Shown one piece after another: positions 1 through 64,000 of a stretch of DNA of 64,000 nt. The notes beneath the pieces are model-generated. The model made no database searches, was not told the origin of the DNA, and worked only from the letters and a program-made list of their open reading frames with translations. Position 1 is the first letter of the stretch; each line of letters starts with the position of its first letter. A program made the translations under genes and the position numbers. This DNA is from Candidatus Dormibacteria bacterium. GTDB lineage: Bacteria; Chloroflexota; Dormibacteria; Aeolococcales; Bog-877. The stretch is taken from NCBI GenBank assembly GCA_050734425.1, contig JBOHUL010000064.1, positions 16,683 to 80,682 of the forward strand, in the 5' to 3' direction.

Positions 1-44
1 GAGCTACCTGGCCGGAGCCTGAGTCGGCTCGCAGGCGCGACCCC

Positions 45-326
45 TCAGTGCCCTGAGGGGTGGTAGCTCCTCCGGTTCTGGCTCATGTTGGTGGCCAGGA
101 CCGCCAGGCCGCCCAGCAGAATCGCGACCACGATCGCGATCACGATCGAGCCGTACTTGCCGCCGGAGGTCTTGCTGCCGATCTCCGCGAGCGAGATGAA
201 GCCTCCCAGGAGAGACCCCACCAGCCCGCCCACGACCCTGATCAGGGCGGCGAGACCTCGGCTCTTGCGCACCCAGAATGCGCCGACCACCAGCCCGATC
301 ACGATGAATGCGACTAGATGAAGCAC
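45..326 (-). CDS. GlsB/YeaQ/YmgE-family small membrane protein (transglycosylase-associated, general stress)
   Basis: 93-aa ORF with two glycine-rich hydrophobic helices (GLVVGAFW..., GGLVGSLLGGFI...), typical of the YeaQ/YmgE family; sits next to the pspA cluster. Confidence 0.5.
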   Translation of the reverse strand: MLHLVAFIVIGLVVGAFWVRKSRGLAALIRVVGGLVGSLLGGFISLAEIGSKTSGGKYGSIVIAIVVAILLGGLAVLATNMSQNRRSYHPSGH

Positions 327-328
327 GA

Positions 329-1114
329 CTAACCTCCTGTGCGCTGGCGATCCGGTGGCGGTTCCGAGGCGGCTGGTTCCGGGCCGACCGATGAGGAGTG
401 CCGGTCGTGGCGGAGCTGGGCCAGCTTAGTCTCCACATTGGTGCCGGCGCTGCCCGGGCGGAGCTGGGCGTCGATATCGTCGCCCTCCGAACCCAGGCTG
501 GACCCGATCCCGGAGGCGACCAGCTGCTGGATGGCCTCGGCTCGGGCCTGGAGCTGACGCACGTTGTCCTCGCCCCGTTCCAGCATGAGACGGGTGTCGC
601 CCGAACCCTGGGCCAGCCCGGTCAGGACCTCGCCGGCCTGAACGCTGGCCTGGGCGGCCGCGTACTGGGCCTTGAGGCTGTCGCGCTGGGTGCGGAACGA
701 GTCGACCCGGCCGCTCAGCCGTTGGACAGTCATCGCCAGCTTCTGCTCCTGGCTGCTCAGTGCCTCGATGTGGTGCTCGAGGGCGCGCATTTGGTTCTCC
801 GTCTCGAGGGCCCGAGCCAGCGCCAGCCGGGCCATGTCGTCCCGGCCGCGGATGACCTCCGCCCGGGCCTCCTCCCGGAGGCGCTCCTGGCGCTGGCGCA
901 GCTCACCCGCCTGGAGCTGCAACCTCCGCTCCGAGGTGACCACCTCCGCGACCCCCCTGCGGACTTGGCGGAGCGCCTCCAGCTGCCGGCGATAGGAGAG
1001 GTCGAGCGCGTCGGCGGGATTCTCGGCCTGGTCGAACAGCCGGTCGAGTCGGCGTTGGACCCTTGTGAGCAGGCGCCGCCCCAGAAGCGTGCGCGATGCG
1101 ATCGCGAGCGCCAC
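329..1114 (-). CDS. pspA: PspA/IM30 (phage shock protein A) family protein, paralog 1
   Basis: Coiled-coil protein, LDRLFDQAENPADALDLSYRRQLEALRQVRRGVAEVVTSERRLQ..., colinear with the second PspA paralog in this window. The tool ORF runs to 1366, but the homologous N-terminus begins near an in-frame GTG (1114) or TTG (1144); no ATG is present. Upstream sequence is antisense to an ABC-ATPase remnant. Confidence 0.75.
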   Translation of the reverse strand: MALAIASRTLLGRRLLTRVQRRLDRLFDQAENPADALDLSYRRQLEALRQVRRGVAEVVTSERRLQLQAGELRQRQERLREEARAEVIRGRDDMARLALARALETENQMRALEHHIEALSSQEQKLAMTVQRLSGRVDSFRTQRDSLKAQYAAAQASVQAGEVLTGLAQGSGDTRLMLERGEDNVRQLQARAEAIQQLVASGIGSSLGSEGDDIDAQLRPGSAGTNVETKLAQLRHDRHSSSVGPEPAASEPPPDRQRTGG

Positions 1115-1319
1115 TGCGGCTGCGAGTATCTCCAGACCGAACAAGCCCGCGGGCCTCCAAACCCTTGCACCGAAGCGACCGCCCTGTGGCCGCCATGTTA
1201 ACGTCGCGCTGAGATCGCCGATCCCACGCTCTGACTCGCCGCCATTCCCAGGGGGCGCGACACTCCGGTCGGCTCCAGGGGGAGGCCTTGGCCCCCGCCG
1301 GGGCCAGCGGGTGGCAGGC

Positions 1320-1616
1320 ACGGCTGCTTTTGGCGGCCCCCACACCCTGGTGCTGGACGAAGCCACCTCGATCCTCGACCCTCGCTCCGCCCGGGCACCA
1401 GGAGCGCTTGCCGGGCAAGGCGCTGGAGGGCAGGACGGTGATCAGCGTCTCCCATCGCCGGGGCAGACTGCAGCCGCCGACCTGGTCGTGATGCTCAACG
1501 GGGAGCGGGTGGGTTCGCACCACCAGCTACTGGGGGAAGGCGGCCGCTACGCCGATCTCTGGCGCGCCGACGGAGGGGAGATGGACGACACTTCGGCAGG
1601 GGGAGGCCAACCCTAG
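1320..1616 (+). pseudogene. Remnant of ABC transporter ATP-binding domain C-terminus (Walker B and H-loop), frameshifted
   Basis: One frame reads ...HTLVLDEATSILD... (Walker B) and ...LNGERVGSHHQLLGEGGRYADLW (typical ABC exporter C-terminus). A second frame (1288..1491) carries GRTVISVSHRRG (H-loop). No N-terminal half is present. Confidence 0.4.
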
Positions 1617-1666
1617 CCGTGCCTCTGCCGCGCGTGGGCAGGACCCAAACGGGTATATAGGGGCGT

Positions 1667-2590
1667 ATGCATCGCAAGCTGGGCGCCGACATCGGGCTCA
1701 CCGCCCGAATGTTCTTGGCCCTGTTCCTCCTGGGGGTTCTCTATCTCGCCTTCATAGGGGTGCTCTTGCTCCTCCGGGTGGACATCGCCGTGATCGTCGT
1801 GGTGGTCGCGGTGCTGCTGGTGGCCCAGTACTTCTACTCCGACAAGCTGGTCTTGAACAGCCTCCACGCCCACCTGGTGACGGCCTCGCAGCAGCCACAG
1901 CTGTTCGACATTGTCGGCCGCCTCTGCCAGATCACCGGGATGCCGATGCCCCAGATCGCGGTCATCCCCTCGCCGGTGCCCAACGCGCTGGCAACTGGGC
2001 GCAATCCCAAGCACTCGGTGGTGGCGGTCACGACCGGCATCCTCAACCAGCTGGAGCCCCAAGAGCTGGAGGCGGTGATCGCGCACGAGCTGAGTCACGT
2101 GATCCACAAAGACGTGAAGGTCATGGCCATGGCCAGCTTCTTCGCGACGGTCGCCTCGCTCCTGGTGCAGTCCGGGCTTTGGTTCGGCATGTTCGGCGGA
2201 TTCGGAGGGATGGGCGGTTATGGTCGCGGCCGTTCCAGCGACGAAGGCGAGGGCATGATCCTCGTGATCTTGGCGGCGGCCGTGGTCTGGGCGGTGAGCT
2301 TCGTTCTGATCCGGGCCCTCTCGCGCTACCGGGAGTACGCGGCTGACCGGGGCTCGGCCATCATCACCCGCGACCCGAGCCAGCTGGCCTCGGCGCTGCA
2401 GAAGATCAGCGGGACCATGACCCGCATCCCGAGCCGCGACCTACGCCAGGTGCAGTCGGCTAACGCCTTGATGATCTTCCCGGCGGTCCACATGGGCAAG
2501 GGCAGCCTGGCGGAGATCTTCTCCACCCACCCCTCCCTGGAGCACCGGCTGCGCCGCCTCAGCCAGCTGGAGCGGGAGATGCTGGGCTAG
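1667..2590 (+). CDS. htpX: Zn-dependent M48 protease HtpX
   Basis: N-terminal TM helices, HELSHV (HEXXH) motif, GRNPKHSVVAVTTGIL, C-terminal ...FSTHPSLEHRL typical of HtpX. Confidence 0.85.
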   Translation: MHRKLGADIGLTARMFLALFLLGVLYLAFIGVLLLLRVDIAVIVVVVAVLLVAQYFYSDKLVLNSLHAHLVTASQQPQLFDIVGRLCQITGMPMPQIAVIPSPVPNALATGRNPKHSVVAVTTGILNQLEPQELEAVIAHELSHVIHKDVKVMAMASFFATVASLLVQSGLWFGMFGGFGGMGGYGRGRSSDEGEGMILVILAAAVVWAVSFVLIRALSRYREYAADRGSAIITRDPSQLASALQKISGTMTRIPSRDLRQVQSANALMIFPAVHMGKGSLAEIFSTHPSLEHRLRRLSQLEREMLG

Positions 2591-2601
2591 GCGGTCCCGC
2601 C

Positions 2602-3177
2602 TTGGGATTCCTCGATTCCCTGATCGGGCGCACCAAACTTCCCAAGTCCAACGAGGACAAGATCTTCGCCATCGGCACGGCCGCGGTCGGCCTGGAGGCG
2701 TCCGCTTCCCTGAGCCCCGCCGGTCGGGTGGGGGTGGTGTTCAAGTCACTGCCCCCGGGCCGCTTCGACCAGCTGATCCAGGACACGGTGCAGATGCTCC
2801 AGATCAAGGACAGCACCAGTCCCGATGACCCCCTCAAGGTCAAGGACGTCAGGGACGAGCTGGGCTACGAGTGGCTGATTGTCGACGGAGACGACTTCGA
2901 CGGCCTGGTCGCCGCGCTCCACGGGGTGGCGCTGGGCTTGGAGGAGGAGGGGCTGGGCGGCTGTCTCTTGGCGGCGGTCTTCCCCTTTCTCCAGCGGGAC
3001 CGGCGGGTCTACTTCATCTACGGCTACAAGCAGGGCACCTTCTACCCCTTCGTCCCCAGCGGCGACCGCCAGCGCGACAACGCCGCCGAACTCGACCTGG
3101 CCACCAGGGCCAAGGAGGACCTGCCCATCGAGCCCAATCTCAGTTCCTGGTTCCCGCTCTGGGGGGTGCCGGTCTAG
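2602..3177 (+). CDS. Hypothetical cytoplasmic protein, possibly PspA-associated, immediately after htpX and convergent with pspA paralog 2
   Basis: 191-aa ORF, 12 bp after htpX; I recognise no domain. Its location between htpX and the second pspA suggests co-function (inference). Confidence 0.45.
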   Translation: MGFLDSLIGRTKLPKSNEDKIFAIGTAAVGLEASASLSPAGRVGVVFKSLPPGRFDQLIQDTVQMLQIKDSTSPDDPLKVKDVRDELGYEWLIVDGDDFDGLVAALHGVALGLEEEGLGGCLLAAVFPFLQRDRRVYFIYGYKQGTFYPFVPSGDRQRDNAAELDLATRAKEDLPIEPNLSSWFPLWGVPV

Positions 3178-3188
3178 ATGGACCGGGG

Positions 3189-4289
3189 TCAGGAGGCCTG
3201 GGCGCTGGCCTCCACGACTGTGCCGCCATCGGACATGAGCTTGGTCGCCTCCTCCAGGGTCATGTCCTCTGAGGGCAGGACCACGTCGGAGGGCAGCAGC
3301 GAATCGTTGGGCAGCTTGCTGCCGTGGGCGCGGACGAAGTTGAGCATGGCGCCGAGGGCGCCGGTGTAGGCACCCTGGTCCTGGGAGTCGATCGCCTTGC
3401 CCAGGGCGTTGTCCAAGGGCTCCAACTGGGGGCGCTCCGCGATGCTGAGCCGGTATTGGTCCTCGCCTGAGATCCGAACCACCACGCTCGGGGCGCCGCC
3501 GTTGCCGGCTGGGGCCTGGGGGCTGGCCGCCTGGCTCTCTTCGGCGGCCGATTGGTTGGAGGAGGCGATCCGAGGTGCCGACTCGGGCGCTCCCAGCACC
3601 TCCTGCTTCAGCGCCGCCAGCTGGGCGTCGACCTGGGAGTCGGTGAGGTGCCCCTGCAGCTGGCGGTCGATGTCGTCGCCGGAGTTCAGCCCGATGGTGT
3701 CCAGGGTGCCGCTGTCCATCAGGGAGTCGATCGCCTGGGAGCGTGCCTGCATCTGCTGGGTCTTGTCCTGGGCCCGCTCGACCATGAGGTTGACGTCGGT
3801 CATCTGCTCCGAGAGGCCGGTCACGGCCTCTCCGATCTGGGTCGAGGCCTTGGCTGCCGAGTACTGGGCCTTGAGGGTCTCGCGCTGGGTCTTGAATGAA
3901 GCGACCTTGGCGGTCAGCTTCTGGGCGGTGACCTCCAGCTTCTGCTCTTGGTCTTTGAGCTGCTGGATCTGAGCCGTCATCGCGTCAGCCTGGGCCTTGG
4001 CATCCTGGGCCCGGGTCAAGGCCAGTCGCGCCAGGTCCTCACGGCCCTGCTGCAGCGCCAGCTTGGCCTGGGTCTGGCACTTGTCCTGCGTCTGCTGCAG
4101 CTGGGCCTGCTGCATCTCAAGGCGCTTCTCCGAAGTCAAAACCGTGGCCACGCTGGCCTTGACCTTGGAGAGAGCCTCCATCTGCTTCTGGTAGGAGAGG
4201 TCCAAGGCATCCATCGGGTTCTCGGCCCGGTCCATGACCTTGTTGGCCTTCTGCTGGAACAGGTCGGACATCCGGCGCATGATGCTCAT
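3189..4289 (-). CDS. pspA: PspA/IM30 family protein, paralog 2, with ~130-aa C-terminal extension
   Basis: MSIMRRMSDLFQQKANKVMDRAENPMDALDLSYQKQMEAL... is a classic PspA N-terminus and coiled coil. AAGGAG RBS lies upstream of the ATG. The C-terminal ~130 aa are non-coiled and of unknown fold. Confidence 0.8.
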   Translation of the reverse strand: MSIMRRMSDLFQQKANKVMDRAENPMDALDLSYQKQMEALSKVKASVATVLTSEKRLEMQQAQLQQTQDKCQTQAKLALQQGREDLARLALTRAQDAKAQADAMTAQIQQLKDQEQKLEVTAQKLTAKVASFKTQRETLKAQYSAAKASTQIGEAVTGLSEQMTDVNLMVERAQDKTQQMQARSQAIDSLMDSGTLDTIGLNSGDDIDRQLQGHLTDSQVDAQLAALKQEVLGAPESAPRIASSNQSAAEESQAASPQAPAGNGGAPSVVVRISGEDQYRLSIAERPQLEPLDNALGKAIDSQDQGAYTGALGAMLNFVRAHGSKLPNDSLLPSDVVLPSEDMTLEEATKLMSDGGTVVEASAQAS

Positions 4290-4404
4290 CTCGGTCTCCT
4301 TGCTCGGCGGTGGCGGCCCCGCGCCCCCAGCGGCCCAGCCCCGATCTTAGCGGCTGATCGAGCTCAACTCTGCCACATTAGTTGATGTCCTGCGAGGGCG
4401 TCGG

Positions 4405-4779
4405 TCACGCGAGACGGCGTCCTTTCATGCCCGGTCGATCCGGCCCTATCAGGACCACATCGGCGGGGTCATCCTCGGAGACAAGCCCTAGCACCAGGAC
4501 GTCGCTGCGATAACCGGCGATCCGGCGTGGCCCGAGGTTGACCGCCGCCAGCACCTCGCGCCCCTCCAGCTCCTCGGGTCGGTAGCGACGGGTCAGCTGG
4601 GCGCTGGACTGCAGCCGCCCGAGCCCCGGGCCGAAGTCGATCTCGAGCTTAATCGCCGGCCGCCGAGCTTCGGGGAAGTGCCGGGCTCGGACCACTACCC
4701 CGCAGCGGATGTCAATTCGTTCCCAGGCCCCGGCGGCGTCGGTCCCTACTGGCTCGTCCGGTCTGTTCATGGGGGCCAC
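4405..4779 (-). CDS. tRNA-binding (EMAP/CsaA-like) domain protein
   Basis: KLEIDFGPGLGRLQSSAQLT...EELEGREVLAAVNLGPRRIAGYRSDVLVLG resembles the CsaA/Trbp111 OB-fold tRNA-binding domain. Confidence 0.5.
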   Translation of the reverse strand: MAPMNRPDEPVGTDAAGAWERIDIRCGVVVRARHFPEARRPAIKLEIDFGPGLGRLQSSAQLTRRYRPEELEGREVLAAVNLGPRRIAGYRSDVLVLGLVSEDDPADVVLIGPDRPGMKGRRLA

Positions 4780-4843
4780 CCCCTCCTGGGTCGTGCTTTG
4801 CAGGGGCCCGGATGTCGATCGGGCCCTCGGTATACTCCGGCGC

Positions 4844-4926
4844 GGGCGGGTACCGAAGTGGTTAAACGGGGCTGACTGTAGATCAGCTGGCTCATGCCTA
4901 CGGGGGTTCGAATCCCTCCCCGCCCA
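4844..4926 (+). tRNA. tRNA-Tyr (anticodon GUA), type II with long variable arm; CCA not encoded
   Basis: Folded by hand: acceptor GGGCGGG/CCCGCCC, D arm, anticodon stem GCUGA/UCAGC with loop CUGUAGA, long variable hairpin GGC-ucau-GCC, T arm GGGGG-UUCGAAU-CCCUC. Coordinates +/-2. Confidence 0.8.
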
Positions 4927-4960
4927 GTGACTGGCGGCCCTACGCGCCTCGGCGCGGAGG

Positions 4961-5080
4961 ATGAGCGTCTACCTCGCCTCGGAGGAGACCGCCCACCTCG
5001 CCGCGATTGCCGAGCGCGAGCGGACGTCCCAGCCAGAGGTCAGTCACCGTGAGGTCCGGCTCCACGACCCGAACACAAGG
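4961..5080 (+). pseudogene. Possible ribbon-helix-helix (CopG/ParD-like) antitoxin-type gene fragment
   Basis: GGAGG RBS 4 nt before the ATG. The N-terminus MSVYLASEETAHLAAIAERERTSQPEVSHREVR fits the RHH pattern (beta strand, then helix A, then G/S turn, then helix B). The ORF then degenerates into low complexity and runs through tRNA-Thr, so it cannot be intact. No toxin partner was found. Confidence 0.25.
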
Positions 5081-5278
5081 GCAACCGCAGCGTCGCGCCC
5101 ATCGACATCGCCGAAGCTCGCGGCGCGTCGATCGCCGGCCTCCGCGACGACGCCTTGCTCGTGGGCCCTGCGGCTGCCACACTGCGGCGCAGCCGGGCCC
5201 CGTCGGATCTCAGTCCAGGGGAGCTGGCGCTCGGCCCCGCCCCGGGCTGGAGGGCGTCTCCATAATGACGCTCGGCAC

Positions 5279-5350
5279 GCCCAGGTAGCTCAGTGGCAGA
5301 GCGCTTCCTTGGTAAGGAAGAGGTCGCGGGTTCAATCCCCGCCCTGGGCT
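5279..5350 (+). tRNA. tRNA-Thr (anticodon GGU); CCA not encoded
   Basis: Hand fold: acceptor GCCCAGG/CCUGGGC, D arm GCUC-AGUGGCA-GAGC, anticodon stem CUUCC/GGAAG with loop UUGGUAA, T arm GCGGG-UUCAAUC-CCCGC. Confidence 0.8.
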
Positions 5351-5465
5351 CTTCTGATCTCAAGGCCACCACTTAGCTGGTAATGATGCACACCGCGACG
5401 TTGTCGGACCCGACCTCGCCGTCATTCGCCAAGAGCGCAGAGTCAGCTGGCGCGGAAACCCGCGC

Positions 5466-5911
5466 CTAGCTGTACCTCCCACGTAGGTTGTTGCCACGAG
5501 TCACTGGAGGGAGCCTGCCAACCGCGGTGTGGGCGCGGTGATAGTTGTAGCGGTGCACCCAGGCGGGGAGCACGCGGGTCCGGCTGCTGTTGCTGATGTA
5601 GGGGCGGAAGTAAGCCCACTCCTCGAGCAGGGGGCGGTTGAAGCGCTCCACGTTGCCGTTCAACTGGGGGTGGTAGCGGGGGGTGAGCAGCTGGCGGATC
5701 CGGAGCTCGGACAGTGCGTGCCGGAAGTCGTTGGAGATCCGGTAGGCCTTGGCGTTGTCGGACATCACCGCCCCCACCTGGATCCCCAGCCCCTGGTAGA
5801 ACTGCTACGCCCGGCGCAGGCAAGCCGCGCACGGGGTTGCTCGCGGTGCGCCTCCACGTAGGCCAGCTGGCGGTGGTCGTCCACGGCGCAGTGCAGGTAG
5901 TCGTAGCCCTG
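5466..5911 (-). mobile_element. IS481-family (rve/DDE) transposase, C-terminal half only, frameshifted; decayed IS
   Basis: Two minus-strand frames: ...GYDYLHCAVDDHRQLAYVEAH... and ...AKAYRISNDF...YHPQLNGNVERFNRPLLEEWAYFRPYISNSSRTRVLPAWVHRYNYHRAHTAVGRLPPVTRGNNLRGRYS match the integrase-core C-terminus of IS481 transposases. N-terminal HTH and the first part of the core are absent. Confidence 0.6.
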
Positions 5912-5977
5912 CCCCGTCGCGTGCGGTACCTGCCCTCGCCCCCGGACCGGACCCGGCCCCACTCCGGGCGCGGCCGA

Positions 5978-6376
5978 GTGGCAAGAACCGGAGCCCTGCT
6001 GCGCCCACTCATCGGGGAGGCGGCCTTCCGGGCCTGCGTCCGCACCCACTGGCTGCTGATCGCCCTGGCCGTGGCGGTGCCTCTGGGCCTGGCGGCGGCG
6101 TTTGCTGCCGCCCTCAGCTCCGGTGCTCTCCGGAGCGTGCTGGCGCTGGTCTGGCTGCTCTGCGCCCTCGCCTGTGTCATCGCCGCCTTCCTAGGTCTCA
6201 TCTGGAGCCGGCGGGCCAACGCCCTCACCAGCGACCGGCTCACCTCGCAGCTGGATACCCGCTTCGGATTCGGGGCGGGGGCGCGAGGCTCGATGTGGCG
6301 TCGTGGAAGCGCCAGATCGATCGGGCGCTGCGCCGCTATCGCCAGACCAACCGTCGCAGATGGCCTCACCAGGTAA
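5978..6376 (+). pseudogene. Small 2-TM membrane protein gene (paralog A), frameshifted; paralogous to 12246..12626
   Basis: GTG-initiated frame reads ...LLRPLIGEAAFRACVRTHW plus two hydrophobic helices. The C-terminal homology (RLDVASWKRQIDRALRRYRQTNRRRW) continues in a different frame (6295..), indicating a frameshift near 6290. The protein-level match to the intact minus-strand paralog is clear. Confidence 0.4.
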
Positions 6377-6529
6377 CGGGGACGGCCAGGCAGATCAGCG
6401 GCGGCCGGGGCAAGCGGGCGCAACCTCGCGCGCGACCCGGCCTGGGCACTTTGGCACATCTCGATCTGTCGTGCTCTGGCGATCCCTGCCCGCCCGCGCT
6501 AACCTGCCCTAGACATTTGAGGTCTGTCT

Positions 6530-9500
6530 TTGATTTGTAGCAATTGTCAGGCGGAGACGACTCCTGGGCGGCGGTTCTGCGGGCAGTGCGGAGCGCCCCT
6601 GGCTCATGCTTGTGCCGCCTGCGGGGCGGCCAACCCGCCGGGGGCGAGGTTCTGCGAAGAGTGCGGCACGTCGCTCCAGCCGGTCCCGGCGGCGACTCCC
6701 GCGCCCGCTGCGGCAGCACCGCCACCGGCGCCTGGCAGCGAGACCATCGAGCTCAGATTCGTCTCGGTCGCGTTCGCCGACCTGGTCGGGTTCACCACCC
6801 TCGCCGAGGGTCGGGACCCGGAGGAGGTCCGCGAGCTCCTGACACGCTATTTTGAAGTCGCCAGGGAGCTGGTCAGCCGTTACGGGGGGACGGTGGAGAA
6901 GTTCATCGGGGACGCGGTCATGGCGGTCTGGGGAACCCCCACCGCCCAGGAGGACGATGCCGAGCGCGCGGTCCGCGCCTCCCTGGACCTGGTCGAGGCG
7001 GTCGGCCAGCTGGGGCTGCAGATGGGCTTGCCCGGGCTCTCGGCCCGAGCGGGGGTGCTCAGCGGCACGGCTGCCGTGACCGTCGGGGCCAGGGGCCAGG
7101 GGATGGTAGCCGGGGACCTGGTCAACACCGCCTCGCGGATCCAGGGCCAGGGTGCACCGGGACAGGTCCTGGTCGGGGAGACCACCAAGCGGGCTACCGA
7201 GGCGGCGATCGCCTACCAGGAGCTGGGGACGAAGAGCCTCAAGGGCAAGGGCGAGCCGACCGCGCTCTTCCAGGCGCTGCGGGTGGTGGCGGGGCTCGGA
7301 GGGATGCTCAAGTCGCAGCGCCTGGAAGCCCCTTTCGTGGGCCGTGAACGAGAGCTCCGCCTGGTCAAGGAGGTCTTCCACACCTCGACCGAGGAGCGCC
7401 GCGCCCACCTGGTGCAGGTGACTGGGGTGGCCGGGATCGGCAAGTCCCGGCTCGGTTGGGAGTTCTTCAAGTACATCGACGGGCTCCAGTCCGGCTACCT
7501 GTGGCATCGGGGCCGCTGCCTGGCCTACGGCCAGGGCATCACCTACTTCGCGCTCGCCGAGATGGTGCGCGGGCGGCTCGGGATCGTGGAGCAGGACCCG
7601 CCCGAGGTCGAGCAGGCCAAGCTCACCGCGACCCTGGAGCAGTACCTCCACGACGCCGACGACCGCGCCTTCGTCGCTCCCCGCTTGGCCCACTTGATCG
7701 GGTTGGCGGAGCGAACCGCCCCCGACCAGCAGGATCTCTTCGCCGCCTGGCGGCTCTTCTTCGAACGCATGGCCGAGGACAGCCCGGTGGTTCTGGTCTT
7801 CGAGGACATGCAGTGGGCGGACTCGGCCCTGCTGGAGTTCATCACCTACCTGATGGAGTGGTCCCGGAACTTCCCCCTGTTCGTCATGAGCCTGGTCCGC
7901 CCTGAGACGGCTCAGGCGGGCCTCGGGGCAAGCACTCGAAACGCCACCCTGATCCACCTGGAGCCGCTGTCCCCCGGGGCGATGGAGCAACTGCTCACGG
8001 GACTGGTCCCGGGCATCCCCCGCCTTCTGGCGGAGCGGATCCAGCAGCGGGCCCAGGGCGTGCCCCTCTATGCGGTGGAGACGGTGCGGATGCTCCTCGA
8101 CCGGGGCTTGCTGGTCGAAGACGGAGCCGCCTACCGGCCGACGGCCGAAATCGAGACGCTGGAGGTCCCGGACACTCTCCAGGCGCTGATCCTGGCCCGG
8201 CTCGACGGGATGGAGCCCGCGGAGAGACAACTGGTCCAGGAGGCTTCCGTGCTGGGTAAAACCTTCACCCTCGAGACCCTGGCCCGACTCTCGGGCGACA
8301 CCCACCAGGTAGTTGGGGCGGTGCTGCATGCGCTGGTGGCCAAGGAGGTCCTGGCGATCCAGAGCGATCCCCGCTCTCCCGAGCGGGGCCGCTACGGCTT
8401 TCTCCAGGACCTGGTGCGGACGGTCGCCTACGAGACACTCTCCAAGCGGGATCGGCGGTCCAAGCACCTGGCGGTGGCGACCGTCCTGGAGGCTGCCGCC
8501 GGCGACTCCGAGGATCTGGTCGAGGAGCTGGCCTCGCACTATCTGCAGGCCTGGCGCCTGGACCCGGACTCTGACGACGGCGGCGAGATCCGAAGGAAGG
8601 CCCGACGGCTTCTGGTCCGAACCGCCGAGCGGGCCGCCCAGCGGGCGGCGGTCGATGAGGCCCACGCCGCCTTCCAACGGGCCTCAGAACTGAGCGAGTC
8701 GCCGCTGGAGCGCGGTGCCCTGACTGAGCGGGCGGGGCAGATGGCGGAGCAGAGCGGCCAGCTGGACGAGGCGGACCAGCTCTACGAGGAGGCGACGCGG
8801 CTGCTCAAGGAGGGAGGCGACCACCGCGGGGCCGCCAGAGCCCAGGCGCGGCTGGCGGGGTCGGAGTACCAGCGGCTGCAGGTGGAGCAGGCGACCAAGC
8901 GAATGCAGCATGCGTACGCGGAGATGGCGACAGACGATCCCGACCCCGACGTCGCCGTGGTCACGGCCCAGCTCGGTCGCTTCCTGGCGCTTCAGGGCGA
9001 TGCCGAAAAGGCAGCACCGCTGCTGGAGCGAGCCCTGCACCTGGCGGAGCTGCTGGAGCTGCCTGACGTCTACTCTCAGGCCTTGAGCAGCAAGGCGGTC
9101 GTTCTCATGGGCCAAGACCGGATGGACGAGGCAGTGGTGCTCCTGCGGCGGGCCCTAGAGGTGGCCCTGGAGCACAGCCTCACCTTGGCCGCCAACCGCG
9201 CCTACAACAACCTGGGAACGGTGCTGGAGGCCCAGGAGCGCTACTCGGAGTTGGTCACCATGCTCACCCAGCAACTTGAGTTCGCCCGTAGGGTCGGCGA
9301 CCGCCCCTGGGAGCTCAGCACCCTGCTGGCCCATGTGACACCGTTGATGGGGCTCGGGCAATGGGACGAGGCCGTGGCCATGGTCGCGGAGGCCCGGGCG
9401 ACCGAACTGCCCTTGGTGGCATTCGCATGGAGCCAACTGGTGAGCCTGGTTAGCCTCCACTGCCACAGGGGCGAACTGGACGAGGCCGAGAGGGTTTTGG

Positions 9501-10078
9501 AGGCGACGCGATCTGCCGCGGAGGCCGACGAGTGGCAGTCCCGCCTGGCCTATTCCGCGGAGAGGGGTGTCGCCCTGCGCGCCCACGGTCGGATCGAGGA
9601 GGCGCTGATGGCGGCGGAAGGGGTCCTGGCGAGCAAGAGCAAAGTGGGCATGGGGATTACCAATCCGATCTTGAAAAGGGCGCTGGTGCTGGCCGGCGAC
9701 TGTGCCATCGACCTTGCAGACCCCGACCGCGCATCAAGGATCCTGGCAACCGCCCGCGACGCCCTGCCAGGCCAGGTCACCCCTTGGCTGAGGGGTCATC
9801 TGGCCAGGCTCTCGGCCAGGGAGTGCGCCCTGCATGGCGACACCCAGCAGGTGGAGCCGCTGTTCACAGCGGCGGAAGCCGGGTTCGGGGCCATCGACGA
9901 CCCCTTCGACCTGGCGGCTACCCGGGTCGAGCATGCCGAGTGGTTGGTCGAGCAGGCAAGGTCAGACGAGGCCCTCCAGCTCCTCGCCGAAGCACGCACG
10001 ACCCTGGAGCGTCTGGGCGCCCAGCCGTGGCTGGAAAGAGTCAGGCAGATCAGGATCGAAGAACGCCTACCCGCGTGA
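6530..10078 (+). CDS. Multidomain signalling protein: N-terminal double zinc ribbon, class III adenylate/guanylate cyclase catalytic domain, STAND/AAA NTPase (P-loop GVAGIGKS), C-terminal TPR-like helical repeats; no HTH
   Basis: CSNCQ...CGQCG...CAACG...CEECG (four CxxC). Cyclase motifs FADLVGFT, FIGDAVMAVWG, GDLVNTASRIQ (metal Asp pair plus Asn/Arg transition-state residues). Walker A VTGVAGIGKSRL, Walker B-like VLVFEDMQWAD. About 600 aa of alpha-helical repeats. TTG start in a locally AT-rich patch. Confidence 0.8.
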   Translation: MICSNCQAETTPGRRFCGQCGAPLAHACAACGAANPPGARFCEECGTSLQPVPAATPAPAAAAPPPAPGSETIELRFVSVAFADLVGFTTLAEGRDPEEVRELLTRYFEVARELVSRYGGTVEKFIGDAVMAVWGTPTAQEDDAERAVRASLDLVEAVGQLGLQMGLPGLSARAGVLSGTAAVTVGARGQGMVAGDLVNTASRIQGQGAPGQVLVGETTKRATEAAIAYQELGTKSLKGKGEPTALFQALRVVAGLGGMLKSQRLEAPFVGRERELRLVKEVFHTSTEERRAHLVQVTGVAGIGKSRLGWEFFKYIDGLQSGYLWHRGRCLAYGQGITYFALAEMVRGRLGIVEQDPPEVEQAKLTATLEQYLHDADDRAFVAPRLAHLIGLAERTAPDQQDLFAAWRLFFERMAEDSPVVLVFEDMQWADSALLEFITYLMEWSRNFPLFVMSLVRPETAQAGLGASTRNATLIHLEPLSPGAMEQLLTGLVPGIPRLLAERIQQRAQGVPLYAVETVRMLLDRGLLVEDGAAYRPTAEIETLEVPDTLQALILARLDGMEPAERQLVQEASVLGKTFTLETLARLSGDTHQVVGAVLHALVAKEVLAIQSDPRSPERGRYGFLQDLVRTVAYETLSKRDRRSKHLAVATVLEAAAGDSEDLVEELASHYLQAWRLDPDSDDGGEIRRKARRLLVRTAERAAQRAAVDEAHAAFQRASELSESPLERGALTERAGQMAEQSGQLDEADQLYEEATRLLKEGGDHRGAARAQARLAGSEYQRLQVEQATKRMQHAYAEMATDDPDPDVAVVTAQLGRFLALQGDAEKAAPLLERALHLAELLELPDVYSQALSSKAVVLMGQDRMDEAVVLLRRALEVALEHSLTLAANRAYNNLGTVLEAQERYSELVTMLTQQLEFARRVGDRPWELSTLLAHVTPLMGLGQWDEAVAMVAEARATELPLVAFAWSQLVSLVSLHCHRGELDEAERVLEATRSAAEADEWQSRLAYSAERGVALRAHGRIEEALMAAEGVLASKSKVGMGITNPILKRALVLAGDCAIDLADPDRASRILATARDALPGQVTPWLRGHLARLSARECALHGDTQQVEPLFTAAEAGFGAIDDPFDLAATRVEHAEWLVEQARSDEALQLLAEARTTLERLGAQPWLERVRQIRIEERLPA

Positions 10079-10381
10079 GGGCGACGCCCTCCGCAGGCTG
10101 GGCCTCCCGGCCGGGCAGGCGCGCAGTGTCGGCGAGTTTGAGCCAGCGACCACGCGCCCGGGCCTACGGCGCCGCCCCGGATACCGTAGCTAGGCTCAAT
10201 CCCCCCTACACTTGCGGGGCAATGTGCTAGCGCTCTGCTGAAGGCGATCAAGGCCGGCCGTCGACTCTCCCCAGAGGTCGGCGCTGAGCCCGACCCGGTC
10301 GACGGAGTCGACCGAACCGCTATCGCCCCGCAGAGCCAGTCAGGTGGAGTCTTCGCCTCCGCCCTTATCGGGAGAGGTACA

Positions 10382-11620
10382 TTGCCAGCGCGCGCGCGTC
10401 CCAGCGATCTGACCTTGATCGTGCTCGCCTGCCTGTCCAGCGAGGCGAGCGGTGGGATCGCCGCCCTGGCCCTGGTGCTCCGGCTCAGCCAGACTGGCTC
10501 GAGCTGGGCGGTGGCCGGACTCTGGCTGGCGGGCACGGTCCCGGCAGTCGCGCTTGCCCCACTGATCGGGCTGCTTCTGGACCGGGTCGAGACGGTCGGG
10601 CTCCTGCGCAATCTCGCGATCGCCTCCGCCGTCCTCGTTGTGGGCCTGGCGGTGGTGCCCGGGGTGCTTCCCGTGCTGGCCCTGGCCGCCCTCCTGGGGA
10701 TCGCCGCCGCCACCACCGCGCCGGGCCTGCTGGCGATTGCCCCGGTGGTAGGAGGGGGCGCCGGCCCAGCCCGTTCCATGACCAGAATCCAGGCGGCACA
10801 GTGGGCGGGGTCGACGGTGGGTCCCGCAGTGGGCGCAGGTCTGGTCGTGGCTTGGGGTACCCGGATCCCACTTCTCCTCGACGCCGCATCCCTCCTGCTT
10901 CTGGTTGTGGCGCTCACGGCCGTCCGGGCGCGACGCTTGCCCACTCACCGCCCGTCGGGCGAGACCCGGACCAAGGCGATCACGGCTGGGCTGGCGATCC
11001 TCGCGGGCAATCGCGGTCTGCGCCGGCTACTGCCCCCAGTGCTCCTCGTGATCACCTTCGTCAACGTGGCGGTGGTGGTGGAGGTGTTCCTGGCCACCCA
11101 GGTATTCCGCGCCGGCCCCTGGGGCTACGGAGGTCTGGTGGCCCTTTGGGGCGGGGGGCTGGTGCTGGGAACCCTGACCGTGCCCCGGCTCGCGCGCCTC
11201 AACCCACTGCTGGTCGCCGGCGCGGGCGCCGGACTGGCGGCCCTGGGACTGGCCGGCGCTGGGCTCAGCCCCGGGCTCCCACCTGCCCTGCTCGCCTATC
11301 TGCTGGGCGGCTTTGGAAACGGGCTGGAGATGAACTCGGTGAGGATCATGGTTCAGAAAGTGGCGCCTGCGGCGACCCACGGACGCGCCTTCGCAGCCTA
11401 CTTCGCCCTGGGCAGCGGCGCAGCCGCGGTGGGATCAGGGTTGGGTGGCGGTCTCCTCGGAGTCTTCGCCGTCCGTCCGGCCATGCTGGTCGCGTCGCTG
11501 GCAGTGGCAATCGCCGCAATCTGGCTGCTGGCAGCGTCGTCCCTGTGGGCCGGGCTGCCCCTGCAGTCTGACTTCCCCGCAGAGGCCCTCGGTGTTCGAC
11601 TCCCGACCAATGGCAGTTGA
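10382..11620 (+). CDS. MFS transporter (EntS/MFS_1-like, ~12 TM)
   Basis: Hydrophobic 12-helix pattern with DRxE-like motif LLLDRVETVG after TM2. True start may lie downstream of 10382. Confidence 0.65.
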   Translation: MPARARPSDLTLIVLACLSSEASGGIAALALVLRLSQTGSSWAVAGLWLAGTVPAVALAPLIGLLLDRVETVGLLRNLAIASAVLVVGLAVVPGVLPVLALAALLGIAAATTAPGLLAIAPVVGGGAGPARSMTRIQAAQWAGSTVGPAVGAGLVVAWGTRIPLLLDAASLLLLVVALTAVRARRLPTHRPSGETRTKAITAGLAILAGNRGLRRLLPPVLLVITFVNVAVVVEVFLATQVFRAGPWGYGGLVALWGGGLVLGTLTVPRLARLNPLLVAGAGAGLAALGLAGAGLSPGLPPALLAYLLGGFGNGLEMNSVRIMVQKVAPAATHGRAFAAYFALGSGAAAVGSGLGGGLLGVFAVRPAMLVASLAVAIAAIWLLAASSLWAGLPLQSDFPAEALGVRLPTNGS

Positions 11621-11737
11621 GCGCCGCCTGCAAGGCCGAATGCTAGTACTGCGAGCCGAAAGCAGCTCGCCGGCTCCGAGGCCCCGGCCTAAGCTCGATT
11701 CGACGCCTCGCACGAGACAACTCATCTACGGGGTGCT

Positions 11738-11800
11738 GCAGCTAGCTGTACTTCCCACGTAGGTTGTTGACGCGACTCACTGGAGGGAGGCGTTCGTAGA
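11738..11800 (-). mobile_element. Solo terminal fragment (~60 bp: last transposase codons plus end) of the same IS481-family element as 5461..5515
   Basis: agctagctgtacTtcccacgtaggttgttgAcGcgaCtcactggagggag is ~90% identical over ~50 bp to 5463..5512. The short ORF 11742..11927 ends ...LPPVSRVNNLRGKYS, compared with ...LPPVTRGNNLRGRYS in the first copy. Confidence 0.5.
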
Positions 11801-11845
11801 CCAGGTAAAAGTCGGCCGGAGGAGGCCGCGACCAGGAGGGTTGCT

Positions 11846-12184
11846 GTGGCACGGTACCTGATCTCGTTCGACGACGGTGCGATGACCTTCCCCGAGGAGG
11901 ATCTGGCCGACGTGGACAAGGCCGCACACGGGGTGGTCCAGGAGGCCAAGGATGCGGGCGTATGGGTCTTCGGCGCCGGGCTAGAAAGTCAACGGGCCAG
12001 CGTCATTGCCACCGACGGGAGGGTCTCCGACGGCCCATACCCGGAGACCAAGGCGGTCCTCGGCGGCTTCGCCATCGTCGAGGTGCCCTCACGCGAGGAG
12101 GCGTGAGGGTGGGCCCCGACGATCGCCGTCGCCTGCCGCTGTGCGCAAGAGGTACGGGAGCTCCTGCACGACCGGACCGTGTGA
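11846..12184 (+). pseudogene. YciI-like (YCII-related) protein gene interrupted by an in-frame TGA at 12104..12106
   Basis: MARYLISFDDG...AGVWVFGAGLESQRASVIATDGRVSDGPYPETKAVLGGFAIVEVPSREEA matches the YciI family. After the TGA the same frame continues GWAPTIAVACRCAQEVRELL... to a stop at 12182..12184. That gives the normal ~112-aa length and a family-like C-terminus; a single nt change (TTG/CTG to TGA) would explain it. Confidence 0.45.
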
Positions 12185-12245
12185 TCGAAGGAGACCCGCA
12201 CCGCTGGAGTAACAGTTGCCAAGGCCGCGGGTTGGGCATGCAGCC

Positions 12246-12626
12246 TCAGCTCCAGTCCTGGAGTCGCCCACGGTTTCGCTCGAGCGCCTGATCGATGCGC
12301 CGCTTCCAGGTGGCGACGTCCAGCCGGGCCCGGCCACCGCGGACCACTAGTTGACGGCCGAGCCGGAGGCTGGCGGCCTGGCTGGCGAGTGCGTCGGCGC
12401 CGCGGGCACAGCCCCAGAGCACCACGATGGCGACGAGGGCGTAGAGGCAGCAGAGGGCCCAGAGCACGAGCAGCCCCGGACGGGCGGCCGACGGCGAGAA
12501 GGCCGCCACCAGGACCGCGGCCAGCCCCACGATCAGGCAAGGGATCAGGAGGCCGAGGCAGCGGTTGGCGCGGACGCAGCGGCGATAGGCCGCCTCGCCG
12601 ATCAACGGAACCAGCAGCGGACGCAC
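12246..12626 (-). CDS. Small 2-TM membrane protein (paralog B, intact), unknown function
   Basis: MRPLLVPLIGEAAYRRCVRANRCLGLLIPCLIVGLAAVLVAAF...DVATWKRRIDQALERNRGRLQDWS; paralogous to the frameshifted copy at 5978..6376. Confidence 0.5.
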   Translation of the reverse strand: MRPLLVPLIGEAAYRRCVRANRCLGLLIPCLIVGLAAVLVAAFSPSAARPGLLVLWALCCLYALVAIVVLWGCARGADALASQAASLRLGRQLVVRGGRARLDVATWKRRIDQALERNRGRLQDWS

Positions 12627-12801
12627 CCGCGCAGCCCGGCCCCGGGGCCGCCGTCGGGCCGATGAGGGGGGGTGATCTGGGGAGGGCAGAGCCTACGCTC
12701 GAAGTTGGGGACGACGCGGCGCACGGCTGACCATCTGTGAAAGTCTAGGCCCGGTTCGGCACCCCCGGTGGGGCGGATCCGGCGGGATTCGGGGCCTGGG
12801 T

Positions 12802-12830
12802 TTGACCCGCGTCCCGCGGGGGGATATACT
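12802..12830 (+). promoter_or_regulatory. Sigma-A type promoter candidate for rpmG (and possibly tRNA-Trp–secE–nusG): TTGACC-N17-TATACT
   Basis: TTGACC (12802-12807), 17-nt spacer, TATACT (12825-12830), ~50 nt upstream of the rpmG TTG start. A GC hairpin followed by a U-run lies in the leader. Confidence 0.4.
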
Positions 12831-12878
12831 CAGCCTGCTCGGCTCGCGGCCGGGCGTTTTTATTCTGGAGACTGGAAC

Positions 12879-13031
12879 TTGCCCGCGACCATCATCACCC
12901 TGCAGTGCAGTCAGTGCCAGGAGCGCAACTACACCACTCAAAAGAACAAGCGCAACGACCCCGACCGGTTGGAACTGAAGAAGTATTGCCGTCGCTGCCG
13001 TCGGCACACGGCGCACCGCGAGACCAAGTAG
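12879..13031 (+). CDS. rpmG: 50S ribosomal protein L33 (zinc-ribbon C4 form)
   Basis: TTG start with GGAG 8 nt upstream. ...[47 protein letters not shown]. The tool ORF (12768..) has a spurious N-terminal extension. Confidence 0.75.
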
Positions 13032-13051
13032 AGGCTTCCACCGAGACTCAA

Positions 13052-13124
13052 AGGGGCGTAGCTCAGCTGGTAGAGCAGCGGTCTCCAAAACCGCAGGTCG
13101 CGCGTTCGAACCGTGCCGCCCCTG
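13052..13124 (+). tRNA. tRNA-Trp (anticodon CCA)
   Basis: Hand fold: acceptor AGGGGCG/CGCCCCU, D arm GCUC-AGCUGGUA-GAGC, anticodon stem GCGGU/ACCGC with loop CUCCAAA, T arm GCGCG-UUCGAAC-CGUGC. It occupies the conserved position before secE. Confidence 0.8.
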
Positions 13125-13157
13125 CAGTCAGATGGGGAGAGCGCAAAGGAGTTGGAT

Positions 13158-13508
13158 TTGGCGAACGTCGCCCGGGGGGAGAGGTCCGAGGGGAGCGAGG
13201 GCAACTACCTCCAGGAGGTCTACGGCGAGTTGCGCAAGACCGTCTGGCCCACCTGGCCGGAGCTGCGCCAGATGACCGGCGTGGTGGTGGTGACGGTGGT
13301 GCTGCTGGGCGTCTTCCTCGGCCTCCTGGGATTTGGTCTCACGACGCTCTTCAAGCCCCTCTACACCACAGCCCCGGCCGCGGCCACCACGCCGGCCCCG
13401 GCCACGGTCACCCCGACTCCCACCGCCACGCCGACCCCGTCGGCCTCGGCCAGCGCCAGCCCCAGTGCGGGGGCCTCACCCAGCCCTTCGGCCACCACCA
13501 GTCCCTAG
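13158..13508 (+). CDS. secE: Preprotein translocase subunit SecE, with a Pro/Thr/Ala-rich C-terminal tail
   Basis: NYLQEVYGELRKTVWPTWPELRQMTGVVVVTVVLLGVFLGLLGFGL is the SecE signature plus a single TM helix. Probable TTG start at 13158 after an AAGGAG RBS. The tool ORF start (13113) overlaps tRNA-Trp. Confidence 0.7.
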   Translation: MANVARGERSEGSEGNYLQEVYGELRKTVWPTWPELRQMTGVVVVTVVLLGVFLGLLGFGLTTLFKPLYTTAPAAATTPAPATVTPTPTATPTPSASASASPSAGASPSPSATTSP

Positions 13509-13538
13509 ACCGACTATGCAGCGAGTAGGAGCCCACCA

Positions 13539-14099
13539 GTGAGCCCAGCCAAGACCAACACCGTGACCGAGCCCGCCAGCTGGTACGTCATCCACGCCTA
13601 TTCGGGGCACGAGGAGAAGGTCAAGGCCAACTTGTTGAAGCGAGTTGAGTCGATGGACATGCACGACCAGATCTTCGACGTCATGGTCCCGACGGAGGAC
13701 GTCATCGAGATCAAGGACGGCCAGCGCCGCCACGTCGCGAAGCGCATATTTCCCGGCTACATCATGGTGCAGATGGTTATGTCGGACGAGTCCTGGTACG
13801 TGGTGCGCAACACGCCCGGGGTGACGAGCTTCGTGGGCAGTGGCACCAGGCCGGTGCCGCTCCAGGAGGGCGAGGTGCGGGGGATCCTGCGCCAGGTCGA
13901 GCGTGAGCCCAGCGCCCGGGTCCAGGTGGAGTTCCAGGTGGGCGACTCGGTGCGGGTGGTGGACGGCCCCTTCACTGACTTCCACGGCAAGGTTGGGGAG
14001 ATCAACGCCGAAAAGGGCAAACTCAAGGTCATGGTCAACATGTTCGGGCGGGAGACGCCAGTGGAGCTCGACCTGCTCCAGGTCGAGCGGCTGCGCTAG
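13539..14099 (+). CDS. nusG: Transcription termination/antitermination factor NusG
   Basis: NGN and KOW domains: WYVIHAYSGHEEKVK...GDSVRVVDGPFTDFHGKVGEIN. Confidence 0.9.
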   Translation: MSPAKTNTVTEPASWYVIHAYSGHEEKVKANLLKRVESMDMHDQIFDVMVPTEDVIEIKDGQRRHVAKRIFPGYIMVQMVMSDESWYVVRNTPGVTSFVGSGTRPVPLQEGEVRGILRQVEREPSARVQVEFQVGDSVRVVDGPFTDFHGKVGEINAEKGKLKVMVNMFGRETPVELDLLQVERLR

Positions 14100-14112
14100 G
14101 AGGTAGCCGAAG

Positions 14113-14541
14113 GTGGGCAAGAAGAAGGTCAAGGCGGTCCTCCGCCTCAATGTCGAGGCCGGCAAGGCGACCCCCGGCTATCCGATCGGGCCCGCCCTGG
14201 GCCAGCACCAAGTGAACATCATGGAGTTCTGTCGCGCCTACAACGAGAAGACCCAGTCCCAGGCCGGGATGGTGATTCCGGCCGAGATCACCATCTTCGA
14301 GGACCGGAGCTTCACCTTCATAACCAAGACTCCGCCCACCAGTGACCTGATCAAAAAGGCGCTCGGGATCGAGAAGGGTTCCGCCAAGCCGCCGCGCGAG
14401 GAGGCTGGGGAACTGACCCGGGAGCAGGCCCTGGCCATCGCTAAGACCAAGATGCCGGACCTGAACGCCGCCGACCCGGAGGAGGCCCTGAAGATGGTGG
14501 AGGGCAGCGCCCGCTCCATGGGCGTCAAGGTAATTGGCTGA
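14113..14541 (+). CDS. rplK: 50S ribosomal protein L11
   Basis: [38 protein letters not shown]. Confidence 0.95.
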
Positions 14542-14601
14542 GCGGCTGAACAAGGTGGGAGGGCGCCTTGGGGCGTCCGTTGGGACCACTGGAGGACGAG
14601 G

Positions 14602-15312
14602 ATGAAGGGACACCACGGCAAGAAGTACCGGGCGGCGGCCGCGCTCCTGGAGGAGGACCGGCTCCACGACCCCAAAGAGGGCGTGCAACTGGTGCGTCAG
14701 GTGAACACCTCCCGCTTCCCGGGGACGGTTGAGCTACACGCCAGGCTGGGCGTAGATCCGCGCCATGCCGACCAGATGGTCCGGGGCAGCGTGGTCCTGC
14801 CCCACGGCACCGGCAGAACCCGGCGGATCCTGGTCTTCGCCCAGGGGGAGAAGGAGCGCGAGGCGCGGGACGCGGGGGCCGAGATAGTCGGTGGCGAGGA
14901 GTTGGTCAAGCGGGTCCAGGACGGCTTTCTCGACTTCGACGTAGCCCTGGCCACCCCGGACCTGATGGGGTCGGTGGGCCGGCTCGGCAAGATCCTCGGG
15001 CCCCGGGGCCTGATGCCCAACCCCAAGGCGGGGACGGTGACCTTCGACATCGCCAAGGCCATCCGTGACGTCCAGGCCGGGCGGGTGGAGTTTCGGGTCG
15101 ACCGCAACGGCATTGTGCACGTACCGCTTGGCAAGACCAGCTTCGAGGAGGAGGCGCTGCTGCAGAACCTCTCGGCGATGCTGGAGGCGATCGTCAAGGC
15201 CAAGCCCCAGGCCGCCAAGGGCACCTACATCCGGGCGGCTCACCTGGCCCCGTCAATGGGCCCCAGCGTCAAGTTGGACCCGCTCCAGGCGGCCCGGCTG
15301 AGCCCTTCCTGA
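14602..15312 (+). CDS. rplA: 50S ribosomal protein L1
   Basis: Typical L1 sequence and length, following rplK. Confidence 0.95.
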
Positions 15313-15464
15313 GGCCGGGGCCTTCTCGGCTATACTCGGCGGACCAATTTCGGGAACCCAAGACCGCAGGGGCAGCCGCCGCTCAAACCCGACCCTGCGC
15401 AGGTGACCTGAGCCGGCAGCGCCGCTGGCCCCCGGTTCCACCTGGCCCTTGGGATCGCGCCGCA

Positions 15465-16049
15465 GTGAGGAGGAGCGCCATGGGCCAGGTGGACCGCAGG
15501 GGGGCGGCGGTGGTCCCGCAGACCAAGCAGGACCAGGTGGCGGAGCTGGCCGAGAAGCTGGGCCGGATGCGCAGCGCGGTGCTGAGCGACTACCGCGGGC
15601 TCAGCGTCGCCGAGCTGGAGGAACTCCGATCTGGCTTCCGTGAGGCGGCGGTGGACTTCCTGGTGCTGAAGAACACCCTGGCCCGCCGCGCCGGAGAGAA
15701 GGCGGGGGTGCCCCAGCTGACCGACGCGCTGGTGGGCCCCAACGCCGTCGCCATCGGCTACGACGACCCGGCCCTACCAGCCCGGCTGCTGGTCGCCTAC
15801 GCCCGCGCCAACCGCCGCCCGGAGATGGTCCTGGGGGGCATCGCCGAGGGGCAGCTGCTCGGCCCCCAGGAGGTCCGTCAGCTGGCGGAGCTGCCCTCGC
15901 GCGAGGTTTTGATGGCGCAGCTGCTGGGCGTGGTGGAGTCGGCCGTGGGCCAGCTGGTGCAGTTGCTGGAGAGTCCGGTGCGAGACCTGGTGGGTCTTCT
16001 GGAGGCGAAGGCCCAGGCTACACCGGAGGCGCCGGCCCGGAGCGGCTGA
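15465..16049 (+). CDS. rplJ: 50S ribosomal protein L10
   Basis: L10 family. The internal ATG ~15 nt downstream, preceded by GGAGGAG, is the more likely start. There is a ~150-nt leader after rplA. Confidence 0.9.
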   Translation: MRRSAMGQVDRRGAAVVPQTKQDQVAELAEKLGRMRSAVLSDYRGLSVAELEELRSGFREAAVDFLVLKNTLARRAGEKAGVPQLTDALVGPNAVAIGYDDPALPARLLVAYARANRRPEMVLGGIAEGQLLGPQEVRQLAELPSREVLMAQLLGVVESAVGQLVQLLESPVRDLVGLLEAKAQATPEAPARSG

Positions 16050-16087
16050 GCTGGATCAATCCGAGCTAGGCATGGAGGTGTGAGTCA

Positions 16088-16468
16088 ATGGCCAAGGTGA
16101 GCGTGGACGACTTCGTCGAGGCGCTGGGGTCCTGGACGGTCCTGGATCTTGTGAACGCCAAGAAGAAGATCGAAGAGACCTATGGCATCACCGCCGCCGC
16201 GCCGGTGGCCGTGGCGGCCCAGGCCCCGGCGCAGGGGGAGGCGGCGGAGGAGGAGCAGACCGAGTTCTCGGTGATCCTGACCGCTGCCGGGGACCAGAAG
16301 ATCGCCGCCATCAAGGCGGTGCGGGAGATCACGGGGCTGGGCCTGAAGGAGGCCAAGGACGTGGTCGACGGGGCCCCCAAGCCGGTCAAGGAAGGCGTGA
16401 CTCGGGACGAGGCCGAGGCGGTGTTGAAGAAGATCCAGGAGGTGGGCGCCGCGGGCGAGATCAAGTAG
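16088..16468 (+). CDS. rplL: 50S ribosomal protein L7/L12
   Basis: Ala-rich hinge plus C-terminal domain ...[39 protein letters not shown]. Confidence 0.95.
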
Positions 16469-16551
16469 CTGGGGCAGGTGGTCCGGCCCCGGTTCGGGGC
16501 GGGGGCGGTTCGGCGGATGTGGTAAGATCGCCGTTCCGCCACCTGTGAAGT

Positions 16552-19500
16552 TTGCGTACGTCCGCGCCTGCCGGGAGAACTTTTAGAGCTATGCCCTCTT
16601 TTCCTGCTGCCTTGCCCGCCGTGCCCCAACGCCTCAGCTTCGGGACGATCTCCGAGATGCTGGACGTGGGCAACCTGATTGAGACCCAGCTCAATTCGTT
16701 TGGCTGGTTCGTCAGCTCAGGCCTGCGGGAGCTCTTCGATGAGATCAACCCCATCACCGACTACACCGGCAAGAACTACGAGCTCAGGTTCCTTGACTAC
16801 AGCTTCGGCCAGCCCAAGTTCGACCAGGAGGAGTGCCGCAACCGGGACATGACTTTCGCCGCGCCGCTGCGGATCATGACCCGGCTGCATATCAAGACCG
16901 GGGAGAACGCCGGCGAGATCAAGGAGTCCGAGGTGTATCTGGGCGACTTCCCAATGATGACCGAGCAGGGCACCTTCCTGGTCAACGGCACCGAGCGGGT
17001 GGTGGTGAGTCAGCTGGTGCGCTCGCCTGGGGTCTACTTCACCGCCGGCCCCGAGCACCCGGTCACGGGGAGGCCGTTGTACGCGGTCAAGTTCATCCCC
17101 AACCGGGGGGCCTGGCTGGAGATCGAAACCTCGACCAAGGACGTGCTCACGGCCAAGATCGACCGCAAGCGCAAGTTCCAGGCCACCACCTTGATCCGGG
17201 CCCTGGGCTATCCCAGCGACGATGACATCCGTCACTTCTTCCAGGACGTCGACACCGACCCCGAGCACCGCTACATCGACGCCACCCTAGAGAAGGACCC
17301 CAGCCACGACGTCAACGAGGCCCTGGTCGAGCTCTACCGCAAGATCCGCCCGGGCGACCCCCCGACCGTGGAGAACGCCCGCAACCTCCTGCAGGCGCTC
17401 TTCTTCAATCCCCGGCGCTTCGACCTGGGGCGGGTGGGCCGGTTCAAGCTGGACAAGCGCCTGGGGCTGCCCGAGGCCGAGGCCCGGCGCCGGGCGGAGG
17501 AGCACGAGCTGCGGGTTCTGGCCCACGAGGACTTCATCAACATCATCCGCCGCCTGGTGCAGCTCAACAACGGCGAGGGCGAGCAGGACGACATCGATCA
17601 CCTGGGCAACCGCCGGGTCCGAGCGGTGGGCGAGCTGCTGCAAAACCAGTTCCGCACTGGCCTGCTGCGGATGGAACGCATCATCAAGGAGCGGATGACC
17701 ATCTGCGACGCCACCACGGTCACGGCGGCCTCGTTGATAAACGCCCGCCCGGTGGTGGCGGCCATCAAGGAGTTCTTTGGCTCAAGCCAGCTCTCCCAGT
17801 TCATGGACCAGACCAATCCCCTGTCGGAGCTGACCCACAAGCGCCGGCTCTCGGCGCTGGGGCCCGGCGGGCTCTCGCGGGAGCGGGCGGGGATGGTCGT
17901 CCGAGACGTCCACCGGAGCCACTACGGCCGCATCTGCCCGATCGAGACCCCAGAGGGACCCAACATCGGGCTCATGGGCTCACTCGCCACCTTCGCCAGG
18001 GTCAACGACTTCGGCTTCATCGAGACCCCGTTCCGCCGCGTCTACCACGAGCTAGATTTGGGGCGGGAGCAGGGACTGCTCGAGGGCAGGGTGCTGGCGG
18101 CGGCCGCCGGTGGCCTCAAGGCCGGGGCGACCCTCGACGCCAAGGCGCTGAAGCAGCTGGAGAAGGCCGACCTGAGCAAGGTGCAGATCCGCCCCTGGGT
18201 CAGCGGGGAGATCAAGTTTCTCTCCGCCGACGAGGAGGACAAGTACACCGTGGCTCAGGCCAACGCCCCAGTGTCGGAGGCGGGCGACTTCCTCGTCAGC
18301 CACACGCCTGCCCGGACCCGGCACACCTTCAAGGACGTGCCCGTGGCCGAGGTGGACTGGGTCGACGTCTCCCCCAAGCAGACCGTCTCGGTGGCGACGG
18401 CGATGATCCCCTTCCTGGAGCATGACGACGCCAACCGGGCGTTGATGGGCTCCAACATGCAGCGACAGGCGGTTCCCCTGCTCCGGACCGACTCGCCCGT
18501 GGTGGGAACCGGGATGGAGGGCTATGCCGCCAAGGACAGCGGCGAGCTGATCGTCGCCGCCAGCCCGGGGACCGTCCTGGGGGTGAACGTGCCCATCCAG
18601 GAGATCAACCAGGACAAGGTCCAGGTGGTGCGCTCGGGTCAGGACACTGGCCTCGGCATCCTCTTCCGGCCCGATGGGAGAGGACCCGATGTCTGGTACG
18701 GGGTGCACAAGTTCGTCCGCAGCAACCAGGGCACCTGTCTCAGCCAGCGGATCGTGGTCTCACCGGGGGAGCACCTGGACACTGGTGCGGTCATGGCCGA
18801 CGGTCCCTCGACGGATCGGGGTGAGTTGGCCCTGGGCCAGAACGTGCTGGTGGCTTTCATGCCCTGGGAGGGCTACAACTACGAGGACGCCATCCTAATC
18901 AGCGAGTCCGTGGTCCGGGAGGACAAGTACACCTCGATCCACATCGAGGAGTTCGAGGTCGAGGTGCGCGACACCAGGCTCGGCGCCGAGGAGGTGACGA
19001 GGGAGCTTCCCAACGTGGGCGAGGAGAGCCTGCGCAACCTCGACGAGCGTGGCATCGTCTATGTCGGTGCCGAGGTCGCCTCCGGCGACATCCTCGTCGG
19101 TAAGACCACCCCCAAGGGGGAGTCGGAGCTCTCCGCCGAGGAGCGACTCCTCCGCGCCATCTTCGGGGAGAAGTCGAAGGAGGTCCGCGACAGCTCCCTG
19201 CGCGTGCCCCACGGCGAGCGGGGAGTGGTGGTCGACGTGAAGACGTTCAGCCGCTCCAACAAGGACGAGCTGCCCGCCGGCGTGGAGGAGTTGATCCGGA
19301 TCTACGTCGCCCAGAAGCGCAAGATCAGCGAAGGCGACAAGATGGCGGGCCGCCACGGCAACAAGGGGGTCATCGCCCGGATCCTCCCGATCGAAGACCT
19401 CCCCTTCCTTCCCGATGGGACTCCGGTCGAGATCGTCCTCAACCCCCTCGGCGTGCCCAGCCGCATGAATCTGGGCCAGGTGCTGGAAACCCATCTCGGA

Positions 19501-20121
19501 TGGGCGGCTAAGGCCCTGGGGCTGAAGGTCGCTACGCCGGTGTTCGACGGCGCCTCCGAGGCCCAGATCGAAGACGAGCTGGAGCGGGCGGGTCTGCCGC
19601 GAGACGGCAAGGTCTGGCTCCGTGACGGCCGCTCAGGGGAGACCTTCGACCAGCCGGTGACGGTGGGGATCATCTACATGATGAAGCTGGCCCACCTGGT
19701 GGAGGACAAGATCCACGCCCGCAGCACCGGGCCCTACAGCCTGGTCACCCAGCAGCCGCTGGGAGGGAAGGCCCAGTTCGGCGGGCAGCGGTTCGGTGAG
19801 ATGGAGGTCTGGGCCCTGGAGGCCTACGGCGCCAGCCACATCCTCCAGGAAATCCTGACCATCAAGTCGGACGACATCGTCGGTCGGGTCAAGGCCTACG
19901 AGGCCATCGTCAAGGGCGACAACACCCTGGATGCCAGCATCCCCGAGTCTTTCCGGGTCCTGGTCAAGGAGCTGGAAGGGCTGGCGCTCGGGGTCGAGAT
20001 CATGTCCGAGAACGAGGAGCAGATCGTATTCACAGAGGACGACATGCCCGACATGCCGCTGAGCCTCGGAATCAACCTGGAGCGCGACGAGCGCGACGAC
20101 GCCGAGGACATCAGCAGGTAG
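16552..20121 (+). CDS. rpoB: DNA-directed RNA polymerase subunit beta
   Basis: Full-length RpoB homology. Likely start at the in-frame ATG 16591 (MPSFPAAL...). Confidence 0.95.
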
Positions 20122-20211
20122 GCGTGTCCTTCATCCCGAATCCCCGGGGATGGGCCGGCCCGGATCCATCCCCGCTCGCCATCCACCCATTCGCCAGGAG
20201 GCGGCCAAGCC

Positions 20212-24585
<4,374 letters not shown>

Positions 24586-24737
24586 ACGCGGGAGCGGCTC
24601 TCGCACTGGCCGCGCCGCGTGTTGCGCCACCTGCGGGACGCGCCCGGGCGCCTCACGAGCTCAGCCGGAGCGCGTCCTCGCCCCGACGCCACAGGTAGCG
24701 TAGGCGCGGATATCGGAAAAGGGGGAGAAGCCAGCCC

Positions 24738-25169
24738 ATGATCAGCCATCTTTCGCATACCCCGATCTACGTGCTGAACCAGGATTCAGCCAAGGACTTC
24801 TACACCCGGGTCCTCGGCTTCGAGGTGCGCAGCGACGTGGTGATGGGTGAGGGATTCGATGGAGCGGGGGCTGGCTTCCGCTGGTTGACCGTCGGTCCGA
24901 GGGACCAGCCAGGTGTCGAGCTGATCTTGGCGGACTGCTCCATGGGCCGCGACCCGGAGGCGGCCCAGAAGCTGCGTGACCTAGTCTCTGGCGGCACCAT
25001 GGGGGCGGGCGTGATGGCGACGGACGACTGCCGGGCGACCTGCGACGAGCTTCGGGCCAGGGGAGTTGCCTTCATCCAGGAGCCAGCCGACCGCCCCTAC
25101 GGCATCGAAGCCGTTTTTCGCGACGACTCGGGCAACTGGTTCACGCTGACCCAGCGCTTGACCGGATAG
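24738..25169 (+). CDS. VOC-family (glyoxalase/bleomycin-resistance/dioxygenase fold) protein
   Basis: 143 aa; ...HTPIYVLNQDSAKDFYTRVLGFEV... and ...VAFIQEPADRPYGIEAVFRDDSGNWFTLTQ are typical VOC paired beta-alpha-beta-beta-beta modules. Confidence 0.65.
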   Translation: MISHLSHTPIYVLNQDSAKDFYTRVLGFEVRSDVVMGEGFDGAGAGFRWLTVGPRDQPGVELILADCSMGRDPEAAQKLRDLVSGGTMGAGVMATDDCRATCDELRARGVAFIQEPADRPYGIEAVFRDDSGNWFTLTQRLTG

Positions 25170-25284
25170 CCGCTCCCGGCGCGCGTCCGGAGATGGGGGA
25201 CCTCTGCGGCACTCATGGCTGGCGTCGATCGGAGCGGCTTCGAGACTGGCTCCGGGGGCAGGAGCAGCCGATACCATCACGGTC

Positions 25285-26403
25285 ATGGCGCGCCGCAGCA
25301 CCCCTCCCTTTCGAGCCGACCACGTCGGCAGCCTGCTGCGGCCCAAGAGCCTGCTGCGAGCTCGCCGAGACTTGGCCGCCGGCACCATCGGGGCCGACGA
25401 GTTGCGCGAGCAGGAGGACCAAGCCATCCGGGCGGCGGTGCGGATGCAAGAGGCGCTGGGGTTGCAGTCGGCCACCGACGGTGAGTTCCGCCGAACGTCG
25501 TGGCACATGGACTTCATCTACCAGCTGCAGGGGATCGGGAAGGCCGACCAAAGTCTTCGAGTGCAGTTCCGCAAAGGCGACGGCACCACCGAGTTCACCT
25601 CGGCGGCGCTGCGAGTCCAGGACCGCATCCGGCTCGGGCAGCCCATCTTCGCCGAGCACTTCCAGTTCCTGCAGTCGTGCGTCAGCACCGCAATCCCCAA
25701 GCTGACGATCCCCTCGCCGAGCATGGTCCACTACCGAGGTGGGCGGGCGGCCATCGACCCCGCGGTTTACCCTGACCTCGACCAGTTCTGGGAGGACCTG
25801 AGCCGGGCCTACGCCGACGAGATCGCGGCGCTGGCCGGGCAGGGCTGCACCTACCTGCAGCTGGACGACACCAGCCTCGCCTACCTCAACGACCCTGCCC
25901 AGCGGGAGATGCTGCAGCTCCAGGGTATCGACGCTGAGCACCAGCACCTGACCAACATCCGCCAGATCAACAAGGCGCTGGAGGGAAGGCCTCAGGGGAT
26001 GGCCATCACGAGCCACTCCTGTCGCGGCAACTACCGCTCCTACTGGGTGGCGGAGGGCGGCTACGACTTCGTCGCCGAGGCGCTGTTCAGCGAGCTCCAG
26101 GTCGACGGTTTCTTCCTGGAATTCGACGACGAGCGCTCGGGGAGCTTCGCCCCGCTGCGATTCGTGCCCAAGGGGAAGATGGTGGTGCTGGGCCTGGTCA
26201 CGACCAAGCGGGGGGAGTTGGAGAACAAGGACCAGCTCAAGCGCCGGATCGAAGAGGCGAGCCGCTACGTGCCCTTGGACCAGCTCTGTCTCTCGCCCCA
26301 GTGCGGCTTCTCGTCGACCGTCGAGGGCAACCAGATCACCGTCGAGGAAGAGGTGGCGAAGCTGCGCCTGGTAGTAGAGGTGGCGGCTGAGGTCTGGGGG
26401 TGA
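25285..26403 (+). CDS. Cobalamin-independent methionine synthase II-like protein (YxjG/YxjH family)
   Basis: FRADHVGSLLRPKSLLRARRDLAAGTIGADELREQEDQAIRAAVRMQEALGLQSATDGEFRR matches the B. subtilis YxjG/YxjH N-terminus; the rest has a MetE C-domain-like fold. Confidence 0.7.
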   Translation: MARRSTPPFRADHVGSLLRPKSLLRARRDLAAGTIGADELREQEDQAIRAAVRMQEALGLQSATDGEFRRTSWHMDFIYQLQGIGKADQSLRVQFRKGDGTTEFTSAALRVQDRIRLGQPIFAEHFQFLQSCVSTAIPKLTIPSPSMVHYRGGRAAIDPAVYPDLDQFWEDLSRAYADEIAALAGQGCTYLQLDDTSLAYLNDPAQREMLQLQGIDAEHQHLTNIRQINKALEGRPQGMAITSHSCRGNYRSYWVAEGGYDFVAEALFSELQVDGFFLEFDDERSGSFAPLRFVPKGKMVVLGLVTTKRGELENKDQLKRRIEEASRYVPLDQLCLSPQCGFSSTVEGNQITVEEEVAKLRLVVEVAAEVWG

Positions 26404-26611
26404 CCGGGGCCGGGTGAGCGGCCGGTAGCCGCCTTCTGCCCGTTGAGGCCCTCGCCGGACTCGCCGGGCCAGATCCAGCGCCACGGCCCCGCCGGTCGCC
26501 GACCGGGCTCAGCCGAGCTCAAACCGATCTCGGCCTCGATCGGCGGCCCGGACCAACAAACCGTGAGGGCCGGTGGGGAACGGCGTAACTACGACAGGAG
26601 CTGTCCCGAGT

Positions 26612-26640
26612 TTGACAGCCTCACCGTCCGGCGATAGACT
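26612..26640 (+). promoter_or_regulatory. Promoter candidate for the str operon (rpsL–rpsG–fusA–tuf): TTGACA-N17-TAGACT
   Basis: Consensus -35 TTGACA (26612-26617), 17-nt spacer, -10 TAGACT (26635-26640), ~90 nt upstream of rpsL. Confidence 0.4.
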
Positions 26641-26728
26641 AGGTGATCGCGTCTCCGGCGGGGCGTGAGCTAATTTCCGCTTGGCCGCTGCCCCGGAACG
26701 GCCAATGTTCCTCAAGGTCCAATTCAAC

Positions 26729-27115
26729 TTGCCCACCATTCAGCAACTGGTCCGGAAGGGTCGCCAGCCGGTGACCAAGAAGACCAAGTCGCCGGCCCTG
26801 CGGGGCTCGCCCCAGCGCCGGGGGGTGTGCGTCCGTGTCTTCACCACCACCCCGAAGAAGCCAAACTCGGCGCTGCGCAAGGTGGCCCGAGTGCGACTCA
26901 CTACCAAGGTTGAGGTGACCGCCTACATCCCCGGGATTGGGCACAACCTGCAGGAGCACTCGGTGGTGCTGGTCCGAGGCGGCCGGGTCAAGGACCTCCC
27001 CGGGGTGCGTTACCACATAATCAGGGGTGCGCTCGACACCGCCGGGGCTAGCGCCCGCAAGCAGTCGCGAAGCAAGTACGGCGCCAAGCGCGAGAAGCCC
27101 GCTAGGAGCGCCTGA
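26729..27115 (+). CDS. rpsL: 30S ribosomal protein S12
   Basis: Conserved N-terminus (M)[11 protein letters not shown] from a TTG at 26729; an in-frame ATG at 26705 is an alternative start. ...[16 protein letters not shown]... Confidence 0.9.
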
Positions 27116-27116
27116 G

Positions 27117-27587
27117 ATGCCCCGCCGCCAGCGCGTCTCTCGCCGGGTCATCATCCCCGATCCCCACTACCACAGTGAGGCGCTGGCCAAGTTCATCAAT
27201 TCAGTGATGCTCAACGGCAAGCGGGCGACCGCCGAGCGCATCGTATACGGGGCGTTGGGCCGGATCTCCAAGAGCCAGCGCCGGGAGCCGATCGAGGTCT
27301 TCGATCAGGCGATGCGCAACGCTACCCCGATCATCGAGGTCAAGCCCAAGCGAGTGGGGGGCGCCACCTATCAGGTTCCGGTGGAGATCCGCCACGACCG
27401 CCGCCTGGCGCTGGCCCGGCGCTGGATCATCAAGGGCGCCCGGGACCGGCACGGACGGAGCATGGCCGAGAAGCTCGCCTCCGAGCTGATGGACGCCAAC
27501 AACGGCATCGGCCAGGCGGTCAAGCGCAAGGAAGACACCCACAAGATGGCCGAGTCCAACCGGGCCTTCTCCCACTTCCGCTACTGA
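27117..27587 (+). CDS. rpsG: 30S ribosomal protein S7
   Basis: [16 protein letters not shown]... after an AGGAG RBS. The tool ORF (27027) is an N-terminal over-extension. Confidence 0.9.
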
Positions 27588-29701
27588 TGAGCACCCAGGT
27601 CTCGACCGCTCCCAAGGGAATGGCGGCAGGGCGCCAGACGCCTCTTGACCGGGTGCGCAACATCGGGATCATGGCCCACATCGACGCGGGCAAGACCACC
27701 ACCACCGAGAGGGTGCTCTTCTACACCGGCCGCATCCACAAGATGGGTGAGGTCCACGACGGGGCCGCGACCATGGACTGGATGGTCCAAGAGCAGGAGA
27801 GGGGCATCACCATCACCTCGGCCGCCACTGCGGCGGAGTGGAAGGGCCACCAGATCAACATCATCGACACGCCGGGACACGTCGACTTCACCGCCGAGGT
27901 GGAGCGGAGCCTGCGAGTCCTGGATGGCGCGATCGCCCTCTTCGACGCCGTCAGCGGGGTGGAGCCCCAGTCGGAGACCGTCTGGCGTCAGGCCGACCGT
28001 TACGACGTGCCCCGGATCTGCTTCATCAACAAGATGGACCGCACCGGAGCGGACTTCCACGGCGCGGTCGGGGCCATCAGGGAGCGGCTTGGGGCCAGGG
28101 CGGTGCCGGTGCAGCTCCCGATCGGCTCCGAGGAGTCCTTCGTCGGGATCTACGATCTGATCCGGGAGCGGGCTACGGTCTACACCGACGACCTCGGAAC
28201 CTCGGTCAACAACCCCGAGCTGCCGGCGGAGATGGCGGAGGCGGTGGCGACCGCCCGGCAGGAGCTGGTGGAGGCGGCCGCCGAGTTCGACGACGAGGTG
28301 ATGCAGAGCTACCTCGACGACCAGCCGATCGAGCCCGAGAGGCTGAGCAAGGCCCTGCGCCGCGGCACCGTCCGAGCCCAGGTATTCCCCGTCTACTGCG
28401 GCGCCGCGCTGCGCAACCGCGGGGTCCAGCCCCTGCTCGACGGGGTGGTGGAGTTCCTCCCCAGCCCGGTGGACCGGCCCCCCGTGACCGGAACCGACCC
28501 CAACGGGGCCGAGCGAATCGTGCGGGAGGTGGAGGACGAAGCGCCCTTCTCAGCACTTGCCTTCAAGATCATGACCGACCCCTACGTCGGCAAGCTCACC
28601 TTCTTTAGGGTCTACAGCGGTCAGCTCAAGGCCGGGACCTACGTCTATAACGCCAGCCGTGGGGAGCGAGAGCGGGTAGGCCGCATCCTCAAGATGCACG
28701 CCAACCGGAGGGAGGAGGTGGATCAGGTCCGGGCCGGGGACATCGCCGCCGCCATTGGGCTGCGCCACGCCTCAACCGGCGACACTCTCAGCGACGAGGG
28801 GCATCCCATCCTGCTTGAGTCGATCACCTTCAGCGAGCCGGTGATCTCGGTCGCGATCGAGCCCAAGACCAAGGCCGACCAGGACAAGCTGGACTTGGCC
28901 CTGCTCAAGCTGGCCGAGGAGGACCCCACCTTTCGGGTCAAGACCGACCCCGAGACGGGCCAGAACCTGATCTCGGGGATGGGCGAGCTGCACCTTGAGG
29001 TGATCGTGGACCGCCTTCTCCGCGAGTTCAAGGTGGACGCCAACGTAGGCAAGCCCCAGGTCGCCTACCGCGAGACCGTGCGCAAGGAGGCCAAGGGCAC
29101 CGGGCGCTTCGTGCGCCAGACCGGCGGCCACGGCCAGTACGGCCACTGCGAGCTGATCGTCGGCCCCAACGAGACGGGCCAGGGCTTCGAGTTCGTGAAC
29201 AAGATCGTGGGGGGCACCATCCCCAAGGAGTACATCTCCCCGATCGAGAAGGGCTGCATCGACGCCATGCAGTCGGGGGTGGTGGCGGGCTATCCCGTGG
29301 TCGACGTCAAGGTGACCGTCTACGACGGCTCCTTCCACGACGTCGACTCCTCGGAGCAGGCCTTCCAGATCGCGGGCTCGCTGGGGATGAAGGACGGGAT
29401 GCGCAAGGCGGCCCCCGTTTTGCTGGAGCCGGTGATGAAGGTCGATGTGACCGTGCCCGAGGCCAACCTGGGCGATATCATCGGCGATCTCTCCGCCCGC
29501 AGAGGCCACACCCTGGGGATGGAGAGCCGCCGGGGAATGCAGATCGTCCACGCCCAGGTACCCCTGGGCAACATGTTCGGTTATGCCACCCAGGTGCGGA
29601 GCATGACCCAGGGACGGGCCAGCTACGCGATGGAATTCGACCACTACCAGGAGTTGCCGCAGGGCCTGGCGGAGGAGATCACGGCCAAGCGGAAGAGTTG
29701 A
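27587..29701 (+). CDS. fusA: Elongation factor G
   Basis: [22 protein letters not shown]...; ATGA overlap with the rpsG stop. Confidence 0.95.
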
Positions 29702-29750
29702 ACCACCGGCAATTGAGGGAGGACGAAACCCTCACCAAGGGCAGGAAGGA

Positions 29751-30935
<1,185 letters not shown>

Positions 30936-30966
30936 CCTGGAGAAGAAGGGAGCCCCGAGGCAGAAG

Positions 30967-31272
30967 ATGGCCCAGCGAATACGCATCCGGCTCAAGGCCT
31001 ACGACCACCGGGTCCTGGACCAGGCGGCCGCCCGGATCGTGGAGACCGTCACCCGCAACCAGGCCAAGGTGGTGGGTCCGGTGCCGATGCCCACCGAGAT
31101 CAACAAGTACACCGTGGTCCGGGGCCCCTTCATCGACAAGGACTCACGGGAGCAGTTCGAGATGCGCACGCACAAGCGCAACGTCGACATCCTCGACCCC
31201 AACCCCAAGGTGATCGACGCGCTGATGCACCTGAACCTGCCGAGCGGGGTCAACATCGAGATCAAGCTCTGA
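30967..31272 (+). CDS. rpsJ: 30S ribosomal protein S10
   Basis: [19 protein letters not shown]... Confidence 0.95.
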
Positions 31273-31913
31273 TGACCAAGGCGCTCCTGGCCCGCAAGCT
31301 GGGGATGACCCAGATCTTCCTGGAGGACGGTCGCTGCTGTCCGGTGACCGTGCTTCAGGCCGGGCCGTGCCCCGTCGTCCAGCTCAAGACCGAGGCCAAG
31401 GAGGGCTATGACGCGGTCCAGATCGCGTTTGCGCCCATGGCCAAGCGGGTGAGCAAGCCCCGCCGAGGCCACTTCGAGGTGGCCGACCTTGAACCCCACC
31501 GCCACCTGGCCGAGGTGAGGGGTGAGAGCGAGGCGGCCGTGGGCGACGTGCTCACGGTGGGTACCTTCCAGGCGGGGGCGTTCCTGGACGTGATCGGGAC
31601 CAGCAAGGGCAAGGGATTCGCCGGGCCGCACAAGCGCCACCACTTCGGCCGGGGGCCCGTCACCCACGGCAGCCACAACATACGACAGCCGGGCTCGGTC
31701 GGCTCGGTCGATGCCGCCAGGACCTGGCGCGGTCTGCGGATGGCGGGCCATCTGGGAGCCCAGCGGAGCACGGTCAGGCGCCTGCAACTGGTCCGGGTCG
31801 ACGAGGAGCGCAACCTGCTCTTGGTCAAAGGGGCGGTGCCGGGCCAGCGCCAGGGCGTGGTGCTGGTGCGGGAGTCGCCGCCGCGGCGGCGCCGCCAGGG
31901 GGCCCACCGCTGA
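31272..31913 (+). CDS. rplC: 50S ribosomal protein L3
   Basis: L3 family; TGATG overlap with rpsJ. Confidence 0.95.
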   Translation: MTKALLARKLGMTQIFLEDGRCCPVTVLQAGPCPVVQLKTEAKEGYDAVQIAFAPMAKRVSKPRRGHFEVADLEPHRHLAEVRGESEAAVGDVLTVGTFQAGAFLDVIGTSKGKGFAGPHKRHHFGRGPVTHGSHNIRQPGSVGSVDAARTWRGLRMAGHLGAQRSTVRRLQLVRVDEERNLLLVKGAVPGQRQGVVLVRESPPRRRRQGAHR

Positions 31914-32536
31914 TGGCCCACGCGGTGCTGCGGGGGCCGGAAGGCCAGGAGCAGGGCACAGTCGAGCTGCCGGAGACCGTCTTCGGCGGTGCCGTCCACC
32001 ATGCCGCCCTGCACCAGGCCCTGCTGCGCCAGGCGGCCGGGGCGCGTCAGGGCACCCATGCCACCAAGACCCGGGGCCAGGTCCGCGGCGGGGGGCGCAA
32101 ACCCTACCGCCAGAAGGGGACGGGGCGGGCACGCCAGGGTTCGATCCGGGCGCCCCAGTGGCGCGGCGGCGGCACGGTCTTCGGCCCCACGCCCCACGGC
32201 CATGCCCAGGCCATGCCCCGCAAGCAGCGTCGGCTGGCGTTGCGCTCGGCGCTGGCGGCCAAGGCCGAGGAGGGTGCGATTCAGGTGGTCGAGGAGCTGG
32301 AGTACGAAGGGCCGAAGACGCGGAGGCTGGCGGCCTTCCTGGATCAGGCGGGGGCGGCCCGGCGGGTGCTGCTGGTGCTGCGGGAGCGCTCTGACAACGT
32401 CGAGCTCTCGGCCCGCAACATCCCCCAGCTCAAGGTGATCCTGAGCCACAACCTGGGTGTCCGCGACCTGCTGACCGCCGAGACCCTGATCTTCACCAGA
32501 GCGGCGCTGGAGCAGGTGGGGGAGCACCTCTCGTGA
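31913..32536 (+). CDS. rplD: 50S ribosomal protein L4
   Basis: L4 family. Confidence 0.9.
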
Positions 32537-32835
32537 AGGAGCCCGCCTCGGTTTTGATCCGCCCCGTCATCAGCGAGAAGTCGTACGCCGGCATGGCCAA
32601 GCAGCGCTACGTCTTCCAGGTTTCGCCCCGGGCCAACAAGATCGAGGTGAAGCAGGCGATCGAGTCCGCCTTCAAGGTCAAGGCGGTCGCGGTCAACGTC
32701 ATGGTGGTCAAGGGCAAGACCAGGACCCGGATGCGCCGGGGCGGCCGGATCGTGGGGCGCAGCCGCGACTGGAAAAAGGCGGTGGTGACCCTGGCCCCGG
32801 GCGAGAGCATCGCCAACCTCTTCGAGGGAGTCTGA
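32533..32835 (+). CDS. rplW: 50S ribosomal protein L23
   Basis: L23 family. Confidence 0.9.
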
Positions 32836-32836
32836 G

Positions 32837-33661
32837 ATGCCGGTCAAGCGCTACCGCCCGACCTCGCCGGGGCGCCGCTTCATGAGCGTGAGCTCCTTCG
32901 AGGACGTGGTCAAGTGCGAAGCCGAGCGCCGGCTCACGGTTTCGCTCAAGAAGCACTCCGGCCGAAACGCGCAGGGCAAGATCACCGTGCGCCACCGCGG
33001 CGGCGGCCATCGCCGGATCTACCGCAAGATCGACTTCAAGCGGGACAAGCTGGATGTGCCGGGTAACGTGGCCACGATCGAGTACGACCCCAACCGCAGC
33101 GCCCGGATCGCCTTGATCCACTACCTGGACGGTGAGAAGCGCTACATCCTCGCCCCCGAGGGGCTGCGGGTGGCGGACCGAGTGGTGGCGGGAGAGAAGA
33201 GTGACATCCAGCCCGGCAACTCGCTGCCCCTGACTAAGATCCCCCTCGGGACCACGGTCCACAACATCGAGGTCCAGTTGGGCCGGGGAGGGCAGTTGGT
33301 ACGCAGCGCTGGCGTGGGGGCCCAACTGGTGGCCCGGGAGGGGCGCCACGCCCAGCTGCGGATGCCTTCCGGTGAGGTGCGGCTGATCGACGTCCGCTGT
33401 CGCGCCACCATCGGTCAGGTGGGCAACTCCGACCACTCCAACGAGACCTGGGGCAAGGCGGGCAAGAGCCGCTGGCGTGGCTTCCGGCCCACCGTCCGGG
33501 GGGCGACGATGAATCCCGTTGACCATCCCCACGGAGGCGGGGAGGGGCGCTCAGGGCCTGGCGGGCACCCGCAGACGCCGTGGGGCAAGCCCGCTTTGGG
33601 CCACCGGACGAGGAACAACAAGTCAACCAATCGCATGATCGTCCGCCGGAGGAGCAAGTAG
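32837..33661 (+). CDS. rplB: 50S ribosomal protein L2
   Basis: ...[16 protein letters not shown]... L2 signature. Confidence 0.95.
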
Positions 33662-33662
33662 C

Positions 33663-33947
33663 ATGAGCCGCTCGGTCAAGAAGGGCCCCTTCTGCGACGC
33701 CCCACTCCTGAAGAAGGTGCTGGAGATGAACCGGGCCAAGGAGAAGCGGGTGATCCGGACCTGGTCCCGGCGCAGCGACATCTTCCCCGAGATGCTGGGG
33801 CACACGATCGCGGTCCACGACGGCCGCAAGCATGTCCCGGTGTTCATCAGCGAGGCAATGGTCGGTCACAAGCTGGGCGAGTTCGTGCCCACCCGGCGCT
33901 TCCGCAGCCATGGCCACCACACCGAGCGCAGCTCGGCTTTGAAGTAG
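33663..33947 (+). CDS. rpsS: 30S ribosomal protein S19
   Basis: [19 protein letters not shown]... Confidence 0.95.
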
Positions 33948-33960
33948 CGAAGGGGCAGGT

Positions 33961-34386
33961 ATGCAGGTTCAGGCGCTGGCGCGGTGGGTGCGGGTGCCCC
34001 CCCGCAAGGCCCGGCTGGTGGCCGAGGTGGTGGAGGGGATGGCCGTGGCCGAGGCCCTGACCACCCTGGCGTTCATGCCCCAGGCGGCGGCCCGGGACGT
34101 GGCCAAGGTGGTGCGCTCCGCCGCCGCCAATGCCGAGAACAACTTCAGCTTGGACCGGGACCGGCTCCAGCTGCTGCGGGTGGACGTGGACGGGGGACCC
34201 ACCATCAAGCGCTTCCGGCCCCGGGCCAGGGGGTCCTCCGCCTCTATCTTCAAGCGCACCTGCCACCTGAAGGCGGTGGTGGAGGACGGCCTGGCGCGGC
34301 CCGGCCGGGACCGGGGCCGACCGGCGCTGGCGCGGGCCCCTGTCCCCACGACGGACGCGGCCGAACCCGAGCCTGAGGAGGACTGA
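33961..34386 (+). CDS. rplV: 50S ribosomal protein L22 (with C-terminal extension)
   Basis: L22 core plus a ~30-aa Arg/Pro/Ala-rich tail. Confidence 0.9.
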
Positions 34387-34394
34387 GCGAGAAC

Positions 34395-35408
34395 ATGGGA
34401 CAGAAGGTTCATCCCAACGGCTTCCGGCTCGGGGTTTACCGCCCCTGGAACGCCCGCTGGTTCGCGACCGGCCGGGAGTACACCAAGCTGCTTCAGGAAG
34501 ACCTGTCGATGCGCCAGTTGATCGCCAGCCGGCTCAAGAACGCCAGCGTGGCCAGGATCGAGACCGAGCGCTCTGCCAACCAGCTCACGGTCATCATCCA
34601 CACGGCCAAACCGGGCATCGTAATCGGCCGCAGTGGGGCCTCGGTGGACGCGCTCCGGGACAACCTGGAGCGGATCTCCAACAAGAAGGTGCGGGTCACG
34701 ATCCAGGAGATCAAGACCCCCGAGCTCGACGCCCAGCTGCTGGCGGAGAACGTTGCCAACCAGCTGGAGAAGCGGATCGCCTTCCGCCGGGCCGTCAAGC
34801 AGTCGGTCATGCGTTCGATGCGGGCGGGGGCCAAGGGGGTGAAGATCCAGATCTCGGGCCGCTTGGGTGGCGGCGACATGAGTCGTCGCGAGTGGGACCG
34901 GGACGGCCGGGTCCCGCTGCACACCCTGAAGGCGGACATCGACTACGGCCAGGCCGAGGCCAAGACCACTTCCGGACAGATCGGGGTCAGCGCCTGGATC
35001 TACCGCGGCGACTTCGCCGATGCCGAGGCCCAACCGGTGGCGGCACCCGAGGCGCCGGCCGCCGCAGTGGCGACGCCTCCGGTGGACCAGACCGCGACCC
35101 CGGTCGCCGAGGGCCCTCCCGCCAGCCCTCCGGCCCAGGCCGCGGCGACGCCCCTCGACCAGGGTGCAGAGATGGTCTCGGAGGGATCCCCGGCGCCGAC
35201 GGAAGGCGGGGCGGAACCCAAGCCCAAGCCTCGAACCCGGGTCCGGAGCGCTCCGACCAAGGCGGCTGCCGCGGGCGCAGCCCCGGCCGCCCCGGTCAAA
35301 CGGGCCACCCGGACCCGGGCTCCGGCCCCGGCGGCCAAGCCCACGAAAGCGCCCCGCCGGCGTTCGACCAAGTCCGGCTCCGAGCCCAAGCCCGAGAAGG
35401 CGGGCTGA
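34395..35408 (+). CDS. rpsC: 30S ribosomal protein S3 (with ~120-aa Ala/Pro/Lys-rich C-terminal extension)
   Basis: S3 KH and C-terminal domains, then ...[14 protein letters not shown]...[48 protein letters not shown]... Confidence 0.9.
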
Positions 35409-35409
35409 G

Positions 35410-35844
35410 ATGCTGATCCCAAGAAGGCCGCGGCACCGCAAGCAGCACCGGGGCCGGATGACCGGCGCCGCCCAGCGGGGCTCGAGCCTTGCGTTTGGCC
35501 CGTACGGGCTGCAGGCTCTTGAGCCCTGCTGGATGACCAACCGCCAGATCGAGGCTGCCCGCCGGGCCATGACCCGGCACGTGCGACGGGGAGGTAAGAT
35601 CTGGATCCGCGTATTCCCGGACAAGCCGGTCACCAAGAAGCCCGCTGAGACCCGGATGGGGTCAGGCAAGGGCAACCCAGAAGGCTGGGTGAGTGTGGTC
35701 CGGCCGGGACGGATCCTCTTTGAGATGGATGGAGTGGGCATGGACACGGCCAAAGAAGCGATGCGTTTGGCGGCGCACAAGCTGCCGCTGCGGACTCGCT
35801 TCGTCGCACGGGACGACGGACCGATGCAGGAGCAGGCCTCGTGA
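35410..35844 (+). CDS. rplP: 50S ribosomal protein L16
   Basis: [38 protein letters not shown]...; the tool ORF 35020.. is an over-extension. Confidence 0.9.
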
Positions 35845-36059
35845 CTAAGCGGGCGCTCGACGTGCAGCAGCTTCGGGAGGGGGACGACATCGCCCTGGCC
35901 GAAGCCCTCCAGGCACGCCAGCAGGAGCTGTTGCAGCTGCGCCTGCAGCGGGCCACCGGTCAGCTGGAGCAGCACCGGCGCATCCGCGAGGTGCGACGCG
36001 GGATCGCCCGGGTGCACACCCTGATCCGGGAGCGGGCCCTGCAGGAGGGCGAGGGTTGA
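35841..36059 (+). CDS. rpmC: 50S ribosomal protein L29
   Basis: L29 family helical hairpin. Confidence 0.85.
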
Positions 36060-36328
36060 GCCCGGAGGCGGCTTCCACCCGGCCCCGGCGCAAGATCCGG
36101 TTGGGCATGGTCGTGAGCGACAAGATGGAGAAGACGGTGGTGGTGGAGGTCCAGGAGCTGCGGGCCCACCGCCTCTACCACAAGGTGCTGCGGCGCAGCC
36201 ACCGCTTCCAGGCCCACGACGAGACCAATGACTGCCACACCGGCGACCGGGTCCGGATCATGGAGACGCGGCCGTTGAGCCGGACCAAGCGCTGGCGCGT
36301 GATCGAGATCGTGGACCGGGCGAGGTAA
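36056..36328 (+). CDS. rpsQ: 30S ribosomal protein S17
   Basis: ...[18 protein letters not shown]... S17 OB fold. Confidence 0.9.
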
Positions 36329-36331
36329 CCG

Positions 36332-36700
36332 GTGATCCAGCAGGAGACCGTGCTCAAGGTTGCGGACAACAGCGGCGCCCGCGAGATCCTCTGCGTTCGG
36401 GTGACTGGGGGATCGGCCCGGCGCTACGCCTCCCTCGGCGACGTGATCGTGGCCGCGGTCAAGGTGGCCCAACCCAACTCCGGGGTCAAGAAGGGAGACG
36501 TGGTCAAGGCGGTGGTGGTTCGCACCGCCAAGGAGTGCCGCCGCCCCGATGGTAGCCGGATCCGGTTTGACGACAACGCGGCGGTCTTGCTCAATCCCCA
36601 GAACAGCCCGCGGGGCACACGCATCTTCGGGCCGGTGGCGCGGGAGCTGCGCGAGCGCAACTTCATGAAGATAATCTCGCTGGCGCCGGAGGTGCTTTGA
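36332..36700 (+). CDS. rplN: 50S ribosomal protein L14
   Basis: [24 protein letters not shown]... Confidence 0.95.
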
Positions 36701-37077
36701 CGGTGCCCCGCACCAGTCCGCGTCGCCACGTGCGCGCTCTGGACATCCGCTCCGGCGACACCGTGGTCGTAATCTCCGGCTCCGAGCGGGGCAAGCGGGG
36801 CGTGGTGGAGCGCACCCTCTCCAGGGAGCAGCGGATCGTGGTCAACGGAGTCAACATCCGCAAGCGGCACCAGCGGGCGGGCCAGCGACGCGGCGGCACC
36901 GCGGCGATGCAGGGAGGCGTCATCGACTTCCCGGCACCGCTGCACTACAGCAACGTCCAACTGGTCTGCCTCAACTGCGACCAACCGACCCGGCTGGGGC
37001 GAAGGCTCGAGGGGGACCGGATGGTGGCCTACTGCAGGCGCTGCGACAAGACCTATCTCAGGCCCCCGCGAGCATGA
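36697..37077 (+). CDS. rplX: 50S ribosomal protein L24 (variant with C-terminal CxxC...CxxC motif)
   Basis: KOW motif [16 protein letters not shown]; the C-terminus is replaced by [30 protein letters not shown]. Confidence 0.85.
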
Positions 37078-37622
37078 GCGCGGCAGCGCCGCGGCTCTTG
37101 GGGAGCTATCGGGAGACGGTGATCCCCGGGCTCGTCTCCAACTTCGGTTACCTCAACGTGATGCAGGTGCCGCGGCTGGAGAAGATCGTGGTCAACGTCG
37201 GCGTCGGCGAGGCGATCCAGAATGGCAAGGCGCTGGACGCCGCGATCAACGACCTCCGCACCATCACCGGACAGCAGCCTCAGGTGCGCAAGGCGCGAAA
37301 GTCGGTCGCCGCCTTCAAGCTGCGCCAGGGCATGACCGTGGGACTCAAGGTGACGCTACGGGGCGCTCGCATGTACGAGTTCCTGGACCGGCTGGTGAGC
37401 GTGGCCCTACCCCGGATCCGCGACTTCCGCGGGGTCCAGGCCCGCTTCGACGGCCGGGGCAACCTGACCCTGGGGCTGGTCGAGCAGTTGGTCTTTCCCG
37501 AGATCAACTACGACAAGATTGACAAGCTCCGGGGGATGGAGATAACCATCGTCACCACCGCCAGGACGGATGCCGAGGGCCAGAGCCTGCTGGCCGCCCT
37601 GGGCATGCCCTTCCGGCGCTAG
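37074..37622 (+). CDS. rplE: 50S ribosomal protein L5
   Basis: L5 family. Confidence 0.95.
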
Positions 37623-37632
37623 GAGATCCCGC

Positions 37633-37818
37633 TTGGCGAAGAAGTCGAAGATCATGGCCAGCCGGCGAGCGCCGCGATTCTCGGTCCAGGCCCGCAGCCG
37701 CTGCAATCTCTGCGGGCGGCCCCGGGGCTACATGCGCAAGTTCGGCCTCTGCCGCATCTGCTTTAGAATCCGAGCCTCCCAGGGGCAGATCCCCGGGGTG
37801 CGCAAGTCGAGCTGGTAG
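37633..37818 (+). CDS. rpsN: 30S ribosomal protein S14 type Z (zinc-binding, 61 aa)
   Basis: TTG start after AGGAG. (M)[60 protein letters not shown] with a C4 motif. The tool ORF 37570.. is over-extended. Confidence 0.85.
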
Positions 37819-37824
37819 AAGAGA

Positions 37825-38220
37825 GTGCTGAGCGATCCGATTGCCGACATGTTGACGCGGGTCCGCAACGCCAACCTGGCCGACCGTGACCGGGTTGAGA
37901 TGCCGGCCAGCAAGGTGAAGGCGGAGATCGCCCGCGTCCTGCGGGACGAGGGCTTCATCAAGGACTTCGGGACCCTCGAGGCCGGCGGTCACCGAAGCCT
38001 GTGGTTGGAGCTCAAGCCCAAGACCGCGCTGGGTCGGCCGCTGAGCGGACTGCGCCGGGTCAGCCGCCCAGGCCTGCGGGTCTACTCTGGGAGCCAGTCC
38101 ATCCCCAGGGTTCTGGGGGGGCTGGGGGTGGCGGTGGTGTCCACCTCCCAGGGGATCATGAGCGGCCAGAAGGCACGTCAGCAGCGGCTGGGTGGCGAAG
38201 TCCTGGCCGAGGTCTGGTAG
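37825..38220 (+). CDS. rpsH: 30S ribosomal protein S8
   Basis: [16 protein letters not shown]... Confidence 0.95.
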
Positions 38221-38228
38221 GGCTCGCC

Positions 38229-38777
38229 GTGTCACGCATCGGCAGGACCGCGATCCCCCTTCCCCAAGGGGTGACCGTCAAGCTGGAGTGGCCTTCGGTG
38301 GCGGTTACGGGACCGATGGGCGAGCTCCGCCGGGAGCTGCCCCGGGCCATGACCGTCCGCCAGGAGGATGGCCTCCTCTTGGTGGAGCGGCCCAGCGACT
38401 CCGCTCCCCATCGCTCCCTCCACGGCCTCACCCGCACCCTGCTGGCCAACATGGTCCAGGGGGTCACGACCGGCTTTCGCAAGGAGCTGGAGCTGCAGGG
38501 GGTGGGGTACCGGGCCTCGATCCAGGCTGGCGATCTGCAGCTGGCCCTGGGCTACTCCCACCCGGTCCGCGTGACCCCACCGCCGGGGATCCGGATCGAG
38601 GTGCCCGAGCCAACCCGGATCGCGGTCTCGGGCAGCGACAAGGAGCTGGTGGGCCAGACCGCGGCCCGGATCCGCGCCGCTCGCAAGCCCGAGCCGTACA
38701 AGGGCAAGGGCGTGCGCTATCGCGGCGAGGTGATCCGGCGCAAGGCGGGCAAGAGCGGCAAGCAGGTCAAGGCATAG
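38229..38777 (+). CDS. rplF: 50S ribosomal protein L6
   Basis: GTG start; (M)[19 protein letters not shown].... The tool ORF 38001.. is over-extended. Confidence 0.9.
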
Positions 38778-38779
38778 CC

Positions 38780-39136
38780 ATGGTCCCTTCTCGGCGGACT
38801 TCGGCGCGGCAGCACCGGCACCGGCGGGTGAGGGGTCGGGTGGTGGGCTCCGGCCTCAGGCCCCGGCTCTGTGTATTTCGCAGCCTGCACCACCTCTACG
38901 CCCAGGTGGTGGACGACGACCGGGGCAACACTCTGGTCGCCGCCAGCACCACCGAGCCTGGCCTCGGTGCCAAGGGTGCCAACCGGGCCAGCGCCGCCAT
39001 CGTCGGCAAGACCGTGGGCGAGCGAGCGCGGGCGGCGGGAATCAGCCGGGTGGTCTTCGACCGCGGGGGCTATCTGTACCATGGGCGGGTCCAGGCGCTG
39101 GCAGAGGCCGCGCGGGCCGCCGGTCTGGAGTTCTGA
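38780..39136 (+). CDS. rplR: 50S ribosomal protein L18
   Basis: [21 protein letters not shown]...; the tool ORF 38192.. is over-extended. Confidence 0.9.
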
Positions 39137-39140
39137 GATC

Positions 39141-39695
39141 GTGAGTACCAACATGTCGCGGCCCGACCGTGATGCCCGGGGCGAGCTTTCCGAGCGGGTG
39201 GTGAGCCTCAACCGGGTGGCCAAGGTGGTGAAGGGTGGCCGTCGCTTCTCCTTCAGCGCCCTGGTCGTCGTCGGCGACGGCGCCGGACGGGTGGGTGCCG
39301 GGCTGGGCAAGGCGGGGGAGGTGCCGGAGGCCATCCGCAAGGGGGTCGACGACGCCAAGAAGCACATGATCCACGTGCCCATGGTTGGGCGGACCATCCC
39401 CCACCGCGTGCTCCGCAAGGAGGGCGCGGCCAAGGTTCTGCTTCGGCCGGCCTCGCCCGGGACCGGGGTGATCTCGGGAGGAGCCATGCGGGCGGTGGTG
39501 GAGCTGGCCGGGATCAAGGACATCCTGACCAAGTCCCTGGGGACTGACAATCCCATCAACACGGTCCGGGCAACGATGGGGGCCCTGCGCGAGCTCCGCA
39601 CCGCCGAGACCGTGGCCCAGATGCGCGGAGTCGCGGTGGCGGAACTGGGCATGCGCCGGGCCCCCGCGACCCCGGGAGAGGACCAGGGTGGCTGA
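39141..39695 (+). CDS. rpsE: 30S ribosomal protein S5
   Basis: ...[40 protein letters not shown].... GTG start after GGAG; an ATG at 39153 is an alternative. Confidence 0.9.
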
Positions 39696-39927
39696 GGAGC
39701 CGGGGGGGCTGCGGGTGACCTGGGTCAAGAGCGCCATCGGCTACGGCCAGGACCAGAAGCGGACGATTGAGGCCCTGGGGCTGCGGCGGCTGGGCCAGAC
39801 GGCTCAGCATCGAGACTCGCCCGCGATCCGGGGAATGGTCCGCGCCGTCGCCCATCTGGTCAAGGTGGAGGAGACGGAGTCCAGCCCGGAGAAGAGCGGG
39901 CAGCGTCAGCGCAGAGGGCGGCGGTGA
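39688..39927 (+). CDS. rpmD: 50S ribosomal protein L30 (with C-terminal extension)
   Basis: L30 core [31 protein letters not shown]... plus a ~20-aa basic tail. Confidence 0.8.
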
Positions 39928-40625
39928 GGGTCGACCAGGTCCAGCGGGCCGCGGGCAGCCGGCGCCCGCGCAAGCGGGTCGGGCGCGGGATCGCCGCCGG
40001 AGGCGGGAAGACCGCGGGCCGGGGGCAAAAGGGCCAGGGGGCGCGCAGCTCCTGGAGCCTGCCCCGCTCCTTCGAGGGCGGCCAGATGCCCCTGACCCAG
40101 CGGGTCCCCAAGTTGCGGGGATTCCACAACCACTTCCGGATCGAGTATCAGGTCGTCAACTGTGGCAAGCTGCGCCGCTTTCAGGCGGGCGAGGTCGTCG
40201 ACCCTGAACGCCTGCGTCAGGCGGGGCTGATCCAGCACGCGGACCGTCCGGTCAAACTTCTGGCTGGCGGCGGCGCACCGCCGGCGGTGTCGGTGCGGGT
40301 CCAGCGCAGCTCCAAGGCAGCCCTTGCGGCGCTGACCGCGGCGGGGGGCGCGTTGGAGTTGCTGCCAACGGCCGCCGCAGCGGCGGAGGCCGCGGCAGGA
40401 TCTGCCACTGCGCCTGCGAGCCGGGCCGAGGCGGTCCCGCCCCAGGCGGAGCCGGCGCGGGAGGAGCCTCAGCTGGTCAGTGAGGCCCCGGCCCGGCTCA
40501 CTGTCAAGCGCGCGCCCAGGAAGACCAAGGCGTCCGGGCCGAAGGCGGCGGCGGCGGCTCCGGAAGGCACGCCCGGGTCCACGGCGGATGGGGTCGGCAG
40601 CGGAGGGCAGGAAACCTCGCCATGA
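39924..40625 (+). CDS. rplO: 50S ribosomal protein L15 (with ~85-aa Ala-rich C-terminal extension)
   Basis: L15 core (~146 aa), then ...[31 protein letters not shown]... Confidence 0.85.
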
Positions 40626-41974
40626 GCCTGTTCGGGGCGCTCCGTGCCGCGATGCAGGTTCCCGAGCTCCGGCGCAAGCTCTTGATCACGATCGGGCTGA
40701 TCGTGGTCTTTCGCATTCTGGCGACCATCACCATCCCCGGTGTCAACGGGGCGGCGCTGCGGCAACTGTTCAGCAGCAACGGCCTCTTGGGCCTGATCAA
40801 CCTCTTTTCTGGCAGCGGCTTCTCCACCGGCAACAACGCCGGGATTTCCATCGTCGCGCTGGGTCTGAACCCATTCATCAACGCCACCATCATCATGCAG
40901 CTGATGACAGTGATCTCGACCAGGGTCAAGGAACTCTCCAAGGAGGGGGAGATGGGGCGCCGGAGGCTGACCCAGTACGCCCGCTACCTCACGGTGGCGC
41001 TGGCGATGCTGCAGGCGTTCGGCTACACCCGCCTCTTCGAGAGCTACAGCTTCGACGGCCAGACGATCCTCTCCCCGACCACCTCCTGGCCGGTGGTGCT
41101 GGAGATCGTCATCGTCCTCACCGGCGGCACCATCATCATCATGTGGTTTGGGGAGCTGATCACGGAGTACGGCCTGGGAAACGGCGTTTCCATCATCATC
41201 ATGGCCGGGATTCTGGCCCAGATCCCAGGAAATGTGCTGGCCTTCACCAACGGCGGGTCGGCCCAGACCTTTACCGTCTTCATGTTTGCCGTCATCGGGG
41301 TACTGGTGGCGGGAGGCATCATCTTTGTCCAACAGGCCACGCGCAAGATACCCATCCAATCGGCGCAGCGCGTCGTTGGGCGGCAGGTGTATCAGGGCAG
41401 GAGCAGCTTCCTGCCGCTTAGGGTCAACCAGGCGGGGGTGATTCCAATCATCTTCGCCATCTCGATCATGTTCTTCCCCACCATCTTCGGCAATTTCTTC
41501 GCACCCGCCGCCGGGCACGGAGGTGGTGTGGTGGGTGAGTTAGCCACCTGGGTCCACAACAGCTGGAACCCCTTCGGGCCGATCCTCTGGCTGGACATCA
41601 TCTACGAGTTGATCTACTTCGCATTGATCATGGGCTTCACCTTCTTCTACACCGCTGTGACCTTCGACCCTGAGGACGCGGCCGACAATCTGCGCAAGAG
41701 CGCCACCTTCATCCCCGGCATCCGACCGGGTCGGGCGACGGCGCAGTACCTGGCCCGGGTGATGAGCCGGATCACCCTGGCCGGCGCGATCTTCCTCGGC
41801 CTGATCACCGTGGTGCTGCCCATCCTGACGGCATTACTGACTGGCCAGCAGCCCAACCAGGGGCTGTACCTGGGCGGCACGGCAGTGCTGATCGTGGTCG
41901 GGGTTTCGCTCGACACCATGAAGCAGTTGGAGACCCAGCTCCTGATGCGGCAATATCGGGGATTCATCCATTGA
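40622..41974 (+). CDS. secY: Preprotein translocase subunit SecY
   Basis: 10-TM SecY family, ...ALGLNPFINATIIMQLM... Confidence 0.95.
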   Translation: MSLFGALRAAMQVPELRRKLLITIGLIVVFRILATITIPGVNGAALRQLFSSNGLLGLINLFSGSGFSTGNNAGISIVALGLNPFINATIIMQLMTVISTRVKELSKEGEMGRRRLTQYARYLTVALAMLQAFGYTRLFESYSFDGQTILSPTTSWPVVLEIVIVLTGGTIIIMWFGELITEYGLGNGVSIIIMAGILAQIPGNVLAFTNGGSAQTFTVFMFAVIGVLVAGGIIFVQQATRKIPIQSAQRVVGRQVYQGRSSFLPLRVNQAGVIPIIFAISIMFFPTIFGNFFAPAAGHGGGVVGELATWVHNSWNPFGPILWLDIIYELIYFALIMGFTFFYTAVTFDPEDAADNLRKSATFIPGIRPGRATAQYLARVMSRITLAGAIFLGLITVVLPILTALLTGQQPNQGLYLGGTAVLIVVGVSLDTMKQLETQLLMRQYRGFIH

Positions 41975-41990
41975 GAGGGGGGGCGAGAGG

Positions 41991-42569
41991 GTGGCGGCAG
42001 CAGTCCATCGCAACCTAGCCCTGTTCGGGCCCGCGGGTTCTGGCAAGGGGACGCAGGCCGAGCTGTTGCGGCGGAAGCTGGGCCTGGAGCACATCGCCAC
42101 GGGGGAGATGCTGCGGCAGGAGCACTCCAAAGGCACCGAGCTGGGCCAGACGCTGGCGACCTACCTGGACCAAGGCAAGCTGGTGCCCGATGAGGTAATC
42201 GTGGCCATGATCCGCCACCGGCTCGACGACCCCAGTGCCGACTCGGGCTTCGTCCTCGACGGCTTTCCCCGGACCCTGACCCAGGCCAGGGCCCTGGAGG
42301 AGATGCTGGCCCGGGTGGGCAGGCCCCTGGACATGGTCCTGGTGCTGAAGGTGCCGACCGAGCAGCTGGTCCAACGGCTGGAGCTGCGGGCCCGGCAGCA
42401 GAACCGCGCCGACGATACCCGCGACGTGATCGAGGAGCGGCTGCGGATCTACCGAGAGCAGACGGCGGCGGCCCTGGATTACCTGGCGGAGTCGGTGCCG
42501 CTCTTCCACGTCGATGGCACTCGGCCGGCGGAAGCCGTGTTCCAGGCTATCCTGGGGGCGGTCTCATGA
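41991..42569 (+). CDS. adk: Adenylate kinase (short, no zinc lid)
   Basis: LFGPAGSGKGTQAELL... Confidence 0.9.
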   Translation: MAAAVHRNLALFGPAGSGKGTQAELLRRKLGLEHIATGEMLRQEHSKGTELGQTLATYLDQGKLVPDEVIVAMIRHRLDDPSADSGFVLDGFPRTLTQARALEEMLARVGRPLDMVLVLKVPTEQLVQRLELRARQQNRADDTRDVIEERLRIYREQTAAALDYLAESVPLFHVDGTRPAEAVFQAILGAVS

Positions 42570-43324
42570 TCACCCTCAAACGCCCCGAGGAGATCGAGCT
42601 GATGCGTCAGGCGGGGCGGCGGCTGGCGGAGGTGATCGACCTCCTGGCCAAAGCCGTGGTTCCCGGGGTCACCACCAGCGAGCTCGACCGCACTGCCAAC
42701 CGGGAGATCCGGCGGCGGGACAGCTTTCCGGGCTTTCTCGGCTACGACGGCTTCCCCAAGCATCTGTGCGTCTCGGTCAACGATCAGGTGCTCCACGCCA
42801 TCCCCGACGGGCGGCGCTTGGAGGAGGGCGACATCGTCAGCCTCGACTGCGGTCTGATCTACCAGGGCTGGTGGGCAGACGCCGGGGTGACCGTGGGCTG
42901 CGGTGCCGTCGACCCGGAGGCGGAGCGCCTGATGCGGGTGACCCAGGAGGCGCTGGACCGGGGCATTGCCCAGGCGGTTCCGGGCAACCGCCTGGGCGAC
43001 ATCGGCCACGCGGTGCAGCAGCACGTCGAGACCCACGGTTTCTCGATCGTGCGGGGCTACACCGGACACGGCATCGGCCGCGACATGCACGAGTCTCCGG
43101 ACGTGCCCAACCACGGGGTCCCCGGGCGGGGGGTCGAGATCCGGCCCGGTCTCTGCCTGGCGATCGAGCCCATCGTCAACGAGGGCGATCCCGGCACCCA
43201 GGTGGAGGCAGACGGCTGGACCGTGACCACCGCCGACCGGCGCCGCTCCTGCTACTTCGAGCACACCATCGCCATCAGCTCCCAAGGGGCGGAGGTGCTG
43301 ACGCGCTTACCGGGGGCCGCCTGA
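42566..43324 (+). CDS. map: Methionine aminopeptidase type I
   Basis: Pita-bread fold motifs; ...HGIGRDMHESPDVPN... Confidence 0.9.
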   Translation: MITLKRPEEIELMRQAGRRLAEVIDLLAKAVVPGVTTSELDRTANREIRRRDSFPGFLGYDGFPKHLCVSVNDQVLHAIPDGRRLEEGDIVSLDCGLIYQGWWADAGVTVGCGAVDPEAERLMRVTQEALDRGIAQAVPGNRLGDIGHAVQQHVETHGFSIVRGYTGHGIGRDMHESPDVPNHGVPGRGVEIRPGLCLAIEPIVNEGDPGTQVEADGWTVTTADRRRSCYFEHTIAISSQGAEVLTRLPGAA

Positions 43325-43388
43325 TCCCGGCGGGGGTCGAGGCAGGATCGGATATACTTGCCCCAGGGCGAAGCTCGCCTCCGTTGTT

Positions 43389-43613
43389 GTGCCCACCAAT
43401 TTGAGCGATCCCGGCGGGCTCCGGGGTCGAGTCCTTGAACCCTTGCCGAACTCGCTCTTTCGGGTGGAGCTGGAGGCCGGGGGCAGGGTGGTGGCCCACG
43501 CGGCGGGGCGGGCGCGCTTGGCGAGCGTGCGGCTCCTCCCTGGGGACCGGGTCCTGGTCGAGCTTTCGACCACCGATCCTGGGCGGGGCCGGATCCTGGC
43601 CCGTCTAGTCTGA
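43389..43613 (+). CDS. infA: Translation initiation factor IF-1
   Basis: GTG start; ...GRVLEPLPNSLFRVELEAGGRVVAHAAGRARLASVRLLPGDRVLVELSTTDPGRGRILARL. S1-like OB fold; somewhat divergent from the canonical sequence. Confidence 0.8.
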   Translation: MPTNLSDPGGLRGRVLEPLPNSLFRVELEAGGRVVAHAAGRARLASVRLLPGDRVLVELSTTDPGRGRILARLV

Positions 43614-43631
43614 ATCACAAACAAGGGGACG

Positions 43632-43745
43632 ATGAAGGTCCGGGCATCGGTGAAGCGGATGTGTGACAAGTGCAAGGTGATCCGGCGCTCCGGCACCGTG
43701 CGGGTCATCTGCGCCAACCCCAAGCACAAGCAGCGCCAGGGCTGA
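43632..43745 (+). CDS. rpmJ: 50S ribosomal protein L36 (zinc form); not in supplied ORF track (<60 aa)
   Basis: Read directly: [37 protein letters not shown]. Confidence 0.85.
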
Positions 43746-43758
43746 TGGGGAACCGCTG

Positions 43759-44142
43759 ATGGCGCGTATCGCGGGCGTCGACCTGCCCCGGGGCAAGCGC
43801 ATCGAGGTCGGCCTGACCTACATCTTCGGTATCGGCCCCACCACCAGCCGACGGATTCTGGGCATCGCCCAGGTGGACGGCGACACCAAGACCGACAACT
43901 TGAGCGAGACCCAGGTGGTGCGGCTGCGAGACGTCATCGCCAAGGAGCTGCCGATGCGGGTCGAGGGCGACCTCCGGCGCCAGGTCCTGCTCAACATCAA
44001 GCGGCTGATGGAGATCGGAACCTACCGGGGACTGCGCCACCGTCGCGGACTGCCGGTCCGAGGACAGCGGACCAGGACCAACGCTCGTTCTCGCCGGGGA
44101 CCGCGCAAGACGGTGGGCGTGAGGCGCAAGAAGGGCAAGTGA
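43759..44142 (+). CDS. rpsM: 30S ribosomal protein S13
   Basis: [26 protein letters not shown]... Confidence 0.95.
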
Positions 44143-44190
44143 TGCCATCGGGCGGCCGGGCGGGTACGTCTTCGGCCGTGAGGAGCTGAG

Positions 44191-44583
44191 TTGGCGAAGA
44201 AGAAGGTGGTGCGGACGCGCCGGCGCGAACGCAAGAACGTGACCGTGGGCAAGGCGCACGTGTTCAGTACCTTCAACAACACCATCGTCACCCTGACCGA
44301 CCCCCAGGGCAACGTGCTCGCGTGGGGCAGCGCCGGCTCGGCGGGTTTCAAGGGCTCGCGCAAGAGCACCCCCTTCGCCGCCCAGGTGACTGCGACCGAG
44401 GCGGCCAAGCGGGCGATGGAGCACGGGCTCAAGTCGATCGAGGTGCTGGTCAAAGGGCCCGGCCAGGGCCGCGAGGCGGCCATCCGCTCGCTGCAGGCGG
44501 CGGGCCTGGAGGTGAGCTCCATCACTGACGTGACCCCGGTGCCCCACAACGGTTGCCGGGCGCCCAAGCGGCGGCGGGTCTAG
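44191..44583 (+). CDS. rpsK: 30S ribosomal protein S11
   Basis: TTG start after GAGGAG; S11 family. Confidence 0.95.
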
Positions 44584-45219
44584 ATGGCCAATCCCCACGC
44601 TCCGGTCTGCCGCCTCTGCCGTCGCGAAGGGGTCAAGCTTTTCCTCAAGGGGGAGAAGTGCATAGGCGAGCGCTGCACGTTCACTAGGCGCAACGCGACC
44701 CCTCCAGGACAGCACGGACTGTCGCGGCGCCGGCGGATCAGTGAGTACGGGATCCAGTTGCGGGCCAAGCAGCGGGGCCGCCGCATCTTCGGGGTGATGG
44801 AGACCCAGTTCCACAACTACTTCGACCAGGCGGCGGCGCGCAACGGTGTCACCGGCACCCTGCTGCTGCAGCTCTTGGAGCAGCGCCTGGACAACGTCGT
44901 CTACCGAGCCGGATTCGCCTCCTCGCGGAGCGAGGCCAGGCAGATGGTGGGGCACCGCCACTTCCAGGTCAACGGTCGGACCGTCAACATCCCCTCCTTC
45001 CAGGTCAAGCCGGGCCAGGTGGTCGAGGTCCGGGAGCGTAGCCGCGAGCTGCAGGCGATCACCCGGTCGCTGGAGCTCCGGGGCGACCAGGGACGGCCCC
45101 CGTGGCTGGCCCTCGACTCGGAGCAGCGGCGGGTGGAGGTGACCCGGCTGCCGGAGCGACCTGAGATGGATACCACCATCGACGAACAGCTGATCGTCGA
45201 GTGGTACTCCCGACAGTAA
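44584..45219 (+). CDS. rpsD: 30S ribosomal protein S4 (zinc-binding N-terminus)
   Basis: ...CRLCRREGVKLFLKGEKCIGERC... Confidence 0.95.
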   Translation: MANPHAPVCRLCRREGVKLFLKGEKCIGERCTFTRRNATPPGQHGLSRRRRISEYGIQLRAKQRGRRIFGVMETQFHNYFDQAAARNGVTGTLLLQLLEQRLDNVVYRAGFASSRSEARQMVGHRHFQVNGRTVNIPSFQVKPGQVVEVRERSRELQAITRSLELRGDQGRPPWLALDSEQRRVEVTRLPERPEMDTTIDEQLIVEWYSRQ

Positions 45220-45247
45220 CGGGGCCATGCCCCTGCCAGCGAGGTGA

Positions 45248-46231
45248 TTGCCAACTATGCCGGAGACCGCAATTCAGCCGACGGTTCGTGAGGTCGAGTC
45301 CTCGAAGGACCACGGGCACTTTGAGATCGAGCCACTGGAGGCCGGGTACGGCACCACCCTGGGCAACTCCCTGCGGCGGGTGCTGCTCTCCTCCCTGACC
45401 GGCGCGGCGGTGACGGCCGTCTCCATTGAGGGGGTGGCCCACGAGTTCTCAAGCATCAAGTACGTCAAGGAGGACGTGGGCGAGATTCTGCTCAACGTCA
45501 AGCAGCTGAGCCTCACCTGCCACAATCCCGAGGGAACCCGTCTGACCCTCGACGCCCAGGGGGGCCGGCGCCTGACCGCGGCGGACATCGCCCCCAACCC
45601 CGACGTTGAGATCGCCAATCCCGACCTCTACCTCTGCACCCTCGACGGGGCCTCGGCGAAGCTGCGGATGGACATGACGGTGGAGCTGGGGCGGGGCTAC
45701 TCGCCGGCAGACCGCAACAAGCGCGAGGGCCAGCCGATCGGGGTCATCCCCGTCGATGCCATCTTCACCCCGGTGATCAAGGCCAACTTTCTGGTGGAGA
45801 AGACCAGGGTGGGCCAGGACACGGATTGGGAGAAGCTGGTTCTGGAGGTCTGGACCAACGGCACCATCGTTCCGGTGGAGGCGGTGAGCCGCGCTGCCGA
45901 GTACTACACCCGCCATCTCAGCCTGTTCGCCTCCTTCGGCGAGCGTCTCACCGAGTCTGCCCAGGGCCAGGTTGGGGCGACCGACCTCAAGACCCGCTTG
46001 GCGGACGTGCCCGTGGACGAGTTGGAGCTGAGCGTCCGGGCGCTGAACTGCCTCAAGGCCAACGACATCACCAAGCTGGGTGAGCTGCTTTCGATGCGGA
46101 TGGAGGAGCTCCTGGCCTTGCGCAACTTCGGCGCCAAGTCCCTGGACGAGATCAAGCAGAAGCTGGTCGCCCGCGGATTCGTCGCTCCCGAGGAGATCGA
46201 CGAGCTCTTCCAGCGGGGGGACCACCAGTAA
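45248..46231 (+). CDS. rpoA: DNA-directed RNA polymerase subunit alpha
   Basis: N-terminal dimerisation domain and alpha-CTD. Confidence 0.95.
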   Translation: MPTMPETAIQPTVREVESSKDHGHFEIEPLEAGYGTTLGNSLRRVLLSSLTGAAVTAVSIEGVAHEFSSIKYVKEDVGEILLNVKQLSLTCHNPEGTRLTLDAQGGRRLTAADIAPNPDVEIANPDLYLCTLDGASAKLRMDMTVELGRGYSPADRNKREGQPIGVIPVDAIFTPVIKANFLVEKTRVGQDTDWEKLVLEVWTNGTIVPVEAVSRAAEYYTRHLSLFASFGERLTESAQGQVGATDLKTRLADVPVDELELSVRALNCLKANDITKLGELLSMRMEELLALRNFGAKSLDEIKQKLVARGFVAPEEIDELFQRGDHQ

Positions 46232-46233
46232 CC

Positions 46234-46587
46234 ATGCGCCATCTCAAGGCCGGCCGCAAACTGGGGCGGACGTCGGCCCACCGCCTGGCGCTCAGCCGCA
46301 ACCAGGCCACCGCGCTGCTGGAGCACGGCCGGATTGAGACCACCGAGGCCAAGGCCAAGGAGTTGCGCCGTTGGGTCGAGCGGATGGTGACCACGGCCAA
46401 GACCGACGACCTGGCGGCCCGGCGCCGAATCATGGGCCGGGTCCAGGACGAGGACGTGGCCTTCAAGCTCTTCTCTCAATACGCCGAGCGCTACCGGGAT
46501 CGCCCAGGAGGCTACACCCGGATCGTGCACCGGGGGCCGAGGCCCGGGGATGGGGCCCCGCTGGTCCTGATGGAGATGGTGGACTGA
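46234..46587 (+). CDS. rplQ: 50S ribosomal protein L17
   Basis: MRHLKAGRKLGRTSAHRLAL... Confidence 0.95.
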   Translation: MRHLKAGRKLGRTSAHRLALSRNQATALLEHGRIETTEAKAKELRRWVERMVTTAKTDDLAARRRIMGRVQDEDVAFKLFSQYAERYRDRPGGYTRIVHRGPRPGDGAPLVLMEMVD

Positions 46588-46592
46588 CGGCG

Positions 46593-47366
46593 ATGAGCGG
46601 ACTCCAGACCTACCGGATGGTGCTGGCCTACGACGGCGGCCGCTACCACGGCTGGCAGGCCCAGGCCAGGGTGGCGACTGTCGAGGGAGAACTCCACCGC
46701 GCTCTGGCGCAGCTGACTGGAGAGCGCTGCCGCATCTTGGCCGCCGGTCGTACCGACGCCGGGGCCCATGCTCACGGGCAGGTGGTGGCTTTCACCCTGG
46801 GGAGCGACTGGTCCCCGGCCCGCCTCAGCGCCCGATGCAATGCCGTGCTGCCAGCGGACGTGAAGGTGCTGGCGGCGGCCCGGGCCGAGAGCGACTTCCA
46901 CCCCCGCCGGCAGGCGTGGCGGCGCACCTACCGCTACCTGGTCCGTGACGGGGCCCCGTCCGACCCGGTAGGACGCGGCTACGAATGGCGGGTGCCGAAG
47001 CCACTGGAGCTCCTGCCGATGCGCCGGGCCGCCCGGATGCTGCTGGGGAGACACGACTTCGCCGCCTTCGGCAGCAGTCCCAGACCGGACGGGGGCACAA
47101 TTCGGACCGTCGATCGCGCCGATCTCTGGCGAGTCGGAGGTCTGATCACCCTGGAGGTCAGGGCAGATGCATTCCTCCGCTCGATGATGCGGGGCTTCGC
47201 CGGGGCTCTGGCGACGGTGGGGGCGGGACGGGCGCGACCGGTCCAGGTGGCGGAGGCGCTGGAGGCCCCGTCTGAGTTCCGTGGTCGGTGGACCGCGGCG
47301 CCCGCGAGCGGCCTGCACCAGTGGCGGGTGGAGTACTCCCCAGGGACCGGGGGCCTGGCCGCATGA
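46593..47366 (+). CDS. truA: tRNA pseudouridine(38-40) synthase TruA
   Basis: ...YRMVLAYDGGRYHGWQAQ...AAGRTDAGAHAHGQVVAF... with the catalytic Asp in RTDAG. Confidence 0.85.
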   Translation: MSGLQTYRMVLAYDGGRYHGWQAQARVATVEGELHRALAQLTGERCRILAAGRTDAGAHAHGQVVAFTLGSDWSPARLSARCNAVLPADVKVLAAARAESDFHPRRQAWRRTYRYLVRDGAPSDPVGRGYEWRVPKPLELLPMRRAARMLLGRHDFAAFGSSPRPDGGTIRTVDRADLWRVGGLITLEVRADAFLRSMMRGFAGALATVGAGRARPVQVAEALEAPSEFRGRWTAAPASGLHQWRVEYSPGTGGLAA

Positions 47367-47833
47367 GCACCGTCTCCCAGCGGAGCTTTGTGGCGCCCGC
47401 CCGACCTGTTCAGGAGCGGTGGCTGGTGGTCGACGCCAGCGGCGAGACCCTGGGCCGGTTGGCTGTGAACCTGGCGCGGGTGCTGCGGGGCAAGCATCTG
47501 CCCACCTACACTCCCCACGTGCTCTGCGGCGACCACGTCATCGTGGTCAACTGCTCTCAGATCCAGGTCAGCGGCAAGAAGCGCAGCGACAAGATCTACG
47601 ACCGCTACAGCGGCTACCCCGGTGGGCGCAGGGAGCGGACCTACCAGGAACTGGTCGACCGCGACCCGACCGCGCCCCTGCGCGAGGCGGTGCGGGGCAT
47701 GCTCCAGCACAACACCCTGGGAGGGCGGCAGCTGCAGCGCCTGCGGACCTACCCCGGCCCTGAGCACCCGCACGCCTCCCAGACTCCGGTGCGCATCCGA
47801 TTCGGCGACAAGGCAGAGGTAATTGGGCTTTGA
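47363..47833 (+). CDS. rplM: 50S ribosomal protein L13
   Basis: [34 protein letters not shown]... Confidence 0.95.
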
Positions 47834-48234
47834 GCGAAGTTGACCCCACTCGATACTCTTACGGCACCGGCCGGCGCAAGACGGCGGTGGCCAGGGTGAG
47901 GATCTATCCCGGCAGCGGGGTGGCGGTGATCAACGACCGCGAGCCCCTGCGCCACTTCGGCCGGTTGGAGCTGGAACAGGTGGCGCTGCAACCGATCGAG
48001 GTGGCGGGCCTCGCCGGCAGGCTCCGAGTGTCGGTCAAGGTCGAAGGCGGCGGAGTCTCGGGCCAGGCGGGGGCGGTGGCCCACGGCCTGGCCCGGGCGC
48101 TCTGTGCCTGGGACCCGGCGTTGCGGCCCAAGCTCAAGGCGGCCGGGCTGATGACCCGAGACCCTAGGATGAAAGAGCGCAAGAAGCCGGGTCTGAAGCG
48201 GGCCCGGAAGGCACCCCAGTACACCAAGCGCTGA
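47830..48234 (+). CDS. rpsI: 30S ribosomal protein S9
   Basis: ...[20 protein letters not shown]...[12 protein letters not shown]. Confidence 0.95.
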
Positions 48235-48268
48235 AACCCGCTCTCGCACCCACCCGTTCCAATACCCG

Positions 48269-48287
48269 TCCCGCCCAGAAGGCGGGA
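48269..48287 (+). terminator. Candidate intrinsic terminator hairpin after rpsI (GC stem, no U-tract, as common in high-GC actinobacteria)
   Basis: uCCCGCC-cagaa-GGCGGGa perfect 6-7 bp stem, 35 nt after the rpsI stop. Confidence 0.35.
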
Positions 48288-48308
48288 GCCGACCCAGCCA
48301 GGGGTGAA

Positions 48309-49202
48309 GTGGCCGACGCACTCTACGGACGCGACTTTCTCGCAATCTCGGACCTGACCCGCCAAGAACTGGTCGGTCTCCTGGATCTGGCTGCCCGTCT
48401 GAAGCGGGGCGAAGACCCTGGGAGCCCGCTGGCGCGGCGCTCGGTGGCGATGATCTTCCTACGTCCCAGCAACCGGACCCGGGTCTCGTTCGAGGCGGCG
48501 CTGCACCAACTGGGCGGGCATCCCATCGCCCTCTTCGAGCGCGAGATCGAGATGGGCAGGCGAGAATCGGTGGCGGACGTGGGACGAATTCTCGACCGCT
48601 TCGTGGCCGGGCTGGTGGCCCGGATCCCCTCGGACCGCGACCTGAGAGGCCTGGCCCAGGTGATGGAGGCCCCGGTGATCAACGCCATGACCGATCGGGC
48701 TCACCCCTGCCAGGCGCTGGCCGACTGCCTCACGGTGGTGGAGGTCCTCGGCCACCTCGACGGGGTCCGCTTGACCTTCGTCGGCGACGGCAACAACGTC
48801 TGCGCCTCTTTGGTCGCGGCCTCCCGGATACTCGACATCGATCTCCGGGTGGTGACGCCGCCCGGCTACGAGCCAGCGGGTCAGGCCACTGTCGACCTGG
48901 ATCGGGCGCTTGCCGACGCCGAGATCATCTACACCGACGTGTGGACCTCGATGGGGCAGGAGGAGCAGCACGAGGACCGGCGCCAGGACTTCGGGCCATT
49001 CCAGGTCAACCGTGAGCTGCTGGCCCGGGCCCCTGGCAGCGCCAGAGTGATGCACTGCCTCCCCGCCCATCGCGGCGAGGAGATCACCGACGAGGTGCTG
49101 GACGGCCCCCAGTCGGTCGTCTTCGCTCAGGCGGAGAACCGATACTGGGTCCAGCTGGCGTTACTGCGGTCAATTTTCGGCGGAGGCGTGGGCAGCTCGT
49201 GA
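48309..49202 (+). CDS. argF: Ornithine carbamoyltransferase-like protein (ATCase/OTCase fold; SNRTR instead of STRTR motif)
   Basis: ...AMIFLRPSNRTRVSFEAAL..., HPCQALADCLT, DVWTSMGQE, HCLPAHRGEEITDEVLDGPQSVVFAQAENR are all OTCase-type motifs. It is a lone gene here, not in an arg cluster. Confidence 0.6.
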   Translation: MADALYGRDFLAISDLTRQELVGLLDLAARLKRGEDPGSPLARRSVAMIFLRPSNRTRVSFEAALHQLGGHPIALFEREIEMGRRESVADVGRILDRFVAGLVARIPSDRDLRGLAQVMEAPVINAMTDRAHPCQALADCLTVVEVLGHLDGVRLTFVGDGNNVCASLVAASRILDIDLRVVTPPGYEPAGQATVDLDRALADAEIIYTDVWTSMGQEEQHEDRRQDFGPFQVNRELLARAPGSARVMHCLPAHRGEEITDEVLDGPQSVVFAQAENRYWVQLALLRSIFGGGVGSS

Positions 49203-50119
49203 TCGACCTGAGCTGGCTTTCCCAGCCGGGGGTCTTGGGCCTCAATATCGGCGACGCCGCCCGGGTTCTGCTCCCGACCGTGGGCTGGCGAACCATCCTC
49301 GACATCCTCATCATCGCCTTCCTCGCCTACCGGCTCCTGGTCCTGATCCGAGGGACGCAGGCGGTGCAGCTGCTGGTGGGGTTGCTCCTGATCGGGGCCC
49401 TGGCGGCGATCGCCTACATCCTCAATCTGCCGGTTTTGAAGTTCGTCTTCAGCAACGGCGGGGAGGTGATCGCGATCGCCGTGGTGGTGCTCTTCCAACC
49501 CGAACTGCGCCGGGCTTTGGACCAGATGGGCCGCTTGGGCCGGCTGCGTCATGGGCTCATCGCGCCCCAAGCGGCGCACCTGCGCCAAGACGTCGCCGAA
49601 GTGGTCCGGGCGGCGATGCGCCTGGGCGAGACCGCCACTGGGGCTTTGATCGTGCTGCACGGGGACATTGGTCTGGAGGAGATTGCCGCCACCGGGGTCC
49701 GGATGGACGCCATCCTCAGCGCAGACACCCTGGTGACGGTCTTCACCTACCGCTCCCCGCTCCATGACGGAGCCGCGGTGATCCGCGACGGGCGCATCGT
49801 CGCGGGCGGCTGTGTTTTGCCGCTGGCGGAGCGCACCGGTAAGCAGGGCCGGGTGGGCACGCGGCACCGGGCGGCGATTGGGCTGAGTCAGGAGACCGAC
49901 GCCGCCGTGGTGATCGTCTCCGAGGAGTCGGGGCGCGTGAGCCTGGCTCTCGCCGGCGAGCTGCAGCGCGAGCTCGACTCCGATTCTTTGACCGCTCGAC
50001 TCTCCGCCTTCTATCACCTGCCCATCGACGAACGGCACTGGCCCTCCCTGCGGGTCCGTGGTCGAACGCCGCGGCGACCGACCACGGCCCAGGGCGCTCC
50101 CGGCGGTGAGCACCGATGA
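49199..50119 (+). CDS. cdaA: Diadenylate cyclase CdaA (c-di-AMP synthase, 3 N-terminal TM helices plus DAC domain)
   Basis: ...TGALIVLHGD..., ...PLHDGAAVIRDGRIVAGGCVLPL..., ...GTRHRAAIGLSQETDAAVVIVSEESGRVSLA. Confidence 0.85.
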   Translation: MIDLSWLSQPGVLGLNIGDAARVLLPTVGWRTILDILIIAFLAYRLLVLIRGTQAVQLLVGLLLIGALAAIAYILNLPVLKFVFSNGGEVIAIAVVVLFQPELRRALDQMGRLGRLRHGLIAPQAAHLRQDVAEVVRAAMRLGETATGALIVLHGDIGLEEIAATGVRMDAILSADTLVTVFTYRSPLHDGAAVIRDGRIVAGGCVLPLAERTGKQGRVGTRHRAAIGLSQETDAAVVIVSEESGRVSLALAGELQRELDSDSLTARLSAFYHLPIDERHWPSLRVRGRTPRRPTTAQGAPGGEHR

Positions 50120-51093
50120 TGGCTCGGCTGCTGCGGCTGGTGACGCGCAACTTCCAGCTCAAGGTGATCGCGATCTTGGTCGCCTGCGGCATGTGGGTCG
50201 GGGTGGTCTACGCCAGCGACCCGCCCGCCATCGACGCCTACACCGTGGCGGTGCACCCGGCAGGTCTGCTGCACAAGGGGCTGGTCCTGCCGCGCCCGAT
50301 CGGATCCGTTCAAGTCAAGGTCGCCGGGTTCTTGAGCCAGGTGCACAGCCCCGAGGTGGCGACCCACCTCACGGCGAGCGCCGATTTGAGCCACATCACC
50401 CAGCCAGGCGAGTACCTGGTCAAACTCACCGTGCAGAAGACCGACGACAACGTCTCCATCTGGTCGGCGCCGAAGAAGGTCAAGGTGGTCGTAGATAGCG
50501 AGAAGACGGTCTCGCTGCCCGTCCACCTAAGCGTCGGTGCCAACCCGCCGCCAGGCTACGACCTGAATCAGGCACGGACCACTATCAGCCCCTCGACGGT
50601 CCAGGTCGAAGGTCCGGAGAGCGTCCTGGCCAACCTCCAGGCGGAAGCCGTGGTTGACCTGTCCCAGGCCCGGGTGTCGGAGCCGATCAGCAGCCCGGTG
50701 ACGCTGGTCAACACCGACGGCCTCGACAACGAGCTCACTGTCACCCCCAACTCGGTGACGGTCGACGTCGCCATCAGCTCGGAGACGACCCAGACCTCGG
50801 TCGGGGTCAAAACGGTCTTCGCTGGCAGTGGCCAGCCGGCGACGGGCTACGAGGTCACCGGGCTTCAGCTCCAGCCACTCACGGTCACGGTCAGCGGTCC
50901 GACCGCGGTCCTGACCAACCTGACGGCGATCGACACCGAGCCAATCGACATCAGCCATGCCACCGCCAGCGAAACGGTGACTGCCACCCTTGTGGCTCCT
51001 GCTGGAACAACACTCTCTCCGGGCGTGGTCAGCGTGGTCATCACCGTGGTCCCGATCCCCACCCCTTCGCCTTCGCCCAGCCCCAGCCCGTGA
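50116..51093 (+). CDS. cdaR: CdaA regulatory protein CdaR (YbbR domain repeats) with Pro/Ser/Thr-rich C-terminal tail
   Basis: N-terminal TM helix, repeated YbbR-like beta modules, overlaps cdaA by 4 nt. The tail is ...VVPIPTPSPSPSPSP. Confidence 0.7.
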   Translation: MMARLLRLVTRNFQLKVIAILVACGMWVGVVYASDPPAIDAYTVAVHPAGLLHKGLVLPRPIGSVQVKVAGFLSQVHSPEVATHLTASADLSHITQPGEYLVKLTVQKTDDNVSIWSAPKKVKVVVDSEKTVSLPVHLSVGANPPPGYDLNQARTTISPSTVQVEGPESVLANLQAEAVVDLSQARVSEPISSPVTLVNTDGLDNELTVTPNSVTVDVAISSETTQTSVGVKTVFAGSGQPATGYEVTGLQLQPLTVTVSGPTAVLTNLTAIDTEPIDISHATASETVTATLVAPAGTTLSPGVVSVVITVVPIPTPSPSPSPSP

Positions 51094-51176
51094 GCCACAG
51101 GCTCGTAACTCCTTCGCCAGGCGCGGCGTTGAAGCTGGCTGGAGGGCTCACTGAAGTGGGAGGCAGGTAGACCGCA

Positions 51177-53009
51177 GTGTGCGGCATCATCGGCTATCTG
51201 GGACCGCGGTCGGCCGCGCCGCTGCTGCTCGACAGCCTGCAGCGGCTGGAGTACCGCGGCTACGACTCGGCCGGGGTCGTGGTCCTCAAAGGGGACGGGA
51301 CCGCGACCGCGGTCAGGTCACCGGGGAAGGTCGAGGCGCTCCTGGCCTCGGCCGGCGTCGCGAGCCTCGAGGGCCAGGTCGGGATGGGTCACACCCGCTG
51401 GGCCACCCACGGCCGCCCATCCGAGGCCAACGCTCATCCCCAACGGGACTGCAGCGGCCGCTTCTTCGTCATCCACAACGGCATCATCGAGAACTTCGCT
51501 CAGCTGCGGCGGGAGTTGGTGGAGCTGGGCCACCGCTTCATCTCCGAGACGGACACCGAGGTTCTGCCCCACCTGATCGAGGAGTACTACCAGGGCGACC
51601 TGGTGGCGGCGACCCGGCGGGCGCTGGCCCGGCTCCAGGGGGCGTTCGCGGTGGTTGTTTTGAGCTCGACCGACCCAGACACCCTGATCGGAGCCAGGCT
51701 CAACGCCCCCCTGGTGGTCGGCGTCGGCCGCGACGAGTGGTTCCTCAGCTCCGACCTCACCGCCATCATCCCCTACACCAGGCAGGCGCTGGTGCTGGGG
51801 GAGGGGGACATGGCGGTGCTGAGCCCGGTGGGGCCGGTGGTGAGCTCGATCGTCGATGGGAGTGAGTCCGTGCCCCGGGTGGTGCGGGTCGACTGGGACG
51901 TGATCCAGGCGGAGCGCGGCGGCTTCCCCAGCTTCATGGCCAAGGAGATCCAAGAGCAGCCGGCGGCGCTGGAGAACGCCCTCCGGGGGAGGCTCCTCGG
52001 AGACGGCACGGTCGAGTTCCCCGAGTGGGATCTGGACGATGGCGCGCTGGCCTCGTTCGAGCGAATCCAGATCGTCGGCACCGGCACCGCCTACATCGCG
52101 GGCTTGTTGACCCGCTATGCCATCGAGGATTTGGCCCAGCTGCCGGTGGTGGTCGAGACCAGCTCCGAGTGGCGCTACCGACCTCAGCCCAGCGACGGCA
52201 AGACCCTGTTCTTGGCCATCTCTCAGTCGGGTGAGACTGCGGACACCCTGGCGGCGGCCCGCCTGGCCCGGGCTCAGCGCAGCCACCTGCTGGCTCTGAC
52301 CAACGTGGTCGGCAGCACCCTGGCCCTCGAGGCCGACTCGGTCATCAACCTCCACGCCGGACCCGAGATCTGCGTCGTCGCCACCAAGACGTTCGTCAAT
52401 CAGGTGGCCTGCGGGCTGCTGCTGGCCCTGCGCCTAGCGCAGGCCCGGGGGCGGATGAGTCAGGCCGACCGCGGCGAGATCGCCCAGGCCCTCCGGATGG
52501 TGCCCCAAGTGCAGCGCCAGATCTTAGCCCGAGAAGAGGGGATCGCGGCGATGGGCCGCTGGCTCTCGCAGGCCGGCTCCGCCCTGTACGTGGGCCGGGG
52601 CTACAACTATCCGGCGGCGATGGAGGCGGCGCTGAAGCTGAAGGAGGTCTCCTACGTCCACGCTGAGGCCTTGCCCGCGGGCGAGTTGAAGCACGGGCCC
52701 ATCGCCCTGCTGGATGAGCGGATGCCGGTCGTCGCCTTCGCGACCGAGTCCAAGACCCGGGAGAAGGTGCGCAGCAACGTCCAGGAGTCGCGGGCCCGTC
52801 AGAGCCCAATCCTGGCGATAGTGAATGACGGCGACACCACCCTGGAGGGTGTTGCCGATCACCTGCTGCCGGTGCCCCGGCTGCCGGAGCCGGTGTCGCC
52901 GCTGGCCACGGCCTTGGTGGGGCAGCTGCTTGCGTACCACGCGGCGCTCAAGAAGGGGCTGGATGTCGACCGCCCCCGGAACCTGGCCAAATCAGTCACA
53001 GTCGAGTGA
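51177..53009 (+). CDS. glmS: Glutamine--fructose-6-phosphate aminotransferase
   Basis: MCGIIGYLG... N-terminal Cys amidotransferase domain plus two SIS domains; C-terminus ...KSVTVE. Confidence 0.95.
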   Translation: MCGIIGYLGPRSAAPLLLDSLQRLEYRGYDSAGVVVLKGDGTATAVRSPGKVEALLASAGVASLEGQVGMGHTRWATHGRPSEANAHPQRDCSGRFFVIHNGIIENFAQLRRELVELGHRFISETDTEVLPHLIEEYYQGDLVAATRRALARLQGAFAVVVLSSTDPDTLIGARLNAPLVVGVGRDEWFLSSDLTAIIPYTRQALVLGEGDMAVLSPVGPVVSSIVDGSESVPRVVRVDWDVIQAERGGFPSFMAKEIQEQPAALENALRGRLLGDGTVEFPEWDLDDGALASFERIQIVGTGTAYIAGLLTRYAIEDLAQLPVVVETSSEWRYRPQPSDGKTLFLAISQSGETADTLAAARLARAQRSHLLALTNVVGSTLALEADSVINLHAGPEICVVATKTFVNQVACGLLLALRLAQARGRMSQADRGEIAQALRMVPQVQRQILAREEGIAAMGRWLSQAGSALYVGRGYNYPAAMEAALKLKEVSYVHAEALPAGELKHGPIALLDERMPVVAFATESKTREKVRSNVQESRARQSPILAIVNDGDTTLEGVADHLLPVPRLPEPVSPLATALVGQLLAYHAALKKGLDVDRPRNLAKSVTVE

Positions 53010-54289
53010 CCGGCGGGACCGAAGCAGGTTCTCCCCACCGACTGGGGGTCGGGGTCGACGTCAGTTCGGTGGAGCGCGTCGCCGAGCTGGTCCGGAGCCA
53101 GCCTCGGTTCGTGGAGAAGTACTTCACCGCCGCGGAGGCCGCCTACTGCCTTGGCCGACCCGAGCGTCTGACAGCCCGCTGGGCGGCCAAGGAGGCGGTG
53201 CGCAAGCTGTTCGGCAGCCTGGGCTGGAGGATTCCCCTCTATGTAGAGATCTCGGTGCGGCGTCGCCCTGGGGGGGCGCCGGAGGCGCTCATCCGGGGCG
53301 AGCCGGTGGCCGGTCTGGAGCTCAGCCTGAGCCATGACGCCGGGGTCGGGGTGGCCGTGGCGGTGATGGCGAGCGAGGCCCTGCGGCAGCCCCTCTCAGT
53401 GCCCTGGCCCGCGGATCTGGCCCTGCCGGTGCGCCCGGTGGACGGCCACAAGGGCACCTTCGGCACGGTCTTGGTCATCGCTGGCAGCCGATCCTTCCCG
53501 GGAGCCGCAGTCCTCTGCGCCCTGGGAGCTCTCAGGGGAGGTGCGGGAAAGGTTCAGGCCGTGACCCTGGACCCGGCCAGCGCCGCCTTCCCTCCGGAGT
53601 TGATCCGGCTGGCGGTCAGCGACGGCGGAGAGGGCCTGGGGGCGGCTGCGATCATCCAGGTCCGGCCCCAGCTGCAGGCGGCCACGGCGGTGGTTTGCGG
53701 TCCGGGGCTCGGACTGTCGGCGGCGACGGGTGAGCTGCTCTCAGAGTTGTTCCGGGCAGCTGAACAGATGTCCTTCAAGCTGGTGCTCGACGCCGACGCC
53801 CTCAATGCCTGCGCCCGCGAGCGTCAGCTCCTGGAGCGGATTCCCCAGGGGGCGGTGCTCACACCCCATCCCCTGGAGGCGGCCCGGCTGGCGGGCATGG
53901 AGTTGGCACAGATCCAAGCCGACCGGGAGGGGCAAGCCCGGGCCCTGGCCCAGTCCCTGGGAACGGTGCTGGTGCTCAAGGGCGCGGGGACGGTGGTGGC
54001 GGACCCCCGGGGGAAGTGCTGGACCGATCAACATGCCACTGCTGCCCTGGCGGCAGGGGGCAGCGGCGACGTGCTCGCGGGGCTGGTCGGGGCACTTCTG
54101 GCCCAGGGGATGGACGCGCCGGGTGGCGCCCGGGCGGCGGTCTACCTCCATGGCGAGGCAGGGACCCGGTTGGGACTGCGGCGGGGCAGGGCGGGCATCC
54201 TCGCCAGTGAGGTTGCCTCGGAACTCGTGGAGACGGCCGAGGCGCTGCGCCGGACTCAGCCGGGCCGGGGCGGAGTCACACCGCCTTGA
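53006..54289 (+). CDS. acpS: Fusion protein: holo-ACP synthase (AcpS, N-terminal ~125 aa) plus ADP-dependent NAD(P)H-hydrate dehydratase (YjeF_C / Nnr dehydratase domain)
   Basis: N-terminus GVGVDVSSVERVAE...FTAAEAAYC...RWAAKEAVRKLFG...LSLSHDAGVGVAV is AcpS. The C-terminus VDGHKGTFGTVLVIAGSRSFPGAAVLCALGALRGGAGKV...LTPHPLE...VLKGAGTVVA...GGSGDVLAG is YjeF_C. No YjeF_N epimerase domain is present. Confidence 0.8.
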   Translation: MTGGTEAGSPHRLGVGVDVSSVERVAELVRSQPRFVEKYFTAAEAAYCLGRPERLTARWAAKEAVRKLFGSLGWRIPLYVEISVRRRPGGAPEALIRGEPVAGLELSLSHDAGVGVAVAVMASEALRQPLSVPWPADLALPVRPVDGHKGTFGTVLVIAGSRSFPGAAVLCALGALRGGAGKVQAVTLDPASAAFPPELIRLAVSDGGEGLGAAAIIQVRPQLQAATAVVCGPGLGLSAATGELLSELFRAAEQMSFKLVLDADALNACARERQLLERIPQGAVLTPHPLEAARLAGMELAQIQADREGQARALAQSLGTVLVLKGAGTVVADPRGKCWTDQHATAALAAGGSGDVLAGLVGALLAQGMDAPGGARAAVYLHGEAGTRLGLRRGRAGILASEVASELVETAEALRRTQPGRGGVTPP

Positions 54290-55449
54290 GCTCACCGGGC
54301 AGTGAGGCACCGGTGTTCCGGTCGCCCCAGCGGCCCACCTGGATCGAGATCGACGAATCCGCCCTGGGACGGAACGTGGCGGAGGTGGTGCGAGAGCTGG
54401 GGGGCGTGGCACTGATGGCCGTGGTCAAGGCGGATGGCTACGGCCATGGGGCGGCCACCGTGGCTCGGGTGGCGGTTGGCAACGGGGCCGCCTGGGTGGG
54501 GACGGCCACCGTGGCCGAGGCCTCGCAACTGCGGCGGCAGGGGGTCACGGCGCCGATCCTGGTGCTGGGCTACACCCCCCCGGAGGAGGTCCTGGCGGCG
54601 GTCGCCGCCAATCTCGCCATCACCGTCTTCGACCTCGCGGTCCTGGAGGCACTGGAGCGGGCCGGTACCGCCCTTGGGCAGCGCGCCTGCGCCCACCTCG
54701 AGGTGGACACCGGCATGAGCCGTCTCGGGGTGGCACCGGAGCAGGTCGCGACCTTCGCCGTCGCGGCAAGCCGCTGCGCCCACGTGGACCTGGAGGGGTG
54801 CTACACCCACTTCCGCCACGGCGCCGATCCTCTAGCCACCCGGGAGCAGCTCGCCCGGTTGCTCCGGGCCCTCGACGCGTCTCGTGGCGCGGGTGTTGAG
54901 TTCCGCCTGCGCCATGCCGCCAACAGTGCCGCGTGGAAGACGGTGCCCGAGGCGCGACTGGACCTGGTGCGGTTGGGGATCGAGCTCCTGGGCCTGACCA
55001 CCCCCGATGGCCGGCGCCGGGAGCCGGTCCTGAGTCTCCGCACCACAGTGGCCCAGGTCCGCGAGGTGGAGGCCGGGACCTTTGTCGGATATGAGGGGGG
55101 GTTCCAGGCTCCCCGAGCCATGCGCATCGCCACCATTCCAATCGGCTACGGCGACGGCTTCCGGCGCACCCCGAGCAACTGGGGCATGGTGCTCATTGGG
55201 GGCCGGGCGCGGCCGCTGGTCGGGCACGTCTGCATGGACCTGGCGATGGTCGATGTGAGCGACCCGCCCGAGGTCGGGGCCAGCGACGTGGTCACGCTGC
55301 TGGGCCGCGATGGCGACGCCCGACTCAGGGCCGAGACCGTGGCCCAGAGGCTCGGGACCATCAACTACGAGGTGACCACCGCGCTCTCCGCCCGGGTGCC
55401 GCGGGAGTCCCTCAGTGCTGGGATCGGGCTGGCTAAGGGCCCGGCCTAG
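54286..55449 (+). CDS. alr: Alanine racemase
   Basis: ...AVVKADGYGHGA... PLP-Lys motif; TIM barrel plus C-terminal beta domain. Confidence 0.9.
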   Translation: MSSPGSEAPVFRSPQRPTWIEIDESALGRNVAEVVRELGGVALMAVVKADGYGHGAATVARVAVGNGAAWVGTATVAEASQLRRQGVTAPILVLGYTPPEEVLAAVAANLAITVFDLAVLEALERAGTALGQRACAHLEVDTGMSRLGVAPEQVATFAVAASRCAHVDLEGCYTHFRHGADPLATREQLARLLRALDASRGAGVEFRLRHAANSAAWKTVPEARLDLVRLGIELLGLTTPDGRRREPVLSLRTTVAQVREVEAGTFVGYEGGFQAPRAMRIATIPIGYGDGFRRTPSNWGMVLIGGRARPLVGHVCMDLAMVDVSDPPEVGASDVVTLLGRDGDARLRAETVAQRLGTINYEVTTALSARVPRESLSAGIGLAKGPA

Positions 55450-55458
55450 AATCAAGTC

Positions 55459-56355
55459 ATGAGTTCGGCCTCGGGGGGGTCGCCCCGGTCCCCTTTGGGC
55501 CGAGCGCGACTCTCACGGCTACGGGAGGCCCGCCTCTACCTGGTCACCGACGATGCCACGCCCGCGGACGGGCTCCCAGAGCTGGTGGCGGCGGCGGCTC
55601 GGGGCGGGGCGGACCTGGTTCAGCTCCGGCGCAAGGGCGTCGAGCCCGCGCGGTTGCGCGGGCTGGCCGAGGACTGTCTCAGGCGGGCGCGAGAGGGTGG
55701 TGCCCTGTTTCTGGTGGACGACCACGTCGAGCTGGCTCTGCAGATCGGTGCCGACGGAGTCCACCTGGGCCAGCAGGACCAGGAGCCGGCGCGGGCCCGC
55801 GCCCGGCTGGGGCCGGACGCGATCCTGGGCGTCTCAACCCACGCCCTGCCCCAGCCTCGGTCGGCCCTGGAGAGCGGCGCCGACTACATCTCGGCCGGAC
55901 CGGTCTTCTCAACTCCCACCAAGCCGGGGCGGGAGGCCGTGGGCTTTGACTATGTCTCCGCCGCCGCCACCAGCGTTCCCCTGCCCCTGGTCGCAATCGG
56001 GGGTCTGGCGGCGGACAGTGCGGGCGAGGCGATCCGGCGGGGTGCAGACATGATCGGGGTGGTGCGCTGCATCTGCCAGGCGACGGACCCCGAGGCGGCG
56101 GCCAGGGAGCTGCGCCGCGCCATCGGCCACGCCACCCCCTGGGACTGGCTCGAGGTCAACGGCGAGAGGCGCCGGTGCCCGGGGGGCAGCCGGGGGGCGG
56201 ACCTCCTTCGACAGCTGGGGCTCGGCCTCGAAGGGGTGGTGGTGGAGTTGAATGGTGAGATGCTGACTCGCGAGGGCCTGGAGACGACGCGTCTGCTGGC
56301 CGGCGACCGGTTGGAGGTGGTGCACCTGGTTGGTGGAGGCATGGGCCATGGGTGA
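55459..56355 (+). CDS. thiE: Thiamine-phosphate synthase ThiE fused in-frame to sulfur-carrier ThiS (C-terminal ~70 aa ending ...VGGGMGHG)
   Basis: ThiE runs LYLVTDD... to ...ATDPEAAARELRRAI. It continues without stop or start codon into WLEVNGERRRCPGG...LTREGLETTRLLAGDRLEVVHLVGGG (ThiS beta-grasp with terminal GG), then a 5-aa tail. Confidence 0.75.
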   Translation: MSSASGGSPRSPLGRARLSRLREARLYLVTDDATPADGLPELVAAAARGGADLVQLRRKGVEPARLRGLAEDCLRRAREGGALFLVDDHVELALQIGADGVHLGQQDQEPARARARLGPDAILGVSTHALPQPRSALESGADYISAGPVFSTPTKPGREAVGFDYVSAAATSVPLPLVAIGGLAADSAGEAIRRGADMIGVVRCICQATDPEAAARELRRAIGHATPWDWLEVNGERRRCPGGSRGADLLRQLGLGLEGVVVELNGEMLTREGLETTRLLAGDRLEVVHLVGGGMGHG

Positions 56356-57148
56356 CGATCGACTGCGGCTGGGAGAGGTGGAGCTGGACTCGCGGCTGAT
56401 CCATGGGACCGCCAGGTTCCCCTCTTCTGGGGTGCTGGCTGCGGCCATCGCCGCCGCAGGCTCGGAGATGCTGACAGTGTCGATCCGGCGGTTCCACCTG
56501 GATGGGGACCGGCGCACCGAGCTGGAGCAGCTGGACCTCAAGGCCTACCGGATCCTGGCCAACACTGCCGGGGCCACGACGGCAGCCGAGGCGGTGCGGC
56601 TCGCTCGGTTGGCCCGGGCGGCGTCGGTGTCGGACCTGATCAAGGTCGAGGTCGTCGGTGACCCCGAGACGCTGCTGCCGGACCCGATCGCGACCATGGA
56701 GGCGACGAGGGAGCTGGTGGCCCAGGGTTTCACCGTCCTGCCATATGCCAGCGACGACGTGGCGCTGGCGCTGCGGCTGGCCGAGGCCGGTGCGGTGGCG
56801 GTGATGCCCGGGGCCGCCCCGATCGGATCCACCCTGGGGGTGCTCAATCCCCACAACCTCCGGGCCATCATCGAAAGGTGCCCGGTACCGGTGATCGTCG
56901 ACGCCGGCCTGGGTTCACCGGCCGACGCCGTCCGGGTGATGGAGTGGGGTGCCGCCGGGGTCCTGGTCAACACCGGGATCGCCAAGGCCCAGGATCCGGT
57001 GGCGATGGCCCGCGCCTTCGGTGAGGCGGTCAGGGTCGGGCGAGCCGCCCACCGGGCGGGACCTGCGGGCGACCGACTTCCGAGCGGCTTCGGTGCCAGC
57101 AGCCCGGCTGAGGGCGTGCCCCGGCCCCTGGTGCCGGTCAGCGGCTGA
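56348..57148 (+). CDS. thiG: Thiazole synthase ThiG
   Basis: MGDDRLRLGEVELDSRLIHGTARFPS... ThiG (TIM barrel; Lys Schiff base). GGAGG RBS 8 nt upstream of ATG 56348; overlaps the thiE-thiS 3' end. Confidence 0.9.
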   Translation: MGDDRLRLGEVELDSRLIHGTARFPSSGVLAAAIAAAGSEMLTVSIRRFHLDGDRRTELEQLDLKAYRILANTAGATTAAEAVRLARLARAASVSDLIKVEVVGDPETLLPDPIATMEATRELVAQGFTVLPYASDDVALALRLAEAGAVAVMPGAAPIGSTLGVLNPHNLRAIIERCPVPVIVDAGLGSPADAVRVMEWGAAGVLVNTGIAKAQDPVAMARAFGEAVRVGRAAHRAGPAGDRLPSGFGASSPAEGVPRPLVPVSG

Positions 57149-57158
57149 GGGCGACTCC

Positions 57159-58184
57159 CTGGTCCGCTCCAAGACGGCCTGGCGACGCGCCGCCTGGGGT
57201 GAGGGCAGGCCTCTGGCGGAGGTCGGCGAAGGCCGGGCCCTGGAGGCCCTGATCGAGCTCGCAGGGCCACCGCCACCGGGGGCGGCGGTGGCTCCGGGAG
57301 ACGACGCCGCCGACCTAGGGCCTCTTTCGGGTGGCCCCGTGCTGCTCTCGACCGACAGCCTCTGCGAGGACGTGGACTTCCGGCGCCAGTACCAGTCGCC
57401 CTACCAGGTGGGCTGGAAGGCGTGGATGGCGGCGGCCTCCGACCTGGCGGCGATGGGGGCGCGGGTTGACGGCGGCCTGGCGGCGGCCCTTGTCCCGGAC
57501 CTTGCCACCGAGAACGAGCTGATGGCCATCCAGCTGGGCCTGGTGGAAGCGGCCGCGGCGGACTCTGCCCGGGTCCTGGGAGGTGACCTGAGCCGGACCC
57601 CGGGACCGCTGGCCGTGACCGTGACCGTGATGGGACACATGGAGGCGGGACGGCCGGTGGCACTGGGCGGGGGCTCGCCCGGGGAGCTGCTGGTCCTGAC
57701 CGGCAGCGTGGGGGCGGCCGCGATGGCGCTGCAGCTCCTGGAGTCGGGCCAGGCCGCGGTGCCCCCGCCCTGGCTGGAGCGGCTACTGCTCCCCACCGCG
57801 CGGGTGGAGGCGGGGGTCGCGCTCCAGCGCGGTGGGGTCCGGGCCATGACGGACATCAGCGACGGCCTCCTGCTCGACCTCTCCCGGCTGTGCCGGGCCA
57901 GTCGAGTGGGAGCGGAGCTCTGGCTCGACCGGGTGCCATTGGCCCCCGGGTCGGCCCCGGGCTGCGACCAGCTGCGCTCGGCTCTCTCCGGAGGCGAGGA
58001 CTTCGAGCTGCTGGCCGCCATCCCCGAGCCGGACCTCGAGCCGCTGCGGTCGAGGTGGGAGGAGGCCCTGCCGCCCCTTGCCGTCGTGGGCAGATTGGTC
58101 AGCGGCGGCGGTGTCGTGTTGCGCTCGCGCCCGGGGGGCGACGTCGTCACCCTGCAGGGTATAGATGGCTACCGGCACTTCTGA
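57159..58184 (+). CDS. thiL: Thiamine-monophosphate kinase ThiL (start codon uncertain; no in-frame ATG/GTG/TTG between the thiG stop and the conserved N-terminal region)
   Basis: ...GEGRALEALIELAGP...APGDDAADLGPLSGGPVLLSTDSLCEDVDF...ASDLAAMGA... is the PurM-like ThiL. The only in-frame ATG (56949) lies 200 nt inside thiG. A plausible CTG at 57213 follows a GAGGG RBS. Confidence 0.7.
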   Translation: MVRSKTAWRRAAWGEGRPLAEVGEGRALEALIELAGPPPPGAAVAPGDDAADLGPLSGGPVLLSTDSLCEDVDFRRQYQSPYQVGWKAWMAAASDLAAMGARVDGGLAAALVPDLATENELMAIQLGLVEAAAADSARVLGGDLSRTPGPLAVTVTVMGHMEAGRPVALGGGSPGELLVLTGSVGAAAMALQLLESGQAAVPPPWLERLLLPTARVEAGVALQRGGVRAMTDISDGLLLDLSRLCRASRVGAELWLDRVPLAPGSAPGCDQLRSALSGGEDFELLAAIPEPDLEPLRSRWEEALPPLAVVGRLVSGGGVVLRSRPGGDVVTLQGIDGYRHF

Positions 58185-58623
58185 GGCAGAGGAGGAGCGG
58201 CTCTGGCGCACCTCCGGCGCCGCCGCCACCCGGGAGCTGGGGCGGCGGCTGGGCCGGGCCCTTCGGCCCGGCGACTGCCTGGCCCTCAAGGGGGAGCTGG
58301 GCTCGGGGAAGACGGTCCTGGCCCAGGGCATAGTGTCCGGAGCAGGCGGTGGCGAGGACGTTCGCAGCCCCACCTTCCTGCTCCACGCCGTCTACCCGGG
58401 CAGGGTCACGGTCCACCACTTGGATCTTTACCGCCTCGAGGCAGAGGTCGACCTCCGTCGCCTGGGTATCGACGAGGCCCTGGAGGAAGGCGCGGTGGTG
58501 GTGGAGTGGCCGGAGCGCTGTGCCTCTGCCTGGTTCAACGGCGAGGTGGGCCTGGAGATCCTGGACTCCGAGGTGCGACAGATAAGCCTGCGCTTGCGCT
58601 CCGGACTACTCGACGGTGACTGA
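58165..58623 (+). CDS. tsaE: tRNA t6A37 biosynthesis protein TsaE (YjeE ATPase)
   Basis: ...LKGELGSGKTVLAQGI... P-loop. Confidence 0.85.
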   Translation: MATGTSEAEEERLWRTSGAAATRELGRRLGRALRPGDCLALKGELGSGKTVLAQGIVSGAGGGEDVRSPTFLLHAVYPGRVTVHHLDLYRLEAEVDLRRLGIDEALEEGAVVVEWPERCASAWFNGEVGLEILDSEVRQISLRLRSGLLDGD

Positions 58624-59281
58624 GGAGGCGGGCGGGCTGGCCCTGGCCATCGACGGCTCCCGCAGGGGGGCGCCGCTGGTGGTGGTCGCCTCGCGCGTGG
58701 GGCGCTTGCTCTGGCGTAGCCCCGAAGTCGCGGCGGACCCAGCCCTGGAGAGGTCGGTGGGGATGGCCCTGGCCCGGTACCGAGAGCGGATCGAGCTGGT
58801 GCTGGCGGTGCGCGGACCGGGCTCCTACATCGGCGTCAGGAGCGGTCTGGCGGCAGCTCTGGGGGTGGCTCAGGGGCGCGGCTGCCCGCTGGCCCTGATC
58901 GGGGCCCTGGAGCTGGTGGCCCACACCGCCGAACCAGATGGGGGGATCACGCTGGCCCTGGCCGATGCCGGGCGCGGCGGCACCTACGGTCAGCTTTTGG
59001 CGCCCGCGCCCGAGCGAGAGGGGAGTGGCACGCTCCGTTGGCGGACGCGAGGACCGGCGCAGCTCCTGGGGCGGGAGCTGCCGTGGCCCAAGGCGTGGCA
59101 GGAGGCGGCCTGCATCGTGGGGACCGCGGGATCGGGACGGGAGCTGCCTCGAATGTCGGCGCTCACTCCCTGCCGCTCGCGGGCCGGGGCGGTGGCCGAG
59201 CTGATCCGGCTGGGTCCGACCCCGATCTCGGCGTACGATCAGGTGGCAGCCGACTACGCGGAACCCCTGGGAGTTCGATAG
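58616..59281 (+). CDS. tsaB: tRNA t6A37 biosynthesis protein TsaB (YeaZ, inactive Kae1 paralog)
   Basis: LALAIDGSRRGAPLVVVAS... ASKHA-fold N-terminus; conserved position between tsaE and rimI. Confidence 0.75.
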   Translation: MTEEAGGLALAIDGSRRGAPLVVVASRVGRLLWRSPEVAADPALERSVGMALARYRERIELVLAVRGPGSYIGVRSGLAAALGVAQGRGCPLALIGALELVAHTAEPDGGITLALADAGRGGTYGQLLAPAPEREGSGTLRWRTRGPAQLLGRELPWPKAWQEAACIVGTAGSGRELPRMSALTPCRSRAGAVAELIRLGPTPISAYDQVAADYAEPLGVR

Positions 59282-59839
59282 GTGATCCTCATCGGTGAGC
59301 GCCTTGAGATCAGACCGATGCAGACCGAGGACATAGCCGCAGTTCGCGACATCGAGACCGCCGTCTTCCCCACGCCCTGGCCCGGAACCGCCTACCAGCG
59401 CGAGCTCAACAGCAATCGGGCCGCCCACTACATCTGCCTGCGCCGCAATGAGGAGGTCATAGGCTACGGCGGCCTCTGGGCGGTGGGCGAGGAGTCCCAC
59501 GTCACCACAATCGGGGTGGCCGCCAGCTACCAAGGCCAGGGTTACGGCCGGGCGATCTTTGCCGCCTTGGTCAACCGCTCGTACCAGCTTCGAGCCAACT
59601 TCGTCAGCCTCGAGGTCCGACCCCACAACGAGCCCGCGATCCACCTTTACCAGACCTTCGGCTTCAAGGTGATCGGCCGTCGCCGCGGCTACTACACCGA
59701 CAACGGTGAGGACGCCCTCGTGATGTGGTCGGACCTGATCCACGCACCCCGCTTCAAGCAACGATTCTTGGAGATCTGCCGACACCTGGAGATCGAAGGC
59801 TTAGGCCCGCTGCCGGACCCCCTCATCCCCGAGCGGTGA
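59282..59839 (+). CDS. rimI: Ribosomal-protein-alanine N-acetyltransferase RimI (GNAT)
   Basis: GNAT motif A ...QGQGYGRAIFAALV... Confidence 0.85.
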   Translation: MILIGERLEIRPMQTEDIAAVRDIETAVFPTPWPGTAYQRELNSNRAAHYICLRRNEEVIGYGGLWAVGEESHVTTIGVAASYQGQGYGRAIFAALVNRSYQLRANFVSLEVRPHNEPAIHLYQTFGFKVIGRRRGYYTDNGEDALVMWSDLIHAPRFKQRFLEICRHLEIEGLGPLPDPLIPER

Positions 59840-60831
59840 GGCTCCTGGCGCTCGAGACCAGCTGCGACGAGACCGCGGCCGCCCTGGTGCTGGACGACTT
59901 CTCGGTGGAGTGCTCGGTGGTGGCATCGCAGGCCAGCGCCCACGCCCCGTACGGGGGGGTCGTGCCCGAGCTGGCCGCCCGCATGCACCTGGAGCGGCTG
60001 TCCTCCGTGGTGGCCGAGGCGGTGAGCGGGCTGGGGGGACTCAATGCCGGCCTCGACGGCGTCGCAGTGACGAAGGGGCCGGGGCTGGTGGGCTGCCTCG
60101 CGGTCGGGGTCAGCTACGCCCAGAGCCTGGCCCGGACCCTGGACCTGCCGGTGGTCGGGGTCAACCACATGACGGGGCACGTCCTGGCCTCCAGGATCGA
60201 GGATCCGAAGCTGGAGCCTCCCTTCGTGGCGCTGGTGGTCAGCGGTGGCCATACCGACCTTATCCACTACCGCTCCCACGGCGACGTGGTGCTGTTGGGG
60301 GCGACTCGGGACGACGCCGTGGGCGAGGCGTTCGACAAGGTGGCGCGGATGCTGGGGCTGCCCTACCCCGGTGGGCCGGCCATCGACAGCGTGGCGGAGG
60401 GAGGCGATCCGCGGCGGTACACCCTGCCCCGACCGGTCCTGCCTGACTTCGCCTTCTCCTTCAGCGGGCTCAAGACCGCGGTTCTCTACCTGCTGCGGGG
60501 GCTGCCCCCACTCACAGAGCAGGATGTGGCCGATGTCGCCGCCAGCTTCCGCCTGGCGGCGGTCGAGACCCTGCTGACCCAGTTGGAGGCCGCGATCGAG
60601 CACACCGGGAGCCGCCGGGCCGTGATCGCCGGCGGCGTGGCCAGCAATCGACTCCTACGCCAGATGGCGCGAGAGCGGCTGCGGGGCATTGCCGAGGTCA
60701 CCATCCCCGCCCCCCGCCTCTGCACCGACAACGCCGCCATGATCGGCGCCGCCGCCTGGACCACGGTGCAGCGCAGAGGTTTCGATGCCAGGCCCTTCGG
60801 TGTCGAGCCGGGGCTGCGGGCGTATGCGTGA
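59836..60831 (+). CDS. tsaD: tRNA N6-adenosine threonylcarbamoyltransferase TsaD (Kae1/YgjD)
   Basis: GTG start overlapping the rimI stop; ...LALETSCDETAAALV... and ...GVNHMTGHVLA... metal-binding His pair. Confidence 0.9.
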   Translation: MRLLALETSCDETAAALVLDDFSVECSVVASQASAHAPYGGVVPELAARMHLERLSSVVAEAVSGLGGLNAGLDGVAVTKGPGLVGCLAVGVSYAQSLARTLDLPVVGVNHMTGHVLASRIEDPKLEPPFVALVVSGGHTDLIHYRSHGDVVLLGATRDDAVGEAFDKVARMLGLPYPGGPAIDSVAEGGDPRRYTLPRPVLPDFAFSFSGLKTAVLYLLRGLPPLTEQDVADVAASFRLAAVETLLTQLEAAIEHTGSRRAVIAGGVASNRLLRQMARERLRGIAEVTIPAPRLCTDNAAMIGAAAWTTVQRRGFDARPFGVEPGLRAYA

Positions 60832-61037
60832 AGCGGCGCGGGGCGAGTGTTGGTGGTGAAGTCAGCCGCTGGGCAGATCGGGGCGCTGGTCCCCGAATTG
60901 GAGCGTCTTCGGGCGGTTGGGCTGCTTCAGGCCTCCCTCGCGCCGGCCGGGGCGCGGATGCCATGAGCGGCAGCTCTGGGCCGCAGACGTACGGCAGCAA
61001 TCTGCCCTGCTGATTCTCGGCGAGATGCGCCCGCCCG

Positions 61038-62057
61038 CTATCCGGGGGCGGCTGGCACTGGGGGCTCCGCATCTCTCAGAGCTAACGGTTTCGTGAAGTC
61101 CCAGAACCGCGCCTGTCTGCTGAATCGGATCCCACACGCTGTGCAGTCCGAGCTGTCTCCGCCCCAGGCGAGAGGCCCACGGCACCGGGGGCAGCACGTT
61201 CGCTGTGCCAGTTGGGCGAGCGAAGCCGGAGTCCCCCTTTGCGGAGCTTGGCTCCGGAAGATGGGGCCCGAACCCCTGGTCGCGAAGAGGAACTGGCTCG
61301 GTCCCCACCAGCTCCGCCCCAGTCGCTGGGCCAGAAGTTCAGCCGGGTAGACGACGGGGCGCAGCGCCCGGACCAGGGTTGGGCCGAACATCTGGTCCCA
61401 TCTCCTGAAGTTGTTGACGCTGGCGGCGGTGCGGGTGTGAAAGCCGCTCCTCGTCAGGGTTCGGCGGACGGCGGCCAGCGAGAACGTATGGAAGGGATAC
61501 TCGGTCGAGCCGGTCACCATTGGCTCGGGACCACGGAGCTCAGCCCAACTGCCCCGACGGAGACCCCGCCAGCGGGCCAGGGCGTGGTGCTTGATCGGCA
61601 CATCCACGAGCCAGCGCCGGTTCACGACCCGACCCATCTCCCGCAGGGCCGGGTCCAGGTTGGTCAGGTGGTGCAGCACCCGGACCACCATGGCTGTGTC
61701 CACCGCGCCGTCCACCAGCGGCAGGTGGGCGAGGTCGGCCCGGATAAGGTGGATCCGCCCGGCCCCGATCTCCCCGGCCAGCCGCTCTGAGGCCTTGGTC
61801 AGCTGGGTCGCCGAGTAGTCGACCAGGATGGTGTGGTCCGCCGCTCTCTGATACTCGGGGGCATGGCGCCCGTAGCCGCCGCCGAAGTCGGCAAACCACT
61901 GGCCCCCTCCCAGGCGGGGGAGAAGCCGCCGCAGAAGCCGCGCCTCCAACCAGTACTCGTAGTCCCGGTTATCCCAGAAGGCGAGGTAGTCGAAGCCGCT
62001 GTCGTAGTCGACGATGGCAGCAGCCTTCCCAGCGGGCCCGCCGCAAGGCGCGGTCAT
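61038..62057 (-). CDS. Class I SAM-dependent methyltransferase with C-terminal CxxC...CxxC zinc-ribbon
   Basis: Motif I ...FADFGGGYGRHA..., motif post-I ...ILVDYS.... The C-terminus is ...CCPRCRGPLAWGGDSSDCTACGI.... Convergent with tsaD. Confidence 0.65.
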   Translation of the reverse strand: MTAPCGGPAGKAAAIVDYDSGFDYLAFWDNRDYEYWLEARLLRRLLPRLGGGQWFADFGGGYGRHAPEYQRAADHTILVDYSATQLTKASERLAGEIGAGRIHLIRADLAHLPLVDGAVDTAMVVRVLHHLTNLDPALREMGRVVNRRWLVDVPIKHHALARWRGLRRGSWAELRGPEPMVTGSTEYPFHTFSLAAVRRTLTRSGFHTRTAASVNNFRRWDQMFGPTLVRALRPVVYPAELLAQRLGRSWWGPSQFLFATRGSGPIFRSQAPQRGTPASLAQLAQRTCCPRCRGPLAWGGDSSDCTACGIRFSRQARFWDFTKPLALRDAEPPVPAAPG

Positions 62058-62141
62058 GTCCTGGGGATGTTAGCCGCGGCGGCGGGTCCGTCGGAGTGGA
62101 CGTGGCGGACTTGCGGACCAGCTCCTCTCCTGGCTAGACTG

Positions 62142-62168
62142 TTAGCACTCACAGGGGTTGAGTGCTAA
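62142..62168 (+). promoter_or_regulatory. CIRCE operator (HrcA binding site) upstream of groES
   Basis: Perfect TTAGCACTC-N9-GAGTGCTAA inverted repeat, 19 nt before the groES ATG. Confidence 0.9.
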
Positions 62169-62186
62169 CGGCAAAGGAGGTAGGGA

Positions 62187-62504
62187 ATGGCCCTGAAGTT
62201 GCGGCCGCTGGCTGACCGGGTCGTGGTCAAGCCGCTGGAGCGTGAGGAGACGACCAAGAGTGGAATCGTGCTTCCCGACACCGCCAAGGAGAAGCCCCAA
62301 GAGGGTCTTGTCGAGGCGATCGGAAACGGCAAGTACAACGAGCAGACCGGCCAGCGGGTGGCGATGGATGTCAAGGTCGGCGACCGCATCATCTACGCCA
62401 AGTACTCTGGGTCCGAGATCAAGATCGATGAGCAGGACTACCTGATCCTGTCCGAGAGAGACATCCTCGCCGTCGTCGCCAACGGCAAGGGCGCCAAGGG
62501 CTGA
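62187..62504 (+). CDS. groES: Co-chaperonin GroES
   Basis: ...[37 protein letters not shown]... Confidence 0.95.
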
Positions 62505-62588
62505 AACCCATCCGGTGAGCTCAACGCTCGCCGGGATCCATCTGGGGCTCCCGGCGGGCCCGGCTCCGGTCAAGGAGAGTGATCTAGA

Positions 62589-64000
<1,412 letters not shown>

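Follow-up and report, generated by a model that had tools for sequence, protein, structure and literature searches.

The thiamine biosynthesis genes of an uncultured Dormibacteria bacterium were found within a run of housekeeping genes, where thiE and thiS form one open reading frame (thiES), the Gly-Gly end of ThiS is followed by a short tail, and thiL lacks a canonical start codon ahead of its conserved N-terminus. The analysis covered a 64-kb window (the whole stretch of DNA, Table 1) and flanks of up to 10 kb around the corresponding genes of relatives. The source is a metagenome-assembled genome (MAG) with a GC content of 69%. The reading favored here, to which we give a probability of roughly 0.55, is that thiES, thiG and thiL are native members of a housekeeping operon and are expressed at a low level, that ThiES is a working protein with a tail that arises from gene packing and is trimmed off, and that thiL is translated from CTG 57159. 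The fusion, the tail and the non-standard thiL start all recurred in related genomes, indicating that they are real and only modestly new.

Table 1. Features of the thiamine locus and adjoining genes, numbered from the first nucleotide of the window.
Feature	Position	Strand	Remarks
alr (alanine racemase)	54286..55449	+	Directly upstream of thiES; stop TAG 55447-55449; start at approximately 54313 in the source annotation
alr-thiES spacer	55450..55458	+	9 nt, AATCAAGTC
thiES	55459..56355	+	Single ORF, 298 codons, ATG to TGA; ThiE-ThiS fusion
ThiE (thiamine-phosphate synthase) domain	55534..56073	+	Residues 26-205; PF02581, E = 8e-54
ThiS beta-grasp domain	56152..56340	+	Residues 232-294; ends in V-G-G-G (GTT GGT GGA GGC)
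GGAGG, Shine-Dalgarno-like	56335..56339	+	From the Gly293/Gly294 codons; 8 nt ahead of the thiG ATG
Four-codon tail M-G-H-G	56341..56352	+	ATG GGC CAT GGG after the ThiS GGG; stop TGA 56353-56355
thiG (thiazole synthase)	56348..57148	+	PF05690, E = 5e-88; stop 57146-57148
GAGGG, Shine-Dalgarno-like	57147..57151	+	7 nt ahead of CTG 57159; shares bases with the thiG stop
thiL (thiamine-phosphate kinase)	57159..58184	+	Proposed start CTG 57159; 341 codons
Alternative thiL starts	GTG 57093, CTG 57213, GTG 57288, GTG 57339	+	GTG 57339 is the start in the source annotation and loses GDDAA
tsaE	58165..58623	+	PF02367; 20-nt overlap with the end of thiL

The thiES reading frame was open from its ATG to its TGA, and Pfam placed a TMP-TENI domain and a ThiS domain in the 298-residue product. 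The ThiE domain passed NCBIfam TIGR00693 (177.8 bits, cut-off 145.1) and was told apart from the paralogue TenI, for which NF005819 scored 87 against a cut-off of 251. The ThiS domain matched PF02597 at profile positions 2 to 76 of 76, using the profile to its last position, and passed TIGR01683 (51.4 bits, cut-off 37.45, positions 2 to 64 of 64); the genomic coupling of thiS to thiG was also present, as the start of thiG shares 8 nt with the end of thiES. The AlphaFold2 model of ThiES had a mean pLDDT of 91.7 and a pTM of 0.88, and its best Foldseek match, at a target TM-score of 0.83 and 38% identity, was Bacillus subtilis ThiE (2tps). The top matches 2tps, 1g4t and 3o63 gave target TM-scores of 0.83 to 0.90 at 35 to 39% identity, indicating the TIM-barrel of solved ThiE structures.

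An identical ThiES protein (P0001) was present in the public MAG GCA_974104925.1, and approximately 47 protein clusters of 292 to 299 residues contained both Pfam domains in-frame, all the named ones coming from Candidatus Dormibacteria or Dormibacterota MAGs. In an alignment of 40 fusion proteins, W228, V291, G292, G293 and G294 were invariant. These findings bear out the in-frame ThiE-ThiS fusion described in an earlier note on this DNA and indicate, as far as sequence comparison goes, that the fusion is real and selected. ThiES is predicted to be a working bifunctional protein in which ThiE anchors the N-terminus of ThiS, and the flexible C-terminal end of ThiS would remain accessible to ThiF and ThiG. 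As ThiG is a docking partner of ThiS, the tether may bring ThiE close to the source of its thiazole substrate, and the substrate may be channeled from ThiG to ThiE. The only pointer toward channeling was the high pTM. No ThiF gene was found among the window ORFs scanned, and PF00899 (ThiF/MoeB) did not occur in the precomputed Pfam lists of the relatives' flanks (up to 10 kb).

The gene order at the locus is glmS-acpS/nnrD-alr-thiES-thiG-thiL-tsaEB-rimI-tsaD. The alr product matched Pfam Ala_racemase_N and Ala_racemase_C and scored 307.6 with TIGR00492 (cut-off 168). From alr to tsaE, the genes are successively separated by 9 nt, overlapping by 8 nt, separated by 10 nt and overlapping by 20 nt. 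The order was kept in nine related loci; the alr-thiES spacer measured 3 to 9 nt in six of them, and the 20-nt overlap of thiL and tsaE was also found in L085. The pair thiL-tsaE is a classical one (ydiA-ydiB in B. subtilis), and in one relative (L168) alr-thiL-tsaE occurred without thiES-thiG. The earlier view that the thiamine genes were inserted into an alr-tsaE cluster thus holds for thiES-thiG and not for thiL. The three genes appear to be native members of a tightly packed housekeeping operon.

No Rfam match to the TPP riboswitch (RF00059) or the HMP-PP riboswitch (thiS motif) reached the gathering score in the whole window, no match at E ≤ 10 was obtained between 50500 and 58600, and neither riboswitch was found in four related loci. 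Promoter- or terminator-like sites were not found above chance. Judged by its length, the spacer that separates the alr stop from the thiES ATG leaves no room for a riboswitch, a promoter or a terminator, in agreement with the earlier claim that a TPP riboswitch is absent. Expression of thiES, thiG and thiL appears to be constitutive and low, without a riboswitch.

The product of thiL passed TIGR01379 (227, cut-off 184.15) and matched the AIRS N- and C-domains PF00586 and PF02769. From the thiG stop to the conserved GE motif no in-frame ATG, GTG or TTG was present, the first being GTG 57288. The earlier note had reported this lack correctly and missed the in-frame GTG 57093, which precedes the thiG stop by 56 nt. 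CTG 57159, where the C was read from one assembly, aligned without gaps with the ATG, GTG or TTG starts (M, V or L) of relatives of 341 residues. The start position is homologous by this alignment, and CTG 57159 is considered the best candidate for the thiL start. The earlier preference for CTG 57213 was not sustained, since R9 and W13 of ThiL, which lie between the two CTG codons, were at least 90% conserved with synonymous codon variation. In a sample of loci that leaned toward short gene calls, five other Dormibacterota loci also had no canonical thiL start before the conserved segment. The only other contig with this thiL (P0121) was partial and began one codon after CTG 57159.

A thiL start elsewhere is a possible, though secondary, explanation. 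It could lie at GTG 57093, the closest upstream canonical in-frame codon, which would add 22 residues and a 56-nt overlap with thiG; the upstream extension was, however, not conserved, as the frame ahead of the aligned start in L085 and L167 either contained stops or offered no canonical codon. In L085, a TAG interrupts this frame 19 codons upstream, which makes TTG the first possible thiL start. CTG 57213 has the same GAGGG-N7-CTG context as CTG 57159, repeated identically at 57201-57215, and would give an N-terminus like that of E. coli ThiL, which begins a few residues ahead of GE; the conservation of R9 and W13 upstream of this codon speaks against it. Downstream starts were picked by gene callers in several relatives, but GTG 57288 would remove the invariant G23-E24, and GTG 57339 would remove GDDAA as well. 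CUG initiation in E. coli reaches approximately 1-2% of AUG initiation (bioRxiv 10.1101/063800). Initiation at CTG 57159 would mean weak translation of thiL, possibly coupled to thiG termination 10 nt upstream, and this would fit an enzyme needed in trace amounts.

At the end of ThiES, V291-G-G-G294 is followed by M-G-H-G and the TGA stop, so that the tail of five residues reported earlier corresponds to four residues past GGG and five past the first GG. A free C-terminal Gly-Gly is absent from the primary translation product and was present in 10 of the 47 related fusion clusters. The other 37 clusters were tailed, which answers the earlier question of whether fusions with C-terminal extensions occur in other genomes. 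Tail length was 0 residues in 10 clusters, 1 in one, 2 in six, 3 in seven, 4 in 20 and 5 in three, and the sequence was variable. Residues 293-298 of ThiES had a pLDDT below 50 and were predicted to be disordered. The thiG ATG lies inside the thiES tail, with an 8-nt overlap with the thiES stop (ATGGGTGA) at the junction ATGGNTGA, and the same overlap design was found in six related loci. In each tailed locus the junction was ATGGNTGA, GTGGCTGA or ATGAGTGA, and in the tail-less L003 thiG was located 200 nt downstream. The frequent tail endings HG, DG, RG, NG and YG correspond to xAT/xGT-GGN from the thiG start read out of frame, and the thiES stop falls within thiG codons 2-3. Taken together, these comparisons indicate that the tail, which varies, results from the 8 nt shared by thiES and thiG and is not a conserved processing signal. 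The GGAGG ahead of thiG was found in 7 of 7 tailed relatives, and GGA (11%) and GGT (10.5%) are minority Gly codons here. Yet GGAGG was also present at the tail-less L003 junction and is common in this GC-rich genome (3.95 per kb); as a ribosome-binding site for thiG it is therefore no more than suggestive.

The earlier note had held that a fused, extended ThiS would need proteolytic processing or be non-functional. Because ThiS is the C-terminal domain, the fusion itself needs no cleavage, as in the tail-less clusters, and the one obstacle to a free Gly-Gly is the short tail. Loss of function is unlikely, as V-G-G-G was invariant and the pairwise identity of the ThiS domain was 0.56 in tailed compared to 0.52 in tail-less relatives. 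Since the domain is as conserved in the tailed proteins as in the tail-less ones, we infer a working carrier, from which the tail would be taken off after translation by a putative peptidase, exposing Gly-Gly. Neither the scanned ORFs of the window nor the Pfam lists for neighboring genes at 11 related loci contained a JAMM/MPN+ peptidase domain, so that the CysO/Mec+-type system raised in the earlier note is hypothetical and not indicated by these genes. Tails were not confined to fusions: among the best 150 representatives of ThiS clusters, 25 had 1 to 8 extra residues, and standalone ThiS with a tail occurred at five cyanobacterial loci (three with GGGS, one with GGGNGQ and one with an extension of 16 residues).

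Alternatively, the fused and tailed ThiS might be a structural or ThiG-docking module, with sulfur delivered by a separate tail-less ThiS encoded elsewhere, and the blocking of Gly-Gly in 79% of the fusions would agree with this. We consider it unlikely. A module that only docks does not need terminal glycines, whereas V-G-G-G was retained in tailed and tail-less proteins alike and the conservation of the domain was not relaxed in the tailed ones. In addition, no second ThiS domain was present in the Dormibacterota loci fetched (flanks up to 10 kb), and the ThiS-domain search gave five distant solo ThiS proteins, of which the named one was cyanobacterial and the only one with its context looked up (P0241) lay in an unrelated context.

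It is more improbable still that the tail is kept, with ThiF and ThiG accepting a slightly longer glycine-rich ThiS end and using the new C-terminal residue. The terminal Gly found in 24 of 37 tails would suit this reading, but it follows from the thiG codon that overlaps it (GGN TGA) and not from selection for a C-terminal residue, and the last residue of other tails was D, A, E, S, R or V. Although the structure prediction gave a disordered tail and the nearby genes include no evident processing enzyme, tails of 0 to 5 residues would present very different geometries to one conserved ThiG, and in the ThiF-ThiS and ThiG-ThiS structures the last ThiS residues are buried in the active site. Finally, sequencing or assembly indels, by which a thiE and a thiS that are truly distinct genes, the latter with a stop codon directly following GG, and a normal thiL start would have been turned into the features seen, might be suspected from the MAG source with its high GC content, the 1-nt difference between the ThiS and thiG frames and a CTG one base away from TTG or ATG, but have next to no probability and are effectively refuted for the fusion and the tail by sequence recurrence, as an in-frame fusion of similar length was found in approximately 47 independent clusters that derive from numerous samples and assemblers, the tail with its overlap layout in six other loci, and a thiL without canonical start in five other loci of different sequence. 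The indels that, according to the earlier note, would refute its claims were not borne out by the independent assemblies of relatives.

Three features that could be taken for mistakes of annotation, namely the gene fusion, the blocked C-terminus of ThiS and the lack of a start codon in one gene, are shared across the lineage in this uncultured phylum of soil bacteria. Gene callers shorten thiL to 281-315 residues in these genomes, dropping conserved and even catalytic-motif residues. ThiES is annotated merely as 'thiamine phosphate synthase', and therefore thiS would score as missing in pathway reconstructions. The natural tailed and tail-less variants of one protein in Dormibacterota are handy for phylogenetic profiling of the putative peptidase and for simple tests in a heterologous host. 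A wider proposal, which we regard as speculative, is that a peptidase trims ThiS in Dormibacterota as well as other tailed ThiS and ThiS-ThiG fusions, that ThiE-ThiS and ThiG form an assembly, and that near-cognate thiL starts are routine. If true, a ThiS maturation step would extend to approximately one-sixth of ThiS lineages (1 to 8 residues past Gly-Gly) and to all ThiS-ThiG fusions, the assembly would pass thiazole phosphate straight to thiamine-phosphate synthase, and recurrent CTG (or ATC) thiL starts, perhaps with termination-reinitiation, would be a routine route to very low enzyme levels.

The genes that surround the thiamine genes have the same order as the B. subtilis ydiA-E cluster (thiL-tsaE-tsaB-rimI-tsaD) and the actinobacterial cluster glmS...alr-tsaE-tsaB-rimI-tsaD-groES-groEL; in contrast to both, thiES-thiG is here additionally wedged between alr and thiL. 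With regard to the tail, QbsE (GG-CF) is matured with QbsD. In Mycobacterium tuberculosis MoaX, cleavage after Gly82 is required (PMC4326299), and Deinococcus radiodurans MoaD-MoaE is cleaved by DRJAMM (PMC8832034). Like ThiES, all three contain a sulfur carrier of the beta-grasp type with a Gly-Gly that is internal in the primary product; unlike ThiES, they serve the molybdopterin or thioquinolobactin pathways. Trimming of the ThiES tail is proposed with the MoaD-MoaE fusions and QbsE as precedents; a JAMM protease is known for D. radiodurans and Qbs, whereas no protease gene lies near thiES and tail cleavage there is inferred.

Fusions of ThiS to ThiG are found in many proteobacteria and in Rubrobacter, and cleavage by JAB was proposed for ThiS and MoaD in fused form (Iyer et al. 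2006, PMC1779556); 23 ThiS-ThiG cases were catalogued later (Henry et al. 2016, PMC4921024). As in ThiES, the polypeptide continues past the ThiS Gly-Gly at the same thiS/thiG junction, and a free carboxylate needs cleavage. Three Dormibacterota-like MAGs encoded a ThiS-ThiG fusion with a linker of 5 to 6 residues that aligned with the start of the window's ThiG. In contrast, ThiS is joined to ThiE in the window, and only four residues follow GGG because a 1-nt frame offset keeps ThiG separate. The present findings sharpen the question raised in 2006 about ThiS-ThiG fusions, namely how a ThiS with a non-terminal Gly-Gly gains adenylation competence. A ThiE/ThiS fusion was already catalogued in Paenibacillus curdlanolyticus YK9, as one case in approximately 1000 genomes (Henry et al. 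2016, PMC4921024, Table S3A), and was also found here in Paenibacillus xanthanilyticus. The Paenibacillus fusion and ThiES are both single ORFs of approximately 300 residues with TMP-TENI (ThiE) N-terminal and ThiS C-terminal. The Paenibacillus protein stops exactly at ...VGGG, whereas the Dormibacterota ThiES described here is tailed; and the fusion is an isolated case in Paenibacillus, whereas in Dormibacterota it is the rule over a large part of the phylum and is part of a housekeeping operon.

ThiE and ThiS are encoded in the window by one open frame, thiES, as the earlier note had claimed. Pfam assigned residues 26-205 to TMP-TENI and residues 232-294 to a complete ThiS domain. The protein passed the cut-offs of both NCBIfam equivalog models, TIGR00693 for thiE (177.8 bits, cut-off 145.1) and TIGR01683 for thiS (51.4 bits, cut-off 37.45), and its NCBIfam score for the paralogue TenI was far under the cut-off. 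The AlphaFold2 model (40 homologues; pLDDT 91.7, pTM 0.88) predicted a barrel and, C-terminal to it, a small beta-rich domain, with pLDDT below 50 at residues 1-6 and 293-298 only, and the barrel superposed on B. subtilis ThiE (2tps) with a target TM-score of 0.83. The extra residues reported after the ThiS Gly-Gly are also present: V291-G-G-G294 (GTT GGT GGA GGC) is followed by ATG GGC CAT GGG TGA, that is, a tail of M-G-H-G and the stop codon.

Coordinates of features in the window
Feature	Position	Strand	Remark
PspA/IM30 cluster	329-4346		two PspA/IM30 proteins (one PspAA-fused), PspAB protein, M48 peptidase
tRNA gene	4844-4926		
tRNA gene	5279-5350		
rve_3 fragment	5466-5804	-	integrase core, 112 aa
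1185-aa protein	6521-10078	+	double zinc ribbon, adenylate/guanylate cyclase, AAA_16 ATPase and TPR domains
AcpS-Carb_kinase fusion	53006-54289	+	one 427-aa ORF; PF01648, PF01256
thiES	55459-56355	+	single uninterrupted ORF, 298 codons (ORF list)
GGAGG from ThiS glycine codons	56335-56339		8 nt ahead of thiG ATG
thiG	ATG 56348, inside thiES tail; TGA 57146-57148	+	PF05690, E=5e-88

The thiES ATG lies 9 nt after the alr stop, and this spacer is usually 3-9 nt in relatives. The proposed lack of a TPP riboswitch was borne out. At the Rfam gathering score the RNAs of the window were three tRNAs only, and no TPP or HMP-PP riboswitch was found with Rfam in 50500-58600 at E<=10 or in four related loci. 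No promoter-like or terminator-like sites beyond chance were found in 50.5-62.5 kb. Because there is no riboswitch, the spacers are short and such sites do not exceed chance, the thi genes appear to share a transcript with housekeeping genes. We favour, with a probability of roughly 0.55, a joint reading in which alr-thiES-thiG-thiL-tsaE would be a constitutively expressed and translationally coupled unit, ThiE-ThiS would be functional with its tail trimmed off, and thiL would be initiated at CTG 57159; the ThiS tether might conceivably also bring ThiE to the ThiG-ThiS complex.

The thiL frame indeed contains no ATG, GTG or TTG from the thiG stop to the conserved N-terminus, the next canonical codon being GTG 57288. 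Two in-frame candidates had been missed: GTG 57093, which precedes the thiG stop, and CTG 57159, in addition to CTG 57213. In the source annotation thiL begins at GTG 57339 (281 aa), by which the invariant GDDAA and GE motifs are lost. Many ThiL relatives are 341 aa long, with M, V or L as the first residue and then xxS(K/R)xxLRxxGW, and the window sequence from CTG 57159, L-VRSKTAWRRAAWGEG..., aligned to them without gaps. In the related locus L085, a TAG interrupts the frame 19 codons before the aligned TTG, which makes this TTG the first possible start. ThiL residues R9 and W13 are at least 90% conserved and codons differ synonymously between loci, indicating that the segment is translated. 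Both residues lie upstream of CTG 57213, which argues against that codon, preferred in the earlier note, as the start; GAGGG and 7 nt precede both CTG codons. Initiation elsewhere, which is judged independently of the other alternatives, is possible but rather unlikely: GTG 57093 could serve in the window genome, whereas the gapless alignment favours CTG 57159 and the conserved segment and lost motifs speak against 57213 and 57339, respectively. A programmed thiG-thiL frameshift was rejected, as the relative frame is +1 in the window versus -1 in L085.

DNA across the thiL start was available for 12 loci, of which 11 are distinct (L087 and L169 are the same in this region). A canonical codon was found at the aligned start in six (L085, L001, L087/L169, L170 and L172), and none ahead of the conserved segment in the other six (the window, L167, L173, L168, L003 and L174), a frequency inflated because the sampling leaned to short gene calls. 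The latter six carry CTG or ATC at or near the aligned start. Three of these loci, L167, L173 and L174, have an in-frame CTG that shares bases with the thiG TGA (cTGA, at approximately 3914, 2896 and 687, respectively), which resembles an ATGA-type coupling overlap but differs from it by the near-cognate codon. The recurrence of thiL without a canonical start is real. Initiation at CUG is approximately 1-2% of that at AUG in E. coli (bioRxiv 10.1101/063800), and a weak CTG start, like the TTG of relatives, would fit the need for an enzyme at trace level. In a metagenome-contig scan by ThiL alignment, L087 was the only close relative among the matches listed.

It had been proposed that a fused, extended ThiS either needs processing or is non-functional. 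The fusion itself is no obstacle, because ThiE joins the N-terminus of ThiS and leaves the C-terminus free, so that only the tail poses a problem; non-function is opposed by the terminal ThiS glycines, which never differ in the 40-sequence alignment. Mean pairwise identity was 0.56 and 0.52 for the ThiS domain of tailed and tail-less relatives, respectively, and 0.65 for the ThiE domain in tailed and tail-less alike. The domain identities, the fixed glycines and the intact thiG downstream argue that tailed ThiS would be a working sulfur carrier. It is improbable that a solo ThiS elsewhere in the genome serves as the carrier in place of the fused one. A word-index search with the ThiS domain only returned five solo ThiS proteins, the best match (P0241) in an unrelated context, and did not recover the fusions.

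Since known blocked carriers mature by cleavage, we infer that the tail is removed by a putative peptidase. M. tuberculosis MoaX requires cleavage after Gly82 by a protease that is unidentified (PMC4326299), DRJAMM cuts the D. radiodurans MoaD-MoaE fusion (PMC8832034), and JAB cleavage of fused ThiS and MoaD was proposed by Iyer et al. (PMC1779556). Neither a JAMM nor a ThiF gene was found among the window ORFs that were scanned or among the neighbouring genes at related loci. Retention of the tail, tolerated without any trimming, is considered less probable still than a solo carrier.

A search of 5.8 billion proteins found an identical ThiES in MAG GCA_974104925.1 and approximately 47 further clusters of 292-299 aa with both domains and 51-60% identity, besides a few truncated ones; every named two-domain cluster was Candidatus Dormibacteria or Dormibacterota. 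Across 40 aligned fusions, V-G-G-G and W228, where the two domains meet, were invariant. Because so many related clusters carry the same fusion with these invariant residues, an indel hiding separate thiE and thiS genes, which the earlier note had considered, is ruled out. A sequencing or assembly artefact behind the fusion, the tail and the missing thiL start is most improbable. Tailed fusions in other genomes, also raised earlier, proved frequent (37 of 47 fusion clusters), with 0 residues after GGG in 10 clusters, 1 in 1, 2 in 6, 3 in 7, 4 in 20 and 5 in 3. The tail sequence was variable, the commonest endings being HG, DG, RG, NG and YG.

The order glmS, acpS-nnrD fusion, alr, thiES, thiG, thiL, tsaE, tsaB, rimI, tsaD, groES/groEL was shared by 10 of the 11 related loci fetched. 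In the exception, L168, thiL follows alr directly across a 377-nt gap (3623-4001) without thiES or thiG, no remnants of which were found in the gap by tblastn, and thiL again has no canonical start ahead of its conserved N-terminus. The unit gained or lost is therefore thiES-thiG, and thiL goes with tsaE. In B. subtilis, thiL-tsaE-tsaB-rimI-tsaD corresponds to ydiA-E, and the order glmS...alr-tsaE...groES/EL is that of mycobacteria. The fusion of AcpS (4'-phosphopantetheinyl transferase) with NAD(P)HX dehydratase was likewise called in all related Dormibacterota loci. In the tail-less locus L003, alr (7363-9852) was called as 829 aa, approximately twice the normal length, and annotated with alanine-racemase domains only. 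Elsewhere in the window, the PspA/IM30 genes are clustered, and the rve_3 fragment adjoining two tRNA genes may be a mobile-element remnant; a large multidomain protein is also encoded (see table).

Each of the seven tailed loci with DNA, the window among them, has the thiG start inside the tail and the thiES stop 8 nt on, the junctions reading ATGGNTGA, GTGGCTGA or ATGAGTGA. The last two tail codons, xAT/xGT-GGN, are therefore the thiG start in another frame. The GGA and GGT used for ThiS glycines are minority glycine codons in the window (approximately 11% each). That these codons would double as the thiG ribosome-binding site, with the tail as spacer, is only suggestive because GGAGG is also present in tail-less L003, where thiG lies 200 nt downstream, and is common in the genome. 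Origin of the tail by a recent 6-7 nt duplication (ATGGGCC ATGGGTG) was rejected, since the commonest form in relatives is a four-residue xxHG with unrelated first two residues. Three loci of another Dormibacterota-like lineage, L026 (6585-7637), L030 (6423-7112) and L048 (1382-2626), labelled Chloroflexi bacterium CF_12, Chloroflexi bacterium CF_121 and Dormiibacterota SMAG_U2671, respectively, encode in-frame ThiS-ThiG with a linker of 5-6 residues, and in L030 and L048 a separate thiE lies upstream. The linker residues align with the N-terminus of window ThiG. These loci show the other way in which the three genes can be fused, and thiE-thiS-thiG junctions in the phylum thus switch fusion state through small frame changes.

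ThiS tails are not confined to Dormibacterota. Standalone cyanobacterial ThiS with a tail was found in five loci among the matches listed: three end in GGGS, one ends in GGGNGQ and one is extended by 16 residues. The single S was found in picocyanobacteria (Prochlorococcaceae, Synechococcus and Vulcanococcus; L006, L010, L013 and protein P0244), and NGQ in Cyanothece and the 16 residues in Geitlerinema (loci L004 and L025). When the ThiS profile was searched against 1.84 billion cluster representatives, 94 of the best 150 ended at GG, 25 had 1-8 extra residues and 30 had longer extensions, some of which may be gene-call or assembly artefacts. P0252, a 6952-aa protein of this library, matched profile positions 6-27 in 22 separate stretches and is probably a repeat protein with a shared short motif. 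A genome-contig scan by ThiES alignment, whose back-translated patterns were too general, gave among the matches listed chiefly cyanobacterial thiE loci, in which thiE and thiS are adjacent yet separate, and approximately three Dormibacterota-like ones.

A literature search found no published work on Dormibacterota thiamine genes. What is new is that a ThiE-ThiS fusion is standard over a large part of Dormibacterota and mostly short-tailed through its thiG overlap, and that a canonical start is often missing from thiL there. Stop-to-stop ORFs in Deinococcus (L056), Thermomicrobium (L066) and an actinobacterial MAG (L059) looked like further ThiE-ThiS fusions but were rejected, as Pfam found only ThiS in them and they were stop-free GC-rich frames. 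The ThiE/ThiS architecture itself was already catalogued in Paenibacillus curdlanolyticus YK9, once in approximately 1000 genomes (PMC4921024 Table S3A), and was found again in P. xanthanilyticus, with its C-terminus exactly at GGG; ThiS-ThiG and ThiS-ThiF fusions with an internal Gly-Gly are well documented. Dormibacterota ThiES is of use for annotation, and its naturally occurring variants for tests of ThiS maturation, but it is not a new type of system.
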